Assembly: GCA_902799285.1 (NCBI GenBank)
Contig: CADCAA010000003.1
Coordinates: 38,215-102,214 of the forward strand
Direction of reading: 5' to 3'
DNA length: 64,000 nt
Origin: an uncultured Pseudomonadota bacterium
GTDB taxonomy: Bacteria > Pseudomonadota > Alphaproteobacteria > Rs-D84
The position numbers were made by a program, and so were the translations under genes. The notes under the pieces are model-generated. The model did not search any database and had not been told where the DNA came from. It saw nothing but the letters and a program-made list of their open reading frames with translations. Below are positions 1 through 64,000 of the stretch, piece after piece; within the stretch, counting starts at the first letter, position 1; the number at the start of each line of letters is the position of its first letter.

Positions 1-860
1 AACCCAACCAATTCAGACCCCATCACCGTGCCCAAATTTTCCGAATTTGCAAAAATCTTTTCATACGCCTTCACGCGACTTTCTGCCAAAATATAAACAT
101 GCCCATCATCGTGACGCATACGAACATAGCGCATATTATTGTTCACCGCCAATGCAGAATTCGCAGGCAAAGTCCATGGTGTTGTTGTCCATGCAATTGC
201 CCTGTCCCCGTTTTCTAATTCGAACCAAACCGTCACAGTATCATCAACAACATCTTGATATTCTGATGAAGCCTCGGAATTAGATAACACGGTTCCCAAT
301 TTCCAATCGTATGGGTTTACCTTGAAATCTTTGTATAACAAACCTTTGTCATACATTTGTTTCAAACCCCAAATCACAGATTCCATAAAGTTTTTATCCA
401 TTGTGCGATAGCCAAGGGTTTCACCACCATCAACCCAACGACCAATGCGTTCGAAATAACGCAACCATTCGTTAGAAAAGGTCATTACATCATTTTTACA
501 CAAATCGCAAAAGTGCGCCATACCATCCGTCGCCACAATATCTTTGGCACTGCGTCCTTGCTTTTTTTCAACCGAAGCCTCTGCCGGCAAACCATGGCAA
601 TCCCAGCCCAACGCGCGTTCAACATATTCCCCGCGCATAGTATGATAACGACACACCATATCTTTGACCGCAGACACACCCAAATGTCCCCAGTGTGGCA
701 ACCCATTGGCAAACGGTGGGCCATCATAAAAACTAAACGGATGTCCCAACTTTGTTTTGTTTAATGATTTATGAAACGTGTCATCCGTCCGCCAAAAATC
801 CATAACGGAATGTTCCAGATTTGCAAAGTTCGCTTTTGGTTCTGTTTTTGGGTATGCCAT
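1..860 (-). CDS. ileS: Isoleucyl-tRNA synthetase, type 2 (N-terminal ~286 aa; remainder lies beyond the left edge)
   Basis: Manual minus-strand translation from the ATG at 858-860 gives MAYPKTEPKANFANLEHSVMDFW...YDGPPFANGLPHWGHL...TTTPWTLPAN, which are class I aaRS/IleRS motifs. It is absent from the ORF track because it runs off the window. Confidence 0.85.
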   Translation of the reverse strand, partial: MAYPKTEPKANFANLEHSVMDFWRTDDTFHKSLNKTKLGHPFSFYDGPPFANGLPHWGHLGVSAVKDMVCRYHTMRGEYVERALGWDCHGLPAEASVEKKQGRSAKDIVATDGMAHFCDLCKNDVMTFSNEWLRYFERIGRWVDGGETLGYRTMDKNFMESVIWGLKQMYDKGLLYKDFKVNPYDWKLGTVLSNSEASSEYQDVVDDTVTVWFELENGDRAIAWTTTPWTLPANSALAVNNNMRYVRMRHDDGHVYILAESRVKAYEKIFANSENLGTVMGSELVG

Positions 861-1050
861 ATTTTATCCTTACATTTTTTACATTAAAAAAAGGCGCCCA
901 CGCGCCCCAGCCACCGCCAAAGCGCAGTGAGGGTCTATTTAATAATAATTATACCTTTTTTGTTCATGATTGGCATTTTAATATATGTTTATGGCGATTT
1001 CCAGTTTTTTTTATTATTTTATAAAAAATTGACATGTACAGGGGAACAAA

Positions 1051-1332
1051 ATGCCAAAACAAAAAAATCATAATTTTGGAAATTTCTTGGTGGCATCAAC
1101 GGCCGCATCGTTCACATTTGTAATTGCGTTTGTTTGCTGTTGGGCTATTCCGGTGCACAGCGCATTTGCCGCCGCATCAGAACGCAAGAATAACAAAAAC
1201 AATTTTGTTGATGCATATATCAACGAGTATAACAAATCTTTGTATAAATTGGCACAGAAACCGGTTAATACATATTCAAAATATTGGGATTTGGCCGACA
1301 TCCATCGCCAAAAATACGCCCACCAGAAATAA
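1051..1332 (+). CDS. Small hypothetical protein with N-terminal hydrophobic/signal-like segment
   Basis: 93-aa ORF with an AG-rich stretch upstream and a predicted TM/signal at residues 10-35. No recognisable family. Confidence 0.3.
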   Translation: MPKQKNHNFGNFLVASTAASFTFVIAFVCCWAIPVHSAFAAASERKNNKNNFVDAYINEYNKSLYKLAQKPVNTYSKYWDLADIHRQKYAHQK

Positions 1333-1386
1333 AAAACATACAATACTTGAAAAACAAAAAGTCATAGTTTATACTATGCCCCGAAC

Positions 1387-1462
1387 GCCGGAATAGCTCA
1401 GCTGGTAGAGCATCTCATTCGTAATGAGGGGGTCGCAGGTTCAAGTCCTGTTTCCGGCACCA
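1387..1462 (+). tRNA. tRNA-Thr (anticodon CGT)
   Basis: Cloverleaf read by hand: acceptor GCCGGAA/TTCCGGC, D arm GCTCAGCTGGTAGAGC, anticodon loop TTCGTAA, T arm GCAGGTTCAAGTCCTGT, 3' ACCA. Confidence 0.85.
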
Positions 1463-1474
1463 CGAAAAATTGTT

Positions 1475-1618
1475 GGCCCACACTTTTTGTGTGGGCTTAA
1501 AATTTTTCAGTGCCGCGGCGTAGCATTATCTATAATTATGCAGGGTGTTTCGTGTTTGTCGGCGAAGACGGGCTTTTTTATATCTGGCCCACACTTTTTG
1601 TGTGGGCTTAAAATTTTT
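1475..1618 (+). repeat. Two copies of a 33-nt hairpin unit (GGCCCACACTTTTTGTGTGGGCTTAAAATTTTT) at 1475-1507 and 1586-1618, flanking a ~78-nt spacer
   Basis: Exact direct repeat. Each copy is an 8-bp GC-rich stem with a T5 loop followed by a T-rich tract, i.e. intrinsic-terminator-like. The first follows tRNA-Thr and the second abuts the mnmG stop. Confidence 0.7.
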
Positions 1619-3266
1619 ATTTTGTCGATTTAATCTTTCTTAATACAACCATAATGCCGGCGGGGGTCATACCCGGTATACGCGACAATGCGGCGATATT
1701 TTCAGGCCGCGTTTTGTTTAACTTTTCAATCAATTCATTGGTTAATCCCGGCAATCCGTTATAATCCATATCAATCGGTATTTTCATTTCCATATCGCGC
1801 ATAACACCGGCCATTTCACGTTCGTTGCGTGCAATATATCCGGCATACATTTTATCATTTTCCGCAATTTCAGATTCATGAATTGCAAACAATTTTTCAA
1901 AATCTGTGTTTGATATCAATCCCAATTCAACACCAATTTTTCCAAGACGTGCAACGGCATTATCCGCGCGCAAATTCAACCGATATTCCGCACGCGAAGT
2001 AAACATACGATACGGTTCATCAACCCCCAGTGTTGTGATGTCATCAATCAATACACCAATCATAGAATTTATTCGATTTAATAACAGCGGCGCCGAACCC
2101 AAAGCATACGCTGCGGCATTTGCGCCCGCAACCAATCCTTGGGCGGCGGCTTCTTCGTATCCAGATGTGCCGTTGATTTGTCCCGCAAAGAATACGCCAT
2201 CAATATCTTTGGATTCCAATGTGGATTTTAATTTACGTGCATCAATCGCATCGTATTCAATCGCATAGCCGAAACGCGCAATACGCGCGTTTTCCAACCC
2301 CGGAATCGTGCGAATCCATTTGTCTTGGACATCGGCCCCGAAACTGGTTGAAATTCCATTTGGATAAATTAAATCACTATTTAACCCTTCGGGTTCCAGG
2401 AACACATGATGGGAATTATGTTCCGGGAATCGCATAACTTTATCTTCTAAACTGGGGCAATAGCGCGGGCCGGTACCAACAATATCGCCATTATACATTG
2501 GCGCAGATTTAATATTATCGCGAATAATTTGATGCGTTGTTTCCGTTGTATGTGTGATATAGCATTTTGCATCATAATTATTATTTTCATCACCAAACAT
2601 AAACCAATCGTGCGGATTGTCGCCGGGCTGTGGCTCTAAGCCTGAAAAATCAATAGAATCACGATATATACGCGCAGGTGTTCCGGTCTTTAACCGCATT
2701 AAATCAAATCCATTGTCCCGCAATACTGTTGATATATATGTGTCATTTTCTTGGTAATTTCCATCGTCCATCAGTCGCCCAGACGGAATTTTTTCCGCCC
2801 CGCGTGTCACCAATCCACCTAAAAAAGTCCCCGTTGTTAAAATAATTGCGCGCGCGCTATACGCATTGTTTACGGTCTTTTTTACTAAATCCAGATTTTC
2901 AACTTTTTCAAATCGAATTGTTAAAAATTTTGTGTCCGTCAAAATTTTCATAACCGCATTATGATACAAATCGCGGTCGATTTGCGCACGCAGTGCACGC
3001 GTCGCCGCGCCATGTGTCGCATTCAGTGTGCGAAAATGAATCCCGGCCATATCCGCTGACGCCGGCATCACACCCGCAAAGGCCGCCATTTCCGCAACCA
3101 TTTGCGATTTGCCCGGACCACCAATCGATGGATTGCAAGACATCGCGCCAATGTCACTTTCCCGCATGGTCAGCAAAAGTGTCCGCGCCCCACGGCGCGC
3201 AGATGCCGCCGCGGCCTCAACGCCGGCGTGTCCCCCACCAATAACAATCACATCAAATTCTTGCAT
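1617..3266 (-). CDS. mnmG: tRNA uridine-5-carboxymethylaminomethyl modification enzyme MnmG (GidA)
   Basis: N-terminal FAD motif [11 protein letters not shown], then TGTPARI and GPRYCPS motifs, and a C-terminal ...[17 protein letters not shown]. The 549-aa ORF is a compact version. Confidence 0.9.
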
Positions 3267-3268
3267 TA

Positions 3269-3997
3269 TTAAAATCTACCCATACCACCGTTGACATGAA
3301 TTGTTTGTCCGTTTATATAAGATGCTTCATCACTTGCTAAAAACACACACGCGTTTGCAATATCAACCGGTTTGCCAAATCGTCCCGCAGGGATTTGTTC
3401 CAAATATTTTTTCTTTAATTCATCACTCAAAACATCTGTCATTGGTGTTTCAATAAATCCTGGCGCAATTGCATTCGCAGTAATACCGCGGGATGCAACC
3501 TCGGCTGCGATTGATTTTGTCATCGCAATTAACCCACCCTTTGATGCGGCATAGTTCGCCTGACCGGCACCGCCAACAACACCAACGATGGATGCCATAT
3601 TTATAATGCGTCCCCATTTTTGTTTCATCATTGGCATAATTGCCGCACGACATGTCTTGAACGCCGCCCGCAGATTTGTGTTTATAACATTATCGAATTG
3701 TTCATCACTCATCCGCATAAGTAATGTATCCGCAGTGATTCCGGCATTGTTTATCAAAACATCCAATCGGCCACATTTGTCAATTGTATTCATAACCAAT
3801 TCAACGCCCGCGCCATCCGCCGCCAAATCACATGGCATTTTGATGAATGAATCATCAAATTCAGAATTTAATTTGGCAACATTACGCCCGGATACAACAA
3901 CAGTCGCCCCCGCATCGTGCATTTGTTTTGCAATTGCACCGCCAATACCCCCCGTTGCACCAGTTATCAAAACAACTTTGCCTTTCAAATCAAACAT
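3269..3997 (-). CDS. fabG: 3-oxoacyl-ACP reductase FabG
   Basis: SDR motifs TGATGGIG and NAG...YAASK, and an overall FabG-like sequence. Confidence 0.9.
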
Positions 3998-3998
3998 T

Positions 3999-4640
3999 TT
4001 AATCCCCCATTTCTTTTTGGTTTATGAATTGACCAATGCGTTGCAAGGTCTGTTTGCCCAAATCCCGTTGGATTTTTTCTTTTATAAATTTTTCGTGCTC
4101 TTTCTTTGAAATTGTTGGATAAATATTGCAAATAAACTTGCTGTCTTTATCCAGTAATTTAATATAAATATATTGCTCGTTCGCTTTTTGTTGTGCTTTT
4201 AATTTTGCGTCATCCAACGATTGTTTCGGGCCACAAATCAAAGTCAATGCCTTTGCCAAAATCATTGGGTCAATGTCGTGCCGCGGATTATGATCAATAA
4301 CTTTTATATCCACATCATCATCAACATGTTTTTTTTGAACTTTTGTTTTTGATTTCACAGCCACAGGATTATTAATTAATTCAGTGCATATAACCTCGAT
4401 ATTTTTTCTGATTCCATTAACAACCACAACGCGTTTGAATTTTTTGGATACAGCCTTGGCCACGGTCCGCACATTATAATAATTCATCCAAGTATACGGT
4501 ATAAAATCAATTTTTTGTGCAAAATCATTTGGAACAACAATCTTGCAAACTAATACATTATTCTGGGCGATTTCAAACACAGTCGAATTTTTATCAACCG
4601 ATTTTTGATAGTATTTTATATTATTTGTACTACGTGCCAT
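3999..4640 (-). CDS. Hypothetical Lys-rich protein inserted between fabD and fabG
   Basis: 213-aa ORF packed tightly against both neighbours (1-3 nt gaps). No recognisable motif. Confidence 0.5.
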   Translation of the reverse strand: MARSTNNIKYYQKSVDKNSTVFEIAQNNVLVCKIVVPNDFAQKIDFIPYTWMNYYNVRTVAKAVSKKFKRVVVVNGIRKNIEVICTELINNPVAVKSKTKVQKKHVDDDVDIKVIDHNPRHDIDPMILAKALTLICGPKQSLDDAKLKAQQKANEQYIYIKLLDKDSKFICNIYPTISKKEHEKFIKEKIQRDLGKQTLQRIGQFINQKEMGD

Positions 4641-4643
4641 AAC

Positions 4644-5519
4644 TTAAACCTCTAACTTTTTCACCGCAATTTTATCAGTCGTACGTGTAATTAACCCAGA
4701 CAACACATTACCCGGCCCGATTTCAATTGCATCTGTAATACCCAAATTTACCATTTCCAAAACACTTTCGCGCCACCGGACACCATGTGTCATTTGATAA
4801 ACCAACGCATCGCGAATGTCGTTTGGATTTTCAATAACAGTGCATGTTTTATTTGAAATCCATTTTGCACGCGGTTTTGTAATATTTGTTTTTTCCAAAA
4901 TGTCGCGCATGGCTTTCATCGCGGGTTCTTGGACGCGACAATGTACCGGTGCAGACAAAGCAAGAGGCATAACGCGTTTTGCGCCGGCATTTTTTAGTTT
5001 TTCACTTGCCGCATCGACATTTTCTTTTAATCCGGAAATAACAACCTGACCTGGGCAATTATCATTTGCCATATCGCAACCGCAATTTTCACAAATATCA
5101 CGTACGGTATCCGCATCCAATCCCAAAACCACAGAAACCAATCCCGCACCAACGGGAACCGCCGCCTGCATCGCATTTCCGCGTGCACGCAATAATTTTG
5201 CGGTGTCCGATAAACTGATGGCACCCGCCACACATAATGCCGTATATTCGCCCAAACTGTGTCCGGCAACATAATCCGCCAATGGCAAGTTTGATGCACG
5301 ATACATCGCAACAGATGTCGCCATAATTGCCGGTTGCACATTACGCGTTAATGTTAATTCCTCCATCGGGCCATTAAAAATAATATCGGACAACTTTTCA
5401 CCCAACGCCGCATCAACCTCGTCAAACACAGCCTTGGCTTTTGCATTGTTTTTATATAAATCGGCACCCATCCCAACAACCTGGGCGCCCTGACCTGGAA
5501 ATACAAATATTGATGACAT
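4644..5519 (-). CDS. fabD: Malonyl-CoA:ACP transacylase FabD
   Basis: FVFPGQGAQ and the GHSLGEY active-site motif. Confidence 0.9.
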   Translation of the reverse strand: MSSIFVFPGQGAQVVGMGADLYKNNAKAKAVFDEVDAALGEKLSDIIFNGPMEELTLTRNVQPAIMATSVAMYRASNLPLADYVAGHSLGEYTALCVAGAISLSDTAKLLRARGNAMQAAVPVGAGLVSVVLGLDADTVRDICENCGCDMANDNCPGQVVISGLKENVDAASEKLKNAGAKRVMPLALSAPVHCRVQEPAMKAMRDILEKTNITKPRAKWISNKTCTVIENPNDIRDALVYQMTHGVRWRESVLEMVNLGITDAIEIGPGNVLSGLITRTTDKIAVKKLEV

Positions 5520-5525
5520 AATCCC

Positions 5526-6122
5526 CTATCCTTCGTAAACGTTTTCTTTTGTTTTTGCCAATAATGCAATCAATTCTTTTGGTGTTTTGTTTTTACTGTT
5601 CACCTTTGGCCAAATTTGATTTAATTTTTTATCCACAACAATATCTTTATCTGTCAATGGACGCGCCATCAATGGCCGTTTATCCAAAGGCGCATCAGGC
5701 AAGAAAGAACCATTATATTCCCATGGCCCTGTGAAAAATATAGGCATATTGATGTTAAATTGTGCCATATTTTTGAAATGCACTTCCTGACATGGTTGTG
5801 TGCCGCGGCTAAAATTATCTAACAAATATTGTTGTAAATCCGCCAAGTATGGCACTTTGTCGGCAACAATAAATTTGAAACTGTCGGTTATTATATCTTC
5901 ACCATTTACGGGCTTTAAATGACAATAATTTTCTGTTCGAAAAGATACCTTGCGCATCAAATGAAAAGCACACGGAACCTTTCTGACAAGTCCGATACAA
6001 TCAATCATATGTTGTATTTGGGCAAAATGTGAACCACTGTCACCAGAAACGGTTTCTTTATACTTATATTCCACCGGTTCTATTATTTCCAGAACAAAAC
6101 GCACATCTGATATAATTTTCAT
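5526..6122 (-). CDS. Hypothetical protein, tandem paralog 1
   Basis: 198 aa. Its C-terminal half aligns with the neighbouring ORF, and the two share the identical decapeptide RPLTDKDIVV. Confidence 0.6.
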   Translation of the reverse strand: MKIISDVRFVLEIIEPVEYKYKETVSGDSGSHFAQIQHMIDCIGLVRKVPCAFHLMRKVSFRTENYCHLKPVNGEDIITDSFKFIVADKVPYLADLQQYLLDNFSRGTQPCQEVHFKNMAQFNINMPIFFTGPWEYNGSFLPDAPLDKRPLMARPLTDKDIVVDKKLNQIWPKVNSKNKTPKELIALLAKTKENVYEG

Positions 6123-6135
6123 TATCTGTCCTTTT

Positions 6136-6693
6136 TTAGTAAATCGTTTCTTTGGTTTTTAAAAATTTCAGCATTTCAAATGGCATTTGGTCATACTTTG
6201 TTGGCCAAATTTGATGCAGACAGTTTTTATTAACAACAATATCTTTGTCTGTTAATGGACGGCATTCAATATAGCGACGCGTATATGTGGTCCTGTCCCC
6301 GGTATTTGGATTTATTTGCCCCAGTTCTTCAATTTCGCGAACGCCAGAAAAATATACAGGTTTATTGCCGGGTAAATTTAATTCATCAAAATTAAATATG
6401 TTATTGTATTTATGTTCCAAAAATTTACGAACCTCATTCGGATATGTCAATTTATCCGCAACAATAACAGTTAAATCTTGGCTATCTATATCAATTATTA
6501 TCGGTTTTTTATCTGTTATTTGTGTATATTTTATAATCTGGACCGTACGGGTTAAAACCAGTTCAAAAGATTCCGCGTTCAAAGAATTGCGTACAATATC
6601 AAACAATGCGCCACAATCAGGCAATAGGCCCTTTTGACAGACAGCACCCTTTCTTATATTATACTTAAAAACAACATCTGATGTAAAAAGCAT
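6136..6693 (-). CDS. Hypothetical protein, tandem paralog 2
   Basis: 185 aa, paralogous to 5526-6122 (shared FIVADK/VIVADK and RPLTDKDIVV[DN]K..L.QIWP). Confidence 0.6.
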   Translation of the reverse strand: MLFTSDVVFKYNIRKGAVCQKGLLPDCGALFDIVRNSLNAESFELVLTRTVQIIKYTQITDKKPIIIDIDSQDLTVIVADKLTYPNEVRKFLEHKYNNIFNFDELNLPGNKPVYFSGVREIEELGQINPNTGDRTTYTRRYIECRPLTDKDIVVNKNCLHQIWPTKYDQMPFEMLKFLKTKETIY

Positions 6694-6753
6694 ATTTCAA
6701 ACCCCGGGTTTTTATCAAAATTATAGAAAAAATACACAGAAAATCAAATACAA

Positions 6754-7293
6754 TCATTTACGTAATGAAAATTCACAACCACAGTATTTTTGCCGATAAA
6801 AGTCCACTGCGCGATTGATGGCAACACGTAAATCTTCGTCCCATTTAATTGGAATATATTTGATTTCATCACACACAGATTCCGCCGCGCTATCAACCTG
6901 GGCCTGGTCTTTGAATCGCGACACACCAAACACAGATGCAATTGCGTTATAGCCGTTTTCTAGTGCAAATTTACGGGCAAACGCAAAACGAAACGCAAAA
7001 CATTTACTGCAACGTGCGCCGCGTTCGGGCTCGTTCTCTAACCCGCGCACGCATTCGCGCCACGCATCATGGTTATAATCACCAACGGCATATTTTACGC
7101 CCAAAGATTCACAGTATTTAATTTGTTCATCCAATCTTTTTTGATATTCGGTATCGGGATAAATATTTGGGTTATAAAATAAGACAATAAAATCATCAAC
7201 GCCCGGAATTTGTCCATCCGCCAATTGCCGTATCGCGCCCGCAGAACACGGCGCACAACAAGACATCAAAACCAAACGAACCCCATCGGTCAT
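6754..7293 (-). CDS. queH: Epoxyqueuosine reductase QueH (DUF208 family)
   Basis: Cys motifs CCAPCS and CSKCF, ~180 aa, DUF208-like. Confidence 0.65.
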   Translation of the reverse strand: MTDGVRLVLMSCCAPCSAGAIRQLADGQIPGVDDFIVLFYNPNIYPDTEYQKRLDEQIKYCESLGVKYAVGDYNHDAWRECVRGLENEPERGARCSKCFAFRFAFARKFALENGYNAIASVFGVSRFKDQAQVDSAAESVCDEIKYIPIKWDEDLRVAINRAVDFYRQKYCGCEFSLRK

Positions 7294-7637
7294 TATTTTT
7301 GATTTTCCCCAAAGAAAGCAAGAATATTGGCAGGAATCTTGCCGTTTTTTGTAAAGTTTTCATCGACCTTGGTACATAATGAACCGCAACCAATTCTATC
7401 AATTTTCAAACATGCGCGGCGTTTGTTTACAATTTGCGAACCATTGTGTTTCTGCATATCCAAGCATTGTGTGTATTTATATACACGAACCTTTTGCCAT
7501 TTTTTATCTGTGCATTTATTAATGATTTCAGCCAATTCTTCGGCTGTGCCATCAAAGCCTGTAATACACAAATCTTTTTCTTTATCAGTCTTTACACGAA
7601 TAGAATAATATTGTTCAGTAATATGTCTATTGCTCAT
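7293..7637 (-). CDS. Hypothetical Cys-containing small protein
   Basis: 114-aa ORF overlapping the queH start by 1 nt. No family recognised. Confidence 0.4.
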   Translation of the reverse strand: MSNRHITEQYYSIRVKTDKEKDLCITGFDGTAEELAEIINKCTDKKWQKVRVYKYTQCLDMQKHNGSQIVNKRRACLKIDRIGCGSLCTKVDENFTKNGKIPANILAFFGENQK

Positions 7638-7640
7638 AAC

Positions 7641-9632
7641 CTACCCTTTATATTCATCACCAATTTTATAATTTTCATCCAATTCAATAATTTGTTTTGA
7701 ATCGCTACCCACGCCTAATTCTGCGGCACTGCACATCATACCATTTGATTTGACGCCACCAACATTACGCACAGATAATGGTTTGGTTTGTCCCGGTAAT
7801 ACGCATCCAACCGGCGCAAATACACCAATTAAACCAACCCGAACATTTGGCGCACCACATACAACCTGTAATTTATCGGCACCCGTATCGACGGTCAAAA
7901 TATGCAAATCATCACGATTTGGGTGATTTTTAACACTTGCTATTTTCGCAACAATCGGCATAACTGCGGCCGGTTCAGGCGAATATTTTTCATTTATTTC
8001 GGCCACGCGTGCATCGTCAATCCGTTCGAATAAATTTTCAGGTACAACAAATCCTTCACCATCCGCAATTCTGCGTTCAAAAGTTTTCGGCCAAGACAAA
8101 TCATGTTTACCGGCAAAAATCTTTTGCATTTTGGCGGCCGCATCCGGTATAAACGGTGCCGACACACGTGCAAACACATCAATCAGTTGAAAACAGTTAT
8201 TCAATACATCGGCGGCCTCATCCATTTTACCTTCTTTGACCAATGCCCAAGGCGCGGTTTCCGTCATATATTCATTTGCAATACCATAAATTTCACGCAA
8301 TGCCGCAACAGATTTACGGAATTCGCACGCATCCAACGCCGCCGTCAACTCATCCAATTTATTGTTTATCTTTTTATCCAAATCTGAACTTTGAACTTTG
8401 AACTTTGAACTTTGTTTTGGCACCGCCAAACCAAAGTTTTTCGCCGATAATTTGCATACGCGTGAAACAAAATTTCCCAACAGTCCGTTCAAATCTTTAT
8501 TCACAATTTCTGCAAATCTTTGGACAGTAAAATCGGTGTCATCTGTTTCCGGCGCCGATGCCAACAAAGCATACCGCCATGTGTCCGCCGGGGCAATCGT
8601 CAACGCATCATCCAAAAACACACCGTTGCCACGCGATTTAGAAATCTTGTCGCCATTAAAATTCATAAAGTTAAACGCCTTTAACACATCGACGGTTTTC
8701 CATCCATCGTCCATCGCCAACTCTTGCGCTGGGAAAAACACAGAATGGAACGACACATTATCCTTGCCCATAAATTCGACATATTTGCAATCCGGATTTT
8801 TCCACCAAGACGCCCAATCATCACGCGCCGCCTGGGAAATCGAAACATATCCCCACGGTGCATCAAACCAAACATAGAAAACTTTACCCTCAAATCCGGG
8901 TTTATTCACCGGAATTCCCCACTTTAAATCACGGGTAATTGGATTATCGCGCAGCCCTTCGTCCAACCATTTATTTGCGATTGCAATCGCTGTGCGCGGC
9001 CACCCAGTGCGCGAATCAATCCACGCACGCAGTTTATCTTGGACCTGACTCAGCCTAAAATAAATATGCTTTGTTTCGCGCATTTCGACCGGCGAAGTCG
9101 GATCCACCGCACTGTGCGGATTGATTAATTCGTCCGGGTCCAGCGACGTGCCACATTTGTCGCATTCGTTTCCATACGCACGCTCGAACCCGCATTTTGG
9201 ACATGTTCCAATAACATACCGGTCGGCCAAGAATTTCTTTTCATTGACCGAATATGGTTGCATTGACGATTTTTCATAAACCATCCCCAATTCATCCAGA
9301 CGCGTGAACAATTCATGAATTAACTTTTCGTGTAATTTTGTATGCGTGCGCCCATATAAATCAAAAGACAAATTAAAATCCCGCACGGCATCCAAATGCT
9401 TTGCACGATATTTTTCGACATAATCTTCGATTGGCATATTTTCGCGCTGTGCGCCAACCTCACTTGGTGTTCCATGTTCATCGGACCCACCAATATATAA
9501 CACATCACGCCCCATGGCACGACAGAAACGCGCATAGACATCAGATGGCAATAAACAGCCAATTAAATGCCCAATATGTAAAACATTGTTCACATACGGT
9601 AAAGCAGAAGTAATCAAATATTTCTGTGCCAT
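7641..9632 (-). CDS. metG: Methionyl-tRNA synthetase with C-terminal tRNA-binding (EMAP-like) domain
   Basis: HIGH-type motif (NVLHIGHLIG), KMSKS-type (KISKS), a zinc knuckle CPKCG...CDKCG, and a C-terminal ...VVCGAPN...GMMCSAAELG. Confidence 0.95.
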   Translation of the reverse strand: MAQKYLITSALPYVNNVLHIGHLIGCLLPSDVYARFCRAMGRDVLYIGGSDEHGTPSEVGAQRENMPIEDYVEKYRAKHLDAVRDFNLSFDLYGRTHTKLHEKLIHELFTRLDELGMVYEKSSMQPYSVNEKKFLADRYVIGTCPKCGFERAYGNECDKCGTSLDPDELINPHSAVDPTSPVEMRETKHIYFRLSQVQDKLRAWIDSRTGWPRTAIAIANKWLDEGLRDNPITRDLKWGIPVNKPGFEGKVFYVWFDAPWGYVSISQAARDDWASWWKNPDCKYVEFMGKDNVSFHSVFFPAQELAMDDGWKTVDVLKAFNFMNFNGDKISKSRGNGVFLDDALTIAPADTWRYALLASAPETDDTDFTVQRFAEIVNKDLNGLLGNFVSRVCKLSAKNFGLAVPKQSSKFKVQSSDLDKKINNKLDELTAALDACEFRKSVAALREIYGIANEYMTETAPWALVKEGKMDEAADVLNNCFQLIDVFARVSAPFIPDAAAKMQKIFAGKHDLSWPKTFERRIADGEGFVVPENLFERIDDARVAEINEKYSPEPAAVMPIVAKIASVKNHPNRDDLHILTVDTGADKLQVVCGAPNVRVGLIGVFAPVGCVLPGQTKPLSVRNVGGVKSNGMMCSAAELGVGSDSKQIIELDENYKIGDEYKG
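8385..8412. repeat. (TGAACTT)x4 heptamer tract inside the metG coding sequence
   Basis: Four perfect heptamers. They are read through in frame by metG as ...QSSKFKVQSS.... Confidence 0.8.
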
Positions 9633-9654
9633 GCGTATCCCCTGTTATAACAAA

Positions 9655-9690
9655 ACAAAAAAGACCACCAACTTTGGCGGTCTTTCTGAA
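9655..9690 (-). terminator. Intrinsic terminator downstream of tRNA-Val(GAC)
   Basis: Minus-strand hairpin AAGACCGCCAAAGTTGGTGGTCTT followed by a T tract. Confidence 0.6.
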
Positions 9691-9694
9691 ACGG

Positions 9695-9771
9695 TGGTGG
9701 GTGGTATTGGGCTCGAACCAACGACCTCCACGATGTCAACGTGACGCTCTAGCCAACTGAGCTAACCACCC
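9695..9771 (-). tRNA. tRNA-Val (anticodon GAC)
   Basis: The reverse complement folds as a cloverleaf: acceptor GGGTGGT/ACCACCC, anticodon loop TTGACAT, TTCGAGC T-loop, CCA present. Confidence 0.85.
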
Positions 9772-9809
9772 AAAGCGAAGTGTATTATAACAGCAAAATC
9801 CCTGATTGC

Positions 9810-9843
9810 AAATAAAAAATCGCCCGGGAATCCCCCGGGCAAT
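9810..9843 (-). terminator. Intrinsic terminator downstream of tRNA-Val(TAC)
   Basis: Hairpin GCCCGGG-AATCC-CCCGGGC followed by a T run on the minus strand. Confidence 0.55.
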
Positions 9844-9861
9844 TTACAAACAACCAAACGA

Positions 9862-9938
9862 TGGTGGATGTTAAGGGACTCGAACCCCTGACCCTCTGCG
9901 TGTAAAGCAGATGCTCTAGCCAACTGAGCTAAACATCC
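9862..9938 (-). tRNA. tRNA-Val (anticodon TAC)
   Basis: Reverse complement: acceptor GGATGTT/AACATCC, anticodon loop TTTACAC, GGTTCGAGTCC T-arm, CCA. Confidence 0.85.
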
Positions 9939-10076
9939 AACAAAGGTATTTTGATTATAGATTAAAAATTCCGGTTGTCCATATTTTTTTGTGCCCGGCA
10001 ATCACCGGCATTTTCCGCCCCAAATCCGATTCATTTTAATACGATTTTATCGCGGCCCTGTGCAAGCAGGGACGGA

Positions 10077-10793
10077 TTATTCCAAAAAGTATTCCACCGT
10101 GGCGACGACGCGAACCTTTTTATTTATCTGTTGCAATTCAGGCGCGTTTGCATTGTCGCGTGGCAATATTGAAAATACGCCTTGGTTTGCAGAATGTATC
10201 TTACCAACACTACTGTCGGACGATTTAGCAAACTCCAATGCGGCCTGGTGGGCGTTTTTAGTCGCCTGTTCCAGCATTTGCGGTTTTATATCGTTCAACC
10301 CGGTGAATATATACGACACCGGTGAATCATATCGATTTTCAAATACCACGCCCGCACTGATTAAATCGCCGGTTTTGGTATATGTTTCGGCAACATTTTG
10401 AACCTGGTTCGAACGCACAGTCATCGTCCGCGTCAAAATAAAGCGCGATTTTATATCGTCATTTCCGCGGTACGGATTCGCCATCAAATCGTTTGTATCC
10501 GTGCCGCCCATTTCGATTTCAGAATCGCCGAAACCATTATCGTGCAAAAACGCCAATATGACATCGGTCTGTTTTTCCAAATCGTTCCTTACCTGCGCCA
10601 AATCATTTCCGGTCGCGACATATTTAATTTCCCAAATTGCCAAATCGGCCACAACATCGCGTTCAGCCAATCCCTTGACCGTCACGGCATTAAATTCAAA
10701 TTTAGATTTGTAATAATAATACCCCGGGAAAAATCCCACAAACAACAGTCCGATTGCAATTATGCCAACATACCATAATGAAATTTTTTTCAA
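10077..10793 (-). CDS. SIMPL-domain (DUF541/BP26-like) periplasmic protein
   Basis: N-terminal TM/signal, ~238 aa, overall similarity to 26-kDa periplasmic immunogenic protein family members. Confidence 0.55.
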   Translation of the reverse strand: MKKISLWYVGIIAIGLLFVGFFPGYYYYKSKFEFNAVTVKGLAERDVVADLAIWEIKYVATGNDLAQVRNDLEKQTDVILAFLHDNGFGDSEIEMGGTDTNDLMANPYRGNDDIKSRFILTRTMTVRSNQVQNVAETYTKTGDLISAGVVFENRYDSPVSYIFTGLNDIKPQMLEQATKNAHQAALEFAKSSDSSVGKIHSANQGVFSILPRDNANAPELQQINKKVRVVATVEYFLE

Positions 10794-10850
10794 TATTCTC
10801 TCCTTTTTTACATATATTGGTGCAAAACAAAAATTAAATCCAGATATTTT

Positions 10851-11603
10851 TTATCTGTGTTTTTGTTCCCACGCCAAAGCATTTTTAATATATGCCGCGG
10901 CACGTTTTACATCAAATTTATCATCGGTTTTTAATTTACCTTCGGCATCCAGCCATATTGAATGATTGCCGGCAACGGTTGCAATTTTATCCAAATTACC
11001 CGCAATGTTTTCAGGGGATAATCCGCCGGAATAGCCCTGGGCATGTTTGCCCGGAAATACAGGTGCGCGCCATTCCGCCGCATCAATTCCACGGCCACCC
11101 GATGCATCAAACAGCAACTGGAATTTTGCACCGGTTTTATGTAATTCGTCCACCGCATTTTGTGTGCGTGCATTATATTGAATAATAAAATCTTGTTTGT
11201 CATAAAAGTCAATAACAGGTTTTAATTTTTGTGGGTTAAAGTTTTCTGCAGTTTTTTGTGGCATATTTAATTGAATGCGTTTAACAACGTGTTTATGCGT
11301 AGGTGTATGCCGCGCCCGAAATAAAGGTTTTAATGCGTCTGGGATTATACCATTACAAATATCATCGCACCAATCGTTGTTTACATGAATTGCCATATTC
11401 CAACTTCTGTATACAAACTTATTATCTTGCAGTTTTTCAACCAATTGTTTTATCCAATCATATCTTTCTGTATCTGGTGAAACTTTGCCTGGATGCATTT
11501 GGACGGCGATTTCAACACGCGGGTCAATATTCCACAAATCAAACATTTCATCAATCGAATTATAATTTCGTGGGTCAGAACATGTAATGTATTTAATTTG
11601 CAT
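10851..11603 (-). CDS. TIM-barrel protein with TrpF-like (phosphoribosylanthranilate isomerase family) C-terminal half
   Basis: The C-terminal LLFDASGGRGI...GYSGGLSPENIAGNL...WLDAEGKL pattern resembles the TrpF phosphate-binding region. The N-terminus is atypical. Start assigned at MQIKYIT with an AAGGAT ribosome-binding site. Confidence 0.35.
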   Translation of the reverse strand: MQIKYITCSDPRNYNSIDEMFDLWNIDPRVEIAVQMHPGKVSPDTERYDWIKQLVEKLQDNKFVYRSWNMAIHVNNDWCDDICNGIIPDALKPLFRARHTPTHKHVVKRIQLNMPQKTAENFNPQKLKPVIDFYDKQDFIIQYNARTQNAVDELHKTGAKFQLLFDASGGRGIDAAEWRAPVFPGKHAQGYSGGLSPENIAGNLDKIATVAGNHSIWLDAEGKLKTDDKFDVKRAAAYIKNALAWEQKHR

Positions 11604-11605
11604 AT

Positions 11606-12697
11606 TTAATCCTTTTTGTTGTTTAACCTTAATTGTCCACACGCAGACCCGATGTCGGTGCCGCGTTCCCTCCGAATTCTGGTATGTATTCCGTTTTTAA
11701 TTAAAATATCTTGGAATCGATGCACCGCGTTGCCCGATGGCGATGCAAAGTCGCGTTCGTCCACCGCATTCCACGGAATTAAATTTACCATACAATTTTT
11801 ACCAGCCAATAATTTTGATAATTGCTCTGCGTGCGCCGGGGTACAGTTATACAATTGTGTTTCGCCATTTTCGTCTTTTTTGCCCAACAAAATATATTCA
11901 ATCATCAATTGGCGATTATGCAGTTTTGTAAATTCATCGGCCGCGGCCAAAACCTCTGCGATTTTATACTTATTATTTATCGGCATAATAGACGAACGTA
12001 ATTCGTCCGTTGGTGCATGCAGTGAAATCGCCAAATTTATCGGCCGACCCCATTTTATCAAATCATAAATCCCCGGCACAATTCCACATGTCGAAACCGT
12101 GATTCGCCGCCAAGATATATTCAAATCATGATTGGCGCGTTCCAAAAATCCGATTACATTTTCAGTATTCTGTAATGGTTCGCCCGTGCCCATAACGTCA
12201 ATATGCGAAACATCGTTGTTATTTGCATCACCATTTGGGCGAATTTTTATATCGCCATTTCGTAATTCCCATTGTGCAACCAAAATTTGCGAAAATATTT
12301 CATCCACCGTTAAATTGCGTTTCAGGCCAAGCAGCGTGCTGGCACAAAATTTGCACCCCATGGCGCAACCGGCCTGGGAACTGACACATACAGAATTGCC
12401 GTATGTTGTGCGCATTAAAACACATTCGATTTGTTCGCAATCATTTAATTCTAATAAAAATTTAGTTGTCTCGGCATCCGCCGATTGCAATTTTTTAACG
12501 ATTTTGACCGGCAAAGTTTGTGCAATATCGGCCAATTTTGTGCGTAAAGCGGCCGGAATATTTTTCATCACACTAAAATCCGGCGCGCCACGTTGCAGCC
12601 AATCGCGAATTTGCGCTGCACGGAATTTTGGTTCGCCCAAATCCATCACAAATTTTTGCAATTCTGCATCATTCAAAGAAAAAAGAACGGTTTTCAT
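11606..12697 (-). CDS. rlmN: 23S rRNA/tRNA m2A methyltransferase RlmN (radical SAM)
   Basis: CxxxCxxC radical-SAM cluster (GCAMGCKFCAS) and RlmN-like N- and C-terminal regions. Confidence 0.9.
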   Translation of the reverse strand: MKTVLFSLNDAELQKFVMDLGEPKFRAAQIRDWLQRGAPDFSVMKNIPAALRTKLADIAQTLPVKIVKKLQSADAETTKFLLELNDCEQIECVLMRTTYGNSVCVSSQAGCAMGCKFCASTLLGLKRNLTVDEIFSQILVAQWELRNGDIKIRPNGDANNNDVSHIDVMGTGEPLQNTENVIGFLERANHDLNISWRRITVSTCGIVPGIYDLIKWGRPINLAISLHAPTDELRSSIMPINNKYKIAEVLAAADEFTKLHNRQLMIEYILLGKKDENGETQLYNCTPAHAEQLSKLLAGKNCMVNLIPWNAVDERDFASPSGNAVHRFQDILIKNGIHTRIRRERGTDIGSACGQLRLNNKKD

Positions 12698-13512
12698 AAT
12701 TTATATCTATCATCCTTGATAACAACCATCGCGCGCCGGCGCAGTTGTTTTAATTGTTGGTCGGCCATAAACATTGCCTGTTTATATTCGGCATTTTGTT
12801 TGATAACCTTGTTCAGGTTTCCATATTCGCGTGTGTTTTTTTCGCTGCACACTAAAAACACCGAAGAATTCACCGGTTTTGACCATGTCAGTTTCGGCAA
12901 ATCTGCAATTGCATCGCGTACATCCGCCGATAATTCATAATGCAACGCGGTAAACTTTTGCGGCGCACCACCAAAATTTTCAGCCATATGCATTGCATCA
13001 TCGCACGATTTTGGCTTTTCCAGTTTTTCATAAACACTTTGTGGCACATCAATCAATCGCACCAATGTTAATTCGACCGGCAAACCGCGTTCACGCGCCA
13101 ATTCGGCCCGCTCTGCCGCAATATCAGAATCCGACACATCGACCATTGGCAATACAGTTCGCGCAACAACAATTTGCCATGCGATATTTGCACGCACAGC
13201 CTCGCGCGCGATTGCCCGTTCATTTTGCGAAAGTTCTGGCAATCCCATACGCTTTAATTCTGCATCAACATCTTTGTCGGTGGGTTTAATTCCAAAGTTT
13301 CCGGCATAGTTTAATTTAACCACATCATCAATCATATTTTGTAATGCGACACGACGATTGTCTGTGGATGTGTGCCCTTGGTACGACATCAATTTTGTCC
13401 GCGCAGTAATATCCGCATCAGTAATAACACGGCCATTGACGGTTGCAACCACGGTTGTTGCATATGCCGGCAAACAAATCAAAGATAATAATGCGATAAT
13501 AAATTTTTTCAT
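12694..13512 (-). CDS. SurA N-terminal-domain periplasmic chaperone-like protein
   Basis: Signal peptide, position immediately downstream of lptD as in alphaproteobacteria, no PPIase domain. Confidence 0.55.
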   Translation of the reverse strand: MKKFIIALLSLICLPAYATTVVATVNGRVITDADITARTKLMSYQGHTSTDNRRVALQNMIDDVVKLNYAGNFGIKPTDKDVDAELKRMGLPELSQNERAIAREAVRANIAWQIVVARTVLPMVDVSDSDIAAERAELARERGLPVELTLVRLIDVPQSVYEKLEKPKSCDDAMHMAENFGGAPQKFTALHYELSADVRDAIADLPKLTWSKPVNSSVFLVCSEKNTREYGNLNKVIKQNAEYKQAMFMADQQLKQLRRRAMVVIKDDRYKL

Positions 13513-13527
13513 ATTTCCTATCCTTTC

Positions 13528-15540
13528 CTAGTAATCCAATCCAAATCTGAATTGGAAAGTTGTATTCCCAGTATAATCCGCACGTATAGCATAATCACGA
13601 TGATATGCCAACGACAGAAAATAACAAGGATGTTTGTAATACAATTGCCCAGAATGCCGTTGAAATTGACTGTATGTATTATTATAAATTGCGTTCATAT
13701 TCCAAGACAACCTTTCGGTCAATTGTATACGAAATCCGCCGGTTGTTTCATTTATATCTTGTCCTAAAAACGCCTCGTCCAGTTGTTCCGACCAAATATG
13801 TCCAACATAGATATAGTTGCGACTTGTGCCAATACGGCCATCTGTTTCAATATGACGCAAAGCAAAAGTATCACGGTCCAAACGCAATCTGGAATTCAAA
13901 CCAAACCAAGAACCATTGTTTAATCCAACGCGCGCAACATAATCAGAACCACCTTTGTGGAAACCGCTGTTCGGGTCGGTTTCAGACCGTTCGGTTAAAT
14001 CATAACTTTGTCCCACAAATATTTCCGCAGATTCGCCGTCCACACCGTATGTGGCCCAACGCATACCATAGTCCGCAAATGTCCCATTTTCCCATAAATC
14101 ATATCCCGAAAAACGGTTGTTTGAAAATAATGTCACATCCGATAATAATGTTCCCGCAGAATCATTGTTTGTTGCGAATAATTCCTGGGTATTGGTGTGT
14201 CGCATCACTGTCAATCTGGCGCGTGGCTCAATAATCTGTGTCCATTTTTCGCCGGGACGGAATAACGGCAAACCCCACTCAACATAGCCACTGGGTAAAA
14301 ATCTATTTTCCATGCCGGTAAAATTTGGCGTATCAATCAAATCATAGTTTTGAAAATTATACACATCATAACGTGCATCCAAACTGAGTGTTAATCTGTT
14401 TCCCCAACCCAATGTCCACGGCGATACAATTCGCGCATCACCAATCACACGCTGCATAGATGTATTATTATGGCCATCAACACCCAAAATATCGCCAGTG
14501 AACAGCGCATATGTCTCTTTGTATATTGGTGCGGTTTGGTACACCGAGCGTATATTTGGCAAAATGTTTCCGTCGGCCGCGGCCTCGGTCCGGCCGGCAT
14601 CACGCAGTTCTTGGAAAAAATGTGTGTCCGCGACAATGTATCCCGATTGCCCAAATAAATCCAATTCGGCACCCGAATCCAAATATGGTTGGTCGTTAAA
14701 GAACCCGTATTTTTGTAAATATGTTTTATCAGATGTGCGCTCCAATGCAAACTTTGCACGTGCGTATTCGCCCAGTTCCACAACGTCATTATTAAAAATA
14801 TGCCAACGATTTTCACCGGCCTGGTTATGGGTAAATGACCCGGTTGTCCTGAATTCAGAATGTTCGGCGTTTAACCGATGTTCCACCTGAATCAATGGGT
14901 TTTCCGCGGTTAAATATGACAGTGTCACCGTCGCATCATGATATTCAGACAACGAAATATATACAGGTAAATTTATTTGTGTTCCCATATTATTTGTAGA
15001 ATTCAAATCCGGCATCAACAGACCACTGCGATATTTAACGCCCGGATCCGGCATAGTATAATATGGAAAATAAAACACAGGAATTTCATACATCCATAAA
15101 ATAGGATTATGAAAATATAAATTACGTTCCGCGATATCATGCTTAATCGTTGTGGCGGAAATTTCCCACGCATTACCATATGAATCACAACCGTCGCACG
15201 CAGTGAACACAGCATCCTGGGCCACGGTAATATCGCCATCGCGTTTCACAGATTTTGCACTGATATAAATATGATTACCCAACCATAATTCGACATTTTT
15301 ACCGTCGACCTGGGCGCCTTTGTCAGAAAAACTGGAATCAGTCAGTTTTAATGTTTGGCCCGATTGATTTGTAATTGTTGTTTTTCCAACCGTTTTAATT
15401 TTTGCGTCGCGAACATTATATTCAACCCGTTCTGCGGTAATGTTTTTTGGTCCATCCATATCAATTGCCGGTCCCGCCGCATAGGTGTATGCGGTATACA
15501 TTACAACAAACAAAGATACAGTTAAACCAACCCGTTTCAT
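13528..15540 (-). CDS. lptD: LPS-assembly outer membrane protein LptD
   Basis: 670 aa with a signal peptide, an aromatic-rich beta-barrel C-terminus, and lptG-lptD-surA synteny. Confidence 0.8.
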   Translation of the reverse strand: MKRVGLTVSLFVVMYTAYTYAAGPAIDMDGPKNITAERVEYNVRDAKIKTVGKTTITNQSGQTLKLTDSSFSDKGAQVDGKNVELWLGNHIYISAKSVKRDGDITVAQDAVFTACDGCDSYGNAWEISATTIKHDIAERNLYFHNPILWMYEIPVFYFPYYTMPDPGVKYRSGLLMPDLNSTNNMGTQINLPVYISLSEYHDATVTLSYLTAENPLIQVEHRLNAEHSEFRTTGSFTHNQAGENRWHIFNNDVVELGEYARAKFALERTSDKTYLQKYGFFNDQPYLDSGAELDLFGQSGYIVADTHFFQELRDAGRTEAAADGNILPNIRSVYQTAPIYKETYALFTGDILGVDGHNNTSMQRVIGDARIVSPWTLGWGNRLTLSLDARYDVYNFQNYDLIDTPNFTGMENRFLPSGYVEWGLPLFRPGEKWTQIIEPRARLTVMRHTNTQELFATNNDSAGTLLSDVTLFSNNRFSGYDLWENGTFADYGMRWATYGVDGESAEIFVGQSYDLTERSETDPNSGFHKGGSDYVARVGLNNGSWFGLNSRLRLDRDTFALRHIETDGRIGTSRNYIYVGHIWSEQLDEAFLGQDINETTGGFRIQLTERLSWNMNAIYNNTYSQFQRHSGQLYYKHPCYFLSLAYHRDYAIRADYTGNTTFQFRFGLDY

Positions 15541-16595
15541 TTTTTATACAATATCACCATGGCCAATAATAAACACCCAAATATCCCAATTGCCAGTATA
15601 TAAAAATCACCCCAATCTGCCAACATATTTGCCGATGTCATATACAGCGTCATCAGCACCGCCATCGCCAACACGGCCGCGGCCGGTGATAAACTGGCGC
15701 GACGACGTAAAACAGATGTCTTTAACAAAATCGTTGCACAAACCACAGCCAAAATTAAATTCATAAACGGCATCAACAACCGATTGCTGAATTCGTTAAA
15801 TATCATTTTTTTATGTTTAGGCAAAATTTCCATATTGCTGTAATCCACTAATTCTTGCGTGGTCAAACGACGCACACGGAAAGAATTGCTGTTTTCACGT
15901 GTTGCCACATTCAAATCCATATCAAAGTTTTTGAACGTTCCGGTCACCATATTATCACTGCGCGCTTGCAACGAACCATTTTCCATAACTATGGATAATC
16001 CTTTTGGGGTAGTCACCAGTTTACCTGTTTCTGCAAATATAACCAATTCGGTTTTTGGATTGCGTGAATCGGACAGCATAACCTGGGACATATCGTGGCC
16101 GGAAACCTTGTCCACGTATACAACCAATCCATCGGCGATATTAGTAAATGCAGATTCTTGCAATTTCAAATGTGCCAAACCATAACGCAAATTCCATTGT
16201 GTGTCGTAAAAATAATTCTGGCTTAATGGCACAATCCAAATGTTTAATATTAAATTCAATGCGGTCAAAACGCCCGCAAACCATATTGCCGGCTTTGCCA
16301 ATTGTGCCGGCGACAGACCGGATGCCATCATCACAGACACTTCGTTATCAGAAATAATTTTGTTATAAACATAAATAACGGCAATAAACGTCACAAACGG
16401 AATAATGATGGATACAATAAACGGAATCAATAACGCGGTCAGTCCGATAAAACTGCCGAAATTAATGCCATAATTTAACAGGAATTTCATCATAGACATA
16501 ATTTGCATAGTCCATGCCAACCCCGTTAAAATCAGCAACAGCATAACAAATATCGCAATCAATTGCCGTAAAAAATACCTGTTTATAATCCTCAT
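15537..16595 (-). CDS. lptG: LPS export permease LptG/LptF (YjgP/YjgQ family)
   Basis: 352 aa with six TM segments and a periplasmic beta-jellyroll region. It overlaps lptD by 4 nt. Confidence 0.7.
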   Translation of the reverse strand: MRIINRYFLRQLIAIFVMLLLILTGLAWTMQIMSMMKFLLNYGINFGSFIGLTALLIPFIVSIIIPFVTFIAVIYVYNKIISDNEVSVMMASGLSPAQLAKPAIWFAGVLTALNLILNIWIVPLSQNYFYDTQWNLRYGLAHLKLQESAFTNIADGLVVYVDKVSGHDMSQVMLSDSRNPKTELVIFAETGKLVTTPKGLSIVMENGSLQARSDNMVTGTFKNFDMDLNVATRENSNSFRVRRLTTQELVDYSNMEILPKHKKMIFNEFSNRLLMPFMNLILAVVCATILLKTSVLRRRASLSPAAAVLAMAVLMTLYMTSANMLADWGDFYILAIGIFGCLLLAMVILYKK

Positions 16596-16719
16596 AATGT
16601 GTTAGTATAAAGCCCAAAAGACCGACCGTCAAATATATTATAAAATATGTATATTATTTTCTTGCAATTGCGAAAAAGCGTGTCATAATACAAATGTTCT
16701 TAAAAAAAATAAGTTTTTT

Positions 16720-16750
16720 AAGGGCGGGGTTGGAAAACCCCGCCCTTTTA
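16720..16750 (+). promoter_or_regulatory. Terminator-like hairpin in the nusA leader (AAGGGCGGGG-TTGGAAAA-CCCCGCCCTT + TTT)
   Basis: 10-bp GC stem 36 nt upstream of the nusA start. No upstream same-strand gene, so it may be an attenuator or autoregulatory structure. Confidence 0.35.
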
Positions 16751-16785
16751 GTAAAATAAAACAAAAAAACAACAGGAGTATAAAA

Positions 16786-18242
16786 ATGGCGTTCGTGTCT
16801 ATGCCGCGTCAAGATTTATTAGAAGGTATTAAATCTTTGGCCGAAGAAAAAAACATTGATAAAGAAATTGTGTTTGAATCTTTGGAAATTGCAATTGCAA
16901 AAATTGCAAAACATAAATATGGAAATTGCAATTGCAAAAATTGCAAAACATAAATATGGCGAAGAATTTAATATTACTGCATCTATTGACCGTAAAAATG
17001 GCGCAATTCATACCCAAAGATTGTTCGAGGTTATCGAAAGTCCCGAATCCAAAGGCGATGAATACGATCCAAATACAATGTTGACCGTGGCCCAGGCTAA
17101 AAAATACGCTGAAAATCCGTCTGTGGGCGACGTTGTGTCCGACCCATTACCGGAACCTGAATTCGGTCGTGTCGCATTTCAAACCGCGCGCCAAATTATG
17201 ATTGGTCGTGTTCGTGACGCCGAAAAGGGTCATCAATACGAAGATTTCAAGGACGAGGTTGGCACAATAGTCAACGGTGTTGTTAAACGTCTGGAATTCG
17301 GTAATGTCTATGTCGATATCAATGGCAAGGCCGAAGGCTATATTAAAAACACAGAATTAATCCCGGGCGAACGTTTGGCGGTGGGTGACCGTATTCGTGC
17401 GCTGGTTATGGATGTTGAACGTTCCAATACCGGTCCACAAATCTTTTTGACGCGTACGCATCCAATGTTTATGGAAAAATTGTTCGTCCAAGAGGTTCCA
17501 GAAATTTACGAAGGTATTAAATCTTTGGCCGAAGAAAAAAACATTGATAAAGAAATTGTGTTTGAATCTTTGGAAATTGCAATTGCAAAAATTGCAAAAC
17601 ATAAATATGCAACCGGCCAAGGTCGCAAAAATCATTATCGACGAAGATAAACATAAGGCCGCAATCGTTGTAAATCCTGACCAACAATCTTTGGCAATTG
17701 GTCGTCGTGGTCAAAATGTGCGCCTGGCTTCCCAATTAACTGGTTGGGATATCGACGTGTTAAGCGAAGAAGAAGAACAAGAACGTCGCGCCAAAGAGAC
17801 CAAGGAAAAAACAGAATTGTTCATCCGTGGGTTGGATGTTGATGAAATGATTGCACAAATCTTGATTAACGAAGGTTTCCGTACAATCGAAGAAATCGCG
17901 TTCGTTGATATCCACGAATTAGAATCAATCGAAAGTTTCAATGCAGAATTGGCGGCCGAATTGCAAAAACGTGCCAAAGATTATTTGGCCAAAATTGACC
18001 AAGATTATCGTGACCAAGGCCATAAATTGGGTATGACTGACGATTTGTTGGACTTTTCATTTGTTCAACGTCCAATTTTGATGAAATTGGGCGAAAACGG
18101 CATCAAAACTTTGACCGATTTGGCGGATTTGTCATCTGATGAATTGGTTGAAATTTTGGGCGAAGATACAATGTCTGCGCGCCTGGCCGGTCGTGTAATT
18201 ATGAAGGCCCGCGAACTGGCATACGATATCAAAGAGGATTAA
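16786..18242 (+). pseudogene. nusA: nusA homolog, disrupted. Contains the N-terminal domain, S1, the second part of KH2 and the C-terminal acidic repeats, but is frameshifted and lacks KH1
   Basis: MAFVSMPRQDLLEGIKSLAEEKNIDKEIVFESLEIAIAKIAKHKYG matches the NusA N-terminus and ...VPEIYEG matches the end of S1. MQPAKVAKIIIDEDKH...GRRGQNVRLASQLTGWDIDVL matches KH2. The reading frame changes twice, at 16922-16958 and at 17510-17609. Confidence 0.8.
16822..17609 (+). repeat. Perfect 100-bp direct repeats (16822-16921 and 17510-17609) within nusA, plus a 37-bp tandem duplication (16885-16921 / 16922-16958)
   Basis: Identical strings were read directly: GAAGGTATTAAATCTTTGGCCGAAGAAAAAAACATTGATAAAGAAATTGTGTTTGAATCTTTGGAAATTGCAATTGCAAAAATTGCAAAACATAAATATG. 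The last 37 nt are repeated once more in tandem after the first copy. Confidence 0.9.
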
Positions 18243-18268
18243 TAAAAAATAATACATGAGGTTTGTCT

Positions 18269-20662
18269 ATGGCAACATTAACTCTTGGAAAATCTGTGAC
18301 TTTGGACGCCGTGCAAAGTAAAAAGGGCGATGCGGTCTTTGTTGAACGTCGTCGTCGTATTGTTGCACCTGGCAGCCAAGAATTACGTGATGAACCGGAA
18401 AAGGCAACTGTCCAGCATAATGCGGCCGATGATAAATTGCGTGCCGTGTTGGAGGCTGCCCGTGCCCGCGAAGAAGAACAGAAAAAACGCCAGGCCGCCG
18501 AAGAGGCTGCCCGTGCCGCGCGCGAGGCTGAAATTGCGCGCGAGGCTGCCGAATACGAACAGGTTAAAAACCAATTAAACGCCCGCGAAAATGACGTGTT
18601 GGCCGAACCGGAACCTGTTTTGGAACCAAAATCTGTTCCGCAATCTGAACGTAATGCAAAAAAACAGCAATTTACAAACCACACAAAATCAAATCGTAAT
18701 GGCGATGACGATGATTCTATGCCACGCCAAAATAAATCTTTCAAAAAAGATTTCAAAAAGGCGGGCAAAATTTCCATTAACGACATTATTATGGGCGACG
18801 ATGACGACGAAGATGGTATCGAATTGCGCGGTGCAAATCGCCGGCGGTCCGAGGCATCGCTAAAACGTTTCCGTGAAAAGGCCCGTGCAGTATTTTCTGC
18901 CCCGCAGCGGGTTGAACGTGTTGTGAATCTGGGCGAAACAATTGTTGTCAAAGATTTGGCAAACGCATTGGCTGAAAAGGTCGGCAATGTCATCAAAAAA
19001 TTGATGGAAATGGGTATGATGGTGTCGGTCAATCAATCTATTGATGCCGATACTGCGGAATTGATTGCTGGCGAATTTGGCGCAACGGTAAAACGCGTTG
19101 TTGTAAAGCCGTATGCGGACCAACTGGAACGCGAACCAAATCCGGAAAATATGACCCCGCGTGCGCCAATTGTGACCGTTGTGGGCCATGTTGACCATGG
19201 TAAAACATCTTTGTTGGATGCATTCCGTAATGCAAATGTCGCAGCGGGCGAGGCCGGCGGAATTACCCAACACATTTCATCGTACGAGGTTAAAACGTCA
19301 TCCGGCCAAATGATTACATTTTTGGATACGCCGGGCCACGAAACATTTACGGCTATGCGTGCGCGTGGTGCACAAATGGCGGACATTGTGGTTTTGGTGG
19401 TTGCAGCCAACGATTCCATTATGCCCCAAACGATTGAGGCGATTAACCACATCCGTGCGGCAAACGTTCCATTTATTGTTGCAATCAATAAATGCGATTT
19501 GCCCGAGGCTAACCCAGAAAAGGTTAAAATCGATTTACTGCAACAAGAGGTCCAGGTTGAATCATTAGGTGGCGATGTTCAATGTGTTGAAATTTCTGCC
19601 AAACAAAAAACCAATTTGGATAAACTGGAAGAGGCCATTTTATTACAAGCCGCTATGATGGACTTAAAGGCGGATGCGGATATGCCGGCCGTCGCCAACG
19701 TGGTCGAGGCGAAAATGGAACGTGGCCTGGGCGCGGTTGCAACAATGATAATTCGCCAGGGTACATTAAAAATTGGCGATGTATTTGTTGTTGGTGAAAC
19801 ATTTGGTCGTGTGCGTGGTTTAATTAATTCCTTTGGCGAAAGGGTAAAATCCGTCAAACCCGGTCAACCGGTTATGGTTCTGGGGTTGGATGCGGTGCCT
19901 GCCGCTGGGGATGAATTGCGTGTAATGGAAACCGAGGCTCAAACGCGTGAGGTTGCCGCATATCGTGCACAACAGGCGCGTGACAAGGCAAATGCGGTTA
20001 AACGTTCGTCATTACAAGATTTGTTTGCCGCCCGTGACGAAACCAAAAAATTAATGTTGCCGATTATTTTGCGTGCCGACGTCCAAGGTTCAGTCGAAGC
20101 GATAACCGATATGTTGCACGGAATTAATTCTGACAAGGCCGGTGTCGATATATTGTCGTCCGGTGTTGGTCAAATTACCGAAGGCGATATCAGATTGGCT
20201 ACGGCATCTGGTGCGGTTATTATCGCGTTTAATGTCCGTGCGGATGCGGCTGTGCGTGATATGGCGCGCGCGTCTGGCGTTGATATTCGCTATCACAGTG
20301 TTGTGTATCGTATTACCGACGAAATCAAAGAAATCTTGTCCGGTAAATTGGCACCCGAACGCAAAGAAAACTTTATCGGATACGCCGATGTTATCGCATT
20401 GTTCACGGTTGGCAAAGGCACGCGCGTTGCGGGTTGTCGTATGACCGAAGGAACAATTAAAAAGGATGCTTTTGTGCGCTTACTGCGCAACAATGTTGTT
20501 ATATATGACGGCAAAATCGGTGAATTACGCCGCGAAAAGAACGAGGTCAAAGAGGTCACCGGTGGCGTCGAATTCGGTATGAGTTTTGATAAGTATAACG
20601 ACCTGAAAGAAGGCGACCGCGTTGAATGCTATGAGGTGACCGAGGTTCGTGCCGAAATATAA
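18269..20662 (+). CDS. infB: Translation initiation factor IF-2
   Basis: G domain ([22 protein letters not shown]) and the C-terminal beta-barrel domains. Start assigned at the ATG at 18269 with a GAGG ribosome-binding site. Confidence 0.95.
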
Positions 20663-20680
20663 CATTGTAAAAAAAATCCA

Positions 20681-20708
20681 GGGGGTGAAAGTCCCCCTTT
20701 TTTTATGC
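20681..20708 (+). terminator. Intrinsic terminator after infB
   Basis: GGGGG-TGAAAGT-CCCCC followed by T8. Confidence 0.6.
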
Positions 20709-20733
20709 AAATTTTTGTGATATAATATGAATT

Positions 20734-21216
20734 ATGAAAAACAAAATATTTACAGTTTTATTTGCGGTTATCTGTTTGCCAGCTTTGGCGAACGATACGA
20801 ATTTTACAAACTATGAAATGGACGATACGCCCCAATACGTCGATGATACGGGTATTGATTGGCATAAATTCAGTTCCGGTTATTTCGAATTGGACGAAAG
20901 TTCGCGCGGTCATGCGGCCGGATTAAATCCTGGCGATTGGCGTGCATTCTATCGTGACGAGACCGAGGTCCTGGGTACCGCAACATGCAATCAATATACT
21001 GAACCCGGATTGTTTACTGCGGCCGAAAAGCGCGGACCAAATTGTTGGTGCAAAATAATTGCAACAACCAAAGATATTCATAAAAATGCACCATCGAAAT
21101 GGATTTTACGTGGCGAATATGAAAACGCCGCTGAATGCGCACATATGTGCACGTATCGTTGTTCTTATAATTTCTTGGACGACCCCGATTTTCGTGGTGA
21201 AATATTTAATAAATAA
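20734..21216 (+). CDS. Hypothetical secreted Cys-rich protein
   Basis: Signal peptide MKNKIFTVLFAVICLPALA and eight Cys in the mature part. No family recognised. Confidence 0.5.
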   Translation: MKNKIFTVLFAVICLPALANDTNFTNYEMDDTPQYVDDTGIDWHKFSSGYFELDESSRGHAAGLNPGDWRAFYRDETEVLGTATCNQYTEPGLFTAAEKRGPNCWCKIIATTKDIHKNAPSKWILRGEYENAAECAHMCTYRCSYNFLDDPDFRGEIFNK

Positions 21217-21218
21217 AA

Positions 21219-21240
21219 AACCGGATTTTCCGGTTTTTAT
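21219..21240. terminator. Bidirectional terminator hairpin (AAAACCGG-ATTT-TCCGGTTTT) between convergent genes
   Basis: Palindromic hairpin flanked by A/T runs on both sides. Confidence 0.55.
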
Positions 21241-21701
21241 TTTTTTCTTTTTCTGAATTCATCCAATGATACCACCCTGCCATCATCCGGGACGGTGTTT
21301 TTATTTCCATCCAACGGCAATTCCATATCATTGTCCGCGGATTCAGGTTGTGATTTCGGATGAAATGTCAAAATAAAATCAACCGATGGATCTTTGAATT
21401 CAACCAAAGCCGAAAACGGCACACGAATAAAAAACGGCCGCCCATCAAATGTCAATTGCACACCAAATTCTTTGTCAGACACATGTAAATTATTATAAGA
21501 ATATTGCAACACAATCGTCATAATATCTGGATAACGCATACGCAAAAAGTCCGGCAATTGCACACCCGGGTCGCGCGTTTTAAATGTGATGAAAAAATGC
21601 GAACCATCGCCCAAACCATTTATCTGGGCATGAATCAATGCGTCCTTGACCACGGATTTCAATGCATTGTCCAATAAAAGTTGATAATCAATTCGTGCCA
21701 T
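21237..21701 (-). CDS. sspB: ClpXP adaptor SspB (alphaproteobacterial type)
   Basis: Resembles Caulobacter SspB-alpha: HFFITFKT..PGV.LP..L...YPD.MTIVLQ and a C-terminal acidic tail. Confidence 0.6.
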   Translation of the reverse strand: MARIDYQLLLDNALKSVVKDALIHAQINGLGDGSHFFITFKTRDPGVQLPDFLRMRYPDIMTIVLQYSYNNLHVSDKEFGVQLTFDGRPFFIRVPFSALVEFKDPSVDFILTFHPKSQPESADNDMELPLDGNKNTVPDDGRVVSLDEFRKRKK

Positions 21702-21717
21702 ATTTCCTTACCCTGAT

Positions 21718-22788
21718 TCACAGTATAGAATGAATTTCGCCATTATGGCAAGTGACAAATACGGCCCCCGGTACATCATCAAAAGACGATGCATCCAAAC
21801 CGGTCGCCCAAACTTGGGTATGTGTGTTTTCCAGTGTTGCAAAAATTTTCGCGCGTGCGGCCGAATCCAGATGGGCTGCGGCCTCGTCAAACAATACGAT
21901 ACAATCGCGTTTTGTTTTTGTGTGCAATAAATCTGTATGCGCCAAAATCAAATCAAATAACGCCGATTTTTGTTGGCCGGTACTGGTAAGGCGAACGGGC
22001 AAATCCAATTCATTGTTAAACATCCCAAAATCAGATTTGTGTGGCCCATCCAAAACCATTTTGTCATAAACCAATTCGCGATTTTGTGATAAATAATTTC
22101 TGTATTCGCGTTCGGCCACAGCGGCGGGTGCGCCCGATATAATCGTTTGTTCGACCATGCCATTTACAGACACACTGAACCGTTTCAGGAAATAATTAAC
22201 CTCGCCCGCGTATTGAACGCGCGTATTTGCAATTGCAACCGCCGCCGCCGCCAATTGGTCATCCAACGCGTCCAGCCATTTTGCATCCGCACCATTTTTT
22301 AATGCGAACGCACGTTCGGTCAAAAGTTTAGAAAATTTTGCGGTTCGCCCACTGTGATGTGAATCAAAATTGCTGGCCAATCGGTCAAAGAAAGCACGCC
22401 TGTCCGCAGATGCATCAACGAACAATCTGTCTTCCTTGGGCGAAATCCATACAATTCGCATAACGTTTCCCAAATCGTTCAATGACGTGTTTTCATCGTT
22501 TATCTTTGCGCGACGATTTGCGGCCCCCGCATTAAAATAAACACATACAGTATCGTCATCATCGGTTTTGCCAAACACAGAAAAATCGCCACCCCCTGAA
22601 AAACGTGCGATATCCGTCATATCAGCACCGCGCATACCTTTATCGCCCGACAACATAGATATTGCCTCTAATACTGCGGTTTTGCCGGCGCCATTTTCGC
22701 CAATTATGATAATATTCCGCGCGCCATTTGTATCAATACGCGACATTTTGTGATTACGGAAATCGGTCAGAGTTAAACTTTCAATCAT
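21718..22788 (-). CDS. recF: DNA replication/repair protein RecF
   Basis: Walker A GENGAGKT, an SMC-like signature (LSTGQQ) and a Walker B LLFDE. Start trimmed to MIESLTLTDF so that it does not overlap tRNA-Cys. Confidence 0.85.
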   Translation of the reverse strand: MIESLTLTDFRNHKMSRIDTNGARNIIIIGENGAGKTAVLEAISMLSGDKGMRGADMTDIARFSGGGDFSVFGKTDDDDTVCVYFNAGAANRRAKINDENTSLNDLGNVMRIVWISPKEDRLFVDASADRRAFFDRLASNFDSHHSGRTAKFSKLLTERAFALKNGADAKWLDALDDQLAAAAVAIANTRVQYAGEVNYFLKRFSVSVNGMVEQTIISGAPAAVAEREYRNYLSQNRELVYDKMVLDGPHKSDFGMFNNELDLPVRLTSTGQQKSALFDLILAHTDLLHTKTKRDCIVLFDEAAAHLDSAARAKIFATLENTHTQVWATGLDASSFDDVPGAVFVTCHNGEIHSIL

Positions 22789-22800
22789 TTTGGAATTATT

Positions 22801-22874
22801 TGGAGGCCAGGGTCGGAATCGAACCGGCATACAAGGATTTGCAGTCCTCTGCATAACCACTCTGCCACCTGGCC
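22801..22874 (-). tRNA. tRNA-Cys (anticodon GCA)
   Basis: The reverse complement GGCCAGGTGGCAGAGTGGTTATGCAGAGGACTGCAAATCC...GGTTCGATTCCGACCCTGGCCTCCA is close to canonical tRNA-Cys, with a U discriminator. Confidence 0.85.
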
Positions 22875-23026
22875 TTGTGAAATACGTGCTTGCATATTAA
22901 ACAAAATTTGGGGGCTTTGCAACATAAAATTTGTGATAAAAATCGGCATGTTTCAGGCATGTTTTTTTATTGCAAAAACGGGCTGTTTCCTATATAATTT
23001 ACCCAAAGAGCGTCGAGAGAGAATTA

Positions 23027-24355
23027 ATGAAAAAATCCATATTGTTTTTGGCATTATTGCCCGGGGTTGCGTTCGCAAATGATGATTGTGCGCGGTTGAA
23101 AACCGTGCCGGATACCACGCTTACATTGCCGATGGTGGTCAATTACGGTTTGTGCCGTAATCCGCAAACTGCGGCCGCATACGCATCGTATCGTGCATCG
23201 CATTTTAACAAAAACGCCGCGTATGCCAATTATTTGCCCAAGGTTGATGCACATGTGTCATCATCACGCAACCATCGTGTTCATGATGATTGGAATTACA
23301 GTGGTTCGCTGTCTGCGTCATATTTAATTTTTGATTTTGGAAAACGTTCGTCTGATTTCGCGGCAACATTGGCGACATATCGTGCGGCGGGATTTGATTA
23401 TGATGAAACGGTTCAAAATTATATTTATTCTGTGATTGGCGCGTATTATGAATTATTAAATGCTGATGCAAATGTAGATGCTGCGAATATGGCACTGACG
23501 GTCGCAAAAACCGCCAAAGATACCGCCGATAAAAAGTTCAAGGCCGGTGCCGTGGCCAAGGCCGACGTGTACAAGGCTGAAACAACATTGGCGTCCGCGG
23601 AATTAAAATTGGAACGCGCAAAAAATAATCGCGAAATTACCAAGGGAAATTTGCTGACAAAATTATCTTTCCCGGCCGACCAAGAAATCACAATCGCCGA
23701 TATGCCATCCAATTTTGGCAGTGATGCCGAAAGCAATGATATTGATAAGTTGATTGAAATTGCGCGTAAAAAACGCCCTGATTTATTAAAGGCGACCGCG
23801 AACCGCGACGCGGCATGGAATCGTCGTAATTCTGCGTTTTTGAAAAATTTACCGTCGATTTCCGTAACAGGTTCGGTTGATATGCGTGCGAATTCCGCCG
23901 GTGGTTTGTTTGAACATATGTCCGAACGTGCGGGTGGTTCGGTTGGAATATCTGTGTCTATGCCGATATTTGCGGGTTTTGCAAATATGTACAGTGCGCG
24001 TTCCGCGGTCGCAAATTATGATAATGCGGTGGAATCTGAACGTGCCGTGCAAAACAATGCAATGATGGATGTTTTTACAGCATATCAAAATTATAAAACT
24101 GCAAAAACGGTATTGGATCAAACGGATTCTTTATTGAAATCTGCGATTGAAAACGAACGCGTGACCAGTGGTATGTACAAGGTTGGACGCAGTACAATGT
24201 TGGATTGGCAACAGGCACAAAGCGATTTGATTGACGCGCGCAATCAAAATAACGCTGCAAAATATGATTTGTATGTCAAACGTGCCGCGGTGGCATTGGC
24301 GATTGGCGATATAGAAAGTGGGCTGGACGGAGAGATTGATGTTAAGCAAAATTAA
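23027..24355 (+). CDS. tolC: TolC-family outer membrane efflux protein
   Basis: Signal peptide and two TolC-like repeats. It is the first gene of a tripartite efflux operon. Confidence 0.8.
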   Translation: MKKSILFLALLPGVAFANDDCARLKTVPDTTLTLPMVVNYGLCRNPQTAAAYASYRASHFNKNAAYANYLPKVDAHVSSSRNHRVHDDWNYSGSLSASYLIFDFGKRSSDFAATLATYRAAGFDYDETVQNYIYSVIGAYYELLNADANVDAANMALTVAKTAKDTADKKFKAGAVAKADVYKAETTLASAELKLERAKNNREITKGNLLTKLSFPADQEITIADMPSNFGSDAESNDIDKLIEIARKKRPDLLKATANRDAAWNRRNSAFLKNLPSISVTGSVDMRANSAGGLFEHMSERAGGSVGISVSMPIFAGFANMYSARSAVANYDNAVESERAVQNNAMMDVFTAYQNYKTAKTVLDQTDSLLKSAIENERVTSGMYKVGRSTMLDWQQAQSDLIDARNQNNAAKYDLYVKRAAVALAIGDIESGLDGEIDVKQN

Positions 24356-25526
24356 GCAAATTTTATCGTGGCCTTTGCGCCACAAATGGTGGTCTTTGAT
24401 AATTATCGCCGTTGTTGTGATATTGTTTTTGATATTCGGTGGCACATCGAAAAAAAGCGGGGCCAAGGGCGATTTTGTGACTGTTGATATTAAACGCGGC
24501 GATTTGGAACAAGTGGTCAGTGCAACCGGTGAAATTATGCCTGTAAACACGGTCAGCGTCGGTTCCCAGGTTTCCGGCACAATCGAAGAAATTTACGCTG
24601 ATTATAATTCCCAGGTTGAACAAGGCCAAATATTATTAAAAATTGAACCGTCTGTATTAAAATCATCTGTGACCGAGGCTGGCGCGGCATTGGATTCTGC
24701 AAAATCACAAAGAAATTTAGCAAAAAGCGACTATATTCGTGATAAATCGTTGTATGCCGACGGCTTTATCGCGCGCGCAGAAATGGAAAAATCTCAATCT
24801 CAATACGAACAGGCCGAGGCCGCAGTCATCCGTGCGCAATCTCAGTATGACAAGGCTGTGACAAATCTTGGTTATGCAACAATTACATCTCCTGTAAATG
24901 GAACGGTTATCTCGCGCAAGGTTGATAAAGGCCAAACTGTTGCGGCATCTTTCCAAACGCCTGATTTGTTTGAAATTGCCGAAGATTTAACAAAAATGCA
25001 AATAGAAACTGCGGTCAGCGAGGCTGATATCGGTATGATTCAAACAGGACAACGCGTGACATTTACTGTTGATGCATATCCTGGCGATACATTTTCCGGT
25101 GTTGTTCGTCAAATCAGATTGTCGCCAACAACAACATCCAATGTGGTTGTGTACACTGTGGTAATTAATGTTGATAATGCGGATTTGCGCCTAATGCCGG
25201 GGATGACTGCGTTCGTCACAATAATTGTTAATCGTGCCGAAGATGTTTGGTATGCACAAAATTCTGCGTTCCTATTGCGTTCTTTTGAAAACATAGACGC
25301 CAATGCTGCGAACATATCAACGTCAGACCATTTGGCAATTTTGCGGGATAAACGGGTAATAATAATCCCGTACAAGAAGGGTCTGACTACGGCAACTGAA
25401 ACAGAAATCGTATCTGATAAAATAGAATCCGGCGATAAAATAATTGTTGGACGCGTTGGCCAGGCTTCATCATTGAAAAAATCTACGACACGCGGACGTC
25501 CAATGGGCGCCGGCGGTCCAATGTAA
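24339..25526 (+). CDS. macA: Periplasmic adaptor (membrane fusion protein, HlyD/MacA family)
   Basis: N-terminal TM, a coiled-coil hairpin, and a lipoyl/beta-barrel signature (VSPVNGTVISRKV). Confidence 0.75.
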   Translation: MLSKIKQILSWPLRHKWWSLIIIAVVVILFLIFGGTSKKSGAKGDFVTVDIKRGDLEQVVSATGEIMPVNTVSVGSQVSGTIEEIYADYNSQVEQGQILLKIEPSVLKSSVTEAGAALDSAKSQRNLAKSDYIRDKSLYADGFIARAEMEKSQSQYEQAEAAVIRAQSQYDKAVTNLGYATITSPVNGTVISRKVDKGQTVAASFQTPDLFEIAEDLTKMQIETAVSEADIGMIQTGQRVTFTVDAYPGDTFSGVVRQIRLSPTTTSNVVVYTVVINVDNADLRLMPGMTAFVTIIVNRAEDVWYAQNSAFLLRSFENIDANAANISTSDHLAILRDKRVIIIPYKKGLTTATETEIVSDKIESGDKIIVGRVGQASSLKKSTTRGRPMGAGGPM

Positions 25527-25539
25527 TTGGAAAATAAAA

Positions 25540-26286
25540 ATGGCGACCGGAACAAATGTAATTTCTATGAATAAAATCTGTAAAAGTTTCCCGCTGGAAA
25601 TTGGCGGCACACAACAGGTTTTGTTTGATATAGATATTAATATCAACACTGGTGAATTTGTATCAATTATGGGTCCATCGGGGTCTGGGAAATCCACATG
25701 TATGAATATTATTGGTGCGCTGGACAGTGCGACATCCGGCACATACAAACTGTACGGTCGTGATATATCGACAATGACGGCGGATGAATTAGCCCAGGTT
25801 CGTAATGAATATATCGGATTTGTTTTTCAAAATTTTAATTTATTACCCAAAAGAAATATTCTGGACAATGTAATGTTGCCGTTGATGTATCGTGGATTGG
25901 TTATGGATGAACGCATTCGTCGTGCGCGTGAAATGTTGAAATTGGTTGAACTTAGCGATTTTGAAACATATTTGCCGACACAATTATCGGGTGGTATGAA
26001 GCAACGTGTTGCAATTGCGCGTGCTTTGGCGGGCGACCCTAAATTGATATTGGCGGACGAACCGACGGGCGCATTAGATTCCAAAATGGGAAATGAAATT
26101 TTGCAATTTTTCAAAAAATTAAACCGGGATATGGGAATCACAATTGTTATGATTACCCACGAATTTGATATTGCAAAATATTCTGAACGATTGATTCACA
26201 TTTACGACGGCCGCATAACATACGATGGAAAAATTCCAAAATCTGAAAACGATTTAATGCCAAAAACGAAAAAGGACAAAAAATGA
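25540..26286 (+). CDS. macB: ABC transporter ATP-binding protein (MacB/LolD type)
   Basis: Walker A GPSGSGKST, the LSGGMKQRVAIARAL signature and a Walker B ILADEPTGALD. Confidence 0.85.
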   Translation: MATGTNVISMNKICKSFPLEIGGTQQVLFDIDININTGEFVSIMGPSGSGKSTCMNIIGALDSATSGTYKLYGRDISTMTADELAQVRNEYIGFVFQNFNLLPKRNILDNVMLPLMYRGLVMDERIRRAREMLKLVELSDFETYLPTQLSGGMKQRVAIARALAGDPKLILADEPTGALDSKMGNEILQFFKKLNRDMGITIVMITHEFDIAKYSERLIHIYDGRITYDGKIPKSENDLMPKTKKDKK

Positions 26287-27500
26287 CCTTTAACGATATA
26301 ATGAAAGAATCTTGGCTGTCCATCAGTGGCAATAAATTGCGTTCTTTTTTGACGGTATTGGGTATTATTATCGGCGTTATGGCGGTTGTGATAATGGTTG
26401 CGGTTGGCGAAACTGTGCAACAGGAAATTACAGACCAATTTTCGGCATTGGGGACAAATACAATTGTAATTCGTGCAGGTGCCGCGCGGGTTGGTGGTGT
26501 GCGTATGGGAAACAGACAAACATTAACAACCGATGATGCCGAATATTTGGCAAAAATGCCCGATATTGCCGCGGTCAGCCCTATGCAAATGACTGGGGTC
26601 CAGGCGGTATACGGAAATAAAAACTGGTCTACATCAATGATAGGTGTATATCCTGATTATCAAACTGTTCAAAATGTAGATGTTGAATATGGTGCTTTTT
26701 TGGATATGGATGCTATTAAAAACGCATCTACATACGCGGTTATTGGTCCAGATACGGCAAATGAATTAGGATTGCCATCCAATCCGGTCGGCGAAATAAT
26801 TCGTATTCAAAATACCCCGTTTGTTATCATTGGTATGACCAAGGCCAAAGGTGATTCCGCAATGGGCAGTGCCGACGATATGATAATAATTCCAATAACA
26901 ACATTAAAAAAACGCCTGTCGGGCAGTCGCTTTCCCAACGCGGTACAATCCATTGTGTTGAAATTATATCAAGACGCCGATAACAATATAGCAACCGAAC
27001 AAATTACCGCAATTTTGCGTTCTCGTCATAAATTAAAGGCCGACGAAGACGACGATTTTCAAATTACCGATATGAAACAGGTTATGGAAACAATGTCAAC
27101 GGTCACGGGTTATATCAAATTGTTATTAGTTGCAATTGCGGCGGTATCATTATTGGTCGGTTCAATCGGTATTATGAATATGATGTTGGTGTCTGTTGCC
27201 GAAAGAACCCGCGAAATTGGCGTGCGCAAGGCCATTGGTGCGCGTGAAAGAAATATTATTATACAATTCCTGTCGGAATCGGTTTTGATATCGTTTATTG
27301 GGTCTATGACGGGATTGGTGTTGGGCGAAGGATTGGCCCAGGGTATCGGTCGTTTTGCCCTAGGATATAATGTTCCTTTGAGTATTTGGCCCGTTGTGGT
27401 ATCTGTAAGTGTTGCAATTGTCGTGGGATTGGCATCTGGCGTTTTTCCGGCAATCAAGGCGGCAAAATTAAACCCGATTGATAGTTTACGCTATGAATAA
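26283..27500 (+). CDS. ABC transporter permease (MacB/FtsX type, large periplasmic domain)
   Basis: 405 aa with an N-terminal TM, a periplasmic domain and a C-terminal FtsX-like four-TM bundle. Translationally coupled to the ATPase. Confidence 0.8.
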   Translation: MTFNDIMKESWLSISGNKLRSFLTVLGIIIGVMAVVIMVAVGETVQQEITDQFSALGTNTIVIRAGAARVGGVRMGNRQTLTTDDAEYLAKMPDIAAVSPMQMTGVQAVYGNKNWSTSMIGVYPDYQTVQNVDVEYGAFLDMDAIKNASTYAVIGPDTANELGLPSNPVGEIIRIQNTPFVIIGMTKAKGDSAMGSADDMIIIPITTLKKRLSGSRFPNAVQSIVLKLYQDADNNIATEQITAILRSRHKLKADEDDDFQITDMKQVMETMSTVTGYIKLLLVAIAAVSLLVGSIGIMNMMLVSVAERTREIGVRKAIGARERNIIIQFLSESVLISFIGSMTGLVLGEGLAQGIGRFALGYNVPLSIWPVVVSVSVAIVVGLASGVFPAIKAAKLNPIDSLRYE

Positions 27501-27548
27501 ATAAAAACGCGCGTACGGTCAAAATAATGCAAATTCGGACTATATAAA

Positions 27549-28466
27549 ATGGCATATCTGTTATTTGTTCTTGGTTTGTTGTTATTGGTTGGTGGTGGTG
27601 AATTGCTGGTTCACAGTGGTATCGCATTGGCGCATAAATTACGCCTGCCCCCGCTGATTATCGGTATTGTGCTGATGGGTGTTGGAACATCTTTGCCGGA
27701 ATTATCGGCATCGCTAAGTGCGATATTATCAAATCCCCCTGCTCCTGGGATTGCATTTGGCAATGTAATTGGCAGTAATATAACAAATATTTTATTTATT
27801 TTGGGTTTATCGGCATTGATACATCCGATAATTATAAATCGTGAAAATTTCCGCAGGGATGGAATGTTTATTTTGATGTCGACGATAATGCTGGGGATTA
27901 TAATGGCATTTGGATATCTGGATTCAATCATAGGCATATTTTTATTGTTATTTATCACTGGATATTTCTTTATTTGCTATGAAAAACAAGAACACCAGGA
28001 ACAAAATGTCGGGCATCATATAAAACTCAGCAGATATACATGGGTTTTGGTCTTTTTATCGTTATTGGGTATTTGCGCAATAGTATACGGCGCAGATTTG
28101 TTGGTTGATACAGCATCTAAAATCGCAGATACATTTGGCATACCTAAATCTGTTATGGGATTAACATTGATTGCGTTTGGAACATCTTTGCCTGAAATTA
28201 CTGTGTCAACAGTCGCGGCAATTCATAAACAAAGTGCGATTGCTTTTGGTAATATCGTCGGCAGTAATATTGCGAACATATTTATGATTATCGGGACAAT
28301 GGGCGTTGTGCGTTCTGTTCCTGTTCCGCAAATATGGCCCAGTTTTTGGATTATGTCGGCCGCCACATTAGTATTGATGATTTGTGGCATCGCCAGAAAA
28401 ATACCCCGATGGGCCGGTTTATGTATGTTAATTGCATATGGATTTTATGTGTATTACGTGTTTTAA
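27549..28466 (+). CDS. Ca2+/Na+ antiporter (CaCA family, YrbG-like)
   Basis: Two internal alpha-repeat motifs (GNVIGSNITNI / GNIVGSNIANI) and ten TM segments. Confidence 0.75.
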   Translation: MAYLLFVLGLLLLVGGGELLVHSGIALAHKLRLPPLIIGIVLMGVGTSLPELSASLSAILSNPPAPGIAFGNVIGSNITNILFILGLSALIHPIIINRENFRRDGMFILMSTIMLGIIMAFGYLDSIIGIFLLLFITGYFFICYEKQEHQEQNVGHHIKLSRYTWVLVFLSLLGICAIVYGADLLVDTASKIADTFGIPKSVMGLTLIAFGTSLPEITVSTVAAIHKQSAIAFGNIVGSNIANIFMIIGTMGVVRSVPVPQIWPSFWIMSAATLVLMICGIARKIPRWAGLCMLIAYGFYVYYVF

Positions 28467-28467
28467 T

Positions 28468-29382
28468 TTACTTGCATAAATCTTGATATTGTGCAGATTG
28501 CCGAATATTTTTATGTATTTTGCTGCGAATATTTTCCAGCATTGGTGTATCACAATTCACCTGATGCGCACGAACAATTATTGTTTCATAGGCATATATA
28601 CCCTCAATCGTTCCTTTTAATTCTTTGTTATGTGCGATTGCGACACCACCGGAATAATTACGACTGGTTGGTGAGGTCGCCGACAGGAACAAATCGCCCA
28701 ATCCACAAAGCCCGGTAAATGTTTCGATTTTTGCACCTAATGCCAATCCAACCTTGATAATTTCATGACAGCACAGTGTGAAAATCATTGCGCGTTCATT
28801 TTCAGATGAAATTGTTTCGTGAATATATCCCGCAATCAATGCCATAATATTTTTACCAACACCCGCAATTTGTGTACCTATAACATCGTTTGTCGCGTCC
28901 AGATGCGCAAAATTTATTGTTTGCAAACCGGCCTCCATCACGCGCGGCGTTGTGCCCGCCAATGTGGAACCCGTTGGCGCACCGGCCGCAACTTCGCCCG
29001 CAAATTGTGGACCGGACAATACGCCAAAATCGACACAGTTCGGCAATTCGCTTTGTAAAATCTCACCCATAAATTCGTGCGTCTTGCTATCTGCGCCTTT
29101 GGTGCAAATAATAATCGGCTGATTATTGTAAACCGGCACAAACCGATGCATAGTTTCACGAAAATATGATGCAGGTGTCACATTTAACCATAAATCCGCA
29201 TTCGACAACGCATCCGGGTTTTGCACAATAACTAAATTCGACGGCATTGCAACACCGTCAAAATGCGCATATTCACCGTCAAATGACCACAGAATTACAT
29301 TTGCCCCTCCCCGTGCAATATTTATCGCCAGTGCCGTTCCCCACGCACCTGCGCCGATAATACCAACGGTTTTGTATAACAT
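28468..29382 (-). CDS. gpsA: NAD(P)H-dependent glycerol-3-phosphate dehydrogenase
   Basis: Rossmann motif GAGAWGTAL and a GpsA-like overall sequence. Confidence 0.85.
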   Translation of the reverse strand: MLYKTVGIIGAGAWGTALAINIARGGANVILWSFDGEYAHFDGVAMPSNLVIVQNPDALSNADLWLNVTPASYFRETMHRFVPVYNNQPIIICTKGADSKTHEFMGEILQSELPNCVDFGVLSGPQFAGEVAAGAPTGSTLAGTTPRVMEAGLQTINFAHLDATNDVIGTQIAGVGKNIMALIAGYIHETISSENERAMIFTLCCHEIIKVGLALGAKIETFTGLCGLGDLFLSATSPTSRNYSGGVAIAHNKELKGTIEGIYAYETIIVRAHQVNCDTPMLENIRSKIHKNIRQSAQYQDLCK

Positions 29383-31001
29383 TACTTAATCCTTTTTAAC
29401 TTTTTTTCCAATACGGGCTTTACCGATAATCCATCATCAGACAATTCAATCGCGCGCATATATGCATCCCGCGCCAATTTTTCATCCCCAGATTCCACAT
29501 ACATATCGCCCAAATGTTCAAATAATGCAGAACAAGAATTTGCAACCTCGCCTACCCTTTGCATTACATCCAACGCGGCTGACAGCCCTTCGCGGGCGCG
29601 CATAACATATCCCAATGTATCCCAAGTACATGTGTCCGTTGGCGCAAATTGAACCAATTGCAAACTGTACGCATATGCTTTGTCCAGGTTTTCTTTGCGT
29701 GCGGCCCACAGGCGTGCCTGGATACTGAACACATCTGGATCCGGTTTTTGCAGTAAAATGTTTGCAGAATCCAAATCTTTCTGTGATGCTTCAAAATCTT
29801 CGAAAATAAAGTTTACTTCCGAACGCATTTTATACATATATGCACGTGCACCGGTTGAAATATCAGGATTATTCAATGTGTCATCAATTGTCTTTAATGC
29901 ACCACGCTTATCACCCTTTTGTGTTTGCCAACCAACCAATAAATTAACCGCCGGCATAAACAACGGTTGTGCCTCAATCGCACGACGCACGGCGCGTTCA
30001 TTATGATTTAATTCGGCCAAGCGCAGATTCACAAAAGGATAATAAGGGCTTGATTTATCAATTTGGGCAAAATATTTATCGTAATTTCCCATATTTCCCA
30101 TCATATACAGTCCCGAATGATAATTCACAGCATCATTTTGAACCCGGTTTTCATCCGCCACATTTTTTGCAAAATGCAATAACAACAACGACAAATCAGA
30201 ATGCGTCATAAATTGCGTATGTGCCACAGTTTGGACTAAATTAAAAGATAACTGGTTTTTATATCCCGAATACACCGACCAATCCGGAATATCCGTATAT
30301 CCAATCATAAACATGCTGCCCGGTTTTGTTGTGAATTTTGTGCGCAGCAAATTCGCCTGGGCATCCAAATTATTATGCTTGTAAAACGACATCAAATACA
30401 GATAATCGTTTATATTCATAAATTCAGGTTTAACCTTTTCAAATGCGTCCACGGCTTTTTGCACCCTGCCCTGCTCGGCATAAATTTGTCCGCGCAGGAA
30501 CGCCTGCCACGATGGATTCGTGTCGGTTTTTTCGATAAATTTCATCGTTTCGGTTATGTGATTTATCGCAACCGCGGACCATATACGAAATGGCGCCATT
30601 AAACGCATACTATCGGTTTTGTGTCGTTTATATATTTCGGCCCATTTGTTGTTTTTTGCCAAATTTGCATCAACAATAACGCGCGCAACAATGGTTTTCT
30701 TCTTGTCCAAATTGGTCACGTCACCAGGTATGGTTCCGTTCAAAAAATCCGTCAGTGTGTGAATTTCTTCCACGGATTTATATTGCTTAGCGGATTCGTC
30801 AATACTGTCTAAAAACTCGTCCGCTTTGTCGAAATTATTCGTATACAAAGCGTGCTGAGCCGCCAAAAAAGCGCCATAACTGGTTGTTGGAACTTTTCCA
30901 CGCACGACTGTGGTGGTACCCGATGTGTGCAATAGGTGAAAAGCCACCAAACCGGCAACCAATCCCCCCGACACAAATAATAATGTTTTTATTGGTTTCA
31001 T
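29382..31001 (-). CDS. TPR-repeat protein with N-terminal TM/signal
   Basis: 539 aa with multiple TPR-like helical repeats. Confidence 0.5.
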   Translation of the reverse strand: MKPIKTLLFVSGGLVAGLVAFHLLHTSGTTTVVRGKVPTTSYGAFLAAQHALYTNNFDKADEFLDSIDESAKQYKSVEEIHTLTDFLNGTIPGDVTNLDKKKTIVARVIVDANLAKNNKWAEIYKRHKTDSMRLMAPFRIWSAVAINHITETMKFIEKTDTNPSWQAFLRGQIYAEQGRVQKAVDAFEKVKPEFMNINDYLYLMSFYKHNNLDAQANLLRTKFTTKPGSMFMIGYTDIPDWSVYSGYKNQLSFNLVQTVAHTQFMTHSDLSLLLLHFAKNVADENRVQNDAVNYHSGLYMMGNMGNYDKYFAQIDKSSPYYPFVNLRLAELNHNERAVRRAIEAQPLFMPAVNLLVGWQTQKGDKRGALKTIDDTLNNPDISTGARAYMYKMRSEVNFIFEDFEASQKDLDSANILLQKPDPDVFSIQARLWAARKENLDKAYAYSLQLVQFAPTDTCTWDTLGYVMRAREGLSAALDVMQRVGEVANSCSALFEHLGDMYVESGDEKLARDAYMRAIELSDDGLSVKPVLEKKLKRIK

Positions 31002-31027
31002 GACTTTTATATGTTAAAATAATCTTT

Positions 31028-31585
31028 ATGGAAAACCAAGATAAATTTAATTTATACAAAAAATTGTTGTGCGAATGGTCGACACGGATGAACTTGGTCG
31101 CGCCCAGTACGCTTTACGATATCGACAATCGTCATATTGCGGATTCTGCGCAATTGGCGGACTTTTTACCGAAAAATGCCGATATAATTGATATGGGGTC
31201 CGGGGCGGGATTCCCGGGGGTGGTGCTGGCTGTATTGGGGTGGCGTGTCACATGCATCGAATCGATTGGCAAAAAGGTTAAATTTTTGACCGCGGTTAAA
31301 AATGAATTACAGTTAGATAATTTAACCATTTATCACGGGCGGGTCGAAGATTATATTTCCCGGCTTTTGCCGGCCAAAAAGTATGTTTTTACGGCGCGCG
31401 CATTTGCGGCATTGTCTAAAATTTTGGATTATGTCAGCCCGGTCGATTATGAACTTTTTTTACTGAAAGGCGTTGGTGTTTTGAACGAAATTAACGTTGC
31501 AAAACAAAAATATCGCTTTGATTATGAATTGTTTCCGTCTAAAACCGGTGATGGTTTTATTACAATTGTTAAAAAATCCCGGTGA
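31028..31585 (+). CDS. rsmG: 16S rRNA m7G527 methyltransferase RsmG (GidB)
   Basis: SAM motif DMGSGAGFPG and an RsmG-like sequence, upstream of parAB. Confidence 0.85.
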   Translation: MENQDKFNLYKKLLCEWSTRMNLVAPSTLYDIDNRHIADSAQLADFLPKNADIIDMGSGAGFPGVVLAVLGWRVTCIESIGKKVKFLTAVKNELQLDNLTIYHGRVEDYISRLLPAKKYVFTARAFAALSKILDYVSPVDYELFLLKGVGVLNEINVAKQKYRFDYELFPSKTGDGFITIVKKSR

Positions 31586-31616
31586 TTTTATACATTTTGT
31601 TAAAAAAGGCCGGCAA

Positions 31617-31713
31617 TTTCATATGAAACAAATAATAATTTACTGAATTTACATAATTTTGTTAAAAAAAGCCGGTGTTTGCCGGCAATTTTTTTTGCGG
31701 GTTTCATATGAAA
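31617..31713. promoter_or_regulatory. Two parS-like palindromes TTTCATATGAAA (31617-31628 and 31702-31713) upstream of parA
   Basis: Resembles the parS consensus TGTTTCACGTGAAACA, but with a CATATG core. There are two copies 85 bp apart, and an rsmG terminator hairpin (31671-31685 + T8) lies between them. Confidence 0.3.
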
Positions 31714-31825
31714 TAAAAAATAATATTATGATTTTACTATATTTTTATGTTGAAAATTTTATATACTTGACCGAATCGAAAAAAATCCCCATCATCTGAA
31801 ATGAAAAAAAGGAAGTGAATAAGTT

Positions 31826-32599
31826 ATGACCAGGATAATAGCGTTTGCAAATCAAAAAGGCGGTGTTGGAAAAACCACAACTGCAATAAATATCGGGGCT
31901 TCGTTGGCCGCTATTAATAAAAAGGTGTTGTTAATTGACCTGGATCAACAGGGAAATGCCGGTACGGGGCTTGGTTTTGTGCGTGCCGAACACCCACAAA
32001 GCGTCTATGGTGTAATTATGGGAACCGATAATATTGCCGATAATATTTTGACAACGGCCGTCCCAAATTTGCACCTTTTGCCGTCGGGCATAGAACTCGC
32101 CGGGGCCGAGGTTGACTTGCTGGATGTCGAAAATCGCGAGTTTCGTTTGCGTGATGCATTGCAGCCTATTTTGGGTTATTACGATTTTATATTACTGGAT
32201 TGTCCGCCGGCATTGGGGCATTTGACTATAAATGCATTAAATGCCGCTGACAGTGTTATAATCCCATTACAGTGCGAATTTTTCGCACTCGAGGGTATTC
32301 GTCAATTGGTCAGTACTATCAACATAGTACAACAAAAATGGAATCCTGGGTTAAAGATTTTGGGTGTGTTATTGACCATGTATGATAAACGTTATTCTGT
32401 GACGCGCGATGTTGAAAACGATGTCCGTAATACATTTGGTGATACGGTGTTCAAAACCGTTATTCCGCGTAATGTTAGGGTGTCCGAGGCACCCAGTCAC
32501 GGCAAACCGGCGTTGTTTTACGACTTTAATTCAACCGGGGCGCAAGGTTATTTGCGTGTCGCAACCGAAATAGTTAATAAGTTAGAGCAGGGGGACTAA
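31826..32599 (+). CDS. parA: Chromosome partitioning ATPase ParA
   Basis: Deviant Walker A KGGVGKTT and ParA family features. Confidence 0.9.
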   Translation: MTRIIAFANQKGGVGKTTTAINIGASLAAINKKVLLIDLDQQGNAGTGLGFVRAEHPQSVYGVIMGTDNIADNILTTAVPNLHLLPSGIELAGAEVDLLDVENREFRLRDALQPILGYYDFILLDCPPALGHLTINALNAADSVIIPLQCEFFALEGIRQLVSTINIVQQKWNPGLKILGVLLTMYDKRYSVTRDVENDVRNTFGDTVFKTVIPRNVRVSEAPSHGKPALFYDFNSTGAQGYLRVATEIVNKLEQGD

Positions 32600-32602
32600 A
32601 AA

Positions 32603-33481
32603 ATGGCATCAAAATTTGGTTTGGGACGTGGTTTGGCCGATATCCAGGCGGGTATGGGCGCGATTCCTGATATTTCAATTTTAACCGGCGGCGACCGCGT
32701 TGTTATTAAACAAATACCATTGGCGCAAATCGGTGCCAACCCTGACCAGCCGCGCAAAACATTTCGCGAATCTGAATTGCAAGATTTGGCCGCATCCATA
32801 CGGGAAAAGGGTGTCCTGCAACCGATTTTATTGCGTGCCGTCGCGGGGCGACCATATAACTATGAAATTGTGGCGGGCGAGCGTCGTTTTCGTGCGTCAA
32901 AAATGGCGGGATTAACCGAAATTCCGGCGGTTGTTAAAAAATTGGATGATAATAACGCGATGGAAATCGCACTGATTGAAAACGTCCAACGCGAAAATTT
33001 GGACCCAGTAGAGGAGGCTGCCGCCTATAAAAACCTGATAGAAAAATGCAATTATGATATGGCGGATGTATCGCGTTTAATCGGCAAATCTGACAGTTAT
33101 ATTCGTAATTCAATGCGTTTATTGGATTTGCCGGAATCAGTGCGCCAAATGGTTATAAATGGCGAAATTTCCGCATCCCATGCGCGTACAATTGCGGTCG
33201 CGGAAAACCCCGAAAAGTTGGCGCGCGAAATTGTTGCAAAAAAAATGTCTGTGGCGGATGCTGGTACATTGGTAAAAAATACAAAAAGAGCCGGTAAATG
33301 CCGGCAAATTTCGAACAAGACAATTGCCACAAATGACATAAAACGTATGGAAAATGACATTAAAAAATCATTGGGTGTGCCGGCAAAAATAGTCGAACGC
33401 CGTGGCGGGGCAGGGCAAATCACATTAAAATTCACCAACCGGCTGGAAATGAATGACCTAATCGCGAAACTGACCAAATAA
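32603..33481 (+). CDS. parB: Chromosome partitioning protein ParB
   Basis: ParB box GERRFRA, a helix-turn-helix and a C-terminal dimerisation region. Confidence 0.9.
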   Translation: MASKFGLGRGLADIQAGMGAIPDISILTGGDRVVIKQIPLAQIGANPDQPRKTFRESELQDLAASIREKGVLQPILLRAVAGRPYNYEIVAGERRFRASKMAGLTEIPAVVKKLDDNNAMEIALIENVQRENLDPVEEAAAYKNLIEKCNYDMADVSRLIGKSDSYIRNSMRLLDLPESVRQMVINGEISASHARTIAVAENPEKLAREIVAKKMSVADAGTLVKNTKRAGKCRQISNKTIATNDIKRMENDIKKSLGVPAKIVERRGGAGQITLKFTNRLEMNDLIAKLTK

Positions 33482-33641
33482 TTCCGCCCTCCGGCAAAAA
33501 TTAAATAAAAACAACCGGCAAACCCAAAATCAAAATGTTGAAAAATCACCGGCCTTTACCGGCCTTTTTGTGTGTAAATAATCTTTCATCAATTGAATTT
33601 TGAACTTCCGTCACCGCGGCGCGCGGATGCCGCGATGGGCT

Positions 33642-33686
33642 GAACTTTGCTTGTCCCACGAAGTTTTAACGAAGTGGGAAACTTTG
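33642..33686. repeat. 45-nt dispersed element, copy A (GAACTTTGCTTGTCCCACGAAGTTTTAACGAAGTGGGAAACTTTG)
   Basis: 42/45 identical to 59160-59204. Contains an imperfect hairpin TCCCAC...GTGGGA. Confidence 0.7.
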
Positions 33687-33693
33687 AAAAAAA

Positions 33694-33718
33694 CACCGGC
33701 AATTGCCGGTGTTTTTTT
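33694..33718. terminator. Bidirectional intrinsic terminator between parB and pal
   Basis: CACCGGCAATTGCCGGTG followed by T7, with an A-run on the other side. Confidence 0.65.
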
Positions 33719-33737
33719 GAATTTTTACAACAAACTA

Positions 33738-34154
33738 TTATTTAACAGTTGTTGTTGCGTTACGGTTCATTTTCCAAACGGCTTCGCCTGTACCTTTTAC
33801 CAAAGGACGTTCTTTACCGTATGAAATCGTAGAAATACGTTTCGCATCGATGCCGTCACGGACTAACACTGATTTAGCAGCGTTTGCACGACGTGCGCCC
33901 AATGCCAAGTTGTATTCTGTGGAACCGCGTTCGTCGCAATTACCAGCAATTTGGATTTTAACATCTTCGTGATTTTTCATATACAAAGATTGACCCAACA
34001 AATTTTCGTTGGCTTCGTCAGAAATTTCCGAAGAATTAAATGCGAAGAAAACGCGTTGATTATTCAAGTCAGCTGGTTCAACGACACTGGAACCGCCACA
34101 AGCGGCCAACATGCCAGCAACACCGGCCAACAATGCAAAGTTTTTTACTTTCAT
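33738..34154 (-). CDS. pal: Peptidoglycan-associated lipoprotein Pal (OmpA-like domain)
   Basis: Lipobox LAACGG and an OmpA-like peptidoglycan-binding motif (NLALGARRANA). Confidence 0.85.
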   Translation of the reverse strand: MKVKNFALLAGVAGMLAACGGSSVVEPADLNNQRVFFAFNSSEISDEANENLLGQSLYMKNHEDVKIQIAGNCDERGSTEYNLALGARRANAAKSVLVRDGIDAKRISTISYGKERPLVKGTGEAVWKMNRNATTTVK

Positions 34155-34234
34155 GAAAATACTCCCTTGAGTTTTTGTTACTCGTAGTATATTTTATACT
34201 AAAACAAGTGTAAAAGCAAGGGGAATCATAAGAA

Positions 34235-35011
34235 ATGAATGATTGCAGCATCCGTGATTTAGATTTGGCCGGCGTTCAATGGGAATTGTCCGACGTACCG
34301 ATGGTGACGCGCGCAAAGTGGAATGCAAATAGCACCGCGACCAATGCTGTGCCCATGAATAACACGCAAACACCGGGAAATGCGCCACGTGTAATGGTTG
34401 TGCCACCAATTGCACCAATTGAAAGTGTCGGTGTTGATACGGCAATATCGATGGCCGCACGCCCGACAGATATTGATAATTTGATTCGTATGATTGGGGA
34501 ATTTAATCATCCTTTGCGCAGTGCGGCGACCCAGACTGTTTTTCCAAATATCGCCAAAAATCCAAACGGCTTGGTGATTATTACCGATGTCCCTGGGTCC
34601 GACGATGACGCATCTGGTCAAATTTTATCGGGCAGGGCGGGCGAATTATTGGATAAAATGCTGAACGCGATTGATATGTCGCGCGATACTGTGTCGATTG
34701 TGCCGATTATATTTTGGCGCACACCCGGCGGCCGTACGCCAACGGCGAATGAATTAGCTTTGTCGCGCCCATTTGTGAACAGGTTGCTGGAATTTTTATC
34801 GCCAAAAATGATTTTAACACTTGGCGCGACCCCCGCATCAGAAATCGCGAATATCGCGCTGACGCACGCGCATGGCAAAATATCTAATACACAATCCGGC
34901 ACGCCGGTAATGTCGATTTATCATCCAAATTATTTGTTGTTAAAGCCATCGGCCAAACGCGATGTTTGGACGGCTTTACAAGAATTGCAAAATTTGTTGA
35001 AAAACCAATAA
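34235..35011 (+). CDS. Uracil-DNA glycosylase superfamily protein (family 4/5-like, non-canonical motif A)
   Basis: Pattern LVIITDVPGSDDD..G..LSGRAG.LLDKML...VPIIFWRTPGGR...P resembles family-4 UDG, but GEGPG is replaced by TDVPG. Confidence 0.45.
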   Translation: MNDCSIRDLDLAGVQWELSDVPMVTRAKWNANSTATNAVPMNNTQTPGNAPRVMVVPPIAPIESVGVDTAISMAARPTDIDNLIRMIGEFNHPLRSAATQTVFPNIAKNPNGLVIITDVPGSDDDASGQILSGRAGELLDKMLNAIDMSRDTVSIVPIIFWRTPGGRTPTANELALSRPFVNRLLEFLSPKMILTLGATPASEIANIALTHAHGKISNTQSGTPVMSIYHPNYLLLKPSAKRDVWTALQELQNLLKNQ

Positions 35012-35066
35012 ATATATTGAATAATTTATCCCAGGTAATACAAAGGAGCCTAACATTAAACCAAAT

Positions 35067-35609
35067 ATGAATAACCGTGATAATCGGCGCGATAACGGTC
35101 CGCGCATGAACAATCGGATTTTTGCAAAATCTGTCCAGGTAATAAATTTTGATGGCCAAAATATGGGCGTTATGCCAACCGCGGCGGCGTTAGAGTTAGC
35201 ATCAAATGCGGGCATGGACTTGGTCGAAATAAACAGCAATGGCGACACGCCAATTGCGAAAATTATGGACTATGGCAAATATAAATATGAACAGAAAAAA
35301 CGCGCGTCCGAGGCTAAAAAGAACCAAAAAACAACCGGTCTGCGCGATGTATGGGTAAAACCATTTATCGAAGAAAACGATTTAAAAATCAAAATGAAAA
35401 AGGTTTTTGAATTCTTGGATAATGGGGACAAGGTTAAAATTTCCGTAATGACACGCGGTTCGAAACGCGTCCTGGCCCAGGGTCGTGATGCGGTACCGGA
35501 ATTATTCGCACACATTTTGGAAATCATAGGGGAACGCGGCACATTGGAATCAAAATCCAAACCGGACGAACGGACAAAATCAATCGTCGTTGCCCCCGCC
35601 AAGAAATAA
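35067..35609 (+). CDS. infC: Translation initiation factor IF-3
   Basis: VQVINFDGQNMGVM...LVEI and C-domain KISVMTRG...R matches. The true start may be a non-ATG codon. Confidence 0.85.
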   Translation: MNNRDNRRDNGPRMNNRIFAKSVQVINFDGQNMGVMPTAAALELASNAGMDLVEINSNGDTPIAKIMDYGKYKYEQKKRASEAKKNQKTTGLRDVWVKPFIEENDLKIKMKKVFEFLDNGDKVKISVMTRGSKRVLAQGRDAVPELFAHILEIIGERGTLESKSKPDERTKSIVVAPAKK

Positions 35610-35644
35610 AAAAAACACCCATTTGGGTGTTTTTTATCATTATT

Positions 35645-35677
35645 TGAACTTTGAACTCTGAACACTGAACTCTGAAC
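35645..35677. repeat. Heptamer tract TGAACTT-TGAACTC-TGAACAC-TGAACTC-TGAAC
   Basis: Read directly. It is followed by the bidirectional terminator hairpin ATATCGGC-TTAT-GCCGATAT at 35681-35700. Confidence 0.8.
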
Positions 35678-35704
35678 AAAATATCGGCTTATGCCGATAT
35701 TTTG

Positions 35705-36004
35705 TTAAAAGGGAAGTTTCACGCCGGCCGTGGCGTCACTCATCGCTTTATCGATAATAACATCTGCCTTGGCTTTGGCATCACGTATGGCATCACGAAC
35801 GATTTTTGCAAGCATTGCGGCATCATTTTTCATCGCATCATCCGATATAGTCACATCGACAATATCGTATTTACCGGTCATTTCAACAATCACTGCGCCA
35901 TTACCCGCCAAACCTTTGACGGTGGTATTTGCCAAAGAATCCTGGGCGGCACCAACGCGTTCCTGTAAACTTTGCGCCTGGGCCATCATTTCATCAATAT
36001 TCAT
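35705..36004 (-). CDS. ybaB: Nucleoid-associated protein YbaB/EbfC
   Basis: MMAQAQ..Q....Q..L....V.G.AG.G.V.V...G sequence typical of YbaB. Start assigned at MNIDEMM. Confidence 0.8.
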   Translation of the reverse strand: MNIDEMMAQAQSLQERVGAAQDSLANTTVKGLAGNGAVIVEMTGKYDIVDVTISDDAMKNDAAMLAKIVRDAIRDAKAKADVIIDKAMSDATAGVKLPF

Positions 36005-36390
36005 TATTTTGTCCTTTGTTTTTTCATATGTAATAATTGTAATGCATTGTTTGGCACTTTGCATATATTCGCAAACACAGAATCCAGTTCATAATATGGT
36101 ATCAGATTTTTATTCGCAAATTCCGCCACTTCGTTTTTAGACTCAAAAGCCCAATGGTCGTTGATACCGTACAACAGCCATTCACCATCTTGGCGATAAT
36201 AAACAGCGAAATAATAATACGGCTTGGACAGACATGTTAAAAACGTATCCTGTGGTTCCTTTTTTAGGCAACCAAAACGGATGTGCTGTTTTAATCTGTG
36301 TCGATAAATCATGGCCTTGTGCACAGAACAGTTATTCTTTTCAGCCCATTTTGCAGCATTTGTATTCCTGATACGTTTAATTTTCGCCAT
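36004..36390 (-). CDS. Hypothetical small basic protein
   Basis: 128-aa ORF with no family recognised and a possible helix-turn-helix-like N-terminus. Confidence 0.35.
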   Translation of the reverse strand: MAKIKRIRNTNAAKWAEKNNCSVHKAMIYRHRLKQHIRFGCLKKEPQDTFLTCLSKPYYYFAVYYRQDGEWLLYGINDHWAFESKNEVAEFANKNLIPYYELDSVFANICKVPNNALQLLHMKKQRTK

Positions 36391-36412
36391 TATTTTTCCT
36401 TGATTAAATATA

Positions 36413-36772
36413 TTATTTCGTCCGTATCGTCAACATCTGTATCGCCTGGGCCGGCATATTTAATGTTTTTGCCCAATAAGGCGTCAGTTCCATACATGCA
36501 ATAATATTATTCGCATTAACCACAGCGTCCTTTATATCTGCAAAACTATGCTTGTCATCTGATGCCGCTAATTGCAGCCGTTTGGCCCCCGATGGCGCAG
36601 TGTCATAACGATACATCGCAAAAGAATACCGTTGTGTAATTTTATTCCGTTCCACAGCCATCACGAACATATCATCCAACAAAGCCCGGCATTTTTTCAC
36701 TTCGGACACAGGAATTTGCAAATATTCCGCCCAATCTGTATCGTTCCAATCTTGTCTGCTTTTCATATTCAT
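36413..36772 (-). CDS. Hypothetical small protein (possible helix-turn-helix)
   Basis: 119-aa ORF. WAEYLQIPVSEVKKCRALL resembles a DNA-binding helix-turn-helix. Confidence 0.35.
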   Translation of the reverse strand: MNMKSRQDWNDTDWAEYLQIPVSEVKKCRALLDDMFVMAVERNKITQRYSFAMYRYDTAPSGAKRLQLAASDDKHSFADIKDAVVNANNIIACMELTPYWAKTLNMPAQAIQMLTIRTK

Positions 36773-36829
36773 AAATTTACCTTTACAATTTATAAATCAG
36801 GCCCCCAATCGGGGGCCGATTTTATTCAA

Positions 36830-39028
36830 TTATTTGGCATCTTCCTCTTTGCCGGTTTCTTGATTAATACCAACCATTGAAAAGCGCATTTTGCCACGTT
36901 TATCAATGCCAGTATATTTCACATAAACTGTGTCGCCCTCTTTGATGCCCGCATCTTCAATCTTTTTCATGCGTTTGCCATTGATTTCAGAAATATGCAC
37001 CATGGCTTCGAAATTGCTCATAATTTTAACGAACAATCCGAATTCTTTGACACCAGTGACGACGCCTTTGTAAATTTCGCCAACCTCTGGTTCGGCACAG
37101 ATTTCTTTGATGCGTGCAATGGCGGCATCGGCTTCCTCTTTGGTGGTTGCCATAATTTTAACCGTTCCGTCATCTTCCAAATCAATGGTTGTATTTGTTT
37201 CACGAACCAAAGCCTGAATAACGACGCCACCTTTACCGATAACATCGCGAACCTTTTCAGGATTGATTTTGATTTGGTAAACCTGGGGCGCGAATTCAGA
37301 CACTTTTTCACGTGGTGCCGCAATAGCTTTTTCGATTTTACCCAAAATATGCATACGACCGTCTTTCGCCTGGGCCAATGCATGTTTCATAATATCAAAA
37401 GTAATTGATGTAATTTTGATATCCATCTGTAAAGCGGTAATACCATCCTTGGTTCCGGTCACCTTGAAATCCATATCGCCCAGGTGATCTTCGTCGCCCA
37501 AAATATCGGTCAAGATTGCATAATCATCGCCTTCCTTAATCAATCCCATGGCGATACCCGCAACCGGACGAGTAAGAGGCACACCACCATCCATCATGGC
37601 CAACGTCGCACCGCATGTTGTGGCCATAGATGACGACCCATTTGATTCCAAAATATCGGAACAAATGCGAATGACATAGTCAAACTTTTCACGTGTTGGC
37701 ATCATCGGATGCAAAGCACGCCATGCCAAATTACCATGTCCTAATTCACGACGACCCGGAGATTTCAATCCTTTGGCTTCGCCCACAGAATAACCCGGGA
37801 AATTATAGTTCAAAATGAAATCGCGTTCATCGGCCCCGTCCAGGTTTTCAATCGGCAACGCATCTTTGCCACCGCCCAATGTCAACGACACCAAAGCCTG
37901 GGTTTCGCCGCGTGTGAACAACGCAGACCCATGCGCGCGTGGCAAAATGCCCAATTCAATTTCAATTGGACGCACAGTTTTCGTATCACGCCCGTCAATA
38001 CGTGGCTTTCCGGCCAATATATTTCCGCGCATAATTTTCGCAGTTAAATTTTCAACGATTTCATCTGCCCATGATTCCAGTGTGGATGTCGCCGTTGTGG
38101 ATTCTGGGAACAATTCTGGAATACGCGCCTTGGCGGCCGCATGAATATCGGCCAATGTTTCCAAACGATGCAATTTTTCTTTGATTAAAAGCGCATCTGT
38201 AATTTGTTTTTCAAATTGCGCAAAGTCCTTTTCCATCGCAACATATTCTGCGGAATTTTGTGGAATTTCCCAGCGCTCTTTACCGGCATTTGCGACCAAT
38301 TCGTTAATCGCACCAATCACAGCCTGTTGTGCATCGAATCCAAATTTCACGGCACCCAAAGTCGTTTCTTCGTCCAATTCGCCGATTTCAGATTCCACCA
38401 TCAACACGCCGTCTTTGGTGGCCGACACAACCAAATCCATTTCAGATTTAGTATCGACATCGCGTTTAGATGGATTCAAAACATATTCGCCATCAATATA
38501 CCCAACACGCGCCGCACCAATTGGCCCCTGGAAAGGAACGCCGGACAAAGCCAACGCCGCGCTTGACGCAATCATCGCCAAAATATCGGGCTGATTTTTC
38601 TTGTCATACGAAAACACCTGGGCAATAATTTGCACTTTGTTTTTGAATGTATCAGGGAACAAAGGACGAATAGGGCGGTCAATCAAACGCGCAATCAGTG
38701 TCTCGCTCGTTGATGGTTTGCCTTCGCGTCTGTCGCGTGAACCGGGGATACGACCTGCGGACGCGAACTTTTCCTGGTAATCAACAGTCAACGGAAAGAA
38801 ATCCTGACCTTCGACAGCGGACTTTTCTGCGCAAACCGTGGCCAAAACCATTGTCCCACCCATAGTCGCCAAAACCGCGCCATTTGCCTGTTTTGCCATA
38901 CGACCCGTTTCCAAACGCAACGTTTCATCACCATATTTGATTTCCACGGCGATTGGGTGATTCAAAGGATGCGCCGCATCATTTTTGTTATTTTTATTTA
39001 ATAAGCCAAATAACATATTTTTCTCCAT
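36830..39028 (-). CDS. pnp: Polynucleotide phosphorylase
   Basis: Two RNase PH domains, then KH (GKGGVVIQ) and S1 (GEIYKGVVTGVKEFGLFVKI) domains. Confidence 0.95.
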   Translation of the reverse strand: MEKNMLFGLLNKNNKNDAAHPLNHPIAVEIKYGDETLRLETGRMAKQANGAVLATMGGTMVLATVCAEKSAVEGQDFFPLTVDYQEKFASAGRIPGSRDRREGKPSTSETLIARLIDRPIRPLFPDTFKNKVQIIAQVFSYDKKNQPDILAMIASSAALALSGVPFQGPIGAARVGYIDGEYVLNPSKRDVDTKSEMDLVVSATKDGVLMVESEIGELDEETTLGAVKFGFDAQQAVIGAINELVANAGKERWEIPQNSAEYVAMEKDFAQFEKQITDALLIKEKLHRLETLADIHAAAKARIPELFPESTTATSTLESWADEIVENLTAKIMRGNILAGKPRIDGRDTKTVRPIEIELGILPRAHGSALFTRGETQALVSLTLGGGKDALPIENLDGADERDFILNYNFPGYSVGEAKGLKSPGRRELGHGNLAWRALHPMMPTREKFDYVIRICSDILESNGSSSMATTCGATLAMMDGGVPLTRPVAGIAMGLIKEGDDYAILTDILGDEDHLGDMDFKVTGTKDGITALQMDIKITSITFDIMKHALAQAKDGRMHILGKIEKAIAAPREKVSEFAPQVYQIKINPEKVRDVIGKGGVVIQALVRETNTTIDLEDDGTVKIMATTKEEADAAIARIKEICAEPEVGEIYKGVVTGVKEFGLFVKIMSNFEAMVHISEINGKRMKKIEDAGIKEGDTVYVKYTGIDKRGKMRFSMVGINQETGKEEDAK

Positions 39029-39285
39029 TTGTTAAAAGTTAAACTAAGTTTTTTGCGGAGAAAATCATTCGTTTTTACACTCTGGGCGCGGATATGAATA
39101 AAGTGCAAAAATGAATAATTGCCCCCCGCAACCGCCACATTATAAAAACAAAAATCCCCATTTGCAAGTAATTACGCCACGTTCCCCTCTCAAGATGGGA
39201 ACTAAGATGCCAAATTGACCTGGATCCTTCACTGGCGTTCGTAAACTCGCTGGTTCAGGATGACAAAAATGTTGCACTTTGAAAT

Positions 39286-39483
39286 CTCGCTGTAACGAAG
39301 TGAAAGCGGATAAAATCTCGCTGTAGCGTCAGCGCAAGCGGATGAACTCTCGCTGTAGCGTCAGCGCAAGCGGATGAACTCTCGCTGTAGCGTCAGCGCA
39401 AGCGGATGAACTCTGAAATCTCGCTGTAACGAAGTGAAAGCGGATGAAATTTCGCTGTAGCGTCAGCGCAAGCGGATGAACTT
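39286..39483. repeat. Higher-order tandem repeat array of six 31-32-nt units, types A and B, no spacers
   Basis: Units at 39286, 39317, 39349, 39381, 39420 and 39452. B units are CTCGCTGTAGCGTCAGCGCAAGCGGATGAACT and A units are CTCGCTGTAACGAAGTGAAAGCGGAT[A/G]AAAT. Each carries a short hairpin CGCTG-TAGCGT-CAGCG. Confidence 0.85.
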
Positions 39484-39490
39484 TGAAAAA

Positions 39491-39518
39491 CACCGAACTT
39501 TCGTTCGGTGTTTTGTTT
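39491..39518. terminator. Bidirectional terminator (CACCGAAC-TTTC-GTTCGGTG + T-run), probably serving der
   Basis: Perfect 8-bp stem, flanked by A-runs upstream and T-runs downstream. Confidence 0.6.
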
Positions 39519-39555
39519 TGTGACGGATAGATTTTGACTGATATCTTTATCAATA

Positions 39556-40899
39556 TCAATCAAAAGGATTTTCCGACTTTTCATATTCAATAACAATTGG
39601 TAAGTGTTCCCATTTCAACGCCGTTGCAATCCCGCGCCGCAAATACCGCGTATACGATTCCGGTATATCAGACGCGCCACCAACATTTATCAATATCCGC
39701 ATTGGATGACGCCCGATTTGACGCGCAAACTTTATACGCATTGCGCGTTTCAGTCGCGACATTGGTGGCTGCCGCTCGGCAACTAATTTTTCAACAATTC
39801 TGTTCAGCAAACTGGTCGGGACATTTGCCGTTGAAATATCCCACTGTTCATAAATTCGTTTGAACATATTTTGGACGCCGGTCCCCGTTTCTGCGGACAT
39901 CGCCAAAATCATAGGCTTTATAATTTGATGAAAAGAATTTGTAAATTGGTGTTTTAATTTCAGTAATTTTTCATCGCGCAATTCCGGTTCAACCAAATCC
40001 CATTTATTTAATGCAACACATAAAATTTTGCCCGCATCATACACGCGCGCGGCGATGGATAATGCCTGGTTTTCTATATTTTTTGTGGCGTCCACGACCA
40101 AGATTACAACGTCGGATTTATCAATAGAATCCAAAGCCTTTAACGCGGATAATGTTTCCACATCGTCGGTCACGCCCGATTTGCGACGCAGTCCCGCCGT
40201 ATCCATAATTACTATATCCCGACCATAAAACCGCGTTGGGATTTTGACAGTGTCGCGTGTGATGCCCGGGGCATCCATTACTATTTGACGATTTTCGCCC
40301 AATACGCGGTTCACAAACGTCGATTTGCCAACGTTTGGTTGTCCCAATACCGCAATTTTTAAACGCGTGTCAGCGGTCGATTCTGTGGCGTTATCGGTGG
40401 TTTTTATGTTTTTATCGGCGGCAACCCTGTCCAAAAATTCATATATCGCGTCAAAGCCACGCTTGTGTTCCGCCGAAATCATTACCGCATCGCCGCAACC
40501 CAATTTCAAAAATTCATGCAAATCACCCACACGCTTTGCGGATTCAGATTTATTCGCCAACAGCAATATTGGCGCGCGACTTTTACGATGAATCAGTTTT
40601 GCCCATTCGATATCCATTGGGCAAACGCCCGCACGGGAATCCACAACAAATAAAATCGCATCCGCAGATTGAATCGCGTTCACCGCCATATTTGTCGAAT
40701 CCAATGCAATCCCAGATTTGGCATTTTCCAACCCCGCCGTATCATATATTTCATACGGTGTATCACGTATCACGCCACTGATTACGTCACGTGTGACACC
40801 GGGGCGATCGTGCACCAATGCATCGCGTGTCCCAGTCAGCGCGTTAAACAAAGTTGATTTACCTGTATTCGGGCGGCCCGCTATTATAACTTTCATCAT
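39556..40899 (-). CDS. der: Ribosome-associated GTPase Der (EngA), two GTP-binding domains
   Basis: Two G-domain P-loops (GRPNTGKST and GQPNVGKST) and a C-terminal KH-like domain. Confidence 0.9.
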   Translation of the reverse strand: MMKVIIAGRPNTGKSTLFNALTGTRDALVHDRPGVTRDVISGVIRDTPYEIYDTAGLENAKSGIALDSTNMAVNAIQSADAILFVVDSRAGVCPMDIEWAKLIHRKSRAPILLLANKSESAKRVGDLHEFLKLGCGDAVMISAEHKRGFDAIYEFLDRVAADKNIKTTDNATESTADTRLKIAVLGQPNVGKSTFVNRVLGENRQIVMDAPGITRDTVKIPTRFYGRDIVIMDTAGLRRKSGVTDDVETLSALKALDSIDKSDVVILVVDATKNIENQALSIAARVYDAGKILCVALNKWDLVEPELRDEKLLKLKHQFTNSFHQIIKPMILAMSAETGTGVQNMFKRIYEQWDISTANVPTSLLNRIVEKLVAERQPPMSRLKRAMRIKFARQIGRHPMRILINVGGASDIPESYTRYLRRGIATALKWEHLPIVIEYEKSENPFD

Positions 40900-40968
40900 T
40901 GTTTTTTCCGTTGATTTTTTATCATTATAAAGCAAAAATATAAATAAGCAAATAAAGGGAGGCAAAAA

Positions 40969-41565
40969 ATGCACTATAAAACAAAACGTTTATTGAATAA
41001 TGTTCGCGATGCCATTTTGAACCCCAAAAGTTTTTTCAGACGCATTGTTGCCGATGGCGATAATTCAGAATCTATGTTTTTGGCATTTATGTATGGATTG
41101 ATTGGTGGCGTGTTGGTGTTATTGCTGCGTTTAATTGGTGGTGCAACAATTACCATTGGTTCGGTCTTTACCGCGTTGATTATTGTGCCGGTTTTGGCGG
41201 TGGCGTTGCTGTTTATTATGGGTGGGTTGTTGATGTTGATATCTGAAATCACGGGCGGCGAACGCGATTGGGAAATTGCGATAAAGGGTTTGGCGTCGGT
41301 GTTTTTTATGTATCCTGTGATATTGGCGTTGAATTCATGCGCGTTTAATTGCACGTCTATGTGGATCATCAGTTTATTCGTAGATGCGTGGGTTTTATAT
41401 ATGCTGTATTGTATTTCGGTGTATTGTATGCATGGGAATAAAACCAATGTGATAATAATTATCGGCATATTGGCAACATTTATTTTGACTGTATACGTGA
41501 CAGATTATCGAATTGGGTGGTTTATGCTGAAAAATGCCACTGCAACATTATCGTGTTTGTTGTAA
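40969..41565 (+). CDS. Yip1-like multi-pass membrane protein
   Basis: 198 aa with five TM segments and a Yip1-like N-terminal cytoplasmic stretch. Confidence 0.4.
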   Translation: MHYKTKRLLNNVRDAILNPKSFFRRIVADGDNSESMFLAFMYGLIGGVLVLLLRLIGGATITIGSVFTALIIVPVLAVALLFIMGGLLMLISEITGGERDWEIAIKGLASVFFMYPVILALNSCAFNCTSMWIISLFVDAWVLYMLYCISVYCMHGNKTNVIIIIGILATFILTVYVTDYRIGWFMLKNATATLSCLL

Positions 41566-41573
41566 TCATCAAT

Positions 41574-41625
41574 TGAACTTTGCACTTTGGTAAAAAAACA
41601 ACCGCTTCGGCGGTTGTTTTTTTAC
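41574..41625. terminator. Heptamers TGAACTT-TGCACTT followed by a bidirectional terminator (CAACCGC-TTCG-GCGGTTG + T7)
   Basis: Read directly, between convergent genes. Confidence 0.6.
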
Positions 41626-42227
41626 CAATTTGGTGCGTGATCGCCTTCTTTGATAATCGGTTGTTCGTCTTCCCATACAGACAGGCCGGTTTTCAAATCG
41701 GTCAATGTCAATTGCAAATAATATTCTACGCGTGTGTCAACCGATGAAAACCATCCGGATTCCAATTTCAAATTACGCTGAATCATTTTACCTGATAATG
41801 ACATATTTGGTGCAACCAATGTTCCCTTTGACGCGAAAGTCGCTTGGTCATATTCGTCGTTGCCGCGTGTGGCGCGCACTTTGTTGCTGGTGCTATCTTC
41901 GCCGGTAAAGTTTGTTGCGATTTGTGCGCGGCCGGATTTCAATACGGTTGTGCGAATCTTTTTAATCAAGATATCTGTATCAAACCGCTGCATAGTGTCG
42001 TTTTTAATGTCACTAATCGCAATCACGGGTTTTTGCACACCGGATAAAGCGTTGCTTTTCAACATAGAATCCGTCATTTTTTCCGCGGTTTTCGTCCAAT
42101 CACGATATTCCAGTTCCATAACATCCTGCATCGTTGCAACGTCGCGTTCATTATCCAAATCGACAACGCGCGTCCCGCCACATGCGGCCAACGCGGCGCA
42201 TAATGCAATCGGTAATAATTTTTTCAT
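41622..42227 (-). CDS. LpoB-like lipoprotein (COG3417 / DUF3897-type)
   Basis: Lipobox LAACGG and a C-terminal pattern VIAISDIKNDT....D...L...I...L...G.......YYLQLTLTDLKTGLSVW, resembling the LpoB/FlgP family. Confidence 0.4.
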   Translation of the reverse strand: MKKLLPIALCAALAACGGTRVVDLDNERDVATMQDVMELEYRDWTKTAEKMTDSMLKSNALSGVQKPVIAISDIKNDTMQRFDTDILIKKIRTTVLKSGRAQIATNFTGEDSTSNKVRATRGNDEYDQATFASKGTLVAPNMSLSGKMIQRNLKLESGWFSSVDTRVEYYLQLTLTDLKTGLSVWEDEQPIIKEGDHAPNW

Positions 42228-42242
42228 GTTTGCTCCTTTGTT

Positions 42243-43496
42243 TTATATTTTGAATATATGCACAACCGGCCGGTCCCCGGCCAATCGTACATAGATTAAA
42301 TGATTCCCAGAATTCGGTAAATTTGACCCAATGATATCACGTAAATCTGAATCAATCAAGTTTGCGGTTTTTATGCGCATAACACTGATATCTGCGGGCA
42401 GTGTCACCCACGACCGAACATCGGCATTTGTGGTCGATAATGAAAATATAGTTGAACCCAAACCAATCAGACCGGCCCAACGACTGTTTGAATTATATGC
42501 GGCGGCCTGGGCCACGGCGCGCGCGGTGGCACCCGTCCACGCACGCAACGCATCATTTATTCTGTATTCGTTAAATTCGGTCATAAACATTGCGTTTACG
42601 TCCGCCAAATGTTGTGCGCCCCGGATGGATACATCGCCCGACCAAAACTTTGGCTCTGCCACCGCAATCGATACCCAACCAATACCATTTCCCATCGGAA
42701 AGGGCAGGGATAATTCTTGTTCATGCAATTCCGGTGCAAACCCAGATTCGACAAACACCCACGTCGTGTCCGTTGGACGTGATTTTGATTCCGATAATTT
42801 CAAATCGTCCGCAACAAAAGTATTATTCGGTGCCATACCATTTGCGCGTTTAAGGTATGTTTCTGCATCGTTAAAATCGCCACGTGTCAAAAACCAAATA
42901 CCCGACAAATACATCAATGCCGGATTCATAATGTCGCGATACGCCGTCCATTGTGCGTTCTGGGATTGCAATTTTGACATCAGTTCGGAATTTTCATCCG
43001 TCGTCCGATTTTGATTTTTTTGCACCATATCGGCATAGGCGCGCGACATATCTTGTTGGCGCGCATATGATTGGTTGATGATAACGCGCACATCATTTTT
43101 ACGCCCATCGGCCACGGCATCCCAAATTTGATAGTACGACACAAACAGCGAATCCATCATCGTGGGTTTGTATTCCGTCGCCAATTGTCCGCCGATTAAA
43201 CCGGTTGCCTCGCGCACAATGCTGCCGCCGATTGTGTCGATATTTCGTTTGTTAAATTCTTCGAATGTGGCATCACTTTGCGAAAATTCAGCCGCCTGGA
43301 ATTCGGCCAGCCCCGTCACCAACAATTGCAAATTATTTTGTGATTTTATATCGGCACCATCGGCAAATTGCGCCGCAGATTCGATAAAATTATTATTTGA
43401 AAAATCATCACGCACATTATTTAACCGACGCGTCGCAACACTCGCACAACCCGCGATAAATAAAAGGCAGACAAAAACAGGTAATAATTTTTTCAT
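42243..43496 (-). CDS. Hypothetical lipoprotein
   Basis: Lipobox LFIAGCAS at the start MKKLLPVFV. ~417 aa, 4 nt downstream of the virD4 stop. Confidence 0.5.
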   Translation of the reverse strand: MKKLLPVFVCLLFIAGCASVATRRLNNVRDDFSNNNFIESAAQFADGADIKSQNNLQLLVTGLAEFQAAEFSQSDATFEEFNKRNIDTIGGSIVREATGLIGGQLATEYKPTMMDSLFVSYYQIWDAVADGRKNDVRVIINQSYARQQDMSRAYADMVQKNQNRTTDENSELMSKLQSQNAQWTAYRDIMNPALMYLSGIWFLTRGDFNDAETYLKRANGMAPNNTFVADDLKLSESKSRPTDTTWVFVESGFAPELHEQELSLPFPMGNGIGWVSIAVAEPKFWSGDVSIRGAQHLADVNAMFMTEFNEYRINDALRAWTGATARAVAQAAAYNSNSRWAGLIGLGSTIFSLSTTNADVRSWVTLPADISVMRIKTANLIDSDLRDIIGSNLPNSGNHLIYVRLAGDRPVVHIFKI

Positions 43497-43500
43497 CTGA

Positions 43501-45771
43501 TTATTCAGACAATATTTTAATCGTGTTTGTTTCTTTGTCAAACAGACGAATTGGCCCACTGTATCCCATCGCCTTGCAATGTGATGGCACCAAAAATTCC
43601 GGCATAGGCGCACTTTCGCCCATTGCAACCTTGGCCGCGATGGATTTTTGAATATCATTTTTCATCAGGTAATATCTTTCCTGATTGGCCTCAATCGGTC
43701 TGTTGTAAAACCCTTGGTACAGGACGATTTGTTTTCCTTCGTCCAGTGTCATAATATCCATTGGCGAATAAAGCGGTTTTGGTGTTTTTGTTTCTTCGGA
43801 TTCTTTTCCATCCTTGTCGATTTTTCTTTCTTTTTTAATTTCATTACCAATCATATTTGAAAAGCGTTCTGCGGTCTCGAAATCATTTTGACGCATAATA
43901 ATTTTCGCCGCCGTTGTTGAAATAATGGTTGCCGCCGCATCTTCGCCGTATTTTTCGCGAATTTGGTGAATGTCCTGGCCGATAATTAAATAAGAAATCT
44001 TTTGCCCACGTCCCAAATCAGGTCCCTGGATAACCGCATCCAACTTTTGCATTTTCGGCATTTCATCCAACACAAATAATACAGGATATGGCCCCAATTG
44101 TTTTCCGTTGGTGCTGGTGATACCCGGTGTGTTCACCAATAAATAGTTGGACATCAATTCAATGAATATACCGGTGATTGGATTCAAAGCCTGGGCGTCA
44201 ACCATATTGATTGATAAATATACCGTGACCGGTTTAACCTTGCCATCGCGCGGGTCAACCAGACCACGCAAATCTTCGAAATGGAAATCGGAATGACTGG
44301 TTCTGTTGCGAACAGCCGCATTACGGAATACACCCAATCCCGCCATAATTGTAGACAAAATTGATCCACGTTCTTTGTCCGGCGTGTTTGCCAATTGCGT
44401 CAGTTCCAAAACCGCACGATGCGCATACGCGAATTCTACGGCCTCGTTCACGGCGTTTTCCAAAACATCCTTCATCGGGTCGGCCAGTGCCACCATTTGG
44501 TCGCCTTGTTTGCGGCGTTCCTCTAATTGTGCGGCATTTGCCAATTGCGATGCATTCAACCAATCCAAAATCATGGATAACGATGCTTCTTTGCCAATCC
44601 AAGCATCCGGAATATGCCGCCATGTTCCAACATGCACATAGTTCATCGCGTTTAATTCCCCGCGCTGTAATAACCCCATTGCCGCATAGGCGTTTGGATT
44701 ACTGGACATTTGCAGGTAATATTCCAACAAAATATTCGCGTCTTCTTGGTTAAATTCGCCTGACTTCAACCGCGCATAGAAATAATCATCGGCCTTGGCG
44801 CGTTCAACCTTGGAAATAATATACTGCACAAACCCGGATAATCCCGCACGCCCCGATATTGACCAGTGTGGATCGGCACTTGACCCTGTTGCATCTGGCA
44901 CCAATACCTTGCAAATTGTATCAACATACAAATCGCGTTGTTCGGTTTCAAATGGAACGTGTTCCGGCGACAACGGATTCCACGAAGGATAATAAATTCC
45001 GCGTTCTGGGTCATCTTGTCCGGCCCAGTTCATAATAAACACCGGCCCAATTGTTGCGCGATATGCGGATGTTTCCTGTTTTAATTCGGGCTTTGGGTCG
45101 TTAATAATCATTGATACAGTATCGCATTCAACAATTGTTGGTTCCACCACAGCCTTGGTTTTACCGGACCCTGGGGGCGCAACACATAACACGGACAATG
45201 TTTCGTCCAACATTAATGGCTTGGTTTTTTTACCGTCCTTGAAATAGCCCAACACCATCATAAACCCGTTAAACAAACCATCTTTATTTTTCCAATTTTT
45301 ACCCATTTTTTTGATATCTTCGGCGGTTGCCTTGCGCGAAGATTTAGAATCATAAATATCGGACCCATGCGGATTAAATTCCTTGGTCAATGTGTCATCC
45401 GCAATGAAATAGAACGCAATAATCGGTAATAATGGCACAACGCATGCAAAATCCGGCCGTATCAATGAACGCAAAATCCATCCCGGTACCGCCGCCGCAA
45501 CCGATAAACCACATGTATGAATCATATCACGCAAAAATATGCCGGCCCAATGCGCGGTCGCCGGCGACCATCCATAACGAAATGTATGTTCCAGGATAAA
45601 GGCAAACCCAAACGCAATTGCACAAACAACCCATGTCACGGCATTCCAACGGAATACCCAAAATGTTTGTGCCATAGGGCCACGTTCGTGCTCTTTATAC
45701 GCAGATGATTTGAATATATTCAAACCCTTTGACGAACCGCCCGCAGATAAAATATTGAATTTCTCAGCCAT
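43501..45771 (-). CDS. virD4: Type IV secretion coupling protein VirD4/TraG family
   Basis: N-terminal TM helices, Walker A CVAPPGSGKT and Walker B VLFVLDEMP, ~757 aa. Start assigned at MAEKFNIL. Confidence 0.8.
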   Translation of the reverse strand: MAEKFNILSAGGSSKGLNIFKSSAYKEHERGPMAQTFWVFRWNAVTWVVCAIAFGFAFILEHTFRYGWSPATAHWAGIFLRDMIHTCGLSVAAAVPGWILRSLIRPDFACVVPLLPIIAFYFIADDTLTKEFNPHGSDIYDSKSSRKATAEDIKKMGKNWKNKDGLFNGFMMVLGYFKDGKKTKPLMLDETLSVLCVAPPGSGKTKAVVEPTIVECDTVSMIINDPKPELKQETSAYRATIGPVFIMNWAGQDDPERGIYYPSWNPLSPEHVPFETEQRDLYVDTICKVLVPDATGSSADPHWSISGRAGLSGFVQYIISKVERAKADDYFYARLKSGEFNQEDANILLEYYLQMSSNPNAYAAMGLLQRGELNAMNYVHVGTWRHIPDAWIGKEASLSMILDWLNASQLANAAQLEERRKQGDQMVALADPMKDVLENAVNEAVEFAYAHRAVLELTQLANTPDKERGSILSTIMAGLGVFRNAAVRNRTSHSDFHFEDLRGLVDPRDGKVKPVTVYLSINMVDAQALNPITGIFIELMSNYLLVNTPGITSTNGKQLGPYPVLFVLDEMPKMQKLDAVIQGPDLGRGQKISYLIIGQDIHQIREKYGEDAAATIISTTAAKIIMRQNDFETAERFSNMIGNEIKKERKIDKDGKESEETKTPKPLYSPMDIMTLDEGKQIVLYQGFYNRPIEANQERYYLMKNDIQKSIAAKVAMGESAPMPEFLVPSHCKAMGYSGPIRLFDKETNTIKILSE

Positions 45772-45828
45772 GGTGTTATTATTATACCAGAAAACAACGA
45801 TTAAATAAATCACGAAATTAAAAATATT

Positions 45829-46482
45829 ATGAAAAATATACCACGAATTTTTATCAGTGAAAATATTAAACCCGGTAATATAATACCGGTCGATAAATCG
45901 GTTGCCCACTATTTATCGCACGTAATGCGCCGAAATGATTGCCTGGTCTTTGGTGGTGGAAATGAATATACGGCCACATTAAACGCGGACGGCAAAACAA
46001 TGACAATCGGCGATAAAACGACTCACGCCGACCCGTCAAATGATATTACATTGTATTTCGCGCCGATAAAAAGATTGGACGATATGCTGAATATGGCGAC
46101 CCAGATGGGTGTAAAAAAATTTATACCTGTGATAACAGAACGCACGGTTGCAAACCACATAAATTGGGAACGTATGAAAAAAATAGTGATTGAGGCATCT
46201 GAGCAATCCAACCGCAACAGTGTGCCTGAAATTGCATCGCCAATAAAGTTTTCCGATTTACCGTGTTCTGATTTGGTGTTTGCAGATGAACGTGCGGCAT
46301 ACGGTGCCGAAATGCCAACGGAGTATAAAAACATAAAAAATATATTGGTCGGGCCCGAAGGTGGCTTTGCGGATTCTGAATTTGCTGCGCTGGATAAAAA
46401 TGGTGCGTATCCATTGTCGTTGGGTAAAACAATTTTACGCGCAGAATTGGCGACGCCAATCGCAATTGCAAAGGTTATTTAA
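45829..46482 (+). CDS. rsmE: 16S rRNA m3U1498 methyltransferase RsmE
   Basis: PUA-like N-terminus and the SPOUT C-terminal motif VGPEGGF...LGKTILRAE. Confidence 0.75.
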   Translation: MKNIPRIFISENIKPGNIIPVDKSVAHYLSHVMRRNDCLVFGGGNEYTATLNADGKTMTIGDKTTHADPSNDITLYFAPIKRLDDMLNMATQMGVKKFIPVITERTVANHINWERMKKIVIEASEQSNRNSVPEIASPIKFSDLPCSDLVFADERAAYGAEMPTEYKNIKNILVGPEGGFADSEFAALDKNGAYPLSLGKTILRAELATPIAIAKVI

Positions 46483-47180
46483 TGGAAAAAATCAGAATCG
46501 CAAAATTTATCGCAAATTGTGGAATTGCATCACGCAGGGATGCCGAAAAATTGATTGCGTCCGGCGTGGTTGTGGTAAATGGCGCGACTATAAATTCGCC
46601 GGCATTAAATGTGTCGGAATCTGATACTGTGACGGTCAACGGCAAAATCATAAAACCAAAATCTGATACAGAACTTTACATTTTCAATAAACCATTAAAC
46701 GTTATGACAACGGCACGCGACCCATTAAATCGCAAAACTATTTATGATGTGTTGCCGCCTGAATACAAACATTTGCGCTATGTTGGGCGGTTGGATTATA
46801 AAACCACAGGATTGTTATTGATGACAAACGATGGTGATTTGGCGCGTCGTTTAACATTGCCATCAAATAAAATTCCGCGCACATAGATCGCACGTGTTGG
46901 TGGAAAAAATCCAGATTTTGATATTGCGCGTCGTGGTGCAACTGTTGATGGTATCCATTATCGCCCAATGGAAATTTCGGAAATATCGAACGGTAAAATT
47001 CGTGTGACCGTGACCGAGGGTAAAAAGAACGAGGTCCGCATAGTCCTTCGTGCTTGCGGTGCGCCGGTGCAAAAATTACATCGTGAATCTTTTGGCAATT
47101 TATCTTTGGGAAAATTGGCGTCCGGAAAAATAATAAAAGTATCAAAGAAAGGTATTGACGAACTTATCAAAACTCTTTAA
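46482..47180 (+). pseudogene. rsuA: Pseudouridine synthase RsuA/RluB family (S4 domain + catalytic domain) with an in-frame TAG at 46884-46886
   Basis: S4 motif and the catalytic Asp motif GRLDYKTTGLLLMTNDG. In ...SNKIPRT*IARVGG, the stop replaces the conserved Tyr of the K/R-x-Y-x-V motif. Downstream, 46887-47180 continues in the same frame. Confidence 0.7.
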
Positions 47181-47218
47181 CATTTAAATAAAGAGAATAA
47201 ATTTAAGGGAGTCATCCA

Positions 47219-48217
47219 ATGCGTAAAATTACCACAAAAACCAAAACAAACACAACGCGTAATGCGGGCACATCATGGTCTACACCGATTTATGTGTATT
47301 GGTTTATAATTTTATTTTTCATCGCTGCAACATTTTATATTTTGGGACGCAGTCACGGAATGATTCACAATCCTGCAACATTGAACGAAGAAATTTTGAT
47401 GCAGGCATCTGATTATTTCAATGCAGGCAAGGCTAAACTGGAATCCGGCGATATCGAGGGCGCAATTGCCGATTTAACGGCGGTGGTTGATTCAGGTGCT
47501 GTATCTGGTACTGCATATCTTGCCCGGGGCGAGGCGTATATGTTGTTGGGTGATTATAAAAAGGCGATGGCTGACTTTAATTCTGCGATTGAACACGACG
47601 CAACAAATGTTTTGGCATTTTATGATAAAGCGTTGTTGGAAATGCGGTTAGAAGATTACGATTCCGCAATGATTGATATCAATAATGCATTGGTTGTCGC
47701 GGCATCTAATCCGGCACCGGCCGTCACATTGCGTGATTTGTATGCCAAACGTGGTCAATTGAATTTATGGATGAAAAATTGGGATGGTGCGATTGCTGAT
47801 TATACAAATTCTTTGGCGCGTCCTGATGGAACGGTCACACCGGATGTTTATGCCGAACGGGCCGAGGCTTATACCGCCAAAGGCGAATATGCAAACGCAA
47901 TTGCCGATTACACATCTGCGATGCAGGTTGTCAAAGAACAATTGGGTGGCATAACTGATGCGGACCATGGCGAAAAATTATCCCGTGATGTGATGGGATA
48001 CACCGAAAAAACGGCCGCATTATATCTGAAACAAGAAGATAAAAATGCCGCATTGGCGAATTTGAATGGCGCATACCAAATTGCAATTGCGTTAAACGAT
48101 ACTGAAAATGCGGAACGTTTAACAACGTTGATTAACGATTTGAACGAATCTATCGCCGCGGACGAGGCTAAAAAGGGCAAAGTGATAACAATGGAAGAGG
48201 CACAAATGGCCCAATAA
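47219..48217 (+). CDS. TPR-repeat protein with N-terminal TM
   Basis: Multiple TPR-like repeats (AxxxYxxAG, GxYxxA). Confidence 0.5.
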   Translation: MRKITTKTKTNTTRNAGTSWSTPIYVYWFIILFFIAATFYILGRSHGMIHNPATLNEEILMQASDYFNAGKAKLESGDIEGAIADLTAVVDSGAVSGTAYLARGEAYMLLGDYKKAMADFNSAIEHDATNVLAFYDKALLEMRLEDYDSAMIDINNALVVAASNPAPAVTLRDLYAKRGQLNLWMKNWDGAIADYTNSLARPDGTVTPDVYAERAEAYTAKGEYANAIADYTSAMQVVKEQLGGITDADHGEKLSRDVMGYTEKTAALYLKQEDKNAALANLNGAYQIAIALNDTENAERLTTLINDLNESIAADEAKKGKVITMEEAQMAQ

Positions 48218-48263
48218 GTTTCATTTAATAATCCCCCATGGGTTTATTATTTGTTTGCAAAAA

Positions 48264-48340
48264 GCACCACTTTGATGGTGCTTTTTTTATATAAATCTGA
48301 AACAAAAAAACAACCGCCAAAACGGCGATTGTTTTATTTT
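48264..48340. terminator. Two terminator hairpins, one for the TPR gene on the plus strand and one for rpsO on the minus strand
   Basis: GCACCA-CTTTGA-TGGTGC followed by T7, then CAATCGCC-GTTTT-GGCGGTTG followed by T-runs on the minus strand. Confidence 0.55.
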
Positions 48341-48350
48341 TAACTTGGTA

Positions 48351-48623
48351 TTACTTACGCAAACCTAACTTTTTAATCAATGCATCATAATCAGACTCAC
48401 TACGACGTTTGATATATGCCAATAATTTTTTACGACGATTAACCATCAACAACAAACCGCGTTTGCTGTGTTCGTCTTTGTGATTATTTTTCATGTGTTC
48501 TGTTAAATTGCGAATACGTTCGGTCAAAACCGCAACCTGGGTTGCCGCGCTGCCGCCGTTATCGTTTTCAGACACTTTGAATTCTTTAATCAATTCAGTT
48601 TTTTTTGTTTTTGTAATGGACAT
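48351..48623 (-). CDS. rpsO: 30S ribosomal protein S15
   Basis: Typical S15 sequence (LTEHMKNNHKDEHSKRGLL..V..RKKLL.Y). Confidence 0.9.
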   Translation of the reverse strand: MSITKTKKTELIKEFKVSENDNGGSAATQVAVLTERIRNLTEHMKNNHKDEHSKRGLLLMVNRRKKLLAYIKRRSESDYDALIKKLGLRK

Positions 48624-48635
48624 TATATATTTCCT

Positions 48636-49508
48636 TTATATTGTGCGCACAGGGCGCAGTTGTTTTTTATTTACAACGCCAATTCCGACAAATTCAGTAC
48701 CATTATAAACCCGAAATTGCCCATCCGGCATTGCGACCCCGATAAATCCACCGTTTTTATAAAGTTTGGTTTCTTTATCATCCAGATTCAAAACCGGAAT
48801 GTCCCCCAGTCCTGAATCAATCGGCATCAGGTATTGACCGATGTCCGCACCATTATTAACCAGATTTTCCAAAAAATCAAGTGTGACGGCATTTTTTATA
48901 TCAAACCCATTTGTTGAAATGCGCCTAATCATATCGACAACGGCAATCGCACCGCATTTTTCGGCAATATCACGCCCCAATGACCGAACATATGTCCCCG
49001 ACCCGCATTTAACATAAAATTCCCAGGAATTGCCACGTTTTCCGTTGTATTTTAATTCGTATATATGCACACACCGCGCCGGTATTTCAACATCATCGCC
49101 GGCACGTGCAATCTTGTATGCGCGCCGACCGTTTATATGTATTGCACTGTATGCGGGTGGCACTTGGTCAATATCGCCAATAAAATCCCCCAGAACATTT
49201 GTTATTTGCTCGTCTGTTGGGATAATGTCGTTGCGCGCAATTTCGGTACCGGTCACATCCAAAGTATCCGTTGCCCGCCCAAATTGCACAGAAAACAGAT
49301 ATTCCTTTATGCCGCCATTTGCATCCTCGATAAACGGAATCATTTTTGTCGCGTCCCCAATCGCAATCGGCAAAACACCGGTCGCCATTGGGTCCAGTGT
49401 TCCAATATGCCCTGATTTTTTTATTCCGAACAAATGTGCAACGCGCGACGAAGCGGTGCGACTGAATAACCCCGATGCTTTGTCTAAAATAATCCACCCA
49501 GACATCAT
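48636..49508 (-). CDS. truB: tRNA pseudouridine-55 synthase TruB
   Basis: GHIGTLDPMATGVLP catalytic motif. Confidence 0.9.
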   Translation of the reverse strand: MMSGWIILDKASGLFSRTASSRVAHLFGIKKSGHIGTLDPMATGVLPIAIGDATKMIPFIEDANGGIKEYLFSVQFGRATDTLDVTGTEIARNDIIPTDEQITNVLGDFIGDIDQVPPAYSAIHINGRRAYKIARAGDDVEIPARCVHIYELKYNGKRGNSWEFYVKCGSGTYVRSLGRDIAEKCGAIAVVDMIRRISTNGFDIKNAVTLDFLENLVNNGADIGQYLMPIDSGLGDIPVLNLDDKETKLYKNGGFIGVAMPDGQFRVYNGTEFVGIGVVNKKQLRPVRTI

Positions 49509-52039
49509 TATTCCCCGAACAAAGATAATTGTGGAATTTCGTCCCGAACCTGTAATTTGGTTTTTGGTGCGGTCCGTGTCTTTGTAATTTTGATTTCGTT
49601 TTGTGAAACCTGTACACCATTGTTTTCCAGTTCGGTCAAAACATTTTCGGCACGCACAACCACAGATTCAGGCATACCGGCCATTTTTGCAACATGAATA
49701 CCATACGAACGATTCGCAACCCCTGGCACGATTTTATGCATAAATATAATTTCATTATTGTATTCACGCACATCAATGGTTAAACAAGAAACATTCGCCA
49801 ACGCGCCATTATTATCGCCAGCCAAAGCGGTCAATTCGTGATAATGTGTCGCAAACAAAGTCCGCGGGGTTAAATTGTTCAAAAATTCCAACACCGCTTG
49901 GGCAATTGCCATACCGTCATACGTTGCGGTTCCGCGCCCAATTTCATCGAATATAATAAACGAACGATTTGTTGCGCGCCGCAGAATATTTGCCGTTTCA
50001 GCCATTTCGACCATAAATGTTGATTGTCCCGCCGCCAAATTGTCGGATGCACCAACACGACTGAATAATTGGTCGCATACACCAATCGTCGCAGATTGTG
50101 CCGGCACAAAAGATCCCAAATGCGCCAACACCGCGATTAATGCATTTTGTCGCAAATATGTGGACTTTCCGGCCATATTTGGCCCGGTAATCAGTGCGAT
50201 TTTTTTATCCGTCAAATCACAATCGTTTTTAACAAAGTTATCACCCGTTTTACGCAACACACTTTCAATCACAGGATGCCGTCCGCCGACGATATTAAAT
50301 TCAGTGCCATTTGTTATGTGCGGACAAACCCAATCATATTCAACCGCAACCAATGCCAAGGCCGCCCATACATCCAAATCCGCCAATAAATCCGCAGTCG
50401 CCAATAAATCATCAGAGATATTGCGAATATCATCAATAAATTTGTTGATAATTTCTTCCTCGATACCGGCGGCTTTTTCTGTGGCACTGCGAATATCATT
50501 GTCCAAATCAATCAGTTGCGCGGTTGTAAAACGCATATTTCCCGCCAAAGTTTGACGATGTATAAATCCGGATTCCGGTTTCATCATATTGTCGGCGCGG
50601 GTTGACGGAACCTCGATAAAATAACCCAATATATTATTGAATTTGATTTTCAGTGTATGAATACCGGTTTGTTCAATGTATTGCGCCTGTAATTCAGCAA
50701 TGGTCCCACGCGCACCATGCGATAATTCGCGCATTTTATCCAAACCCAAATCAAACCCATCACGAATCACATTTCCATCACGGAAAAAAGTCGGCAATTC
50801 ATCGGCCAACGCACGCTTTAACTTTGCCGCCAATTCATCATGCGTTCCTATTGTACCTAAACGCGTCGCAAAGTCCGCATCCAACGTGCACGCCATCATT
50901 TTTGCATTTGGCAAATTCAGCATAAAATCACGTATGTGCACCATATCGCGTGGCGTTCCACGTCCGGCGGTCAGTCGTGCCAAACTGCGTCCTACATCCG
51001 GCATAGACGCCAAAAAATGCGCAACACTCAGCATTGTGTCATTATTAGACACAAAATGTGCAATATGCATCTGGCGCATTTTTATTTCATCAATATTGCC
51101 CGATAATGCACGCATATATGCACGCAGTTTTCGCGCCCCCGCGGCGGTCTTGGTTTTATCCAAAACATCAATCAAACACACGCCGCCTGCATTTATTGGT
51201 GCGTCTATTTCCAAACTTTTCCATGTCGCAGAATCAATCAAAACCTGGCTATCATTTTTGAATTGCCGCGGCGCGCGGAAAGTTGTTGCCGCCCCACGTT
51301 GAGTATTGAATAAATACCCCGCCAACAAATATGTCGCATTATCCATATTTTCAGATTGCGCATCATTAACAACACCACCAAACACGCGCGCGACAATTTG
51401 CGTGATGTCCGAACGAATATATAACTTTTCATAAACCGGCGTAGTTTTGAAAATTGTGCGCAGATGAAATATAGTATCATGTTCCGCATGTGACGCGGGA
51501 TAAATAACCTCGGCCGGATTTAATCGTACCAAATCATCAATCAAATCGGCGGTTTGCCCAACAAAAAATTCACCGGTCGAAATATCGCAACCCGCAATAT
51601 CAAATTTAGAATTTGCGATTGGCACCACCGCGACCAAAAAATTCGCAGTTTTTGGATTTAACAAATTTTCATCCGTCAGTGTCCCCGGTGTCAAAACACG
51701 CACAATTTTGCGTTCAATAAATTTATGACCGCGCTGCTTTGCCTGGGCGGGCGTTTCCATTTGTTCAACCAATGCAACTTTGAACCCGGATTTAACCAAC
51801 CGCCCGAAATAATTATCGGCCGCATGCCACGGAATCCCGCACATAGGAATGTTTGCGCCGGTATCATCCGTCCCGCGTTTTGTCAACACCAGGCTTAACG
51901 CATTACTAATTATTTTCGCATCATCAAAGAAAGCCTCGTAAAAATCACCCAAACGAAACAGCAACAATGCATCCGGATTTTCCGACTTCATATCTAAATA
52001 CTGTTGCATCACAGGTGAAAGTTTGTTTTTGTCCGCCAC
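49508..52039 (-). CDS. mutS: DNA mismatch repair protein MutS
   Basis: Walker A GPNMAGKST, TFMVEM and the DEIGRGT motif. 843 aa. Confidence 0.95.
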   Translation of the reverse strand: MADKNKLSPVMQQYLDMKSENPDALLLFRLGDFYEAFFDDAKIISNALSLVLTKRGTDDTGANIPMCGIPWHAADNYFGRLVKSGFKVALVEQMETPAQAKQRGHKFIERKIVRVLTPGTLTDENLLNPKTANFLVAVVPIANSKFDIAGCDISTGEFFVGQTADLIDDLVRLNPAEVIYPASHAEHDTIFHLRTIFKTTPVYEKLYIRSDITQIVARVFGGVVNDAQSENMDNATYLLAGYLFNTQRGAATTFRAPRQFKNDSQVLIDSATWKSLEIDAPINAGGVCLIDVLDKTKTAAGARKLRAYMRALSGNIDEIKMRQMHIAHFVSNNDTMLSVAHFLASMPDVGRSLARLTAGRGTPRDMVHIRDFMLNLPNAKMMACTLDADFATRLGTIGTHDELAAKLKRALADELPTFFRDGNVIRDGFDLGLDKMRELSHGARGTIAELQAQYIEQTGIHTLKIKFNNILGYFIEVPSTRADNMMKPESGFIHRQTLAGNMRFTTAQLIDLDNDIRSATEKAAGIEEEIINKFIDDIRNISDDLLATADLLADLDVWAALALVAVEYDWVCPHITNGTEFNIVGGRHPVIESVLRKTGDNFVKNDCDLTDKKIALITGPNMAGKSTYLRQNALIAVLAHLGSFVPAQSATIGVCDQLFSRVGASDNLAAGQSTFMVEMAETANILRRATNRSFIIFDEIGRGTATYDGMAIAQAVLEFLNNLTPRTLFATHYHELTALAGDNNGALANVSCLTIDVREYNNEIIFMHKIVPGVANRSYGIHVAKMAGMPESVVVRAENVLTELENNGVQVSQNEIKITKTRTAPKTKLQVRDEIPQLSLFGE

Positions 52040-52051
52040 GAGATTCAGCCC

Positions 52052-52279
52052 CTAATCAGAAATTTTCAATGTTTCAATTTTCAATTCGGCTTCTTTTAAT
52101 AACTGTTCACAATATGCCTTTAATTTAATACCTTGCTCGTACGCGGCAACAGAATCCGCCAGCGGCAATTCCCCAGATTCCATTTTTTTAACCAATTCAG
52201 TCAGTTGTTTATATGCTTCTTCAAATGTCAATTTTTTTTCATCCACCATCCCTTGCCCCTTTTTCGTTTTATAAATCAA
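52052..52279 (-). CDS. xseB: Exodeoxyribonuclease VII small subunit
   Basis: LTFEEAYKQLTELVKKMESGELPLADSVAAYEQGIKL is typical of XseB. The alternative start MVDEKKL is at 52249. Confidence 0.8.
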   Translation of the reverse strand: MIYKTKKGQGMVDEKKLTFEEAYKQLTELVKKMESGELPLADSVAAYEQGIKLKAYCEQLLKEAELKIETLKISD

Positions 52280-53702
52280 TATCCCACGTTGTGCCGTTCG
52301 GCGTATCCTTTAATACAATCCCGTGTGCCAACAAATCCGCACGCACCCGGTCCGCGGTTGCCCAATCTTTGTTCTGTTTAGCAATCAACCGTTCATCAAT
52401 TGATTTTTTAATATCGCCCACGGTCAACCCAGATTTTGCCAAAACATTTTCCTTGATATCATTGACATAATCCACCGGATTTTTTTGCAGAATATTTAAC
52501 ACGCTGAATAATTCCACGATTTTGCCCGCAATGCGTTTCAAATCATATGCGGTTGATTTTTTTGCCAATTCAGTATTTATAAAATTAAACCAACCAAACG
52601 CCGCCGCTATAACTTCCAAAGTGTTAAAATTATCGTTCATCGCGCGTTCAAATTCACCAACAATTTCGGTAATTTTTGCATCTGTTTTTGCAACGTCGGC
52701 ATCCGCAAAATCGCGCGCCATAACGGTCGCACATGCCGAATACATTTTGTAAATATGTTTGCGCGATTCCGGCAACAAAGAATCTGTGATATCAATGTCG
52801 GCCGAATAAGTATTCCGCAACAATGCAAACCGAATTGTATCAGCATCAAATTTTGCCAAAACATCTTTTAATAAAATTCCGTTGCCCAAAGATTTACTCA
52901 TCTTTTGGCCATTTACTTTGACCAGTCCACAGTGAATCCAATATTTTGCAAATTGTTTACCTGTGACGGATTCAGTTTGTGCAATTTCATTTTCGTGATG
53001 CGGAAACACCAAATCGCGCCCACCACCGTGAATATCAATTTGGTCACCCAAATATTTCATATTCATCGCACTGCATTCAATGTGCCAACCCGGTCGGCCC
53101 ATACCCCACGGCGATTTCCATGCAATTTCCCCGGGCTTGGCCGATTTCCATAACGCAAAATCCAAATCGTTTTGTTTGCCGGGTTCGGTATCTTTGCGAA
53201 CGCCAGTGTCGTTTTTATCAACCTGGATATGTGATAATTTTCCGTATTCAGCAAAACTGTCCAATTTGAAATACACATCACCATATGGCGACACATACGC
53301 ATGCCCAGAATCAATCAATTTTTGAACAAAGTTTATAATATCATCAATGCACATCGTCGCGCGTGCCATAATCGTCGGCCGAGCATTTCCCAATGCATCC
53401 ATTTCCGTATCTGTTTGCGCCATATATTTTTCGGCAAATGCAATTGGGTCTGCACCGGCACGTGCCGCATTCGCAATAATTTTATCGTCCACATCTGTAT
53501 AGTTGCGAACATATTTAACCGCATAACCCAGATATTGCAGGTACCGTGTAATAACATCAAACACAACCGATTGATAGGCATGCCCAATATGCGCATCCCC
53601 CGATACCGTAATTCCACAGGCATACATTTTAACCACGCCCGGTGTCAAAGGGATAAATTCTTCCTTGGATCTAGATAAAACATTATAAACTTTTAACGTC
53701 AT
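52269..53702 (-). CDS. cysS: Cysteinyl-tRNA synthetase
   Basis: HIGH (GDAHIGHAY), KMSKS, and a zinc-binding Cys. Confidence 0.95.
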   Translation of the reverse strand: MTLKVYNVLSRSKEEFIPLTPGVVKMYACGITVSGDAHIGHAYQSVVFDVITRYLQYLGYAVKYVRNYTDVDDKIIANAARAGADPIAFAEKYMAQTDTEMDALGNARPTIMARATMCIDDIINFVQKLIDSGHAYVSPYGDVYFKLDSFAEYGKLSHIQVDKNDTGVRKDTEPGKQNDLDFALWKSAKPGEIAWKSPWGMGRPGWHIECSAMNMKYLGDQIDIHGGGRDLVFPHHENEIAQTESVTGKQFAKYWIHCGLVKVNGQKMSKSLGNGILLKDVLAKFDADTIRFALLRNTYSADIDITDSLLPESRKHIYKMYSACATVMARDFADADVAKTDAKITEIVGEFERAMNDNFNTLEVIAAAFGWFNFINTELAKKSTAYDLKRIAGKIVELFSVLNILQKNPVDYVNDIKENVLAKSGLTVGDIKKSIDERLIAKQNKDWATADRVRADLLAHGIVLKDTPNGTTWDIDL

Positions 53703-53719
53703 AATAGTCAGTCCTTAAT

Positions 53720-53750
53720 TGCACTTTGAACTTTATACTTTGAACTTTGG
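53720..53750. repeat. Heptamer tract TGCACTT-TGAACTT-TATACTT-TGAACTT
   Basis: Read directly, in the region upstream of cysS. Confidence 0.8.
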
Positions 53751-53754
53751 TACT

Positions 53755-53827
53755 CCGGGCCCCGCAAAATTGTCAAATTTTGTGGGTGGATTCCGGGCCC
53801 CGCAAAATTGTCAAATTTTGTGGGTGG
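53755..53827. repeat. Two tandem 35-nt units (CCGGGCCCCGCAAAATTGTCAAATTTTGTGGGTGG), each with an internal palindrome CAAAATT-GTC-AATTTTG
   Basis: Exact copies at 53755-53789 and 53793-53827, lying between the mreB stop and the cysS start. They are not followed by T tracts. Confidence 0.8.
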
Positions 53828-53829
53828 TA

Positions 53830-55342
<1,513 letters not shown>

Positions 55343-55362
<20 letters not shown>

Positions 55363-55579
55363 ATCTGTCCGATTTGGTGTTTGGTTGGTGAAATGCTATC
55401 AATCGTGCATATCGCCGTTTATTGGCGGCCGTTGTGCATGCCGTTTTTCCCCCACGTGCAGCGAATATACCAAACAATCAATTGAAAAATATGGATTGCG
55501 TCGTGGTGTAATTATGGGAATAAAAAGGATTGCCCGTTGTCGTCCGGGTGGTGGGTTTGGATACGACCCGGTACCTTGA
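55343..55579 (+). CDS. yidD: Membrane protein insertion efficiency factor YidD
   Basis: CRFSPTCSEY and GGGFGYDPVP motifs. Confidence 0.8.
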
Positions 55580-55660
55580 CTTTTGGCGTATTTATGATAA
55601 AATTCAAATAAAAACGCACACAAATAAATGTATGTAAAATGTATTAAAAAGGATTAAAAG

Positions 55661-56104
55661 ATGTCATTTCGTGCAACCGTTGAATCTATGTCAAAAATCA
55701 TGGACGATATGGGAATAACTGAACTGGATTTGGAACGTCAATTTTTGTTTGGCGTGTATCGTAAACATATTCATTTGTCCAAAGGTGCAACGGCCGTTGC
55801 AATGCCAACATTTCCTGCGGATAAAAATGTTAAAAATTCTGGCACAAATTCTGCCGCTGCCCGTGATTATACAAACGCGTTGAAATCACCAATGGTTGGT
55901 GTTGTGTATTTGGCGACCGAACCGGGCGCAAAACCATTTGTTCGTGTTGGTGATACTGTGCACGCGGGCGATACCGTTGCGTTGGTCGAGGCTATGAAAA
56001 CCTTTAACCCGATTAAGGCAACCACCGACGGTGTTGTCAAAGAAATTTTGGTCACCGATGCCCAGGCGGTTGAATTTGACCAACCTTTAATTGTTATTGA
56101 GTAA
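55661..56104 (+). CDS. accB: Biotin carboxyl carrier protein AccB
   Basis: Biotinylation motif EAMKT and a lipoyl-like C-terminal domain. Confidence 0.85.
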   Translation: MSFRATVESMSKIMDDMGITELDLERQFLFGVYRKHIHLSKGATAVAMPTFPADKNVKNSGTNSAAARDYTNALKSPMVGVVYLATEPGAKPFVRVGDTVHAGDTVALVEAMKTFNPIKATTDGVVKEILVTDAQAVEFDQPLIVIE

Positions 56105-56108
56105 TAAA

Positions 56109-57509
56109 ATGTCTCAGATTAAAAAAGTTTTAATTGCCAATCGTGGTGAAATTGCATTGCGTATAATTCGTGCATGTCGCGATATGGGCATACGAACCGT
56201 TGCTGTGTATTCTACGGCGGACAAAAACGCGATGCACACACAATTGGCGGACGAAAGCGTGTGCATTGGTCCGGCGCCATCGCGTGATTCTTACCTGAAT
56301 GAATCTGCGATTTTAACGGCGGCATTATTGACCAACGCGGATGCAATTCATCCTGGATATGGTTTTTTATCTGAAAACGCGGGCTTTGCGCGCAAGGTTG
56401 AATCCCACGGTATGATTTGGATTGGGCCATCACCCGATATGATTGTCCGCATGGGGGACAAGGTTAACGCCAAAAAAACGGCCATCGCATGCGGATTGCC
56501 GGTTGTGCCGGGTTCCGATGGTGCTGTAAATTCATTGGACGATGCCAAGGCTTGCGCTGAAAAAATCGGGTACCCCGTTATGTTAAAGGCCGCATCTGGC
56601 GGTGGTGGTCGTGGAATTCGTGCGGTGTATAAAGCTGATGATTTGCCCGAGGCTTTCGCAACCACCCGGGCCGAGGCCAAGGCCGGATTCGGCGACGAAA
56701 CATTATATATGGAAAAATTATTGCTGCATCCGCGTCATATTGAATTCCAAATTTTGGGCGATAAACACGGTAATGTTGTTGTGCTGGGTGAACGCGATTG
56801 TTCATTGCAACGCAAAAATCAAAAGGTTATCGAAGAATGCCCTGCGGCAATATTGTCACAAAAACAACGCGACGATATGATTGAAATTTGCAAAACTGCC
56901 GCTAAAAAAATGGGGTATTTCAGTACCGGCACATTTGAATTTATGTTCGAAGACGGCAAGTTTTATTTCTTGGAAACAAATACGCGTTTACAGGTCGAAC
57001 ACCCCGTGACTGAAATGGTTTATGGTATTGACTTGGTGCGCGAACAAATTCGTGTCGCGGCGGGCGAAAGATTGGGCTATACCCAGGCAAACATTGTCCC
57101 ACACGGCCACGCGATTGAATTCCGTATAAATGCCGAAGACCCGGATACATTTATTCCAAATCCGGGGACCATATCGTTGTATGCCCCATCTGGCGGATTG
57201 GGCGTGCGTGTGGATTCGGCGGCCTATACGGGATATACAATTCCGCCAACATACGATTCTATGATTGCGAAATTGATTGTGCACAACACATCGCGCGCAA
57301 CATGCATAATGCGTGCAACGCGTGCGCTGGACGAATTTGTAATCGAAGGCGTCAAAACCACAATTCCATTACATAAAAGATTGTTAAACAATCGTGATTT
57401 TCGCCAGTTGAATTTTGATAATCATTGGTTGGAACAATATTTATCTGCGGCACCAAACCCGGATGATGAAATTGTCCCGGACCAGGAACCAGAACCCCAG
57501 GATAAATAA
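56109..57509 (+). CDS. accC: Biotin carboxylase AccC
   Basis: KVLIANRGEIA, ATP-grasp motifs and a match throughout. Confidence 0.95.
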   Translation: MSQIKKVLIANRGEIALRIIRACRDMGIRTVAVYSTADKNAMHTQLADESVCIGPAPSRDSYLNESAILTAALLTNADAIHPGYGFLSENAGFARKVESHGMIWIGPSPDMIVRMGDKVNAKKTAIACGLPVVPGSDGAVNSLDDAKACAEKIGYPVMLKAASGGGGRGIRAVYKADDLPEAFATTRAEAKAGFGDETLYMEKLLLHPRHIEFQILGDKHGNVVVLGERDCSLQRKNQKVIEECPAAILSQKQRDDMIEICKTAAKKMGYFSTGTFEFMFEDGKFYFLETNTRLQVEHPVTEMVYGIDLVREQIRVAAGERLGYTQANIVPHGHAIEFRINAEDPDTFIPNPGTISLYAPSGGLGVRVDSAAYTGYTIPPTYDSMIAKLIVHNTSRATCIMRATRALDEFVIEGVKTTIPLHKRLLNNRDFRQLNFDNHWLEQYLSAAPNPDDEIVPDQEPEPQDK

Positions 57510-57511
57510 CA

Positions 57512-57808
57512 ATGGCAAAAGATATAGATATCATTAAAACAAATATCAGTAATGGCACATGGAACACTGCATTGGAAAAATGGGGCAATATGGGTGTGCA
57601 ACCGTTCCCCAGCACGTCATTCTGTGGTTTTTGCCATATACGCAGTTTTGAACCCAATGGGGTACCAAAAATAGAATACAAATTAAAAATCGTATGGAAT
57701 AAACCGGTTGAATTATTCGGCCCCGTTGACGGCAAAGTCAAAAAATCTGAATTGTCTGATTTATGGTCTTTTATCTCTGGCCTGGAAATCAAGAAAAGAC
57801 AAAGATAA
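57512..57808 (+). CDS. Hypothetical small protein
   Basis: 98-aa ORF 3 nt after accC. No family recognised. Confidence 0.35.
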   Translation: MAKDIDIIKTNISNGTWNTALEKWGNMGVQPFPSTSFCGFCHIRSFEPNGVPKIEYKLKIVWNKPVELFGPVDGKVKKSELSDLWSFISGLEIKKRQR

Positions 57809-57934
57809 AAACACACCAAATTCGTCGAAACAAAAACGTCCAACGGGTTGATTGGACTAGGTTTTTATTGACAATTGTTGGTTTTGTGATATTCTTCAAG
57901 TCAAAGTAAACAAATATAAAAAGGTTTTTTTGCT

Positions 57935-58399
57935 ATGACTGAAAAAGATGAAACGCTCATAGAATATATAAATATGTGCAAGGATATTGTGCACAATGTT
58001 AATTACAAAATATCCCAGGGACAACCTGTGGATGTGGTTTTTGAGAAAAAAATACATAAGCACGTCGGACATGAAAGTTTTGTTGCAAAACAAAAAGACA
58101 GATTGCGTCCAAACGAAAATTATTTTCAAACGATTTTCGAGGCACGTTTTTCTCATGCTCCGCTAACATTATATTTTTTTCAAGTCGGTGATACGGTGTT
58201 CCACGTTGCGGATTTTGTATCAAACGAAGGTGCGCGTTTGCACAATGAACTTAACAGTTATTTTCGCGTAATGGATAAAACAAATCAAGAAAAGAGAGAA
58301 CAGGCCAGAGCAGACCGCCAGAAAGCCCTGTGCGAGGCAGAATATCAAAAAGAACAAAATGCCCGTATGTTATTAGAAAACGTCCTTAATACATTATAA
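57935..58399 (+). CDS. Hypothetical protein
   Basis: 154-aa ORF with a Lys/Glu-rich C-terminus. Confidence 0.4.
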   Translation: MTEKDETLIEYINMCKDIVHNVNYKISQGQPVDVVFEKKIHKHVGHESFVAKQKDRLRPNENYFQTIFEARFSHAPLTLYFFQVGDTVFHVADFVSNEGARLHNELNSYFRVMDKTNQEKREQARADRQKALCEAEYQKEQNARMLLENVLNTL

Positions 58400-58442
58400 A
58401 AAAACCGCCATTTCGGCGGTTCTTTTTTGTAATACAATCGGC

Positions 58443-59066
58443 CTAGAATCCTTTTGGTGTGGACATTTTAACAGTCGACACTTTTTTGTTTAATGCCTTG
58501 ACCACGTCATCTGTGATGTCCAGATTTTCAACATTTGCGCCGGTACGAGCAAAACGACCATCAATAACCAAAGACAAATTTTTCTTTGCAATTATGCCTT
58601 CGATAATCGGGTCCAAATGTTTTTCTTGGATATCGGCCAAAGCACGCTGATATGATTCTTCGATGCTTTGTGCGCGTTCTGTTAAACTGCGTTGCAAATT
58701 TGCAACACGTTTTTGATAATCAACAACGCGACGTTGCAAAGCCTCGGGCGACAAAACATCCTGTGATTTTTCAATTTCTGCCTTTTCTTTTTCCAATATT
58801 TTTTGTTCAGATGTTAATTCATCGCGCAATTTCTTTTCATAATTTTCTTTCTTTGCACGCAATTCTTTCAAAGCCGCCGAATCAGTTTGCACGGCATCCA
58901 TACGAATAACCGCAATACGCATATCTGCGCCGGTGATTGCGTTTTCGGATACTTCGGAAATGGCCTCGTTCACTGTGACCTCGTGCCGCATAGATGCCAC
59001 CGCCCATATGCCCAATTTTATAGTTTTTAATTGTGATGTTATTTGTGTTTGCTTTTGCCATATCAT
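58443..59066 (-). CDS. Skp/OmpH-family periplasmic chaperone-like protein with an atypical N-terminus
   Basis: ADMRIAVIRMDAV... and a long coiled coil match Skp. The first ~45 aa lack a convincing signal peptide. Confidence 0.5.
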   Translation of the reverse strand: MIWQKQTQITSQLKTIKLGIWAVASMRHEVTVNEAISEVSENAITGADMRIAVIRMDAVQTDSAALKELRAKKENYEKKLRDELTSEQKILEKEKAEIEKSQDVLSPEALQRRVVDYQKRVANLQRSLTERAQSIEESYQRALADIQEKHLDPIIEGIIAKKNLSLVIDGRFARTGANVENLDITDDVVKALNKKVSTVKMSTPKGF

Positions 59067-59151
59067 CCTTCCTTTTTTTGTTAATTTGTTATATGGTTAA
59101 TTGCACTATAACAACAAAAATTTGAAAATAAAAGGGAATATTTTTCTTTAA

Positions 59152-59204
59152 TTGCACTTTGAACTTTGCCTGTCCCACGAAGTTTTAACGCAGTGGAAAA
59201 CTTT
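59152..59204. repeat. Heptamers TGCACTT-TGAACTT fused to copy B of the 45-nt element (59160-59204)
   Basis: GAACTTTGCCTGTCCCACGAAGTTTTAACGCAGTGGAAAACTTTG, 42/45 identical to 33642-33686. Confidence 0.7.
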
Positions 59205-59205
59205 G

Positions 59206-59871
59206 TTAACGGGCTGGTGCAATACGAATTTCAATTCTGCGATTGGTCAATCGGCCGATGCTGTCCTGGGCGGCGATTGGTCGCGCAGACCCGCGTCCCA
59301 CAATAAACATCCTTGCCGGTTTAATTTCATGACGCGATAAAAATACACCAACGCGTTCAGCCATATCCAACGACATACGGCGCGCGGCATCCGCATCACG
59401 CATCGCATCGGTATATCCCGCAATTTCCAAATATGTCGCATTATATTTGCGTAATATTCGTGCCACAGTATTTAATATGCCCGTTCCATTTTTAGAAATG
59501 TCCCCTGCATCGCGTTGTATAATTGCATCACGCACCAAAATCACAACAACATCGGTTCCTGCGCGTTCCACAGAAACGCCGGCCGTCCGCAAAGAATCAT
59601 ATAATTCATATTCTAATTCAGACATATAACGCACGCCGACCATATTGTCATTTTCCGCCTTGTCGCCATATTCCATTTTTTTATTGTCCGATGTTAATGT
59701 TTTGCCGCCACTGCCCAAATACACCGGCCGCTTTGCAATTTTAGATGTTTCCGTCATATCCATAAAACTGGCGCCGTTCAGATAATAATCCCATGTTGCG
59801 TGATCGGGGCTGACATATCCCGTACACGCCGACAAACAACACAACAAAATAAAAAACTTTGCGAATTTCAT
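59206..59871 (-). CDS. OmpA-family lipoprotein (C-terminal peptidoglycan-binding domain)
   Basis: Lipobox LSACTG and a C-terminal OmpA-like domain (GYTD...NRRIEIR). Confidence 0.7.
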   Translation of the reverse strand: MKFAKFFILLCCLSACTGYVSPDHATWDYYLNGASFMDMTETSKIAKRPVYLGSGGKTLTSDNKKMEYGDKAENDNMVGVRYMSELEYELYDSLRTAGVSVERAGTDVVVILVRDAIIQRDAGDISKNGTGILNTVARILRKYNATYLEIAGYTDAMRDADAARRMSLDMAERVGVFLSRHEIKPARMFIVGRGSARPIAAQDSIGRLTNRRIEIRIAPAR

Positions 59872-59872
59872 T

Positions 59873-60331
59873 TTACTCGACAATAATTGATATTAAATTC
59901 CGTGGTGCGCTCAGACAACTCTCACTCCCGCTGTTTTCAATTTTATTCACAGAAATTTTGCTGGCCCAATCTAATTTTTTTGTTGCGAAATAAACACATT
60001 CACTATTGGTCAAATTTGTTAAATTGATTGCAAAACCCTTGCCGTCCAGGTTTGCATCAACAGACCAATCATCGCCACCAATTGGTGCTGCATCTGATGT
60101 AATTGCGCCGGCCTTAATCAAATAATCGACCGACACACCGGAATAATCGGCACGCGCCTCTAATAAAATTTTGGTGTTTCGTGCAATTTGTTCCAATTCA
60201 GATACGGCCATATTGCGAATTTGATTTGTGCGCAACATATTGTATGTGCCGTACGCCGCCGCAGTCATCACCGCACCAACCGCCAATACGCCCAACATTT
60301 CAATCAGTGAACGTCCCGATTCTGATTTCAT
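59873..60331 (-). CDS. Prepilin-like protein (type IV pilin / TadE-like pseudopilin N-terminus, C-terminal Cys pair)
   Basis: MKSESG|RSLIEMLGVLAVGAVM has Glu at +5 after the Gly, then a hydrophobic helix. Two Cys near the C-terminus. Confidence 0.5.
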   Translation of the reverse strand: MKSESGRSLIEMLGVLAVGAVMTAAAYGTYNMLRTNQIRNMAVSELEQIARNTKILLEARADYSGVSVDYLIKAGAITSDAAPIGGDDWSVDANLDGKGFAINLTNLTNSECVYFATKKLDWASKISVNKIENSGSESCLSAPRNLISIIVE

Positions 60332-60360
60332 AAATTCTCTCCTTAAATTATATATGTTTA

Positions 60361-61899
60361 TTATTTTGAAACCTCAACAATTTCGGCACCTTCGAATAAT
60401 CCCATAGCGCTTGCCATCATTGGGTCGGCCGCCAATTCTTGCTGTTGATGTTCATGTGCGGTCGGCATATTGCACGAAGTTTCAGACCGCGCCAATACCC
60501 ACGAATGCCCGGTATATTTTTCCAACCAAGCCGATAATTTATTTGCAAATTCACGGTCGTTGCCACGATCAAAATAGTTTAATTTGCCGTCCGAAATTTC
60601 GCATACCTCGACATTTTCAGAAAAATAAGTATATAACAAAATCTGTTTATCGGCCTGCATCGCATGTCCCAACTCAGAAGCCGTATTTATTTTGTTTGCG
60701 GGTTTTGCTGTGGGTGCCTCAACCGGCTTTGCCTCGGGCTTTGATGCAACGGTGTTTTGATTGTTTTTCAATATTTCCGGTACAGACGGCATATCGGCAA
60801 TATGCATCATACGCACAACCAACATATCAAAACATTGCTTTTGATTTCCCGACATTTGCATTTCAGAAACCGCCGCAACCATAACCTGCCAAATACGGGA
60901 TAATACATTTAATGAAACGCGCGAATTTATTTTGCGTGTTTTTTCGCGTTGGTCAGCGGTATATGGTGAATTCAATCCGTCGCCAGCATTTATCGCCGGA
61001 TGCATACGTGTTGCCCAATGCGTCCATTCCATCATGTCGGTCAACAGCATAGATAAATCCGCGCCATTAGTATAAATCGTGTCCGCCATTTCCAAAGCCC
61101 GCGCCGTGTCGCCGGATAATATGGTATCCATAAAATCGACAACCATATTGCGGTCCGCGCGTTTTAACATATCCATCACGGCCTGTTCATCAACGTGACC
61201 ACCGGTTTGAGCAATCGCCTGGTCCAACAAAGACAACCCATCACGCACAGAACCATCCGCCGCGCGCGCCAATAATTCGTTTGCGGCATCTGTCAACTCG
61301 ACTTTCTCTTGACCGGCAATCCAATCAAAATGTTTTTTCAATGTTTCAATAGGAACACGCACCAAATCAAATCGCTGGCACCGTGATAAAATTGTCACAG
61401 GCACTTTTCTAATTTCGGTCGTTGCCAAAATAAAAATAACATGTGCGGGTGGTTCCTCTAATGTTTTAAGCAACGCGTTAAAAGCCGCGGTTGATAACAT
61501 ATGAACTTCGTCGATGATGTAAACCTTGTACCGGCCATTGGTTGGGCGATATTGTGCGGCATCCAAAATATCACGAATATTATCAACACCAGTATGAGAC
61601 GCCGCGTCGATTTCCATAACGTCAATATGTTGTCCCGCCGCAATAGCGCGACAGTTTTCACATACACCACATGGTGTTGCGGTCGGACCATCGGACGATA
61701 AACAGTTTAATGCCTTGGCCAAAATACGCGCGGTACTGGTTTTGCCGGTCCCACGAATTCCGGTAAAAATATAGGCGTGTGCAATACGACCGGTTTGTAT
61801 AGCTGTTGTTAACGTTTTAACCAAAACATCCTGGCCAATCAGCGATTGAAAATCTTGGCTGCGATATTTACGTGCAAGTACAGTGTAATTGTTATCCAT
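60361..61899 (-). CDS. dnaX: DNA polymerase III subunit gamma/tau
   Basis: AAA+ motif GIRGTGKTS, the zinc module CGVCENC, and DEVHML. Confidence 0.9.
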   Translation of the reverse strand: MDNNYTVLARKYRSQDFQSLIGQDVLVKTLTTAIQTGRIAHAYIFTGIRGTGKTSTARILAKALNCLSSDGPTATPCGVCENCRAIAAGQHIDVMEIDAASHTGVDNIRDILDAAQYRPTNGRYKVYIIDEVHMLSTAAFNALLKTLEEPPAHVIFILATTEIRKVPVTILSRCQRFDLVRVPIETLKKHFDWIAGQEKVELTDAANELLARAADGSVRDGLSLLDQAIAQTGGHVDEQAVMDMLKRADRNMVVDFMDTILSGDTARALEMADTIYTNGADLSMLLTDMMEWTHWATRMHPAINAGDGLNSPYTADQREKTRKINSRVSLNVLSRIWQVMVAAVSEMQMSGNQKQCFDMLVVRMMHIADMPSVPEILKNNQNTVASKPEAKPVEAPTAKPANKINTASELGHAMQADKQILLYTYFSENVEVCEISDGKLNYFDRGNDREFANKLSAWLEKYTGHSWVLARSETSCNMPTAHEHQQQELAADPMMASAMGLFEGAEIVEVSK

Positions 61900-61968
61900 A
61901 ATAATACTTTCCTTGTGGCAAAGAATACCAAAGAAAAGTAAAATTTCAACAACAAAGTAAAATAGTTT

Positions 61969-62304
61969 TTAATTCAAATTTGTAATGAAATCAGGAAATG
62001 GAATTTCTTCTTCGGAATCCTGTTTTGCATCGGCATCCGTACCGGCTTTTTCTTGCGCGGCAACCTCAGCCTCGGCCGCAGCGACCGCCGCCGCTTTTTC
62101 CTTGCTGTCGCGAATTGAATCGATTTTTTCCTGTTCAGCATTTGTCATACGAACACAATGTTCGGCGGCCTGCAGCAAGCGTTCACGTTCGATTTCGTCC
62201 GAAACCGTGCGCGCCTGGTCGATTAATTGTTTGCGACGAACACGCCATTTATGACAACGTTGAATCATCAACCCCACAGAAGACTGATTTTTTTTATTTT
62301 GCAT
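61969..62304 (-). CDS. Hypothetical protein (coiled-coil, Ala/Glu-rich)
   Basis: 111-aa ORF with no family recognised. Confidence 0.4.
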   Translation of the reverse strand: MQNKKNQSSVGLMIQRCHKWRVRRKQLIDQARTVSDEIERERLLQAAEHCVRMTNAEQEKIDSIRDSKEKAAAVAAAEAEVAAQEKAGTDADAKQDSEEEIPFPDFITNLN

Positions 62305-62468
62305 TTTCTTTCTTTTATAATTTTTATTTGGAATACCACGGTTGATATAATTAAATTATCAAAATCAACCAACAACTGGCTATAATATAAATCATCTTAA
62401 AACTGATTGCAATATCTTTTTTCTGTTGCTAACCTAAACACATATATATATCACAGAGAGGATGTTTT

Positions 62469-63827
62469 TTGCGAACAGAACGCGGTAATTTTTTATTACA
62501 GGCATTATTAGCATTGTCGTTGCTGTTCTTTTTTATGCCTATTTTAACCAATCGTTTAATTACAAATGATGTGGATGCCAAAATGTATTCGTCTGTGCAT
62601 CAAATTGATGCGGCGGAAACCGCGGCGCGTATATTTATTCGTGAAAATGTGGATTCGATTGCGTATGGCAAAACAACGATTCGTGGAAATGATTTTTCAG
62701 ATTTGCTGGAACCATATGGTTTGCCATTGGGCTATATTCCGCGTACCGCATTTGGCCAGGATATATACCTGGTTATCAACAAGGATGATTCCAGTATTGG
62801 TGGCGAATTGATTGTCAATGGTGGCCAAATCACAAATATTCAAATTGCCGAAATGGTTCGCAGAATTGGTTTTTATGCAGCACAAACAGATAATGGGCTG
62901 GTTGTTGGTGTGCCATTAAATACATTATACCAGGATGTTGTCCGTCGTAACGAACCCGATATAAATAATTCTGTGTTTTTAACCGATTTAGATATGAATG
63001 ATTTTTCAATTGAAAATACAAACAGGGTGCTGGGGCATAATCTGGTTGCGGACACGGCGAATTTTGATACGTTGGATATTACCGGAAACGAAGTTGAACG
63101 TAATTCCAAAAATAAAATCAAGGTTTTGAATTCTGATAAAAGTATTTTCCAATCTAAATCCGGGGGGTCGGCATTGGCGTTGACGCGTGGCGCATTAAAA
63201 GCAAAAAGTGTTTTTGGAAAAACAATTTCTGAATATGGTTCGGCCGGAAATTTTGAATCAGAATCTGCGTCGGTTTATTCATTTGATATGACTGCGGGGC
63301 GAACTGGCTTTACCGGGCCGGTCAAATGGGATATTCGTGGTAATATGGAAACTGAACGCATAACATTGGGTGTCGAAAGGCTTGAGGTTGGCGCATACCT
63401 GAATGTCAGCAGTGGCCAAGATGTGTACGTCAGTGGCACAAATTCAATATCATATAATTCCAACAGTGGTATTTCTGTGAATAATATAACGGCATCGCAT
63501 ATAACCCTGCGCGACCAAACATCGCGGGCGTTAAACGCGGGTGAAAATGGTGCGGTCATTGTTGATATTCGCCCGGCCAGTACGACAACATTGCCGGATA
63601 TAAATGTATCCGGATTAAATAACGATGGATATGCAATTTTGCAAAATCCAAAAAAAGATGACGACAAAACAACAACGTGTCGCGATATCATATCGTCTTT
63701 GGGTGAAACATACAGTTCGTCGTCGTTGGCGCAACATATATTGTGCGAATACCTGTTTTGGGAACGATTGGAACAAAGAATAAATGCAAAACAATGTTTA
63801 ATGGCTGGAAAAAGTGACTGTATATAA
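62469..63827 (+). CDS. Large prepilin-like protein (TadG/GspK-like minor pilin candidate)
   Basis: TTG start with a GAGAGG ribosome-binding site. MRTERG|NFLLQALLALSLLFFF has a TadE-like ERG motif and a hydrophobic helix. 452 aa with four C-terminal Cys. Confidence 0.45.
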   Translation: MRTERGNFLLQALLALSLLFFFMPILTNRLITNDVDAKMYSSVHQIDAAETAARIFIRENVDSIAYGKTTIRGNDFSDLLEPYGLPLGYIPRTAFGQDIYLVINKDDSSIGGELIVNGGQITNIQIAEMVRRIGFYAAQTDNGLVVGVPLNTLYQDVVRRNEPDINNSVFLTDLDMNDFSIENTNRVLGHNLVADTANFDTLDITGNEVERNSKNKIKVLNSDKSIFQSKSGGSALALTRGALKAKSVFGKTISEYGSAGNFESESASVYSFDMTAGRTGFTGPVKWDIRGNMETERITLGVERLEVGAYLNVSSGQDVYVSGTNSISYNSNSGISVNNITASHITLRDQTSRALNAGENGAVIVDIRPASTTTLPDINVSGLNNDGYAILQNPKKDDDKTTTCRDIISSLGETYSSSSLAQHILCEYLFWERLEQRINAKQCLMAGKSDCI

Positions 63828-64000
63828 AACGAAAATTTTTGATAACGCATCACGTGGTGCGTCGTTGTTAGAGGTAGTGCTGGCAATATCAATTGCGGCG
63901 GTGGCGGCCCCGTTTATGTATAAACAAATCGAAAACACATACAGCGATATTGAAAATATATCTGTGGCACAAAAAATTCTGGATGTTGAAAACGATGCAT
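63814..64000 (+). CDS. Prepilin-like protein (partial, continues beyond the right edge)
   Basis: ...SRG|ASLLEVVLAISIAAVAAPF is paralogous to the N-terminus of the 59873-60331 product. Probable GTG start overlapping the previous stop. Confidence 0.4.
   Translation, partial: MTVYKTKIFDNASRGASLLEVVLAISIAAVAAPFMYKQIENTYSDIENISVAQKILDVENDA

What the first reader, a model, noticed from the sequence alone, without database searches (positions are those of the whole stretch)
16786..18242. nusA is broken by self-derived duplications: a 37-bp tandem duplication plus a 100-bp direct repeat sitting where KH1 should be
Read directly: nusA codons 13-45 (16822-16921) recur verbatim at 17510-17609. That is exactly the place where, after the S1 domain (...VPEIYEG), a NusA should continue into KH1 (~75 aa with a GxxG-containing RNA-binding fold). 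The gene instead resumes in a different frame at MQPAKVAKIIIDEDKH (KH2). In addition, the last 37 nt of the first copy are duplicated in tandem (16922-16958), which shifts the frame and hits TAA at 16951. All three NusA segments are otherwise well conserved, so this is a very recent or artefactual lesion in an essential gene. Both insertions are 1 mod 3 in length. Possible explanations are a repeat-collapse misassembly, a true pseudogene with an intact nusA elsewhere, or recombination between intragenic microhomologies. Any of these matters for interpreting the nusA-infB operon.
Basis: partly seen in the sequence, partly recalled or inferred. Interest (0 to 1): 0.8.

Follow-up and report, generated by a model that had tools for sequence, protein, structure and literature searches.

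The report
Misassembled nusA in a rumen MAG

Summary
Positions 16822-16921 recur verbatim at 17510-17609, exactly 100 nt. Positions 16885-16921 are duplicated in tandem at 16922-16958. nusA is left in three frames and lacks KH1. The lesion is in the public record: the three fragments occur verbatim on one 104,441-bp contig.

It is very probably not biology. Two other assemblies of an almost identical strain carry an intact 510-aa NusA that matches all three window pieces at 100%. Against them the window has +37 nt, and 200 nt (nusA nt 698-897, KH1) replaced by 87 nt copied from the gene's 5' end.

The window has only three structural-difference sites, and each lies where contigs of other assemblies end. 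A 40-nt "deletion" in skp is demonstrably two contig ends abutted across a coverage gap in the probable source run, ERR3201387. That run's own Logan contig crosses the nusA 5' end without the duplication and stops 12 nt before the second junction. None of the three junction sequences occurs in the other 101 loci fetched.

Verdict: a local assembly error in a low-coverage MAG (about 0.85). A real, very recent template-switch mutation remains possible (about 0.1). Interest is low.

The parts
16786..16921 (+). nusA piece 1: codons 1-45 plus one base, the start of the NusA N-terminal domain. Identical to nt 1-136 of the intact allele.
16822..16921 (+). Native copy of the 100-nt block (nusA nt 37-136).
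16922..16958 (+). Extra 37-nt tandem copy of 16885-16921 (junction J1, 3-nt TGG microhomology). It shifts the frame and creates TAA at 16951-16953. It is absent from L001, L002, L005 and from the Logan contig L006 of run ERR3201387.
16959..17519 (+). nusA piece 2: the rest of the N-terminal domain plus S1 (intact-allele nt 137-697), ending ...VPEIYEGI.
17510..17609 (+). Misplaced second copy of the 100-nt block. 17510-17519 (GAAGGTATTA) and 17607-17609 (ATG) are also native here; 17520-17606 (87 nt) are foreign to the site. It occupies the place of 200 nt (intact-allele nt 698-897) that encode KH1. The junctions are J2 at 17519/17520 and J3 at 17609/17610.
17607..18242 (+). nusA piece 3: last codon of KH1 (Met), KH2 and two C-terminal HhH repeats, 211 codons plus stop. 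100% identical to the intact allele.
18269..20662 (+). infB (IF2, 797 aa), intact and downstream in the same operon. The identical protein is on 4 public contigs.
59016..59017 (.). Second false join in the same contig. 40 nt of the skp/ompH 5' end are missing here. Logan contig ERR3201387_75766 and scaffold_184 both end at exactly 59016, and right-hand contigs carry part or all of the 40 nt.
1036..1037 (.). Third window-private indel. 27 intergenic nt (TGGCTCAAATTTGCTATTGTTTTTGTA) are missing. They are present in scaffold_184 and in k87_27021858, whose contig ends 5 nt beyond them.

Best explanation
The lesion is a local assembly error in the deposited metagenome-assembled genome, a Candidatus Enterousia-like rumen alphaproteobacterium at low coverage. 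The 104-kb contig was built by carrying the assembly across short-read coverage gaps.

- At two gaps (1036/7 and 59016/7) contig ends were simply abutted, which lost 27 and 40 nt.
- Inside nusA the gap at nt 686-697 was bridged wrongly. The end of the S1-coding contig was joined through a 10-nt identity (GAAGGTATTA) to a 100-nt block from the gene's own 5' end, and that block was then joined to the KH2 region. The 200 nt encoding KH1 were dropped.
- The 37-nt tandem copy has the form expected when two pieces that truly overlap by about 40 nt are joined without merging the overlap.

The organism itself most likely has an ordinary intact rimP-less nusA-infB operon.

Shown:
- Other assemblies give the intact sequence.
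- The anomalies coincide with contig ends.
- The skp join is false.
- The duplication is absent from the source run's own k=31 contig.

Inferred:
- The nusA junctions lack read support.
- Which program step made them.
For: 1. An intact allele exists. P0001 (510 aa) is 100% identical to all three window pieces and carries 68 aa of KH1.
2. Its contigs L001 and L002 match the window over 21 kb with 1-5 mismatches apart from the lesion.
3. The broken fragments occur on only one public contig. None of the three junction sequences occurs in any of the 91 loci held, including L001-L006 (the 10 loci fetched later lie elsewhere in the window), while the wild-type junctions are shared even with other species.
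4. All three structural-difference sites between the window and other assemblies (1036/7, nusA, 59016/7) lie within 35 nt of contig ends in those assemblies. By my own estimate, with about 8 such break sites in 64 kb, the chance of a triple coincidence is about 7e-7.
5. At nusA, MEGAHIT contig L005 ends at nt 696 with a tip error. L003 begins at nt 686 with intact KH1. Logan contig L006 ends at nt 685. They overlap by 11 nt, so these are dead ends and not graph neighbours.
6. The source run is very probably ERR3201387. The window-private SNP 12198 occurs otherwise only in a Logan contig of that run, and four Logan contigs of that run match the window with 0 mismatches.
7. That run's contig L006 crosses nusA nt 1-685 without the 37-nt duplication. 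A clonal 37-nt tandem copy would make a loop at k=31 and break the contig.
8. The skp join is demonstrably false. L095 and L094 end at exactly 59016. L099, from the same run, continues 4 nt into the missing 40 nt. L098 continues 24 nt, and L097 crosses all 40 nt.
9. The window-private changes look unselected: one nonsense SNP, one radical missense, two gene-breaking indels and no synonymous change. The rest of the window is densely packed with intact genes.
10. 480 of 586 candidate stretches in GTDB species-representative genomes encode a NusA relative. The best 80 loci (one genome per species) are all uninterrupted over residues 1-507/510.
11. Such errors are documented for MAGs, especially from IDBA-UD (PMC7111523). 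IDBA-UD was the single-sample assembler of the study whose k87 co-assembly contigs appear here (PMC6785717).
Against: - No reads could be mapped, so lack of read support for J1-J3 is inferred and not shown.
- KH1 could not be shown directly in contigs of run ERR3201387.
- The nusA junctions carry 3, 10 and 3 nt of microhomology, whereas the two simple abutments have 1 nt or less. The nusA error therefore is not a plain abutment, and it resembles real template-switch rearrangements.
- J1 does not coincide with any contig end in other assemblies.
- De Bruijn assemblers with k of 20 or more should not create such junctions without at least one chimeric read, so the exact generating step is unknown.
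- The identity of the source run, and whether ERZ27280636 and ERZ28614334 derive from the same sample, are inferred from shared contig ends and one SNP. SNP 12198 differs between them.
Confidence: 0.85

Rival explanations
1. A real, very recent complex mutation in this strain or in a subpopulation. Replication stalled after the quasi-palindromic AT-rich stretch ...GAAATTGCAATTGCAAAAATTGCAAAACATAAATATG. The polymerase then switched template three times within 800 nt, in the manner of MMBIR/FoSTeS or slipped-strand events. The result is a 37-nt duplication and a deletion-plus-insertion that removes KH1 and makes nusA a pseudogene.
For: - There is microhomology at all three junctions (TGG, GAAGGTATTA, ATG). 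Two of the three switches leave from the same base, the end of the 100-nt block.
- The sequence is in a public deposit.
- At least one other window-private change (SNP 12198) is supported by an independent assembly of the run, so the source strain is genuinely slightly distinct.
Against: - The k=31 contig of the same run lacks the duplication.
- The junctions are absent from every other locus.
- J2 coincides with dead ends of other assemblies.
- The same contig has a provably false join at skp.
- A strain with broken nusA, skp and rluB within 64 kb, and no synonymous change, is implausible as a dominant population.
- NusA is conserved intact in every relative examined.
Confidence: 0.1
2. A library artefact rather than an assembler artefact. 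One chimeric DNA fragment, formed by in-vitro template switching during library amplification, supplied the only path across a true coverage gap, and the assembler followed it faithfully.
For: - The junction microhomologies and the 100% identity of the copied segments fit a polymerase copy rather than noise.
- All three junctions lie within 740 nt, so they could sit on one fragment.
- The wild-type path has a real gap at nt 686-697.
Against: - It cannot be told apart from the best explanation with these tools. It is a sub-case of 'not the true genome sequence'.
- It does not explain the two plain abutments elsewhere in the contig.
Confidence: 0.04
3. A functional arrangement: a split or recoded NusA expressed by programmed frameshifting, or a mobile or selfish insertion in nusA.
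For: None beyond the fact that the three pieces are individually intact.
Against: - KH1 is absent in any frame.
- The inserted DNA is a verbatim copy of the gene's own 5' end, with no element features.
- Two +1 shifts are not compensated.
- No relative shows anything similar.
Confidence: 0.01

Closest known systems
Local assembly errors in metagenome-assembled genomes, as described by Chen, Anantharaman, Shaiber, Eren and Banfield 2020 (PMC7111523): consensus without read support, duplicated sequence at scaffold joins, and wrong copy number of local repeats
   Same: - The error is confined to a few hundred bases and breaks a protein-coding gene.
- It sits at a point where assembly stops in other assemblers.
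- A tandem duplicate appears at a join.
- Neighbouring joins in the same contig lose a few tens of bases.
[quoted passage not shown]
   Different: - There are no Ns at the joins here (the window has no N).
- The nusA error includes a misplaced 100-nt block joined through 10-nt and 3-nt identities, which is more elaborate than the cases described.
- Read support could not be examined.
Microhomology-mediated template switching (MMBIR/FoSTeS, slipped-strand or quasi-palindrome-associated rearrangements); comparison from general knowledge
   Same: - Several breakpoints lie within less than 1 kb.
- Microhomology at the junctions is 3-10 nt.
- Duplication and deletion occur together.
- An AT-rich quasi-palindrome lies next to the recurrent breakpoint.
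   Different: - Nothing shows that the event happened in a cell.
- The alleles seen in every other assembly, including a contig of the probable source run, are wild type.
Bacterial NusA (TIGR01953 plus the C-terminal HhH duplication TIGR01954)
   Same: The N-terminal domain, S1, KH2 and two HhH repeats are present and 100% identical to an intact homologue. The gene sits directly upstream of infB.
   Different: As written it lacks KH1 and is split over three frames.

Membership tests
NusA (TIGR01953 / Pfam NusA_N, S1, KH_NusA_1st, KH_NusA_2nd) | N-terminal RNAP-binding domain and S1 domain | tested here: met
   NusA_N scores 1e-27 to 1e-28 and S1 about 1e-8 in pieces 1 and 2. TIGR01953 profile positions 2-216 are matched.
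NusA (TIGR01953 / Pfam NusA_N, S1, KH_NusA_1st, KH_NusA_2nd) | First KH domain (PF13184), with its GxxG loop, between S1 and KH2 | tested here: not met
   There is no KH1 hit in any piece. tblastn of the intact protein finds no match for residues 258-299 and only a weaker, non-identical stretch over 233-257 read through the misplaced block. Intact homologues all have PF13184.
NusA (TIGR01953 / Pfam NusA_N, S1, KH_NusA_1st, KH_NusA_2nd) | One continuous reading frame | tested here: not met
   The three pieces lie in three frames, with TAA at 16951.
Local assembly error of a MAG (criteria of PMC7111523) | The consensus in the region lacks perfect support by reads | not testable with these tools
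   No read data are available. The indirect evidence is that junction sequences are absent from all other contigs and that the duplication is absent from Logan contig L006 of the probable source run.
Local assembly error of a MAG (criteria of PMC7111523) | It lies at a point where assembly terminates or is scaffolded | tested here: met
   J2 lies within 1-12 nt of the ends of L005, L003 and L006. The other two private indels also lie at contig ends.
Local assembly error of a MAG (criteria of PMC7111523) | Other assemblies of the same population give a different, coherent sequence | tested here: met
   L001 and L002 carry intact nusA with 1-5 mismatches over 21 kb. L097 crosses the 40 nt missing in skp.
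Genuine pseudogene | The lesion is reproducible in independent data from the organism | tested here: not met
   The fragments occur on one contig only, and the same-run Logan contig lacks J1.
Genuine pseudogene | Further decay of the dead pieces, or a second functional copy | tested here: inconclusive
   The 1.3 kb of nusA pieces have no substitutions against the intact allele. There is no second nusA in the 64-kb window. The rest of the genome is not available.
Microhomology-mediated template-switch rearrangement | Microhomology at each junction | tested here: met
   TGG, GAAGGTATTA and ATG. This feature is also compatible with overlap-based false joins.

The most novel reading that the evidence does not exclude
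The lesion is a real, freshly arisen multi-step template-switch rearrangement that has knocked out KH1 of NusA in a natural gut or rumen Enterousia-like strain. That would mean NusA, or at least its KH1 domain, is dispensable in this small-genome alphaproteobacterium, or that a dying lineage was caught in the act.
Probability: 0.08. Interest if true: 0.45.

Novelty: not a real feature. Interest (0 to 1): 0.08.

Why it matters
The value is mainly quality control. A deposited MAG carries a false pseudogene of an essential transcription factor, and the public protein collection now holds three bogus NusA fragments. The same contig has at least one more false gene break (skp) and a private, unverified stop codon (rluB-like).

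Anyone scoring gene loss, pseudogenisation or genome reduction in this lineage from such MAGs would be misled. Nothing new follows for the biology of the nusA-infB operon.

Tried and rejected
- **Planted or edited sequence.** Rejected: the 55-, 243- and 211-aa fragments are in the public collection on a 104,441-bp contig.
- **Search for the source or relatives by exact 47-mer.** No hit in the GTDB representatives or the JGI metagenomes.
- **Fetching the source contig by its fragment proteins.** They are not on record in the gene-position index.
- **Showing KH1 in contigs of run ERR3201387.** This failed. The partial product could not be looked up, and two protein searches did not return it. 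One search was also set too strictly.
- **General duplication-prone assembly.** Rejected: the other perfect tandem copy (53754-53827, 38 nt) and the 32-nt array at 39280-39482 are present in other assemblies too.
- **Contig breaks caused by a real A/C polymorphism at nusA nt 686.** No relative has C there, so the C in L005 is best read as a tip error.
- **Low GC as the cause of the coverage gaps.** Only partly supported. Three of six breakpoints lie in the lowest ~5% of 60-nt GC windows.
- **Programmed frameshifting, split gene or mobile element.** Rejected, because the KH1 coding sequence is simply absent and the insert is self-derived.
- **One cluster look-up was partly wasted.** I trimmed the wrong end of the minus-strand genes.
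- **Paper search for the accession numbers.** It found nothing.

Full report
**1. What is in the sequence**

- Window 16822-16921 is repeated verbatim at 17510-17609. The match is exactly 100 nt and cannot be extended on either side.
- 16885-16921 is repeated in tandem at 16922-16958 (TRF: period 37, 2.1 copies, 100% match).
- The ORF that starts at 16786 stops at TAA 16951-16953 after 55 codons. The gene continues in a second frame from 16919 (243 aa from the ATG) and in a third from 17607 (211 aa).
- Pfam and NCBIfam find NusA_N, S1, KH2 and two HhH repeats but no first KH domain. In TIGR01953 the first stretch ends at profile position 216 of 340, where KH1 should begin.

**2. What the intact gene looks like**

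- I searched with the three pieces joined. The best hit, P0001, is a 510-aa NusA that is 100% identical to all three pieces and carries 68 further residues (IKIKSVSRAPGSH...AVYIVNAM, i.e. KH1) exactly at the break.
- Its contig (L001; ENA ERZ28614334, scaffold_184) matches the window as follows:
  - L001 1-10137 = window 6786-16922, with one mismatch.
  - L001 10098-10697 = window 16920-17519.
  - L001 10898-21533 = window 17607-28242, with no mismatch.
- Relative to an otherwise identical genome the window therefore has +37 nt, and 200 nt (nusA nt 698-897) replaced by 87 nt copied from nusA nt 47-133.
- The first 10 nt (GAAGGTATTA) and the last 3 nt (ATG) of the 100-nt block are native to both places. 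The tandem copy has a 3-nt TGG microhomology.
- A second assembly (ERZ1029116, k87_20586014; L002) also has the intact gene.

**3. Is the lesion in the public record?**

Yes. The 55-, 243- and 211-aa fragments are in the protein collection (sources NCBI and ENA), each on a single contig of 104,441 bp. This is a deposited MAG, not an edited test sequence.

The organism is a Candidatus Enterousia-like gut or rumen alphaproteobacterium. 480 of 586 candidate stretches in GTDB species-representative genomes encode a NusA relative, and the best 80 loci are all uninterrupted over residues 1-507/510.

**4. Where the window differs from other assemblies**

I compared the window with nine further contigs, covering 1-30.7 kb and 33.9-64 kb. 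There are only five window-private differences:
- a 27-nt intergenic deletion at 1036/1037;
- SNP 12198 (RlmN V167D);
- the nusA lesion;
- SNP 46886 (TAT to TAG, Y135* in an RluB-like pseudouridine synthase);
- a 40-nt frameshifting deletion at 59016/59017 in the signal-peptide region of skp/ompH.

None is synonymous, which is the pattern of unselected changes. The rest of the window is densely packed with intact genes. The other perfect tandem repeat (53754-53827) is shared by other assemblies and is therefore genuine.

**5. The structural differences sit at contig ends**

- At nusA:
  - MEGAHIT contig k141_777914 (L005) ends at nusA nt 696, with an A-to-C error 10 nt from its tip.
  - k141_941090 (L003) begins at nt 686 and reads straight into intact KH1.
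  - Logan contig ERR3201387_26326 (L006) ends at nt 685.
  - L005 and L003 overlap by only 11 nt, so these are dead ends at a coverage gap, not branch points.
  - No relative has C at nt 686.
- At 59016, scaffold_184 (L094) and Logan ERR3201387_75766 (L095) both end on exactly the base where the window's deletion begins.
- At 1036/7, k87_27021858 (L090) ends 5 nt past the 27 nt that the window lacks.
- By my own estimate, with about eight break sites seen in 64 kb, three out of three coincidences within 35 nt have a chance of roughly 7e-7.

**6. The source run and what it says**

The window-private SNP 12198 is otherwise found only in Logan contig ERR3201387_41456. Four Logan contigs of that run match the window with no mismatch. 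ERR3201387 is therefore very probably the run from which the MAG was assembled. Two results from it bear on the finding:
- L006 runs through nusA nt 1-685 without the 37-nt duplication. If the duplication were the true clonal sequence, it would form a loop in a k=31 graph and break that contig.
- At skp, the right-hand Logan contig L099 ends ...CTATAAAAAAAC. That is 4 nt into the 40-nt segment and follows the wild-type sequence, not the window's. Scaffold_426 (L098) goes 24 nt into the segment, and MEGAHIT k141_212353 (L097, no mismatch to the window) crosses all 40 nt.
- The window's skp "deletion" is therefore two contig ends abutted across a low-coverage gap. It is a false join in the same contig.

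**7. Interpretation**

The 104-kb contig spans what other assemblers leave as pieces of 4-63 kb, and each place where it bridges a gap imperfectly shows an anomaly.
- The 27-nt and 40-nt losses are plain abutments, with 1 nt of microhomology or less.
- The 37-nt tandem copy has the form of an unmerged overlap.
- The replacement of KH1 by a 100-nt block from 650 nt upstream is a false fill, made through a 10-nt identity.

Chen et al. 2020 describe these classes of local assembly error in MAGs: unsupported consensus, duplicate sequence at scaffold joins, and wrong local repeat number. They suspect the errors are particularly frequent with IDBA-UD (PMC7111523).

The 'k87_' contigs fit the MEGAHIT co-assemblies of Stewart et al. 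2019. That study made its single-sample assemblies with IDBA-UD (PMC6785717). IDBA-UD's default maximum k is 100 (from my own knowledge), which equals the length of the repeated block. I treat this as a lead only, because I could not identify the MAG's record or its assembler.

**8. What remains open**

- I could not map reads, and I could not retrieve a contig of ERR3201387 that carries KH1.
- The nusA junctions have more microhomology (3, 10, 3 nt) than the simple abutments. Two of the three breakpoints leave from the same base, next to an AT-rich quasi-palindrome. That is also what a real template-switch event, or a chimeric library fragment, would look like.
- J1 does not coincide with a contig end elsewhere.
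- I give a real mutation about 0.1, a chimeric-fragment origin about 0.04, and any functional reading about 0.01.

**9. Verdict**

The most likely explanation is an assembly artefact in a low-coverage MAG, so this is not a real feature of the organism and its interest is low. Its practical value is as a warning about false pseudogenes, and the bogus protein fragments they produce, in public MAG data.

Noticed in passing
window 59016/59017 (skp/ompH, minus strand, about 58443-59061): The window lacks 40 nt (ATTGCGACAACCAAAACAATGGCGGCAACAATACCGGTTT on the + strand) that other assemblies have. This frameshifts the 5' end of skp and removes its hydrophobic signal segment. It is shown to be two contig ends abutted across a coverage gap.
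   Followed up: yes
window 1036/1037: 27 intergenic nt (TGGCTCAAATTTGCTATTGTTTTTGTA) present in scaffold_184 and k87_27021858 are missing from the window. The site lies next to a TTGACA motif in a very AT-rich spacer and coincides with contig ends in other assemblies.
   Followed up: partly
window 46886: A window-private SNP, TAT to TAG, truncates a 232-aa RluB-like pseudouridine synthase (46482-47180, +) at codon 135. The 134-aa product is on record only from the 104-kb contig, and the intact form is in three other assemblies. Probably a consensus error at low depth.
   Followed up: partly
window 12198: A window-private SNP gives RlmN V167D (GTC to GAC). Unlike the other private changes it is also present in a Logan contig of run ERR3201387, so it is read-supported. 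This links the window to that run.
   Followed up: yes
window 8385-8414, 33594-33607, 35645-35677, 39407-39420, 41574-41587, 53719-53749, 59153-59166: Short tandem arrays of the heptamer TGAACTY, all on the + strand: 11 matches to a two-unit pattern against 0.04 expected. Most lie next to hairpin-like intergenic repeats, for example the 46-nt pair at 33641 and 59160. One array lies inside the MetRS coding region. Function unknown.
   Followed up: no
window 39280-39482: An imperfect tandem array with a 32/64-nt period (about 6 units, TGAACTCTCGCTGTAGCGTCAGCGCAAGCGGA) lies in the spacer between der/engA and pnp, upstream of pnp on the minus strand. The k87 co-assembly contig has it too, so it is genuine. 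It might be a structured leader or a REP-like element.
   Followed up: no
window 53754-53827: A perfect 38-nt tandem pair (TCCGGGCCCCGCAAAATTGTCAAATTTTGTGGGTGGAT), each unit a hairpin, lies between cysS and mreB. It is also present in scaffold_184, so it is not an artefact.
   Followed up: partly
window 16718-16752: A strong GC-rich hairpin followed by a T-run (AAGGGCGGGGTTGGAAAACCCCGCCCTTTT) lies about 35 nt upstream of the nusA start codon, and no rimP gene precedes nusA. It could be a leader terminator of the kind used for NusA autoregulation in other bacteria (from general knowledge). The simple terminator scan did not list it.
   Followed up: no

What the first reader, a model, noticed from the sequence alone, without database searches (positions are those of the whole stretch)
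59873..64000. Cluster of three paralogous prepilin/TadE-like genes around dnaX, one unusually large, running off the window edge
Three ORFs begin with class-III signal-like N-termini: G|RSLIEM..., ERG|NFLLQ... and RG|ASLLEV..., each followed by a ~20-residue hydrophobic helix. Two have Glu at +5 and the large one has Gln, as in GspK- or TadG-like minor pilins. The 152-aa and the partial product are clearly paralogous over their first ~50 residues. The 452-aa member, with four C-terminal Cys, is far larger than a structural pilin and could be a tip adhesin or TadG-like component. No assembly ATPase, secretin or prepilin peptidase is visible in the window. The genes flank dnaX and an OmpA-like lipoprotein, which is unusual placement for pilus genes. 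The system type (Tad/Flp, T4aP minor pilins or T2SS pseudopilins) cannot be decided from this fragment.
Basis: partly seen in the sequence, partly recalled or inferred. Interest (0 to 1): 0.6.

Follow-up and report, generated by a model that had tools for sequence, protein, structure and literature searches.

The report
Three PilV-like pilins plus major pilin
A gut alphaproteobacterium with a very small genome (Candidatus Enterousia) carries one small type IV pilin gene and a conserved cassette of three large paralogous relatives of PilV, the tip adhesin of conjugative thin pili; these are probably subunits of a cell-contact pilus, but no pilus assembly genes were found nearby.

Summary
The three ORFs and their prepilin-like N-termini are real, and no other of the ~70 window ORFs has such an N-terminus. 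The 152-aa protein is a type IV pilin: it passes the Pfam PilS threshold and has a 6-residue leader, Gly-1, Glu+5 and a C-terminal Cys pair. It has no detectable similarity to the edge ORF. The edge ORF is the start of a 417-aa protein, which is a distant paralogue of the 452-aa protein and of a 438-aa protein encoded next. Profile-profile comparison links this trio to PilV, the shufflon tip adhesin of IncI/PAPI-1 type IVb conjugative pili (probability 99.3%, E 4e-20, 225 columns). There is no TadE/Tad or GspK signal.

The organism is Candidatus Enterousia (order Rs-D84), a gut lineage with genomes under 1 Mb that is presumed to depend on a partner. The trio occurs in at least 263 species genomes. 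Gene order is almost fixed in the 80 loci examined, and Gly-1 is invariant there. Position +5 is always Gln in the 452-aa type and Glu in the other two.

There is no shufflon. No ATPase, platform, secretin or peptidase gene was found in about 108 kb of this species or within ±10 kb of the trio in the 80 genomes. Whether these proteins are assembled into a pilus is therefore inferred, not shown. I class it as a new variant of a known kind, of moderate interest.

The parts
59873..60331 (-). Type IV prepilin, 152 aa, and the probable major pilin. The leader is MKSESG, followed by G|RSLIE. The globular domain is PilS-like and carries a conserved Cys pair.
   Evidence: Pfam PilS scores 23.4 bits (gathering threshold 22) and N_methyl 19.4 bits (below the threshold of 21.2). 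Of 43 orthologues, 31 hit N_methyl and 29 hit PilS. In related genomes Gly-1 is present in 64/64, Arg+1 in 62/64 and Glu+5 in 63/64; two C-terminal Cys are present in 72/74. Sources name orthologues PilE, PulG or 'type II secretion system protein'.
59206..59883 (-). OmpA-like (peptidoglycan-binding) lipoprotein. It overlaps the pilin stop by 11 nt, so it is probably co-translated with the pilin. Whether it belongs to the pilus system is uncertain.
   Evidence: Pfam OmpA scores 41.9 bits. The best NCBIfam match is the YiaD family. It was found in 73 of 80 related loci and lies next to the pilin gene in every layout inspected. It shows no relation to IncI Pil proteins by hhalign.
62469..63827 (+). 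p452, the first of three PilV-like large pilin-like paralogues. It has a TTG start, a short leader (MRTERG), Gln at +5, and a C-terminal domain with four Cys.
   Evidence: The subfamily profile matches 8 annotated PilV proteins by hhalign: 95.6% probability, E 1e-8, 182 columns. The combined three-subfamily profile gives 99.3% and E 4e-20. The AF2 N-terminal domain (residues 1-150) has pLDDT of about 80-89, with a long N-terminal helix followed by a beta-sheet. The top Foldseek hit is a minor pilin, 8dx4 PilW (probability 0.99, E 0.024). Gln+5 is present in 79/79 orthologues and Gly-1 in 79/79.
63814..64000 (+). 5' end of p417, the second PilV-like paralogue. It has a GTG start that overlaps the end of p452 by 14 nt and a 15-residue leader before G|ASLLEV. 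The full 417-aa protein is read from metagenome contigs of the same species.
   Evidence: The full gene is at L002 4822-6075; L002 differs from the window at 16 of 5008 nt. The subfamily matches PilV by hhalign at 98.1% probability and E 7e-14. Glu+5 and Gly-1 are each present in 79/79 orthologues. Downstream, outside the window, come p438 (the third paralogue), p170, p156 and rluD.

Best explanation
The locus encodes the filament subunits of a type IV pilus related to the PilS/PilV thin pilus of IncI plasmids and PAPI-1-type elements. Here the genes are fixed in the chromosome of Candidatus Enterousia, a genome-reduced gut alphaproteobacterium.

Shown:
- The 152-aa protein is a PilS-type type IV pilin.
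- p452, p417 and p438 are ancient paralogues of one another and homologues of the constant (pilin plus adjacent) region of the tip adhesin PilV.
- Their class III signal features are under strict conservation.

Inferred:
- A prepilin peptidase cuts all four proteins after the invariant Gly.
- The 152-aa pilin polymerises into the shaft.
- The three PilV-like proteins form a priming or tip complex that starts assembly and mediates contact with another cell surface. A surface glycan or LPS is a plausible target, as it is for PilV.
- p452 always has Gln instead of Glu at +5. It would therefore sit at the very apex, as the Glu5-less GspK/PilX-type subunits do.
- Three fixed paralogues take the place of shufflon-generated C-terminal variants.
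- In an organism that lacks respiration, complete glycolysis and standard transporters, the likely use is attachment to a partner or host cell. DNA uptake is possible in addition.
For: Homology to PilV:
- hhalign of the three-subfamily alignment against 8 annotated PilV proteins gives 99.3% probability, E 4.3e-20 and 225 columns. The match includes the PilV motif LYR..PELNRM.TAIDMGGNDI.N.
- Each subfamily matches on its own (95.6%, 98.1% and 98.6%). Seven control Pil families score at most 0.9% against the three PilV-like subfamilies.
- tblastn of a p438 orthologue against 72,556 plasmids found 82 records. In all 25 listed, the match lies on pilV (annotated as such in 24; one record has no annotation).
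- The orthologue P0018 passes the Pfam Shufflon_N threshold (32.6 bits against 27.5). Six of 103 representatives match, best E 2.8e-11.

Pilin identity of the 152-aa protein.

Selection and spread:
- The p452 family is found in 263 species genomes.
- Gene order is conserved in the 80 loci examined.
- Gly-1 is present in 100% of orthologues. Position +5 is fixed per subfamily. Pro at +18 is present in 95-100%.
- There are 1169 50%-identity clusters at E<=1e-3. All top 150 fall into the three subfamilies.
- The same three-gene cassette, in the same order, occurs in a different chromosomal neighbourhood in a more distant lineage.

Pilin fold of the p452 N-terminal domain.

Lifestyle context: Enterousia/Rs-D84 genomes are under 1 Mb and the organisms are presumed partner-dependent (PMC12306168).

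PilV function: it is a pilus adhesin that selects recipient cells and binds LPS (PMC9045228; PMC5297154).
Against: - No GspE/PilB-type ATPase, GspF/PilC-type platform, secretin or A24 peptidase gene was found. The search covered the 64-kb window, about 16 kb upstream and 28 kb downstream in the same species, and ±10 kb of the trio in 80 genomes.
- The one genomic survey of the lineage reports type IV pili for another lineage but not for Rs-D84 (PMC12306168).
- The window proteins themselves are weak against curated models. p452 has no Pfam hit, N_methyl is below threshold for all of them, and only orthologues reach Shufflon_N.
- The +1 residues (Arg, Asn, Ala, Asn/Ser) are atypical.
- The pilin is short with a 6-residue leader, unlike classical type IVb pilins.
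- Residues 153-375 of p452 could not be modelled (pLDDT below 40). The second model gave no meaningful structural match.
- The C-termini are not hypervariable between species, as might be expected of an adhesin under diversifying selection.
- There are no expression or processing data.
Confidence: 0.6

Rival explanations
1. These are pilin-derived surface or periplasmic proteins that are no longer assembled into a filament. In this reading the N-terminal helix serves only as a membrane anchor, the proteins are leftovers or re-purposed parts of an ancestral conjugative pilus, and the genome has no dedicated assembly machine.
For: No assembly genes were found in about 108 kb of this species or within ±10 kb of the trio in 80 genomes. 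Type IV pili are not reported for Rs-D84 in PMC12306168. The genes are scattered among housekeeping genes.
Against: A plain membrane anchor does not require an invariant Gly at -1 or a fixed Glu/Gln at +5, yet both are conserved in 79/79 or 63/64 orthologues across proteins that are only about 50% identical overall. Genomes under 1 Mb rarely keep four useless genes intact in 263 species. About 88% of the genome was not examined.
Confidence: 0.15
2. The same subunits build a competence (DNA-uptake) pilus rather than an adhesion pilus.
For: Type IV pili drive DNA uptake in many bacteria (established knowledge). A ComF-type protein (double zinc ribbon plus phosphoribosyltransferase domain) lies about 27 kb downstream in the same species. 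Genome-reduced, partner-dependent bacteria need external nucleotides (PMC12306168).
Against: The demonstrated role of PilV homologues is cell-surface or LPS recognition during conjugation. No ComEA, ComEC or DprA gene was seen in the sequence examined. ComF homologues are also widespread in non-competent bacteria.
Confidence: 0.12
3. This is a type II secretion pseudopilus. The 152-aa protein would be the GspG-like major pseudopilin and the three large proteins would be the GspI/J/K-like tip.
For: One source names a pilin orthologue 'type II secretion system protein' and another 'PulG'. There are weak NCBIfam matches to GspH and GspI (E 0.1-0.25). p452 lacks Glu+5, as GspK does.
Against: No Gsp family reaches its threshold. 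The small protein matches PilS and has a disulfide-type C-terminus. The large proteins match PilV specifically at 99.3%. No gspD, gspE, gspF, gspL or gspM gene is present nearby.
Confidence: 0.06
4. One reading: a Tad/Flp system with TadE/TadF/TadG-like pseudopilins.
For: The only support is the general class III-like N-terminus and the large size of one member, which resembles TadG.
Against: No protein or orthologue gives a PF07811 (TadE) or PF13400 (Tad) signal. The small protein is 152 aa with a globular PilS-type domain, not a Flp pilin of 50-80 aa. No cpaF/tadA or rcpA gene is present nearby.
Confidence: 0.02

Closest known systems
PilV, the minor pilin and tip adhesin of the type IVb thin pilus of IncI1/IncI2 plasmids (R64, TP114) and of PAPI-1-type elements (Pfam PF04917 Shufflon_N)
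   Same: The proteins are of similar size (about 420-500 aa). Both have a class III signal-like N-terminus. They are homologous over about 225-240 N-terminal residues, including the LYR...LN.M...L.MGG..I.N motif. Both are paired with a PilS-family pilin.
   Different: There is no shufflon: no sfx-like inverted repeats and no Rci recombinase. Three fixed, co-linear paralogues are present instead of one gene with switchable C-termini. The C-terminal halves are unrelated to those of plasmid PilV. The genes are chromosomal, sit among housekeeping genes, are conserved across at least 263 species genomes, and are not next to pilL-U genes or a conjugation system.
PilS, the major pilin of the R64 / Salmonella Typhi type IVb pilus (Pfam PF08805)
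   Same: The globular domain matches the PilS model above its threshold. A C-terminal Cys pair is present.
   Different: The protein is much shorter (146 aa mature) and has a 6-residue leader, which resembles type IVa pilins. Position +1 is a conserved Arg. A profile comparison with two plasmid PilS sequences is not significant (1.8%).
The GspI-GspJ-GspK tip complex of type II secretion, and the PilV/W/X minor pilins of type IVa pili
   Same: Several minor pilin-like proteins are encoded side by side. One large member lacks Glu+5, which suits a subunit that caps the filament (established knowledge of GspK; Gln+5 in 79/79 orthologues).
   Different: No Gsp or type IVa minor-pilin family gives a sequence or profile match. 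All three members here are large and are paralogous to each other.
CofB and TcpB, the large minor pilins of the ETEC CFA/III and Vibrio cholerae TCP type IVb pili
   Same: Both are large (over 400 aa) minor pilins of type IVb-like systems, with a pilin domain followed by beta-rich C-terminal domains. CofB is a trimer at the pilus tip that primes assembly (own knowledge, not tested here).
   Different: No sequence match to any solved structure was found, and Foldseek gave no hit to CofB or TcpB. Those are single genes forming homotrimers. Here there are three distinct paralogues.

Membership tests
Type IV pilin / class III signal peptide proteins (PF07963 N_methyl, TIGR02532) | Short basic leader ending in Gly at -1 | tested here: met
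   Gly-1 is present in 64/64 (pilin), 79/79 (p452), 79/79 (p417) and 73/73 (p438) orthologues.
Type IV pilin / class III signal peptide proteins (PF07963 N_methyl, TIGR02532) | Glu at +5 followed by an uncharged hydrophobic helix of about 20 residues | tested here: met
   Glu+5 is present in the pilin (63/64), p417 (79/79) and p438 (70/73). p452 has Gln in 79/79. All four have the hydrophobic stretch.
Type IV pilin / class III signal peptide proteins (PF07963 N_methyl, TIGR02532) | Profile score at or above the curated threshold | tested here: inconclusive
   The window pilin scores 19.4 bits against a threshold of 21.2; the edge ORF scores 16.6 and full-length p417 13.0. Of 43 pilin orthologues, 31 match at E<=0.01. 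Only 1 of 103 large-protein representatives matches.
Type IV pilin / class III signal peptide proteins (PF07963 N_methyl, TIGR02532) | Cleavage (and methylation) by an A24 prepilin peptidase encoded in the same genome | not testable with these tools
   No A24 peptidase gene was found in about 108 kb of this species or in 80 related loci. The rest of the genome could not be searched.
PilS major pilin (PF08805) | Pfam match above the gathering score | tested here: met
   The score is 23.4 bits against 22, covering residues 40-129. Of 43 orthologues, 29 match.
PilS major pilin (PF08805) | Type IVb-style long leader and a mature pilin of about 180-200 aa | tested here: not met
   The leader is 6 residues in 69/74 orthologues, and the mature length is about 146 aa.
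PilV / Shufflon_N (PF04917) | Homology to the PilV N-terminal constant region | tested here: met
   hhalign gives 99.3% probability and E 4.3e-20. The subfamilies score 95.6-98.6%, while seven control Pil families score at most 0.9% against them. P0018 scores 32.6 bits against a threshold of 27.5. In all 25 listed tblastn hits the match lies on pilV (annotated as such in 24; one record has no annotation). The window's own p452 has no direct Pfam hit.
PilV / Shufflon_N (PF04917) | C-terminal segments exchanged by a shufflon (sfx repeats plus an Rci recombinase) | tested here: not met
   Only short, chance-level inverted repeats were found. No recombinase gene lies within ±10 kb.
PilV / Shufflon_N (PF04917) | Encoded in a pilL-pilV operon of a conjugative plasmid or integrative element | tested here: not met
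   The genes are chromosomal and flanked by dnaX, rluD, skp and accBC. No PilN, O, P, Q, R, T or U homologue lies within ±10 kb in 80 genomes.
TadE/TadF/TadG pseudopilins (PF07811, PF13400) | Profile match to the TadE or Tad models | tested here: not met
   No hit for any of the proteins, for 103 representatives or for 43 pilin orthologues.
T2SS minor pseudopilin GspK | Profile match to GspK models; location in a gsp operon | tested here: not met
   No Pfam or NCBIfam GspK hit. No gsp genes nearby. Only the absence of Glu+5 is shared.
CofB/TcpB-type type IVb minor pilins | Sequence or fold similarity to the solved CofB/TcpB structures | tested here: inconclusive
   No sequence hit to the PDB. 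Foldseek finds only a generic minor pilin, PilW 8dx4, at E 0.024. Half of the model has low confidence.

The most novel reading that the evidence does not exclude
Three fixed PilV paralogues, with the Gln+5 member at the apex, form a heterotrimeric pilus tip. This tip replaces shufflon-based switching and serves as the attachment organelle of an obligately partner-dependent, genome-reduced alphaproteobacterium. It would be a conjugative-pilus adhesin module domesticated for symbiosis, and the assembly genes would be dispersed or possibly non-canonical.
Probability: 0.3. Interest if true: 0.7.

Novelty: new variant of a known kind. Interest (0 to 1): 0.5.

Why it matters
Candidatus Enterousia and the order Rs-D84 are widespread in ruminant, horse, chicken and human guts. 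They have genomes under 1 Mb and no known means of contacting the partners they are presumed to need. This locus gives the first concrete candidates for such a contact structure.

It also annotates a large protein family that has no curated family annotation. The family comprises over 1,000 clusters at 50% identity.

Finally, it shows that the PilV adhesin scaffold, known from conjugative plasmids, exists as a vertically inherited, triplicated chromosomal module. That offers a natural comparison between two ways of diversifying an adhesin: DNA inversion and gene triplication.

Tried and rejected
1. The Tad/Flp and GspK assignments were rejected because no profile supports them.

2. I tested paralogy between the 152-aa pilin and the edge ORF. 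BLASTP finds nothing, and the profiles share only the N-terminal helix.

3. I looked for a shufflon. There are no significant inverted repeats and no recombinase.

4. I compared p170, p156 and the OmpA-like lipoprotein with IncI PilL, M, O, P, T and U. All comparisons scored below 3% probability. p170 looks like a generic zinc-ribbon/TM/DUF3426 protein.

5. Two AlphaFold2 runs on p452 used 28 mixed and 88 orthologous sequences. Both model only residues 1-150 and 378-445. Foldseek on the second model gave only noise.

6. Sequence searches of the PDB found no usable relative.

7. I searched for assembly genes in several ways:
- Pfam on all non-obvious window ORFs.
- tblastn of IncI and Gluconobacter Pil proteins against 80 related loci.
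- A contig walk of about 16 kb upstream and 28 kb downstream.
Nothing was found.

8. The literature on Enterousia/Rs-D84 contains no mention of pili for this lineage.

Full report
**Observation**

- ORF 59873-60331 (-) encodes a 152-aa protein beginning MKSESG|RSLIEMLGVLAVGAVMTAAAYGTY.
- ORF 62469-63827 (+, TTG start) encodes a 452-aa protein beginning MRTERG|NFLLQALLALSLLFFFMP, with Cys at 404, 426, 443 and 451.
- A GTG at 63814 opens an ORF that reads ...NASRG|ASLLEVVLAISIAAVAAP and runs off the window.

A simple scan for G-x4-[E/Q] followed by an uncharged hydrophobic stretch picks out only these proteins among 69 window ORFs. dnaX (60361-61899) and a small DUF4167-like gene lie between the two groups. 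An OmpA-like lipoprotein gene (59206-59883) overlaps the pilin stop codon.

**Extending the locus**

The exact 452-aa protein occurs on four metagenome contigs. One of them, L002, differs from the window at 16 of 5008 positions.

These contigs show that the edge ORF is not a small pilin. It encodes a 417-aa protein. A third large protein follows it (438 aa; called as 436 aa), beginning ...QQSG|NMLVELLLSISLAMLIIP. After that come a 170-aa zinc-ribbon/TM protein, a 156-aa secreted protein and rluD. Starts and stops overlap or nearly abut, as in an operon.

BLASTP and profile comparisons show that the three large proteins are distant paralogues:
- p417 against p438: 98.3% probability, E 2e-14.
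- p452 against p438: 94.1%.
- p452 against p417: 59%, with pairwise BLASTP E 2e-4.

The 152-aa protein has no BLASTP similarity to the edge ORF, even at E 100. At the profile level it shares only 28 N-terminal columns with the p417 family. The cluster is one small pilin plus a trio of large paralogues.

**What the proteins are**

The 152-aa protein passes the Pfam PilS threshold (23.4 bits against 22) and nearly reaches N_methyl (19.4 against 21.2). Of 43 orthologues, 31 hit N_methyl and 29 hit PilS. Two C-terminal Cys are conserved in 72 of 74 orthologues. It is a type IV pilin.

The large proteins have no Pfam hit themselves. An orthologue of p438 (P0018) passes Shufflon_N, the constant region of PilV (32.6 bits against 27.5, E 8e-8). 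tblastn of that orthologue against 72,556 plasmids found 82 records. In all 25 listed, the match lies on pilV, annotated 'shufflon system plasmid conjugative transfer pilus tip adhesin PilV' in 24 of them; one record has no annotation.

I collected eight annotated PilV proteins from Salmonella, Escherichia, Yersinia, Pseudomonas, Xanthomonas, Cupriavidus and Gluconobacter plasmids. hhalign of the three-subfamily alignment against them gives 99.3% probability, E 4.3e-20 and 225 aligned columns. The alignment runs from the signal region through the globular pilin domain to the motif LYR..PELNRM.TAIDMGGNDI.N. Each subfamily matches PilV on its own (p452 95.6%, p417 98.1%, p438 98.6%). PilL, M, O, P, S, T and U controls score at most 0.9% against them.

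AlphaFold2 models of p452 are confident only for residues 1-150 and for residues 378-445. The first region shows a long N-terminal helix packed on a beta-sheet, which is the pilin fold. The middle region is not modelled. The second model gave nothing meaningful. No TadE, Tad, GspK or other family has any support.

**Organism and distribution**

A scan of one genome per species found the p452 family in 263 species genomes. The 80 best loci are from Candidatus Enterousia and related unnamed gut Alphaproteobacteria from rumen, colon and faeces (taxonomy).

According to PMC12306168, Enterousia and its order Rs-D84 have genomes mostly under 1 Mb. They lack the TCA cycle, respiration, flagella, several glycolytic enzymes and standard transporters, and are presumed to depend on partner organisms. 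That paper mentions type IV pili for another lineage but not for Rs-D84.

In the 80 loci the gene order is essentially invariant: skp, ompA-like, pilin, dnaX and the 111-aa gene on one strand, and p452, p417, p438, p170, p156 and rluD on the other. The pilin-like proteins are about 46-57% identical to the window's copies, against 71-75% for the housekeeping neighbours.

The class III signal features are conserved far more strictly than the rest of the proteins:
- Gly-1 is present in every orthologue of all four families.
- Position +5 is Gln in 79/79 p452 orthologues, Glu in 79/79 p417, Glu in 70/73 p438 and Glu in 63/64 pilins.
- A Pro at +18 is present in 95-100% of the large proteins.

An exhaustive profile search finds 1169 clusters at 50% identity (E<=1e-3). 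All top 150 fall into the three subfamilies, each with its own N-terminal signature. In a more distant lineage the same three genes, in the same order, sit between lpxB and a binding-protein gene. The trio therefore behaves as a unit.

**What is missing**

There is no shufflon. Only short, chance-level inverted repeats are present, and there is no recombinase gene. Conservation is even along the large proteins, with no hypervariable C-terminus.

No assembly ATPase, platform protein, secretin or prepilin peptidase gene was found in any of the following:
- the window;
- about 16 kb upstream (ileS, pheST, mreCD, PBP2, rodA, topA, dnaG) and about 28 kb downstream (PBP1A, mraY, ftsW, murG, an RND efflux set, comF-like, leuS) of the window in the same species;
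- ±10 kb of the trio in 80 genomes.

This covers roughly 12% of a genome of about 0.9 Mb. The rest could not be searched because the collection scans were capped.

**Mechanism**

Homology and conservation are shown; the function is inferred. In the most economical reading, a prepilin peptidase encoded elsewhere cleaves all four proteins after Gly-1. The 152-aa pilin then forms the shaft, and the three PilV-like proteins form a priming or tip complex.

PilV of IncI2 TP114 and of PAPI-1 is a pilus adhesin. It selects target cells, and in PAPI-1 it binds LPS (PMC9045228, PMC5297154). The invariant Gln+5 of p452 parallels the Glu5-less GspK/PilX-type subunits that cap pseudopili and pili (established knowledge). 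I therefore place p452 at the apex.

Three fixed paralogues would do statically what the shufflon does by DNA inversion. For a partner-dependent, genome-reduced bacterium the likely use is attachment to a partner or host surface. DNA uptake is a secondary possibility; a ComF-type gene lies about 27 kb downstream.

The main rival is that these proteins are anchored but not assembled. It gains weight from the absence of assembly genes in everything I could read. It does not explain the strict conservation of Gly-1 and of the +5 residue.

**Verdict**

These are pilin-class proteins, but of the PilS/PilV (type IVb conjugative-pilus) lineage, not Tad. The feature is a new variant of a known kind: a chromosomal, vertically inherited, shufflon-less triplication of the PilV scaffold, plus a short PilS-like pilin with an unusual Arg at +1, in an unstudied symbiont-like lineage. 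Interest is moderate. It would rise if the trio proves to be a heterotrimeric tip, or if these genomes turn out to lack a canonical assembly machine.

Noticed in passing
window 43501-45909 (-) and 42243-43658 (-): A lone VirD4/TraG-type type IV secretion coupling protein (PF02534, 174.8 bits) sits among housekeeping genes. It is followed by a 471-aa ORF with no Pfam hit. IncI-type thin pili normally accompany a conjugative type IV secretion system, so a link to the PilS/PilV-like genes is conceivable but untested.
   Followed up: partly
window 59873-60331 (-), residue +1 of the pilin: The residue after the predicted cleavage site is Arg in 62 of 64 orthologues. The large paralogues have Asn/Ser, Ala or Ser/Asn/Gly at this position. 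A conserved charged +1 residue is unusual for type IV pilins. It suggests a peptidase without strict +1 specificity or without N-methylation.
   Followed up: partly
L002 7412-7924 and 7921-8391 (just beyond the window end): Two small genes are translationally coupled to the trio and conserved in 78 of 80 genomes. p170 has an N-terminal CxxC...CxxC zinc ribbon, one TM segment and a DUF3426-like domain (below threshold, in 3 of 3 orthologues). p156 is a secreted protein containing Cys. Neither resembles IncI Pil proteins.
   Followed up: partly
L002 9525-12200 and 12197-12967: An 891-aa Cys-rich secreted protein with repeated C..C...D..CG.DFE.C-like motifs and a 256-aa protein follow rluD. Neither has a Pfam hit. 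They are conserved in 66 and 44 of 80 genomes and may be further surface proteins.
   Followed up: no
window 5526-6122 (-), 6136-6693 (-): Two tandem paralogous ORFs with no Pfam hit share a C-terminal RPLTDKDIVVxK...QIWP motif. The neighbouring ORF at 3999-4640 also has no Pfam hit.
   Followed up: no
L096 10001-14190: In a more distant lineage the same three-gene cassette (498, 476 and 426 aa, in the same order) lies between lpxB and a periplasmic binding-protein gene. There the first member has Glu rather than Gln at +5. The Gln+5 state is therefore specific to the Enterousia-like clade.
   Followed up: partly
L104 15079-15813 (about 27 kb downstream of the window end in the same species): A ComF-type gene (double zinc ribbon plus phosphoribosyltransferase domain) overlaps an unannotated 402-aa secreted protein gene. 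This is a weak hint of DNA-uptake capacity.
   Followed up: no
window 60361-61899 (-) and neighbours: dnaX is followed directly by the pilin and the OmpA-like lipoprotein gene, rather than by the ybaB-recR pair that usually follows it. This arrangement was seen in every related locus whose layout covers dnaX.
   Followed up: partly
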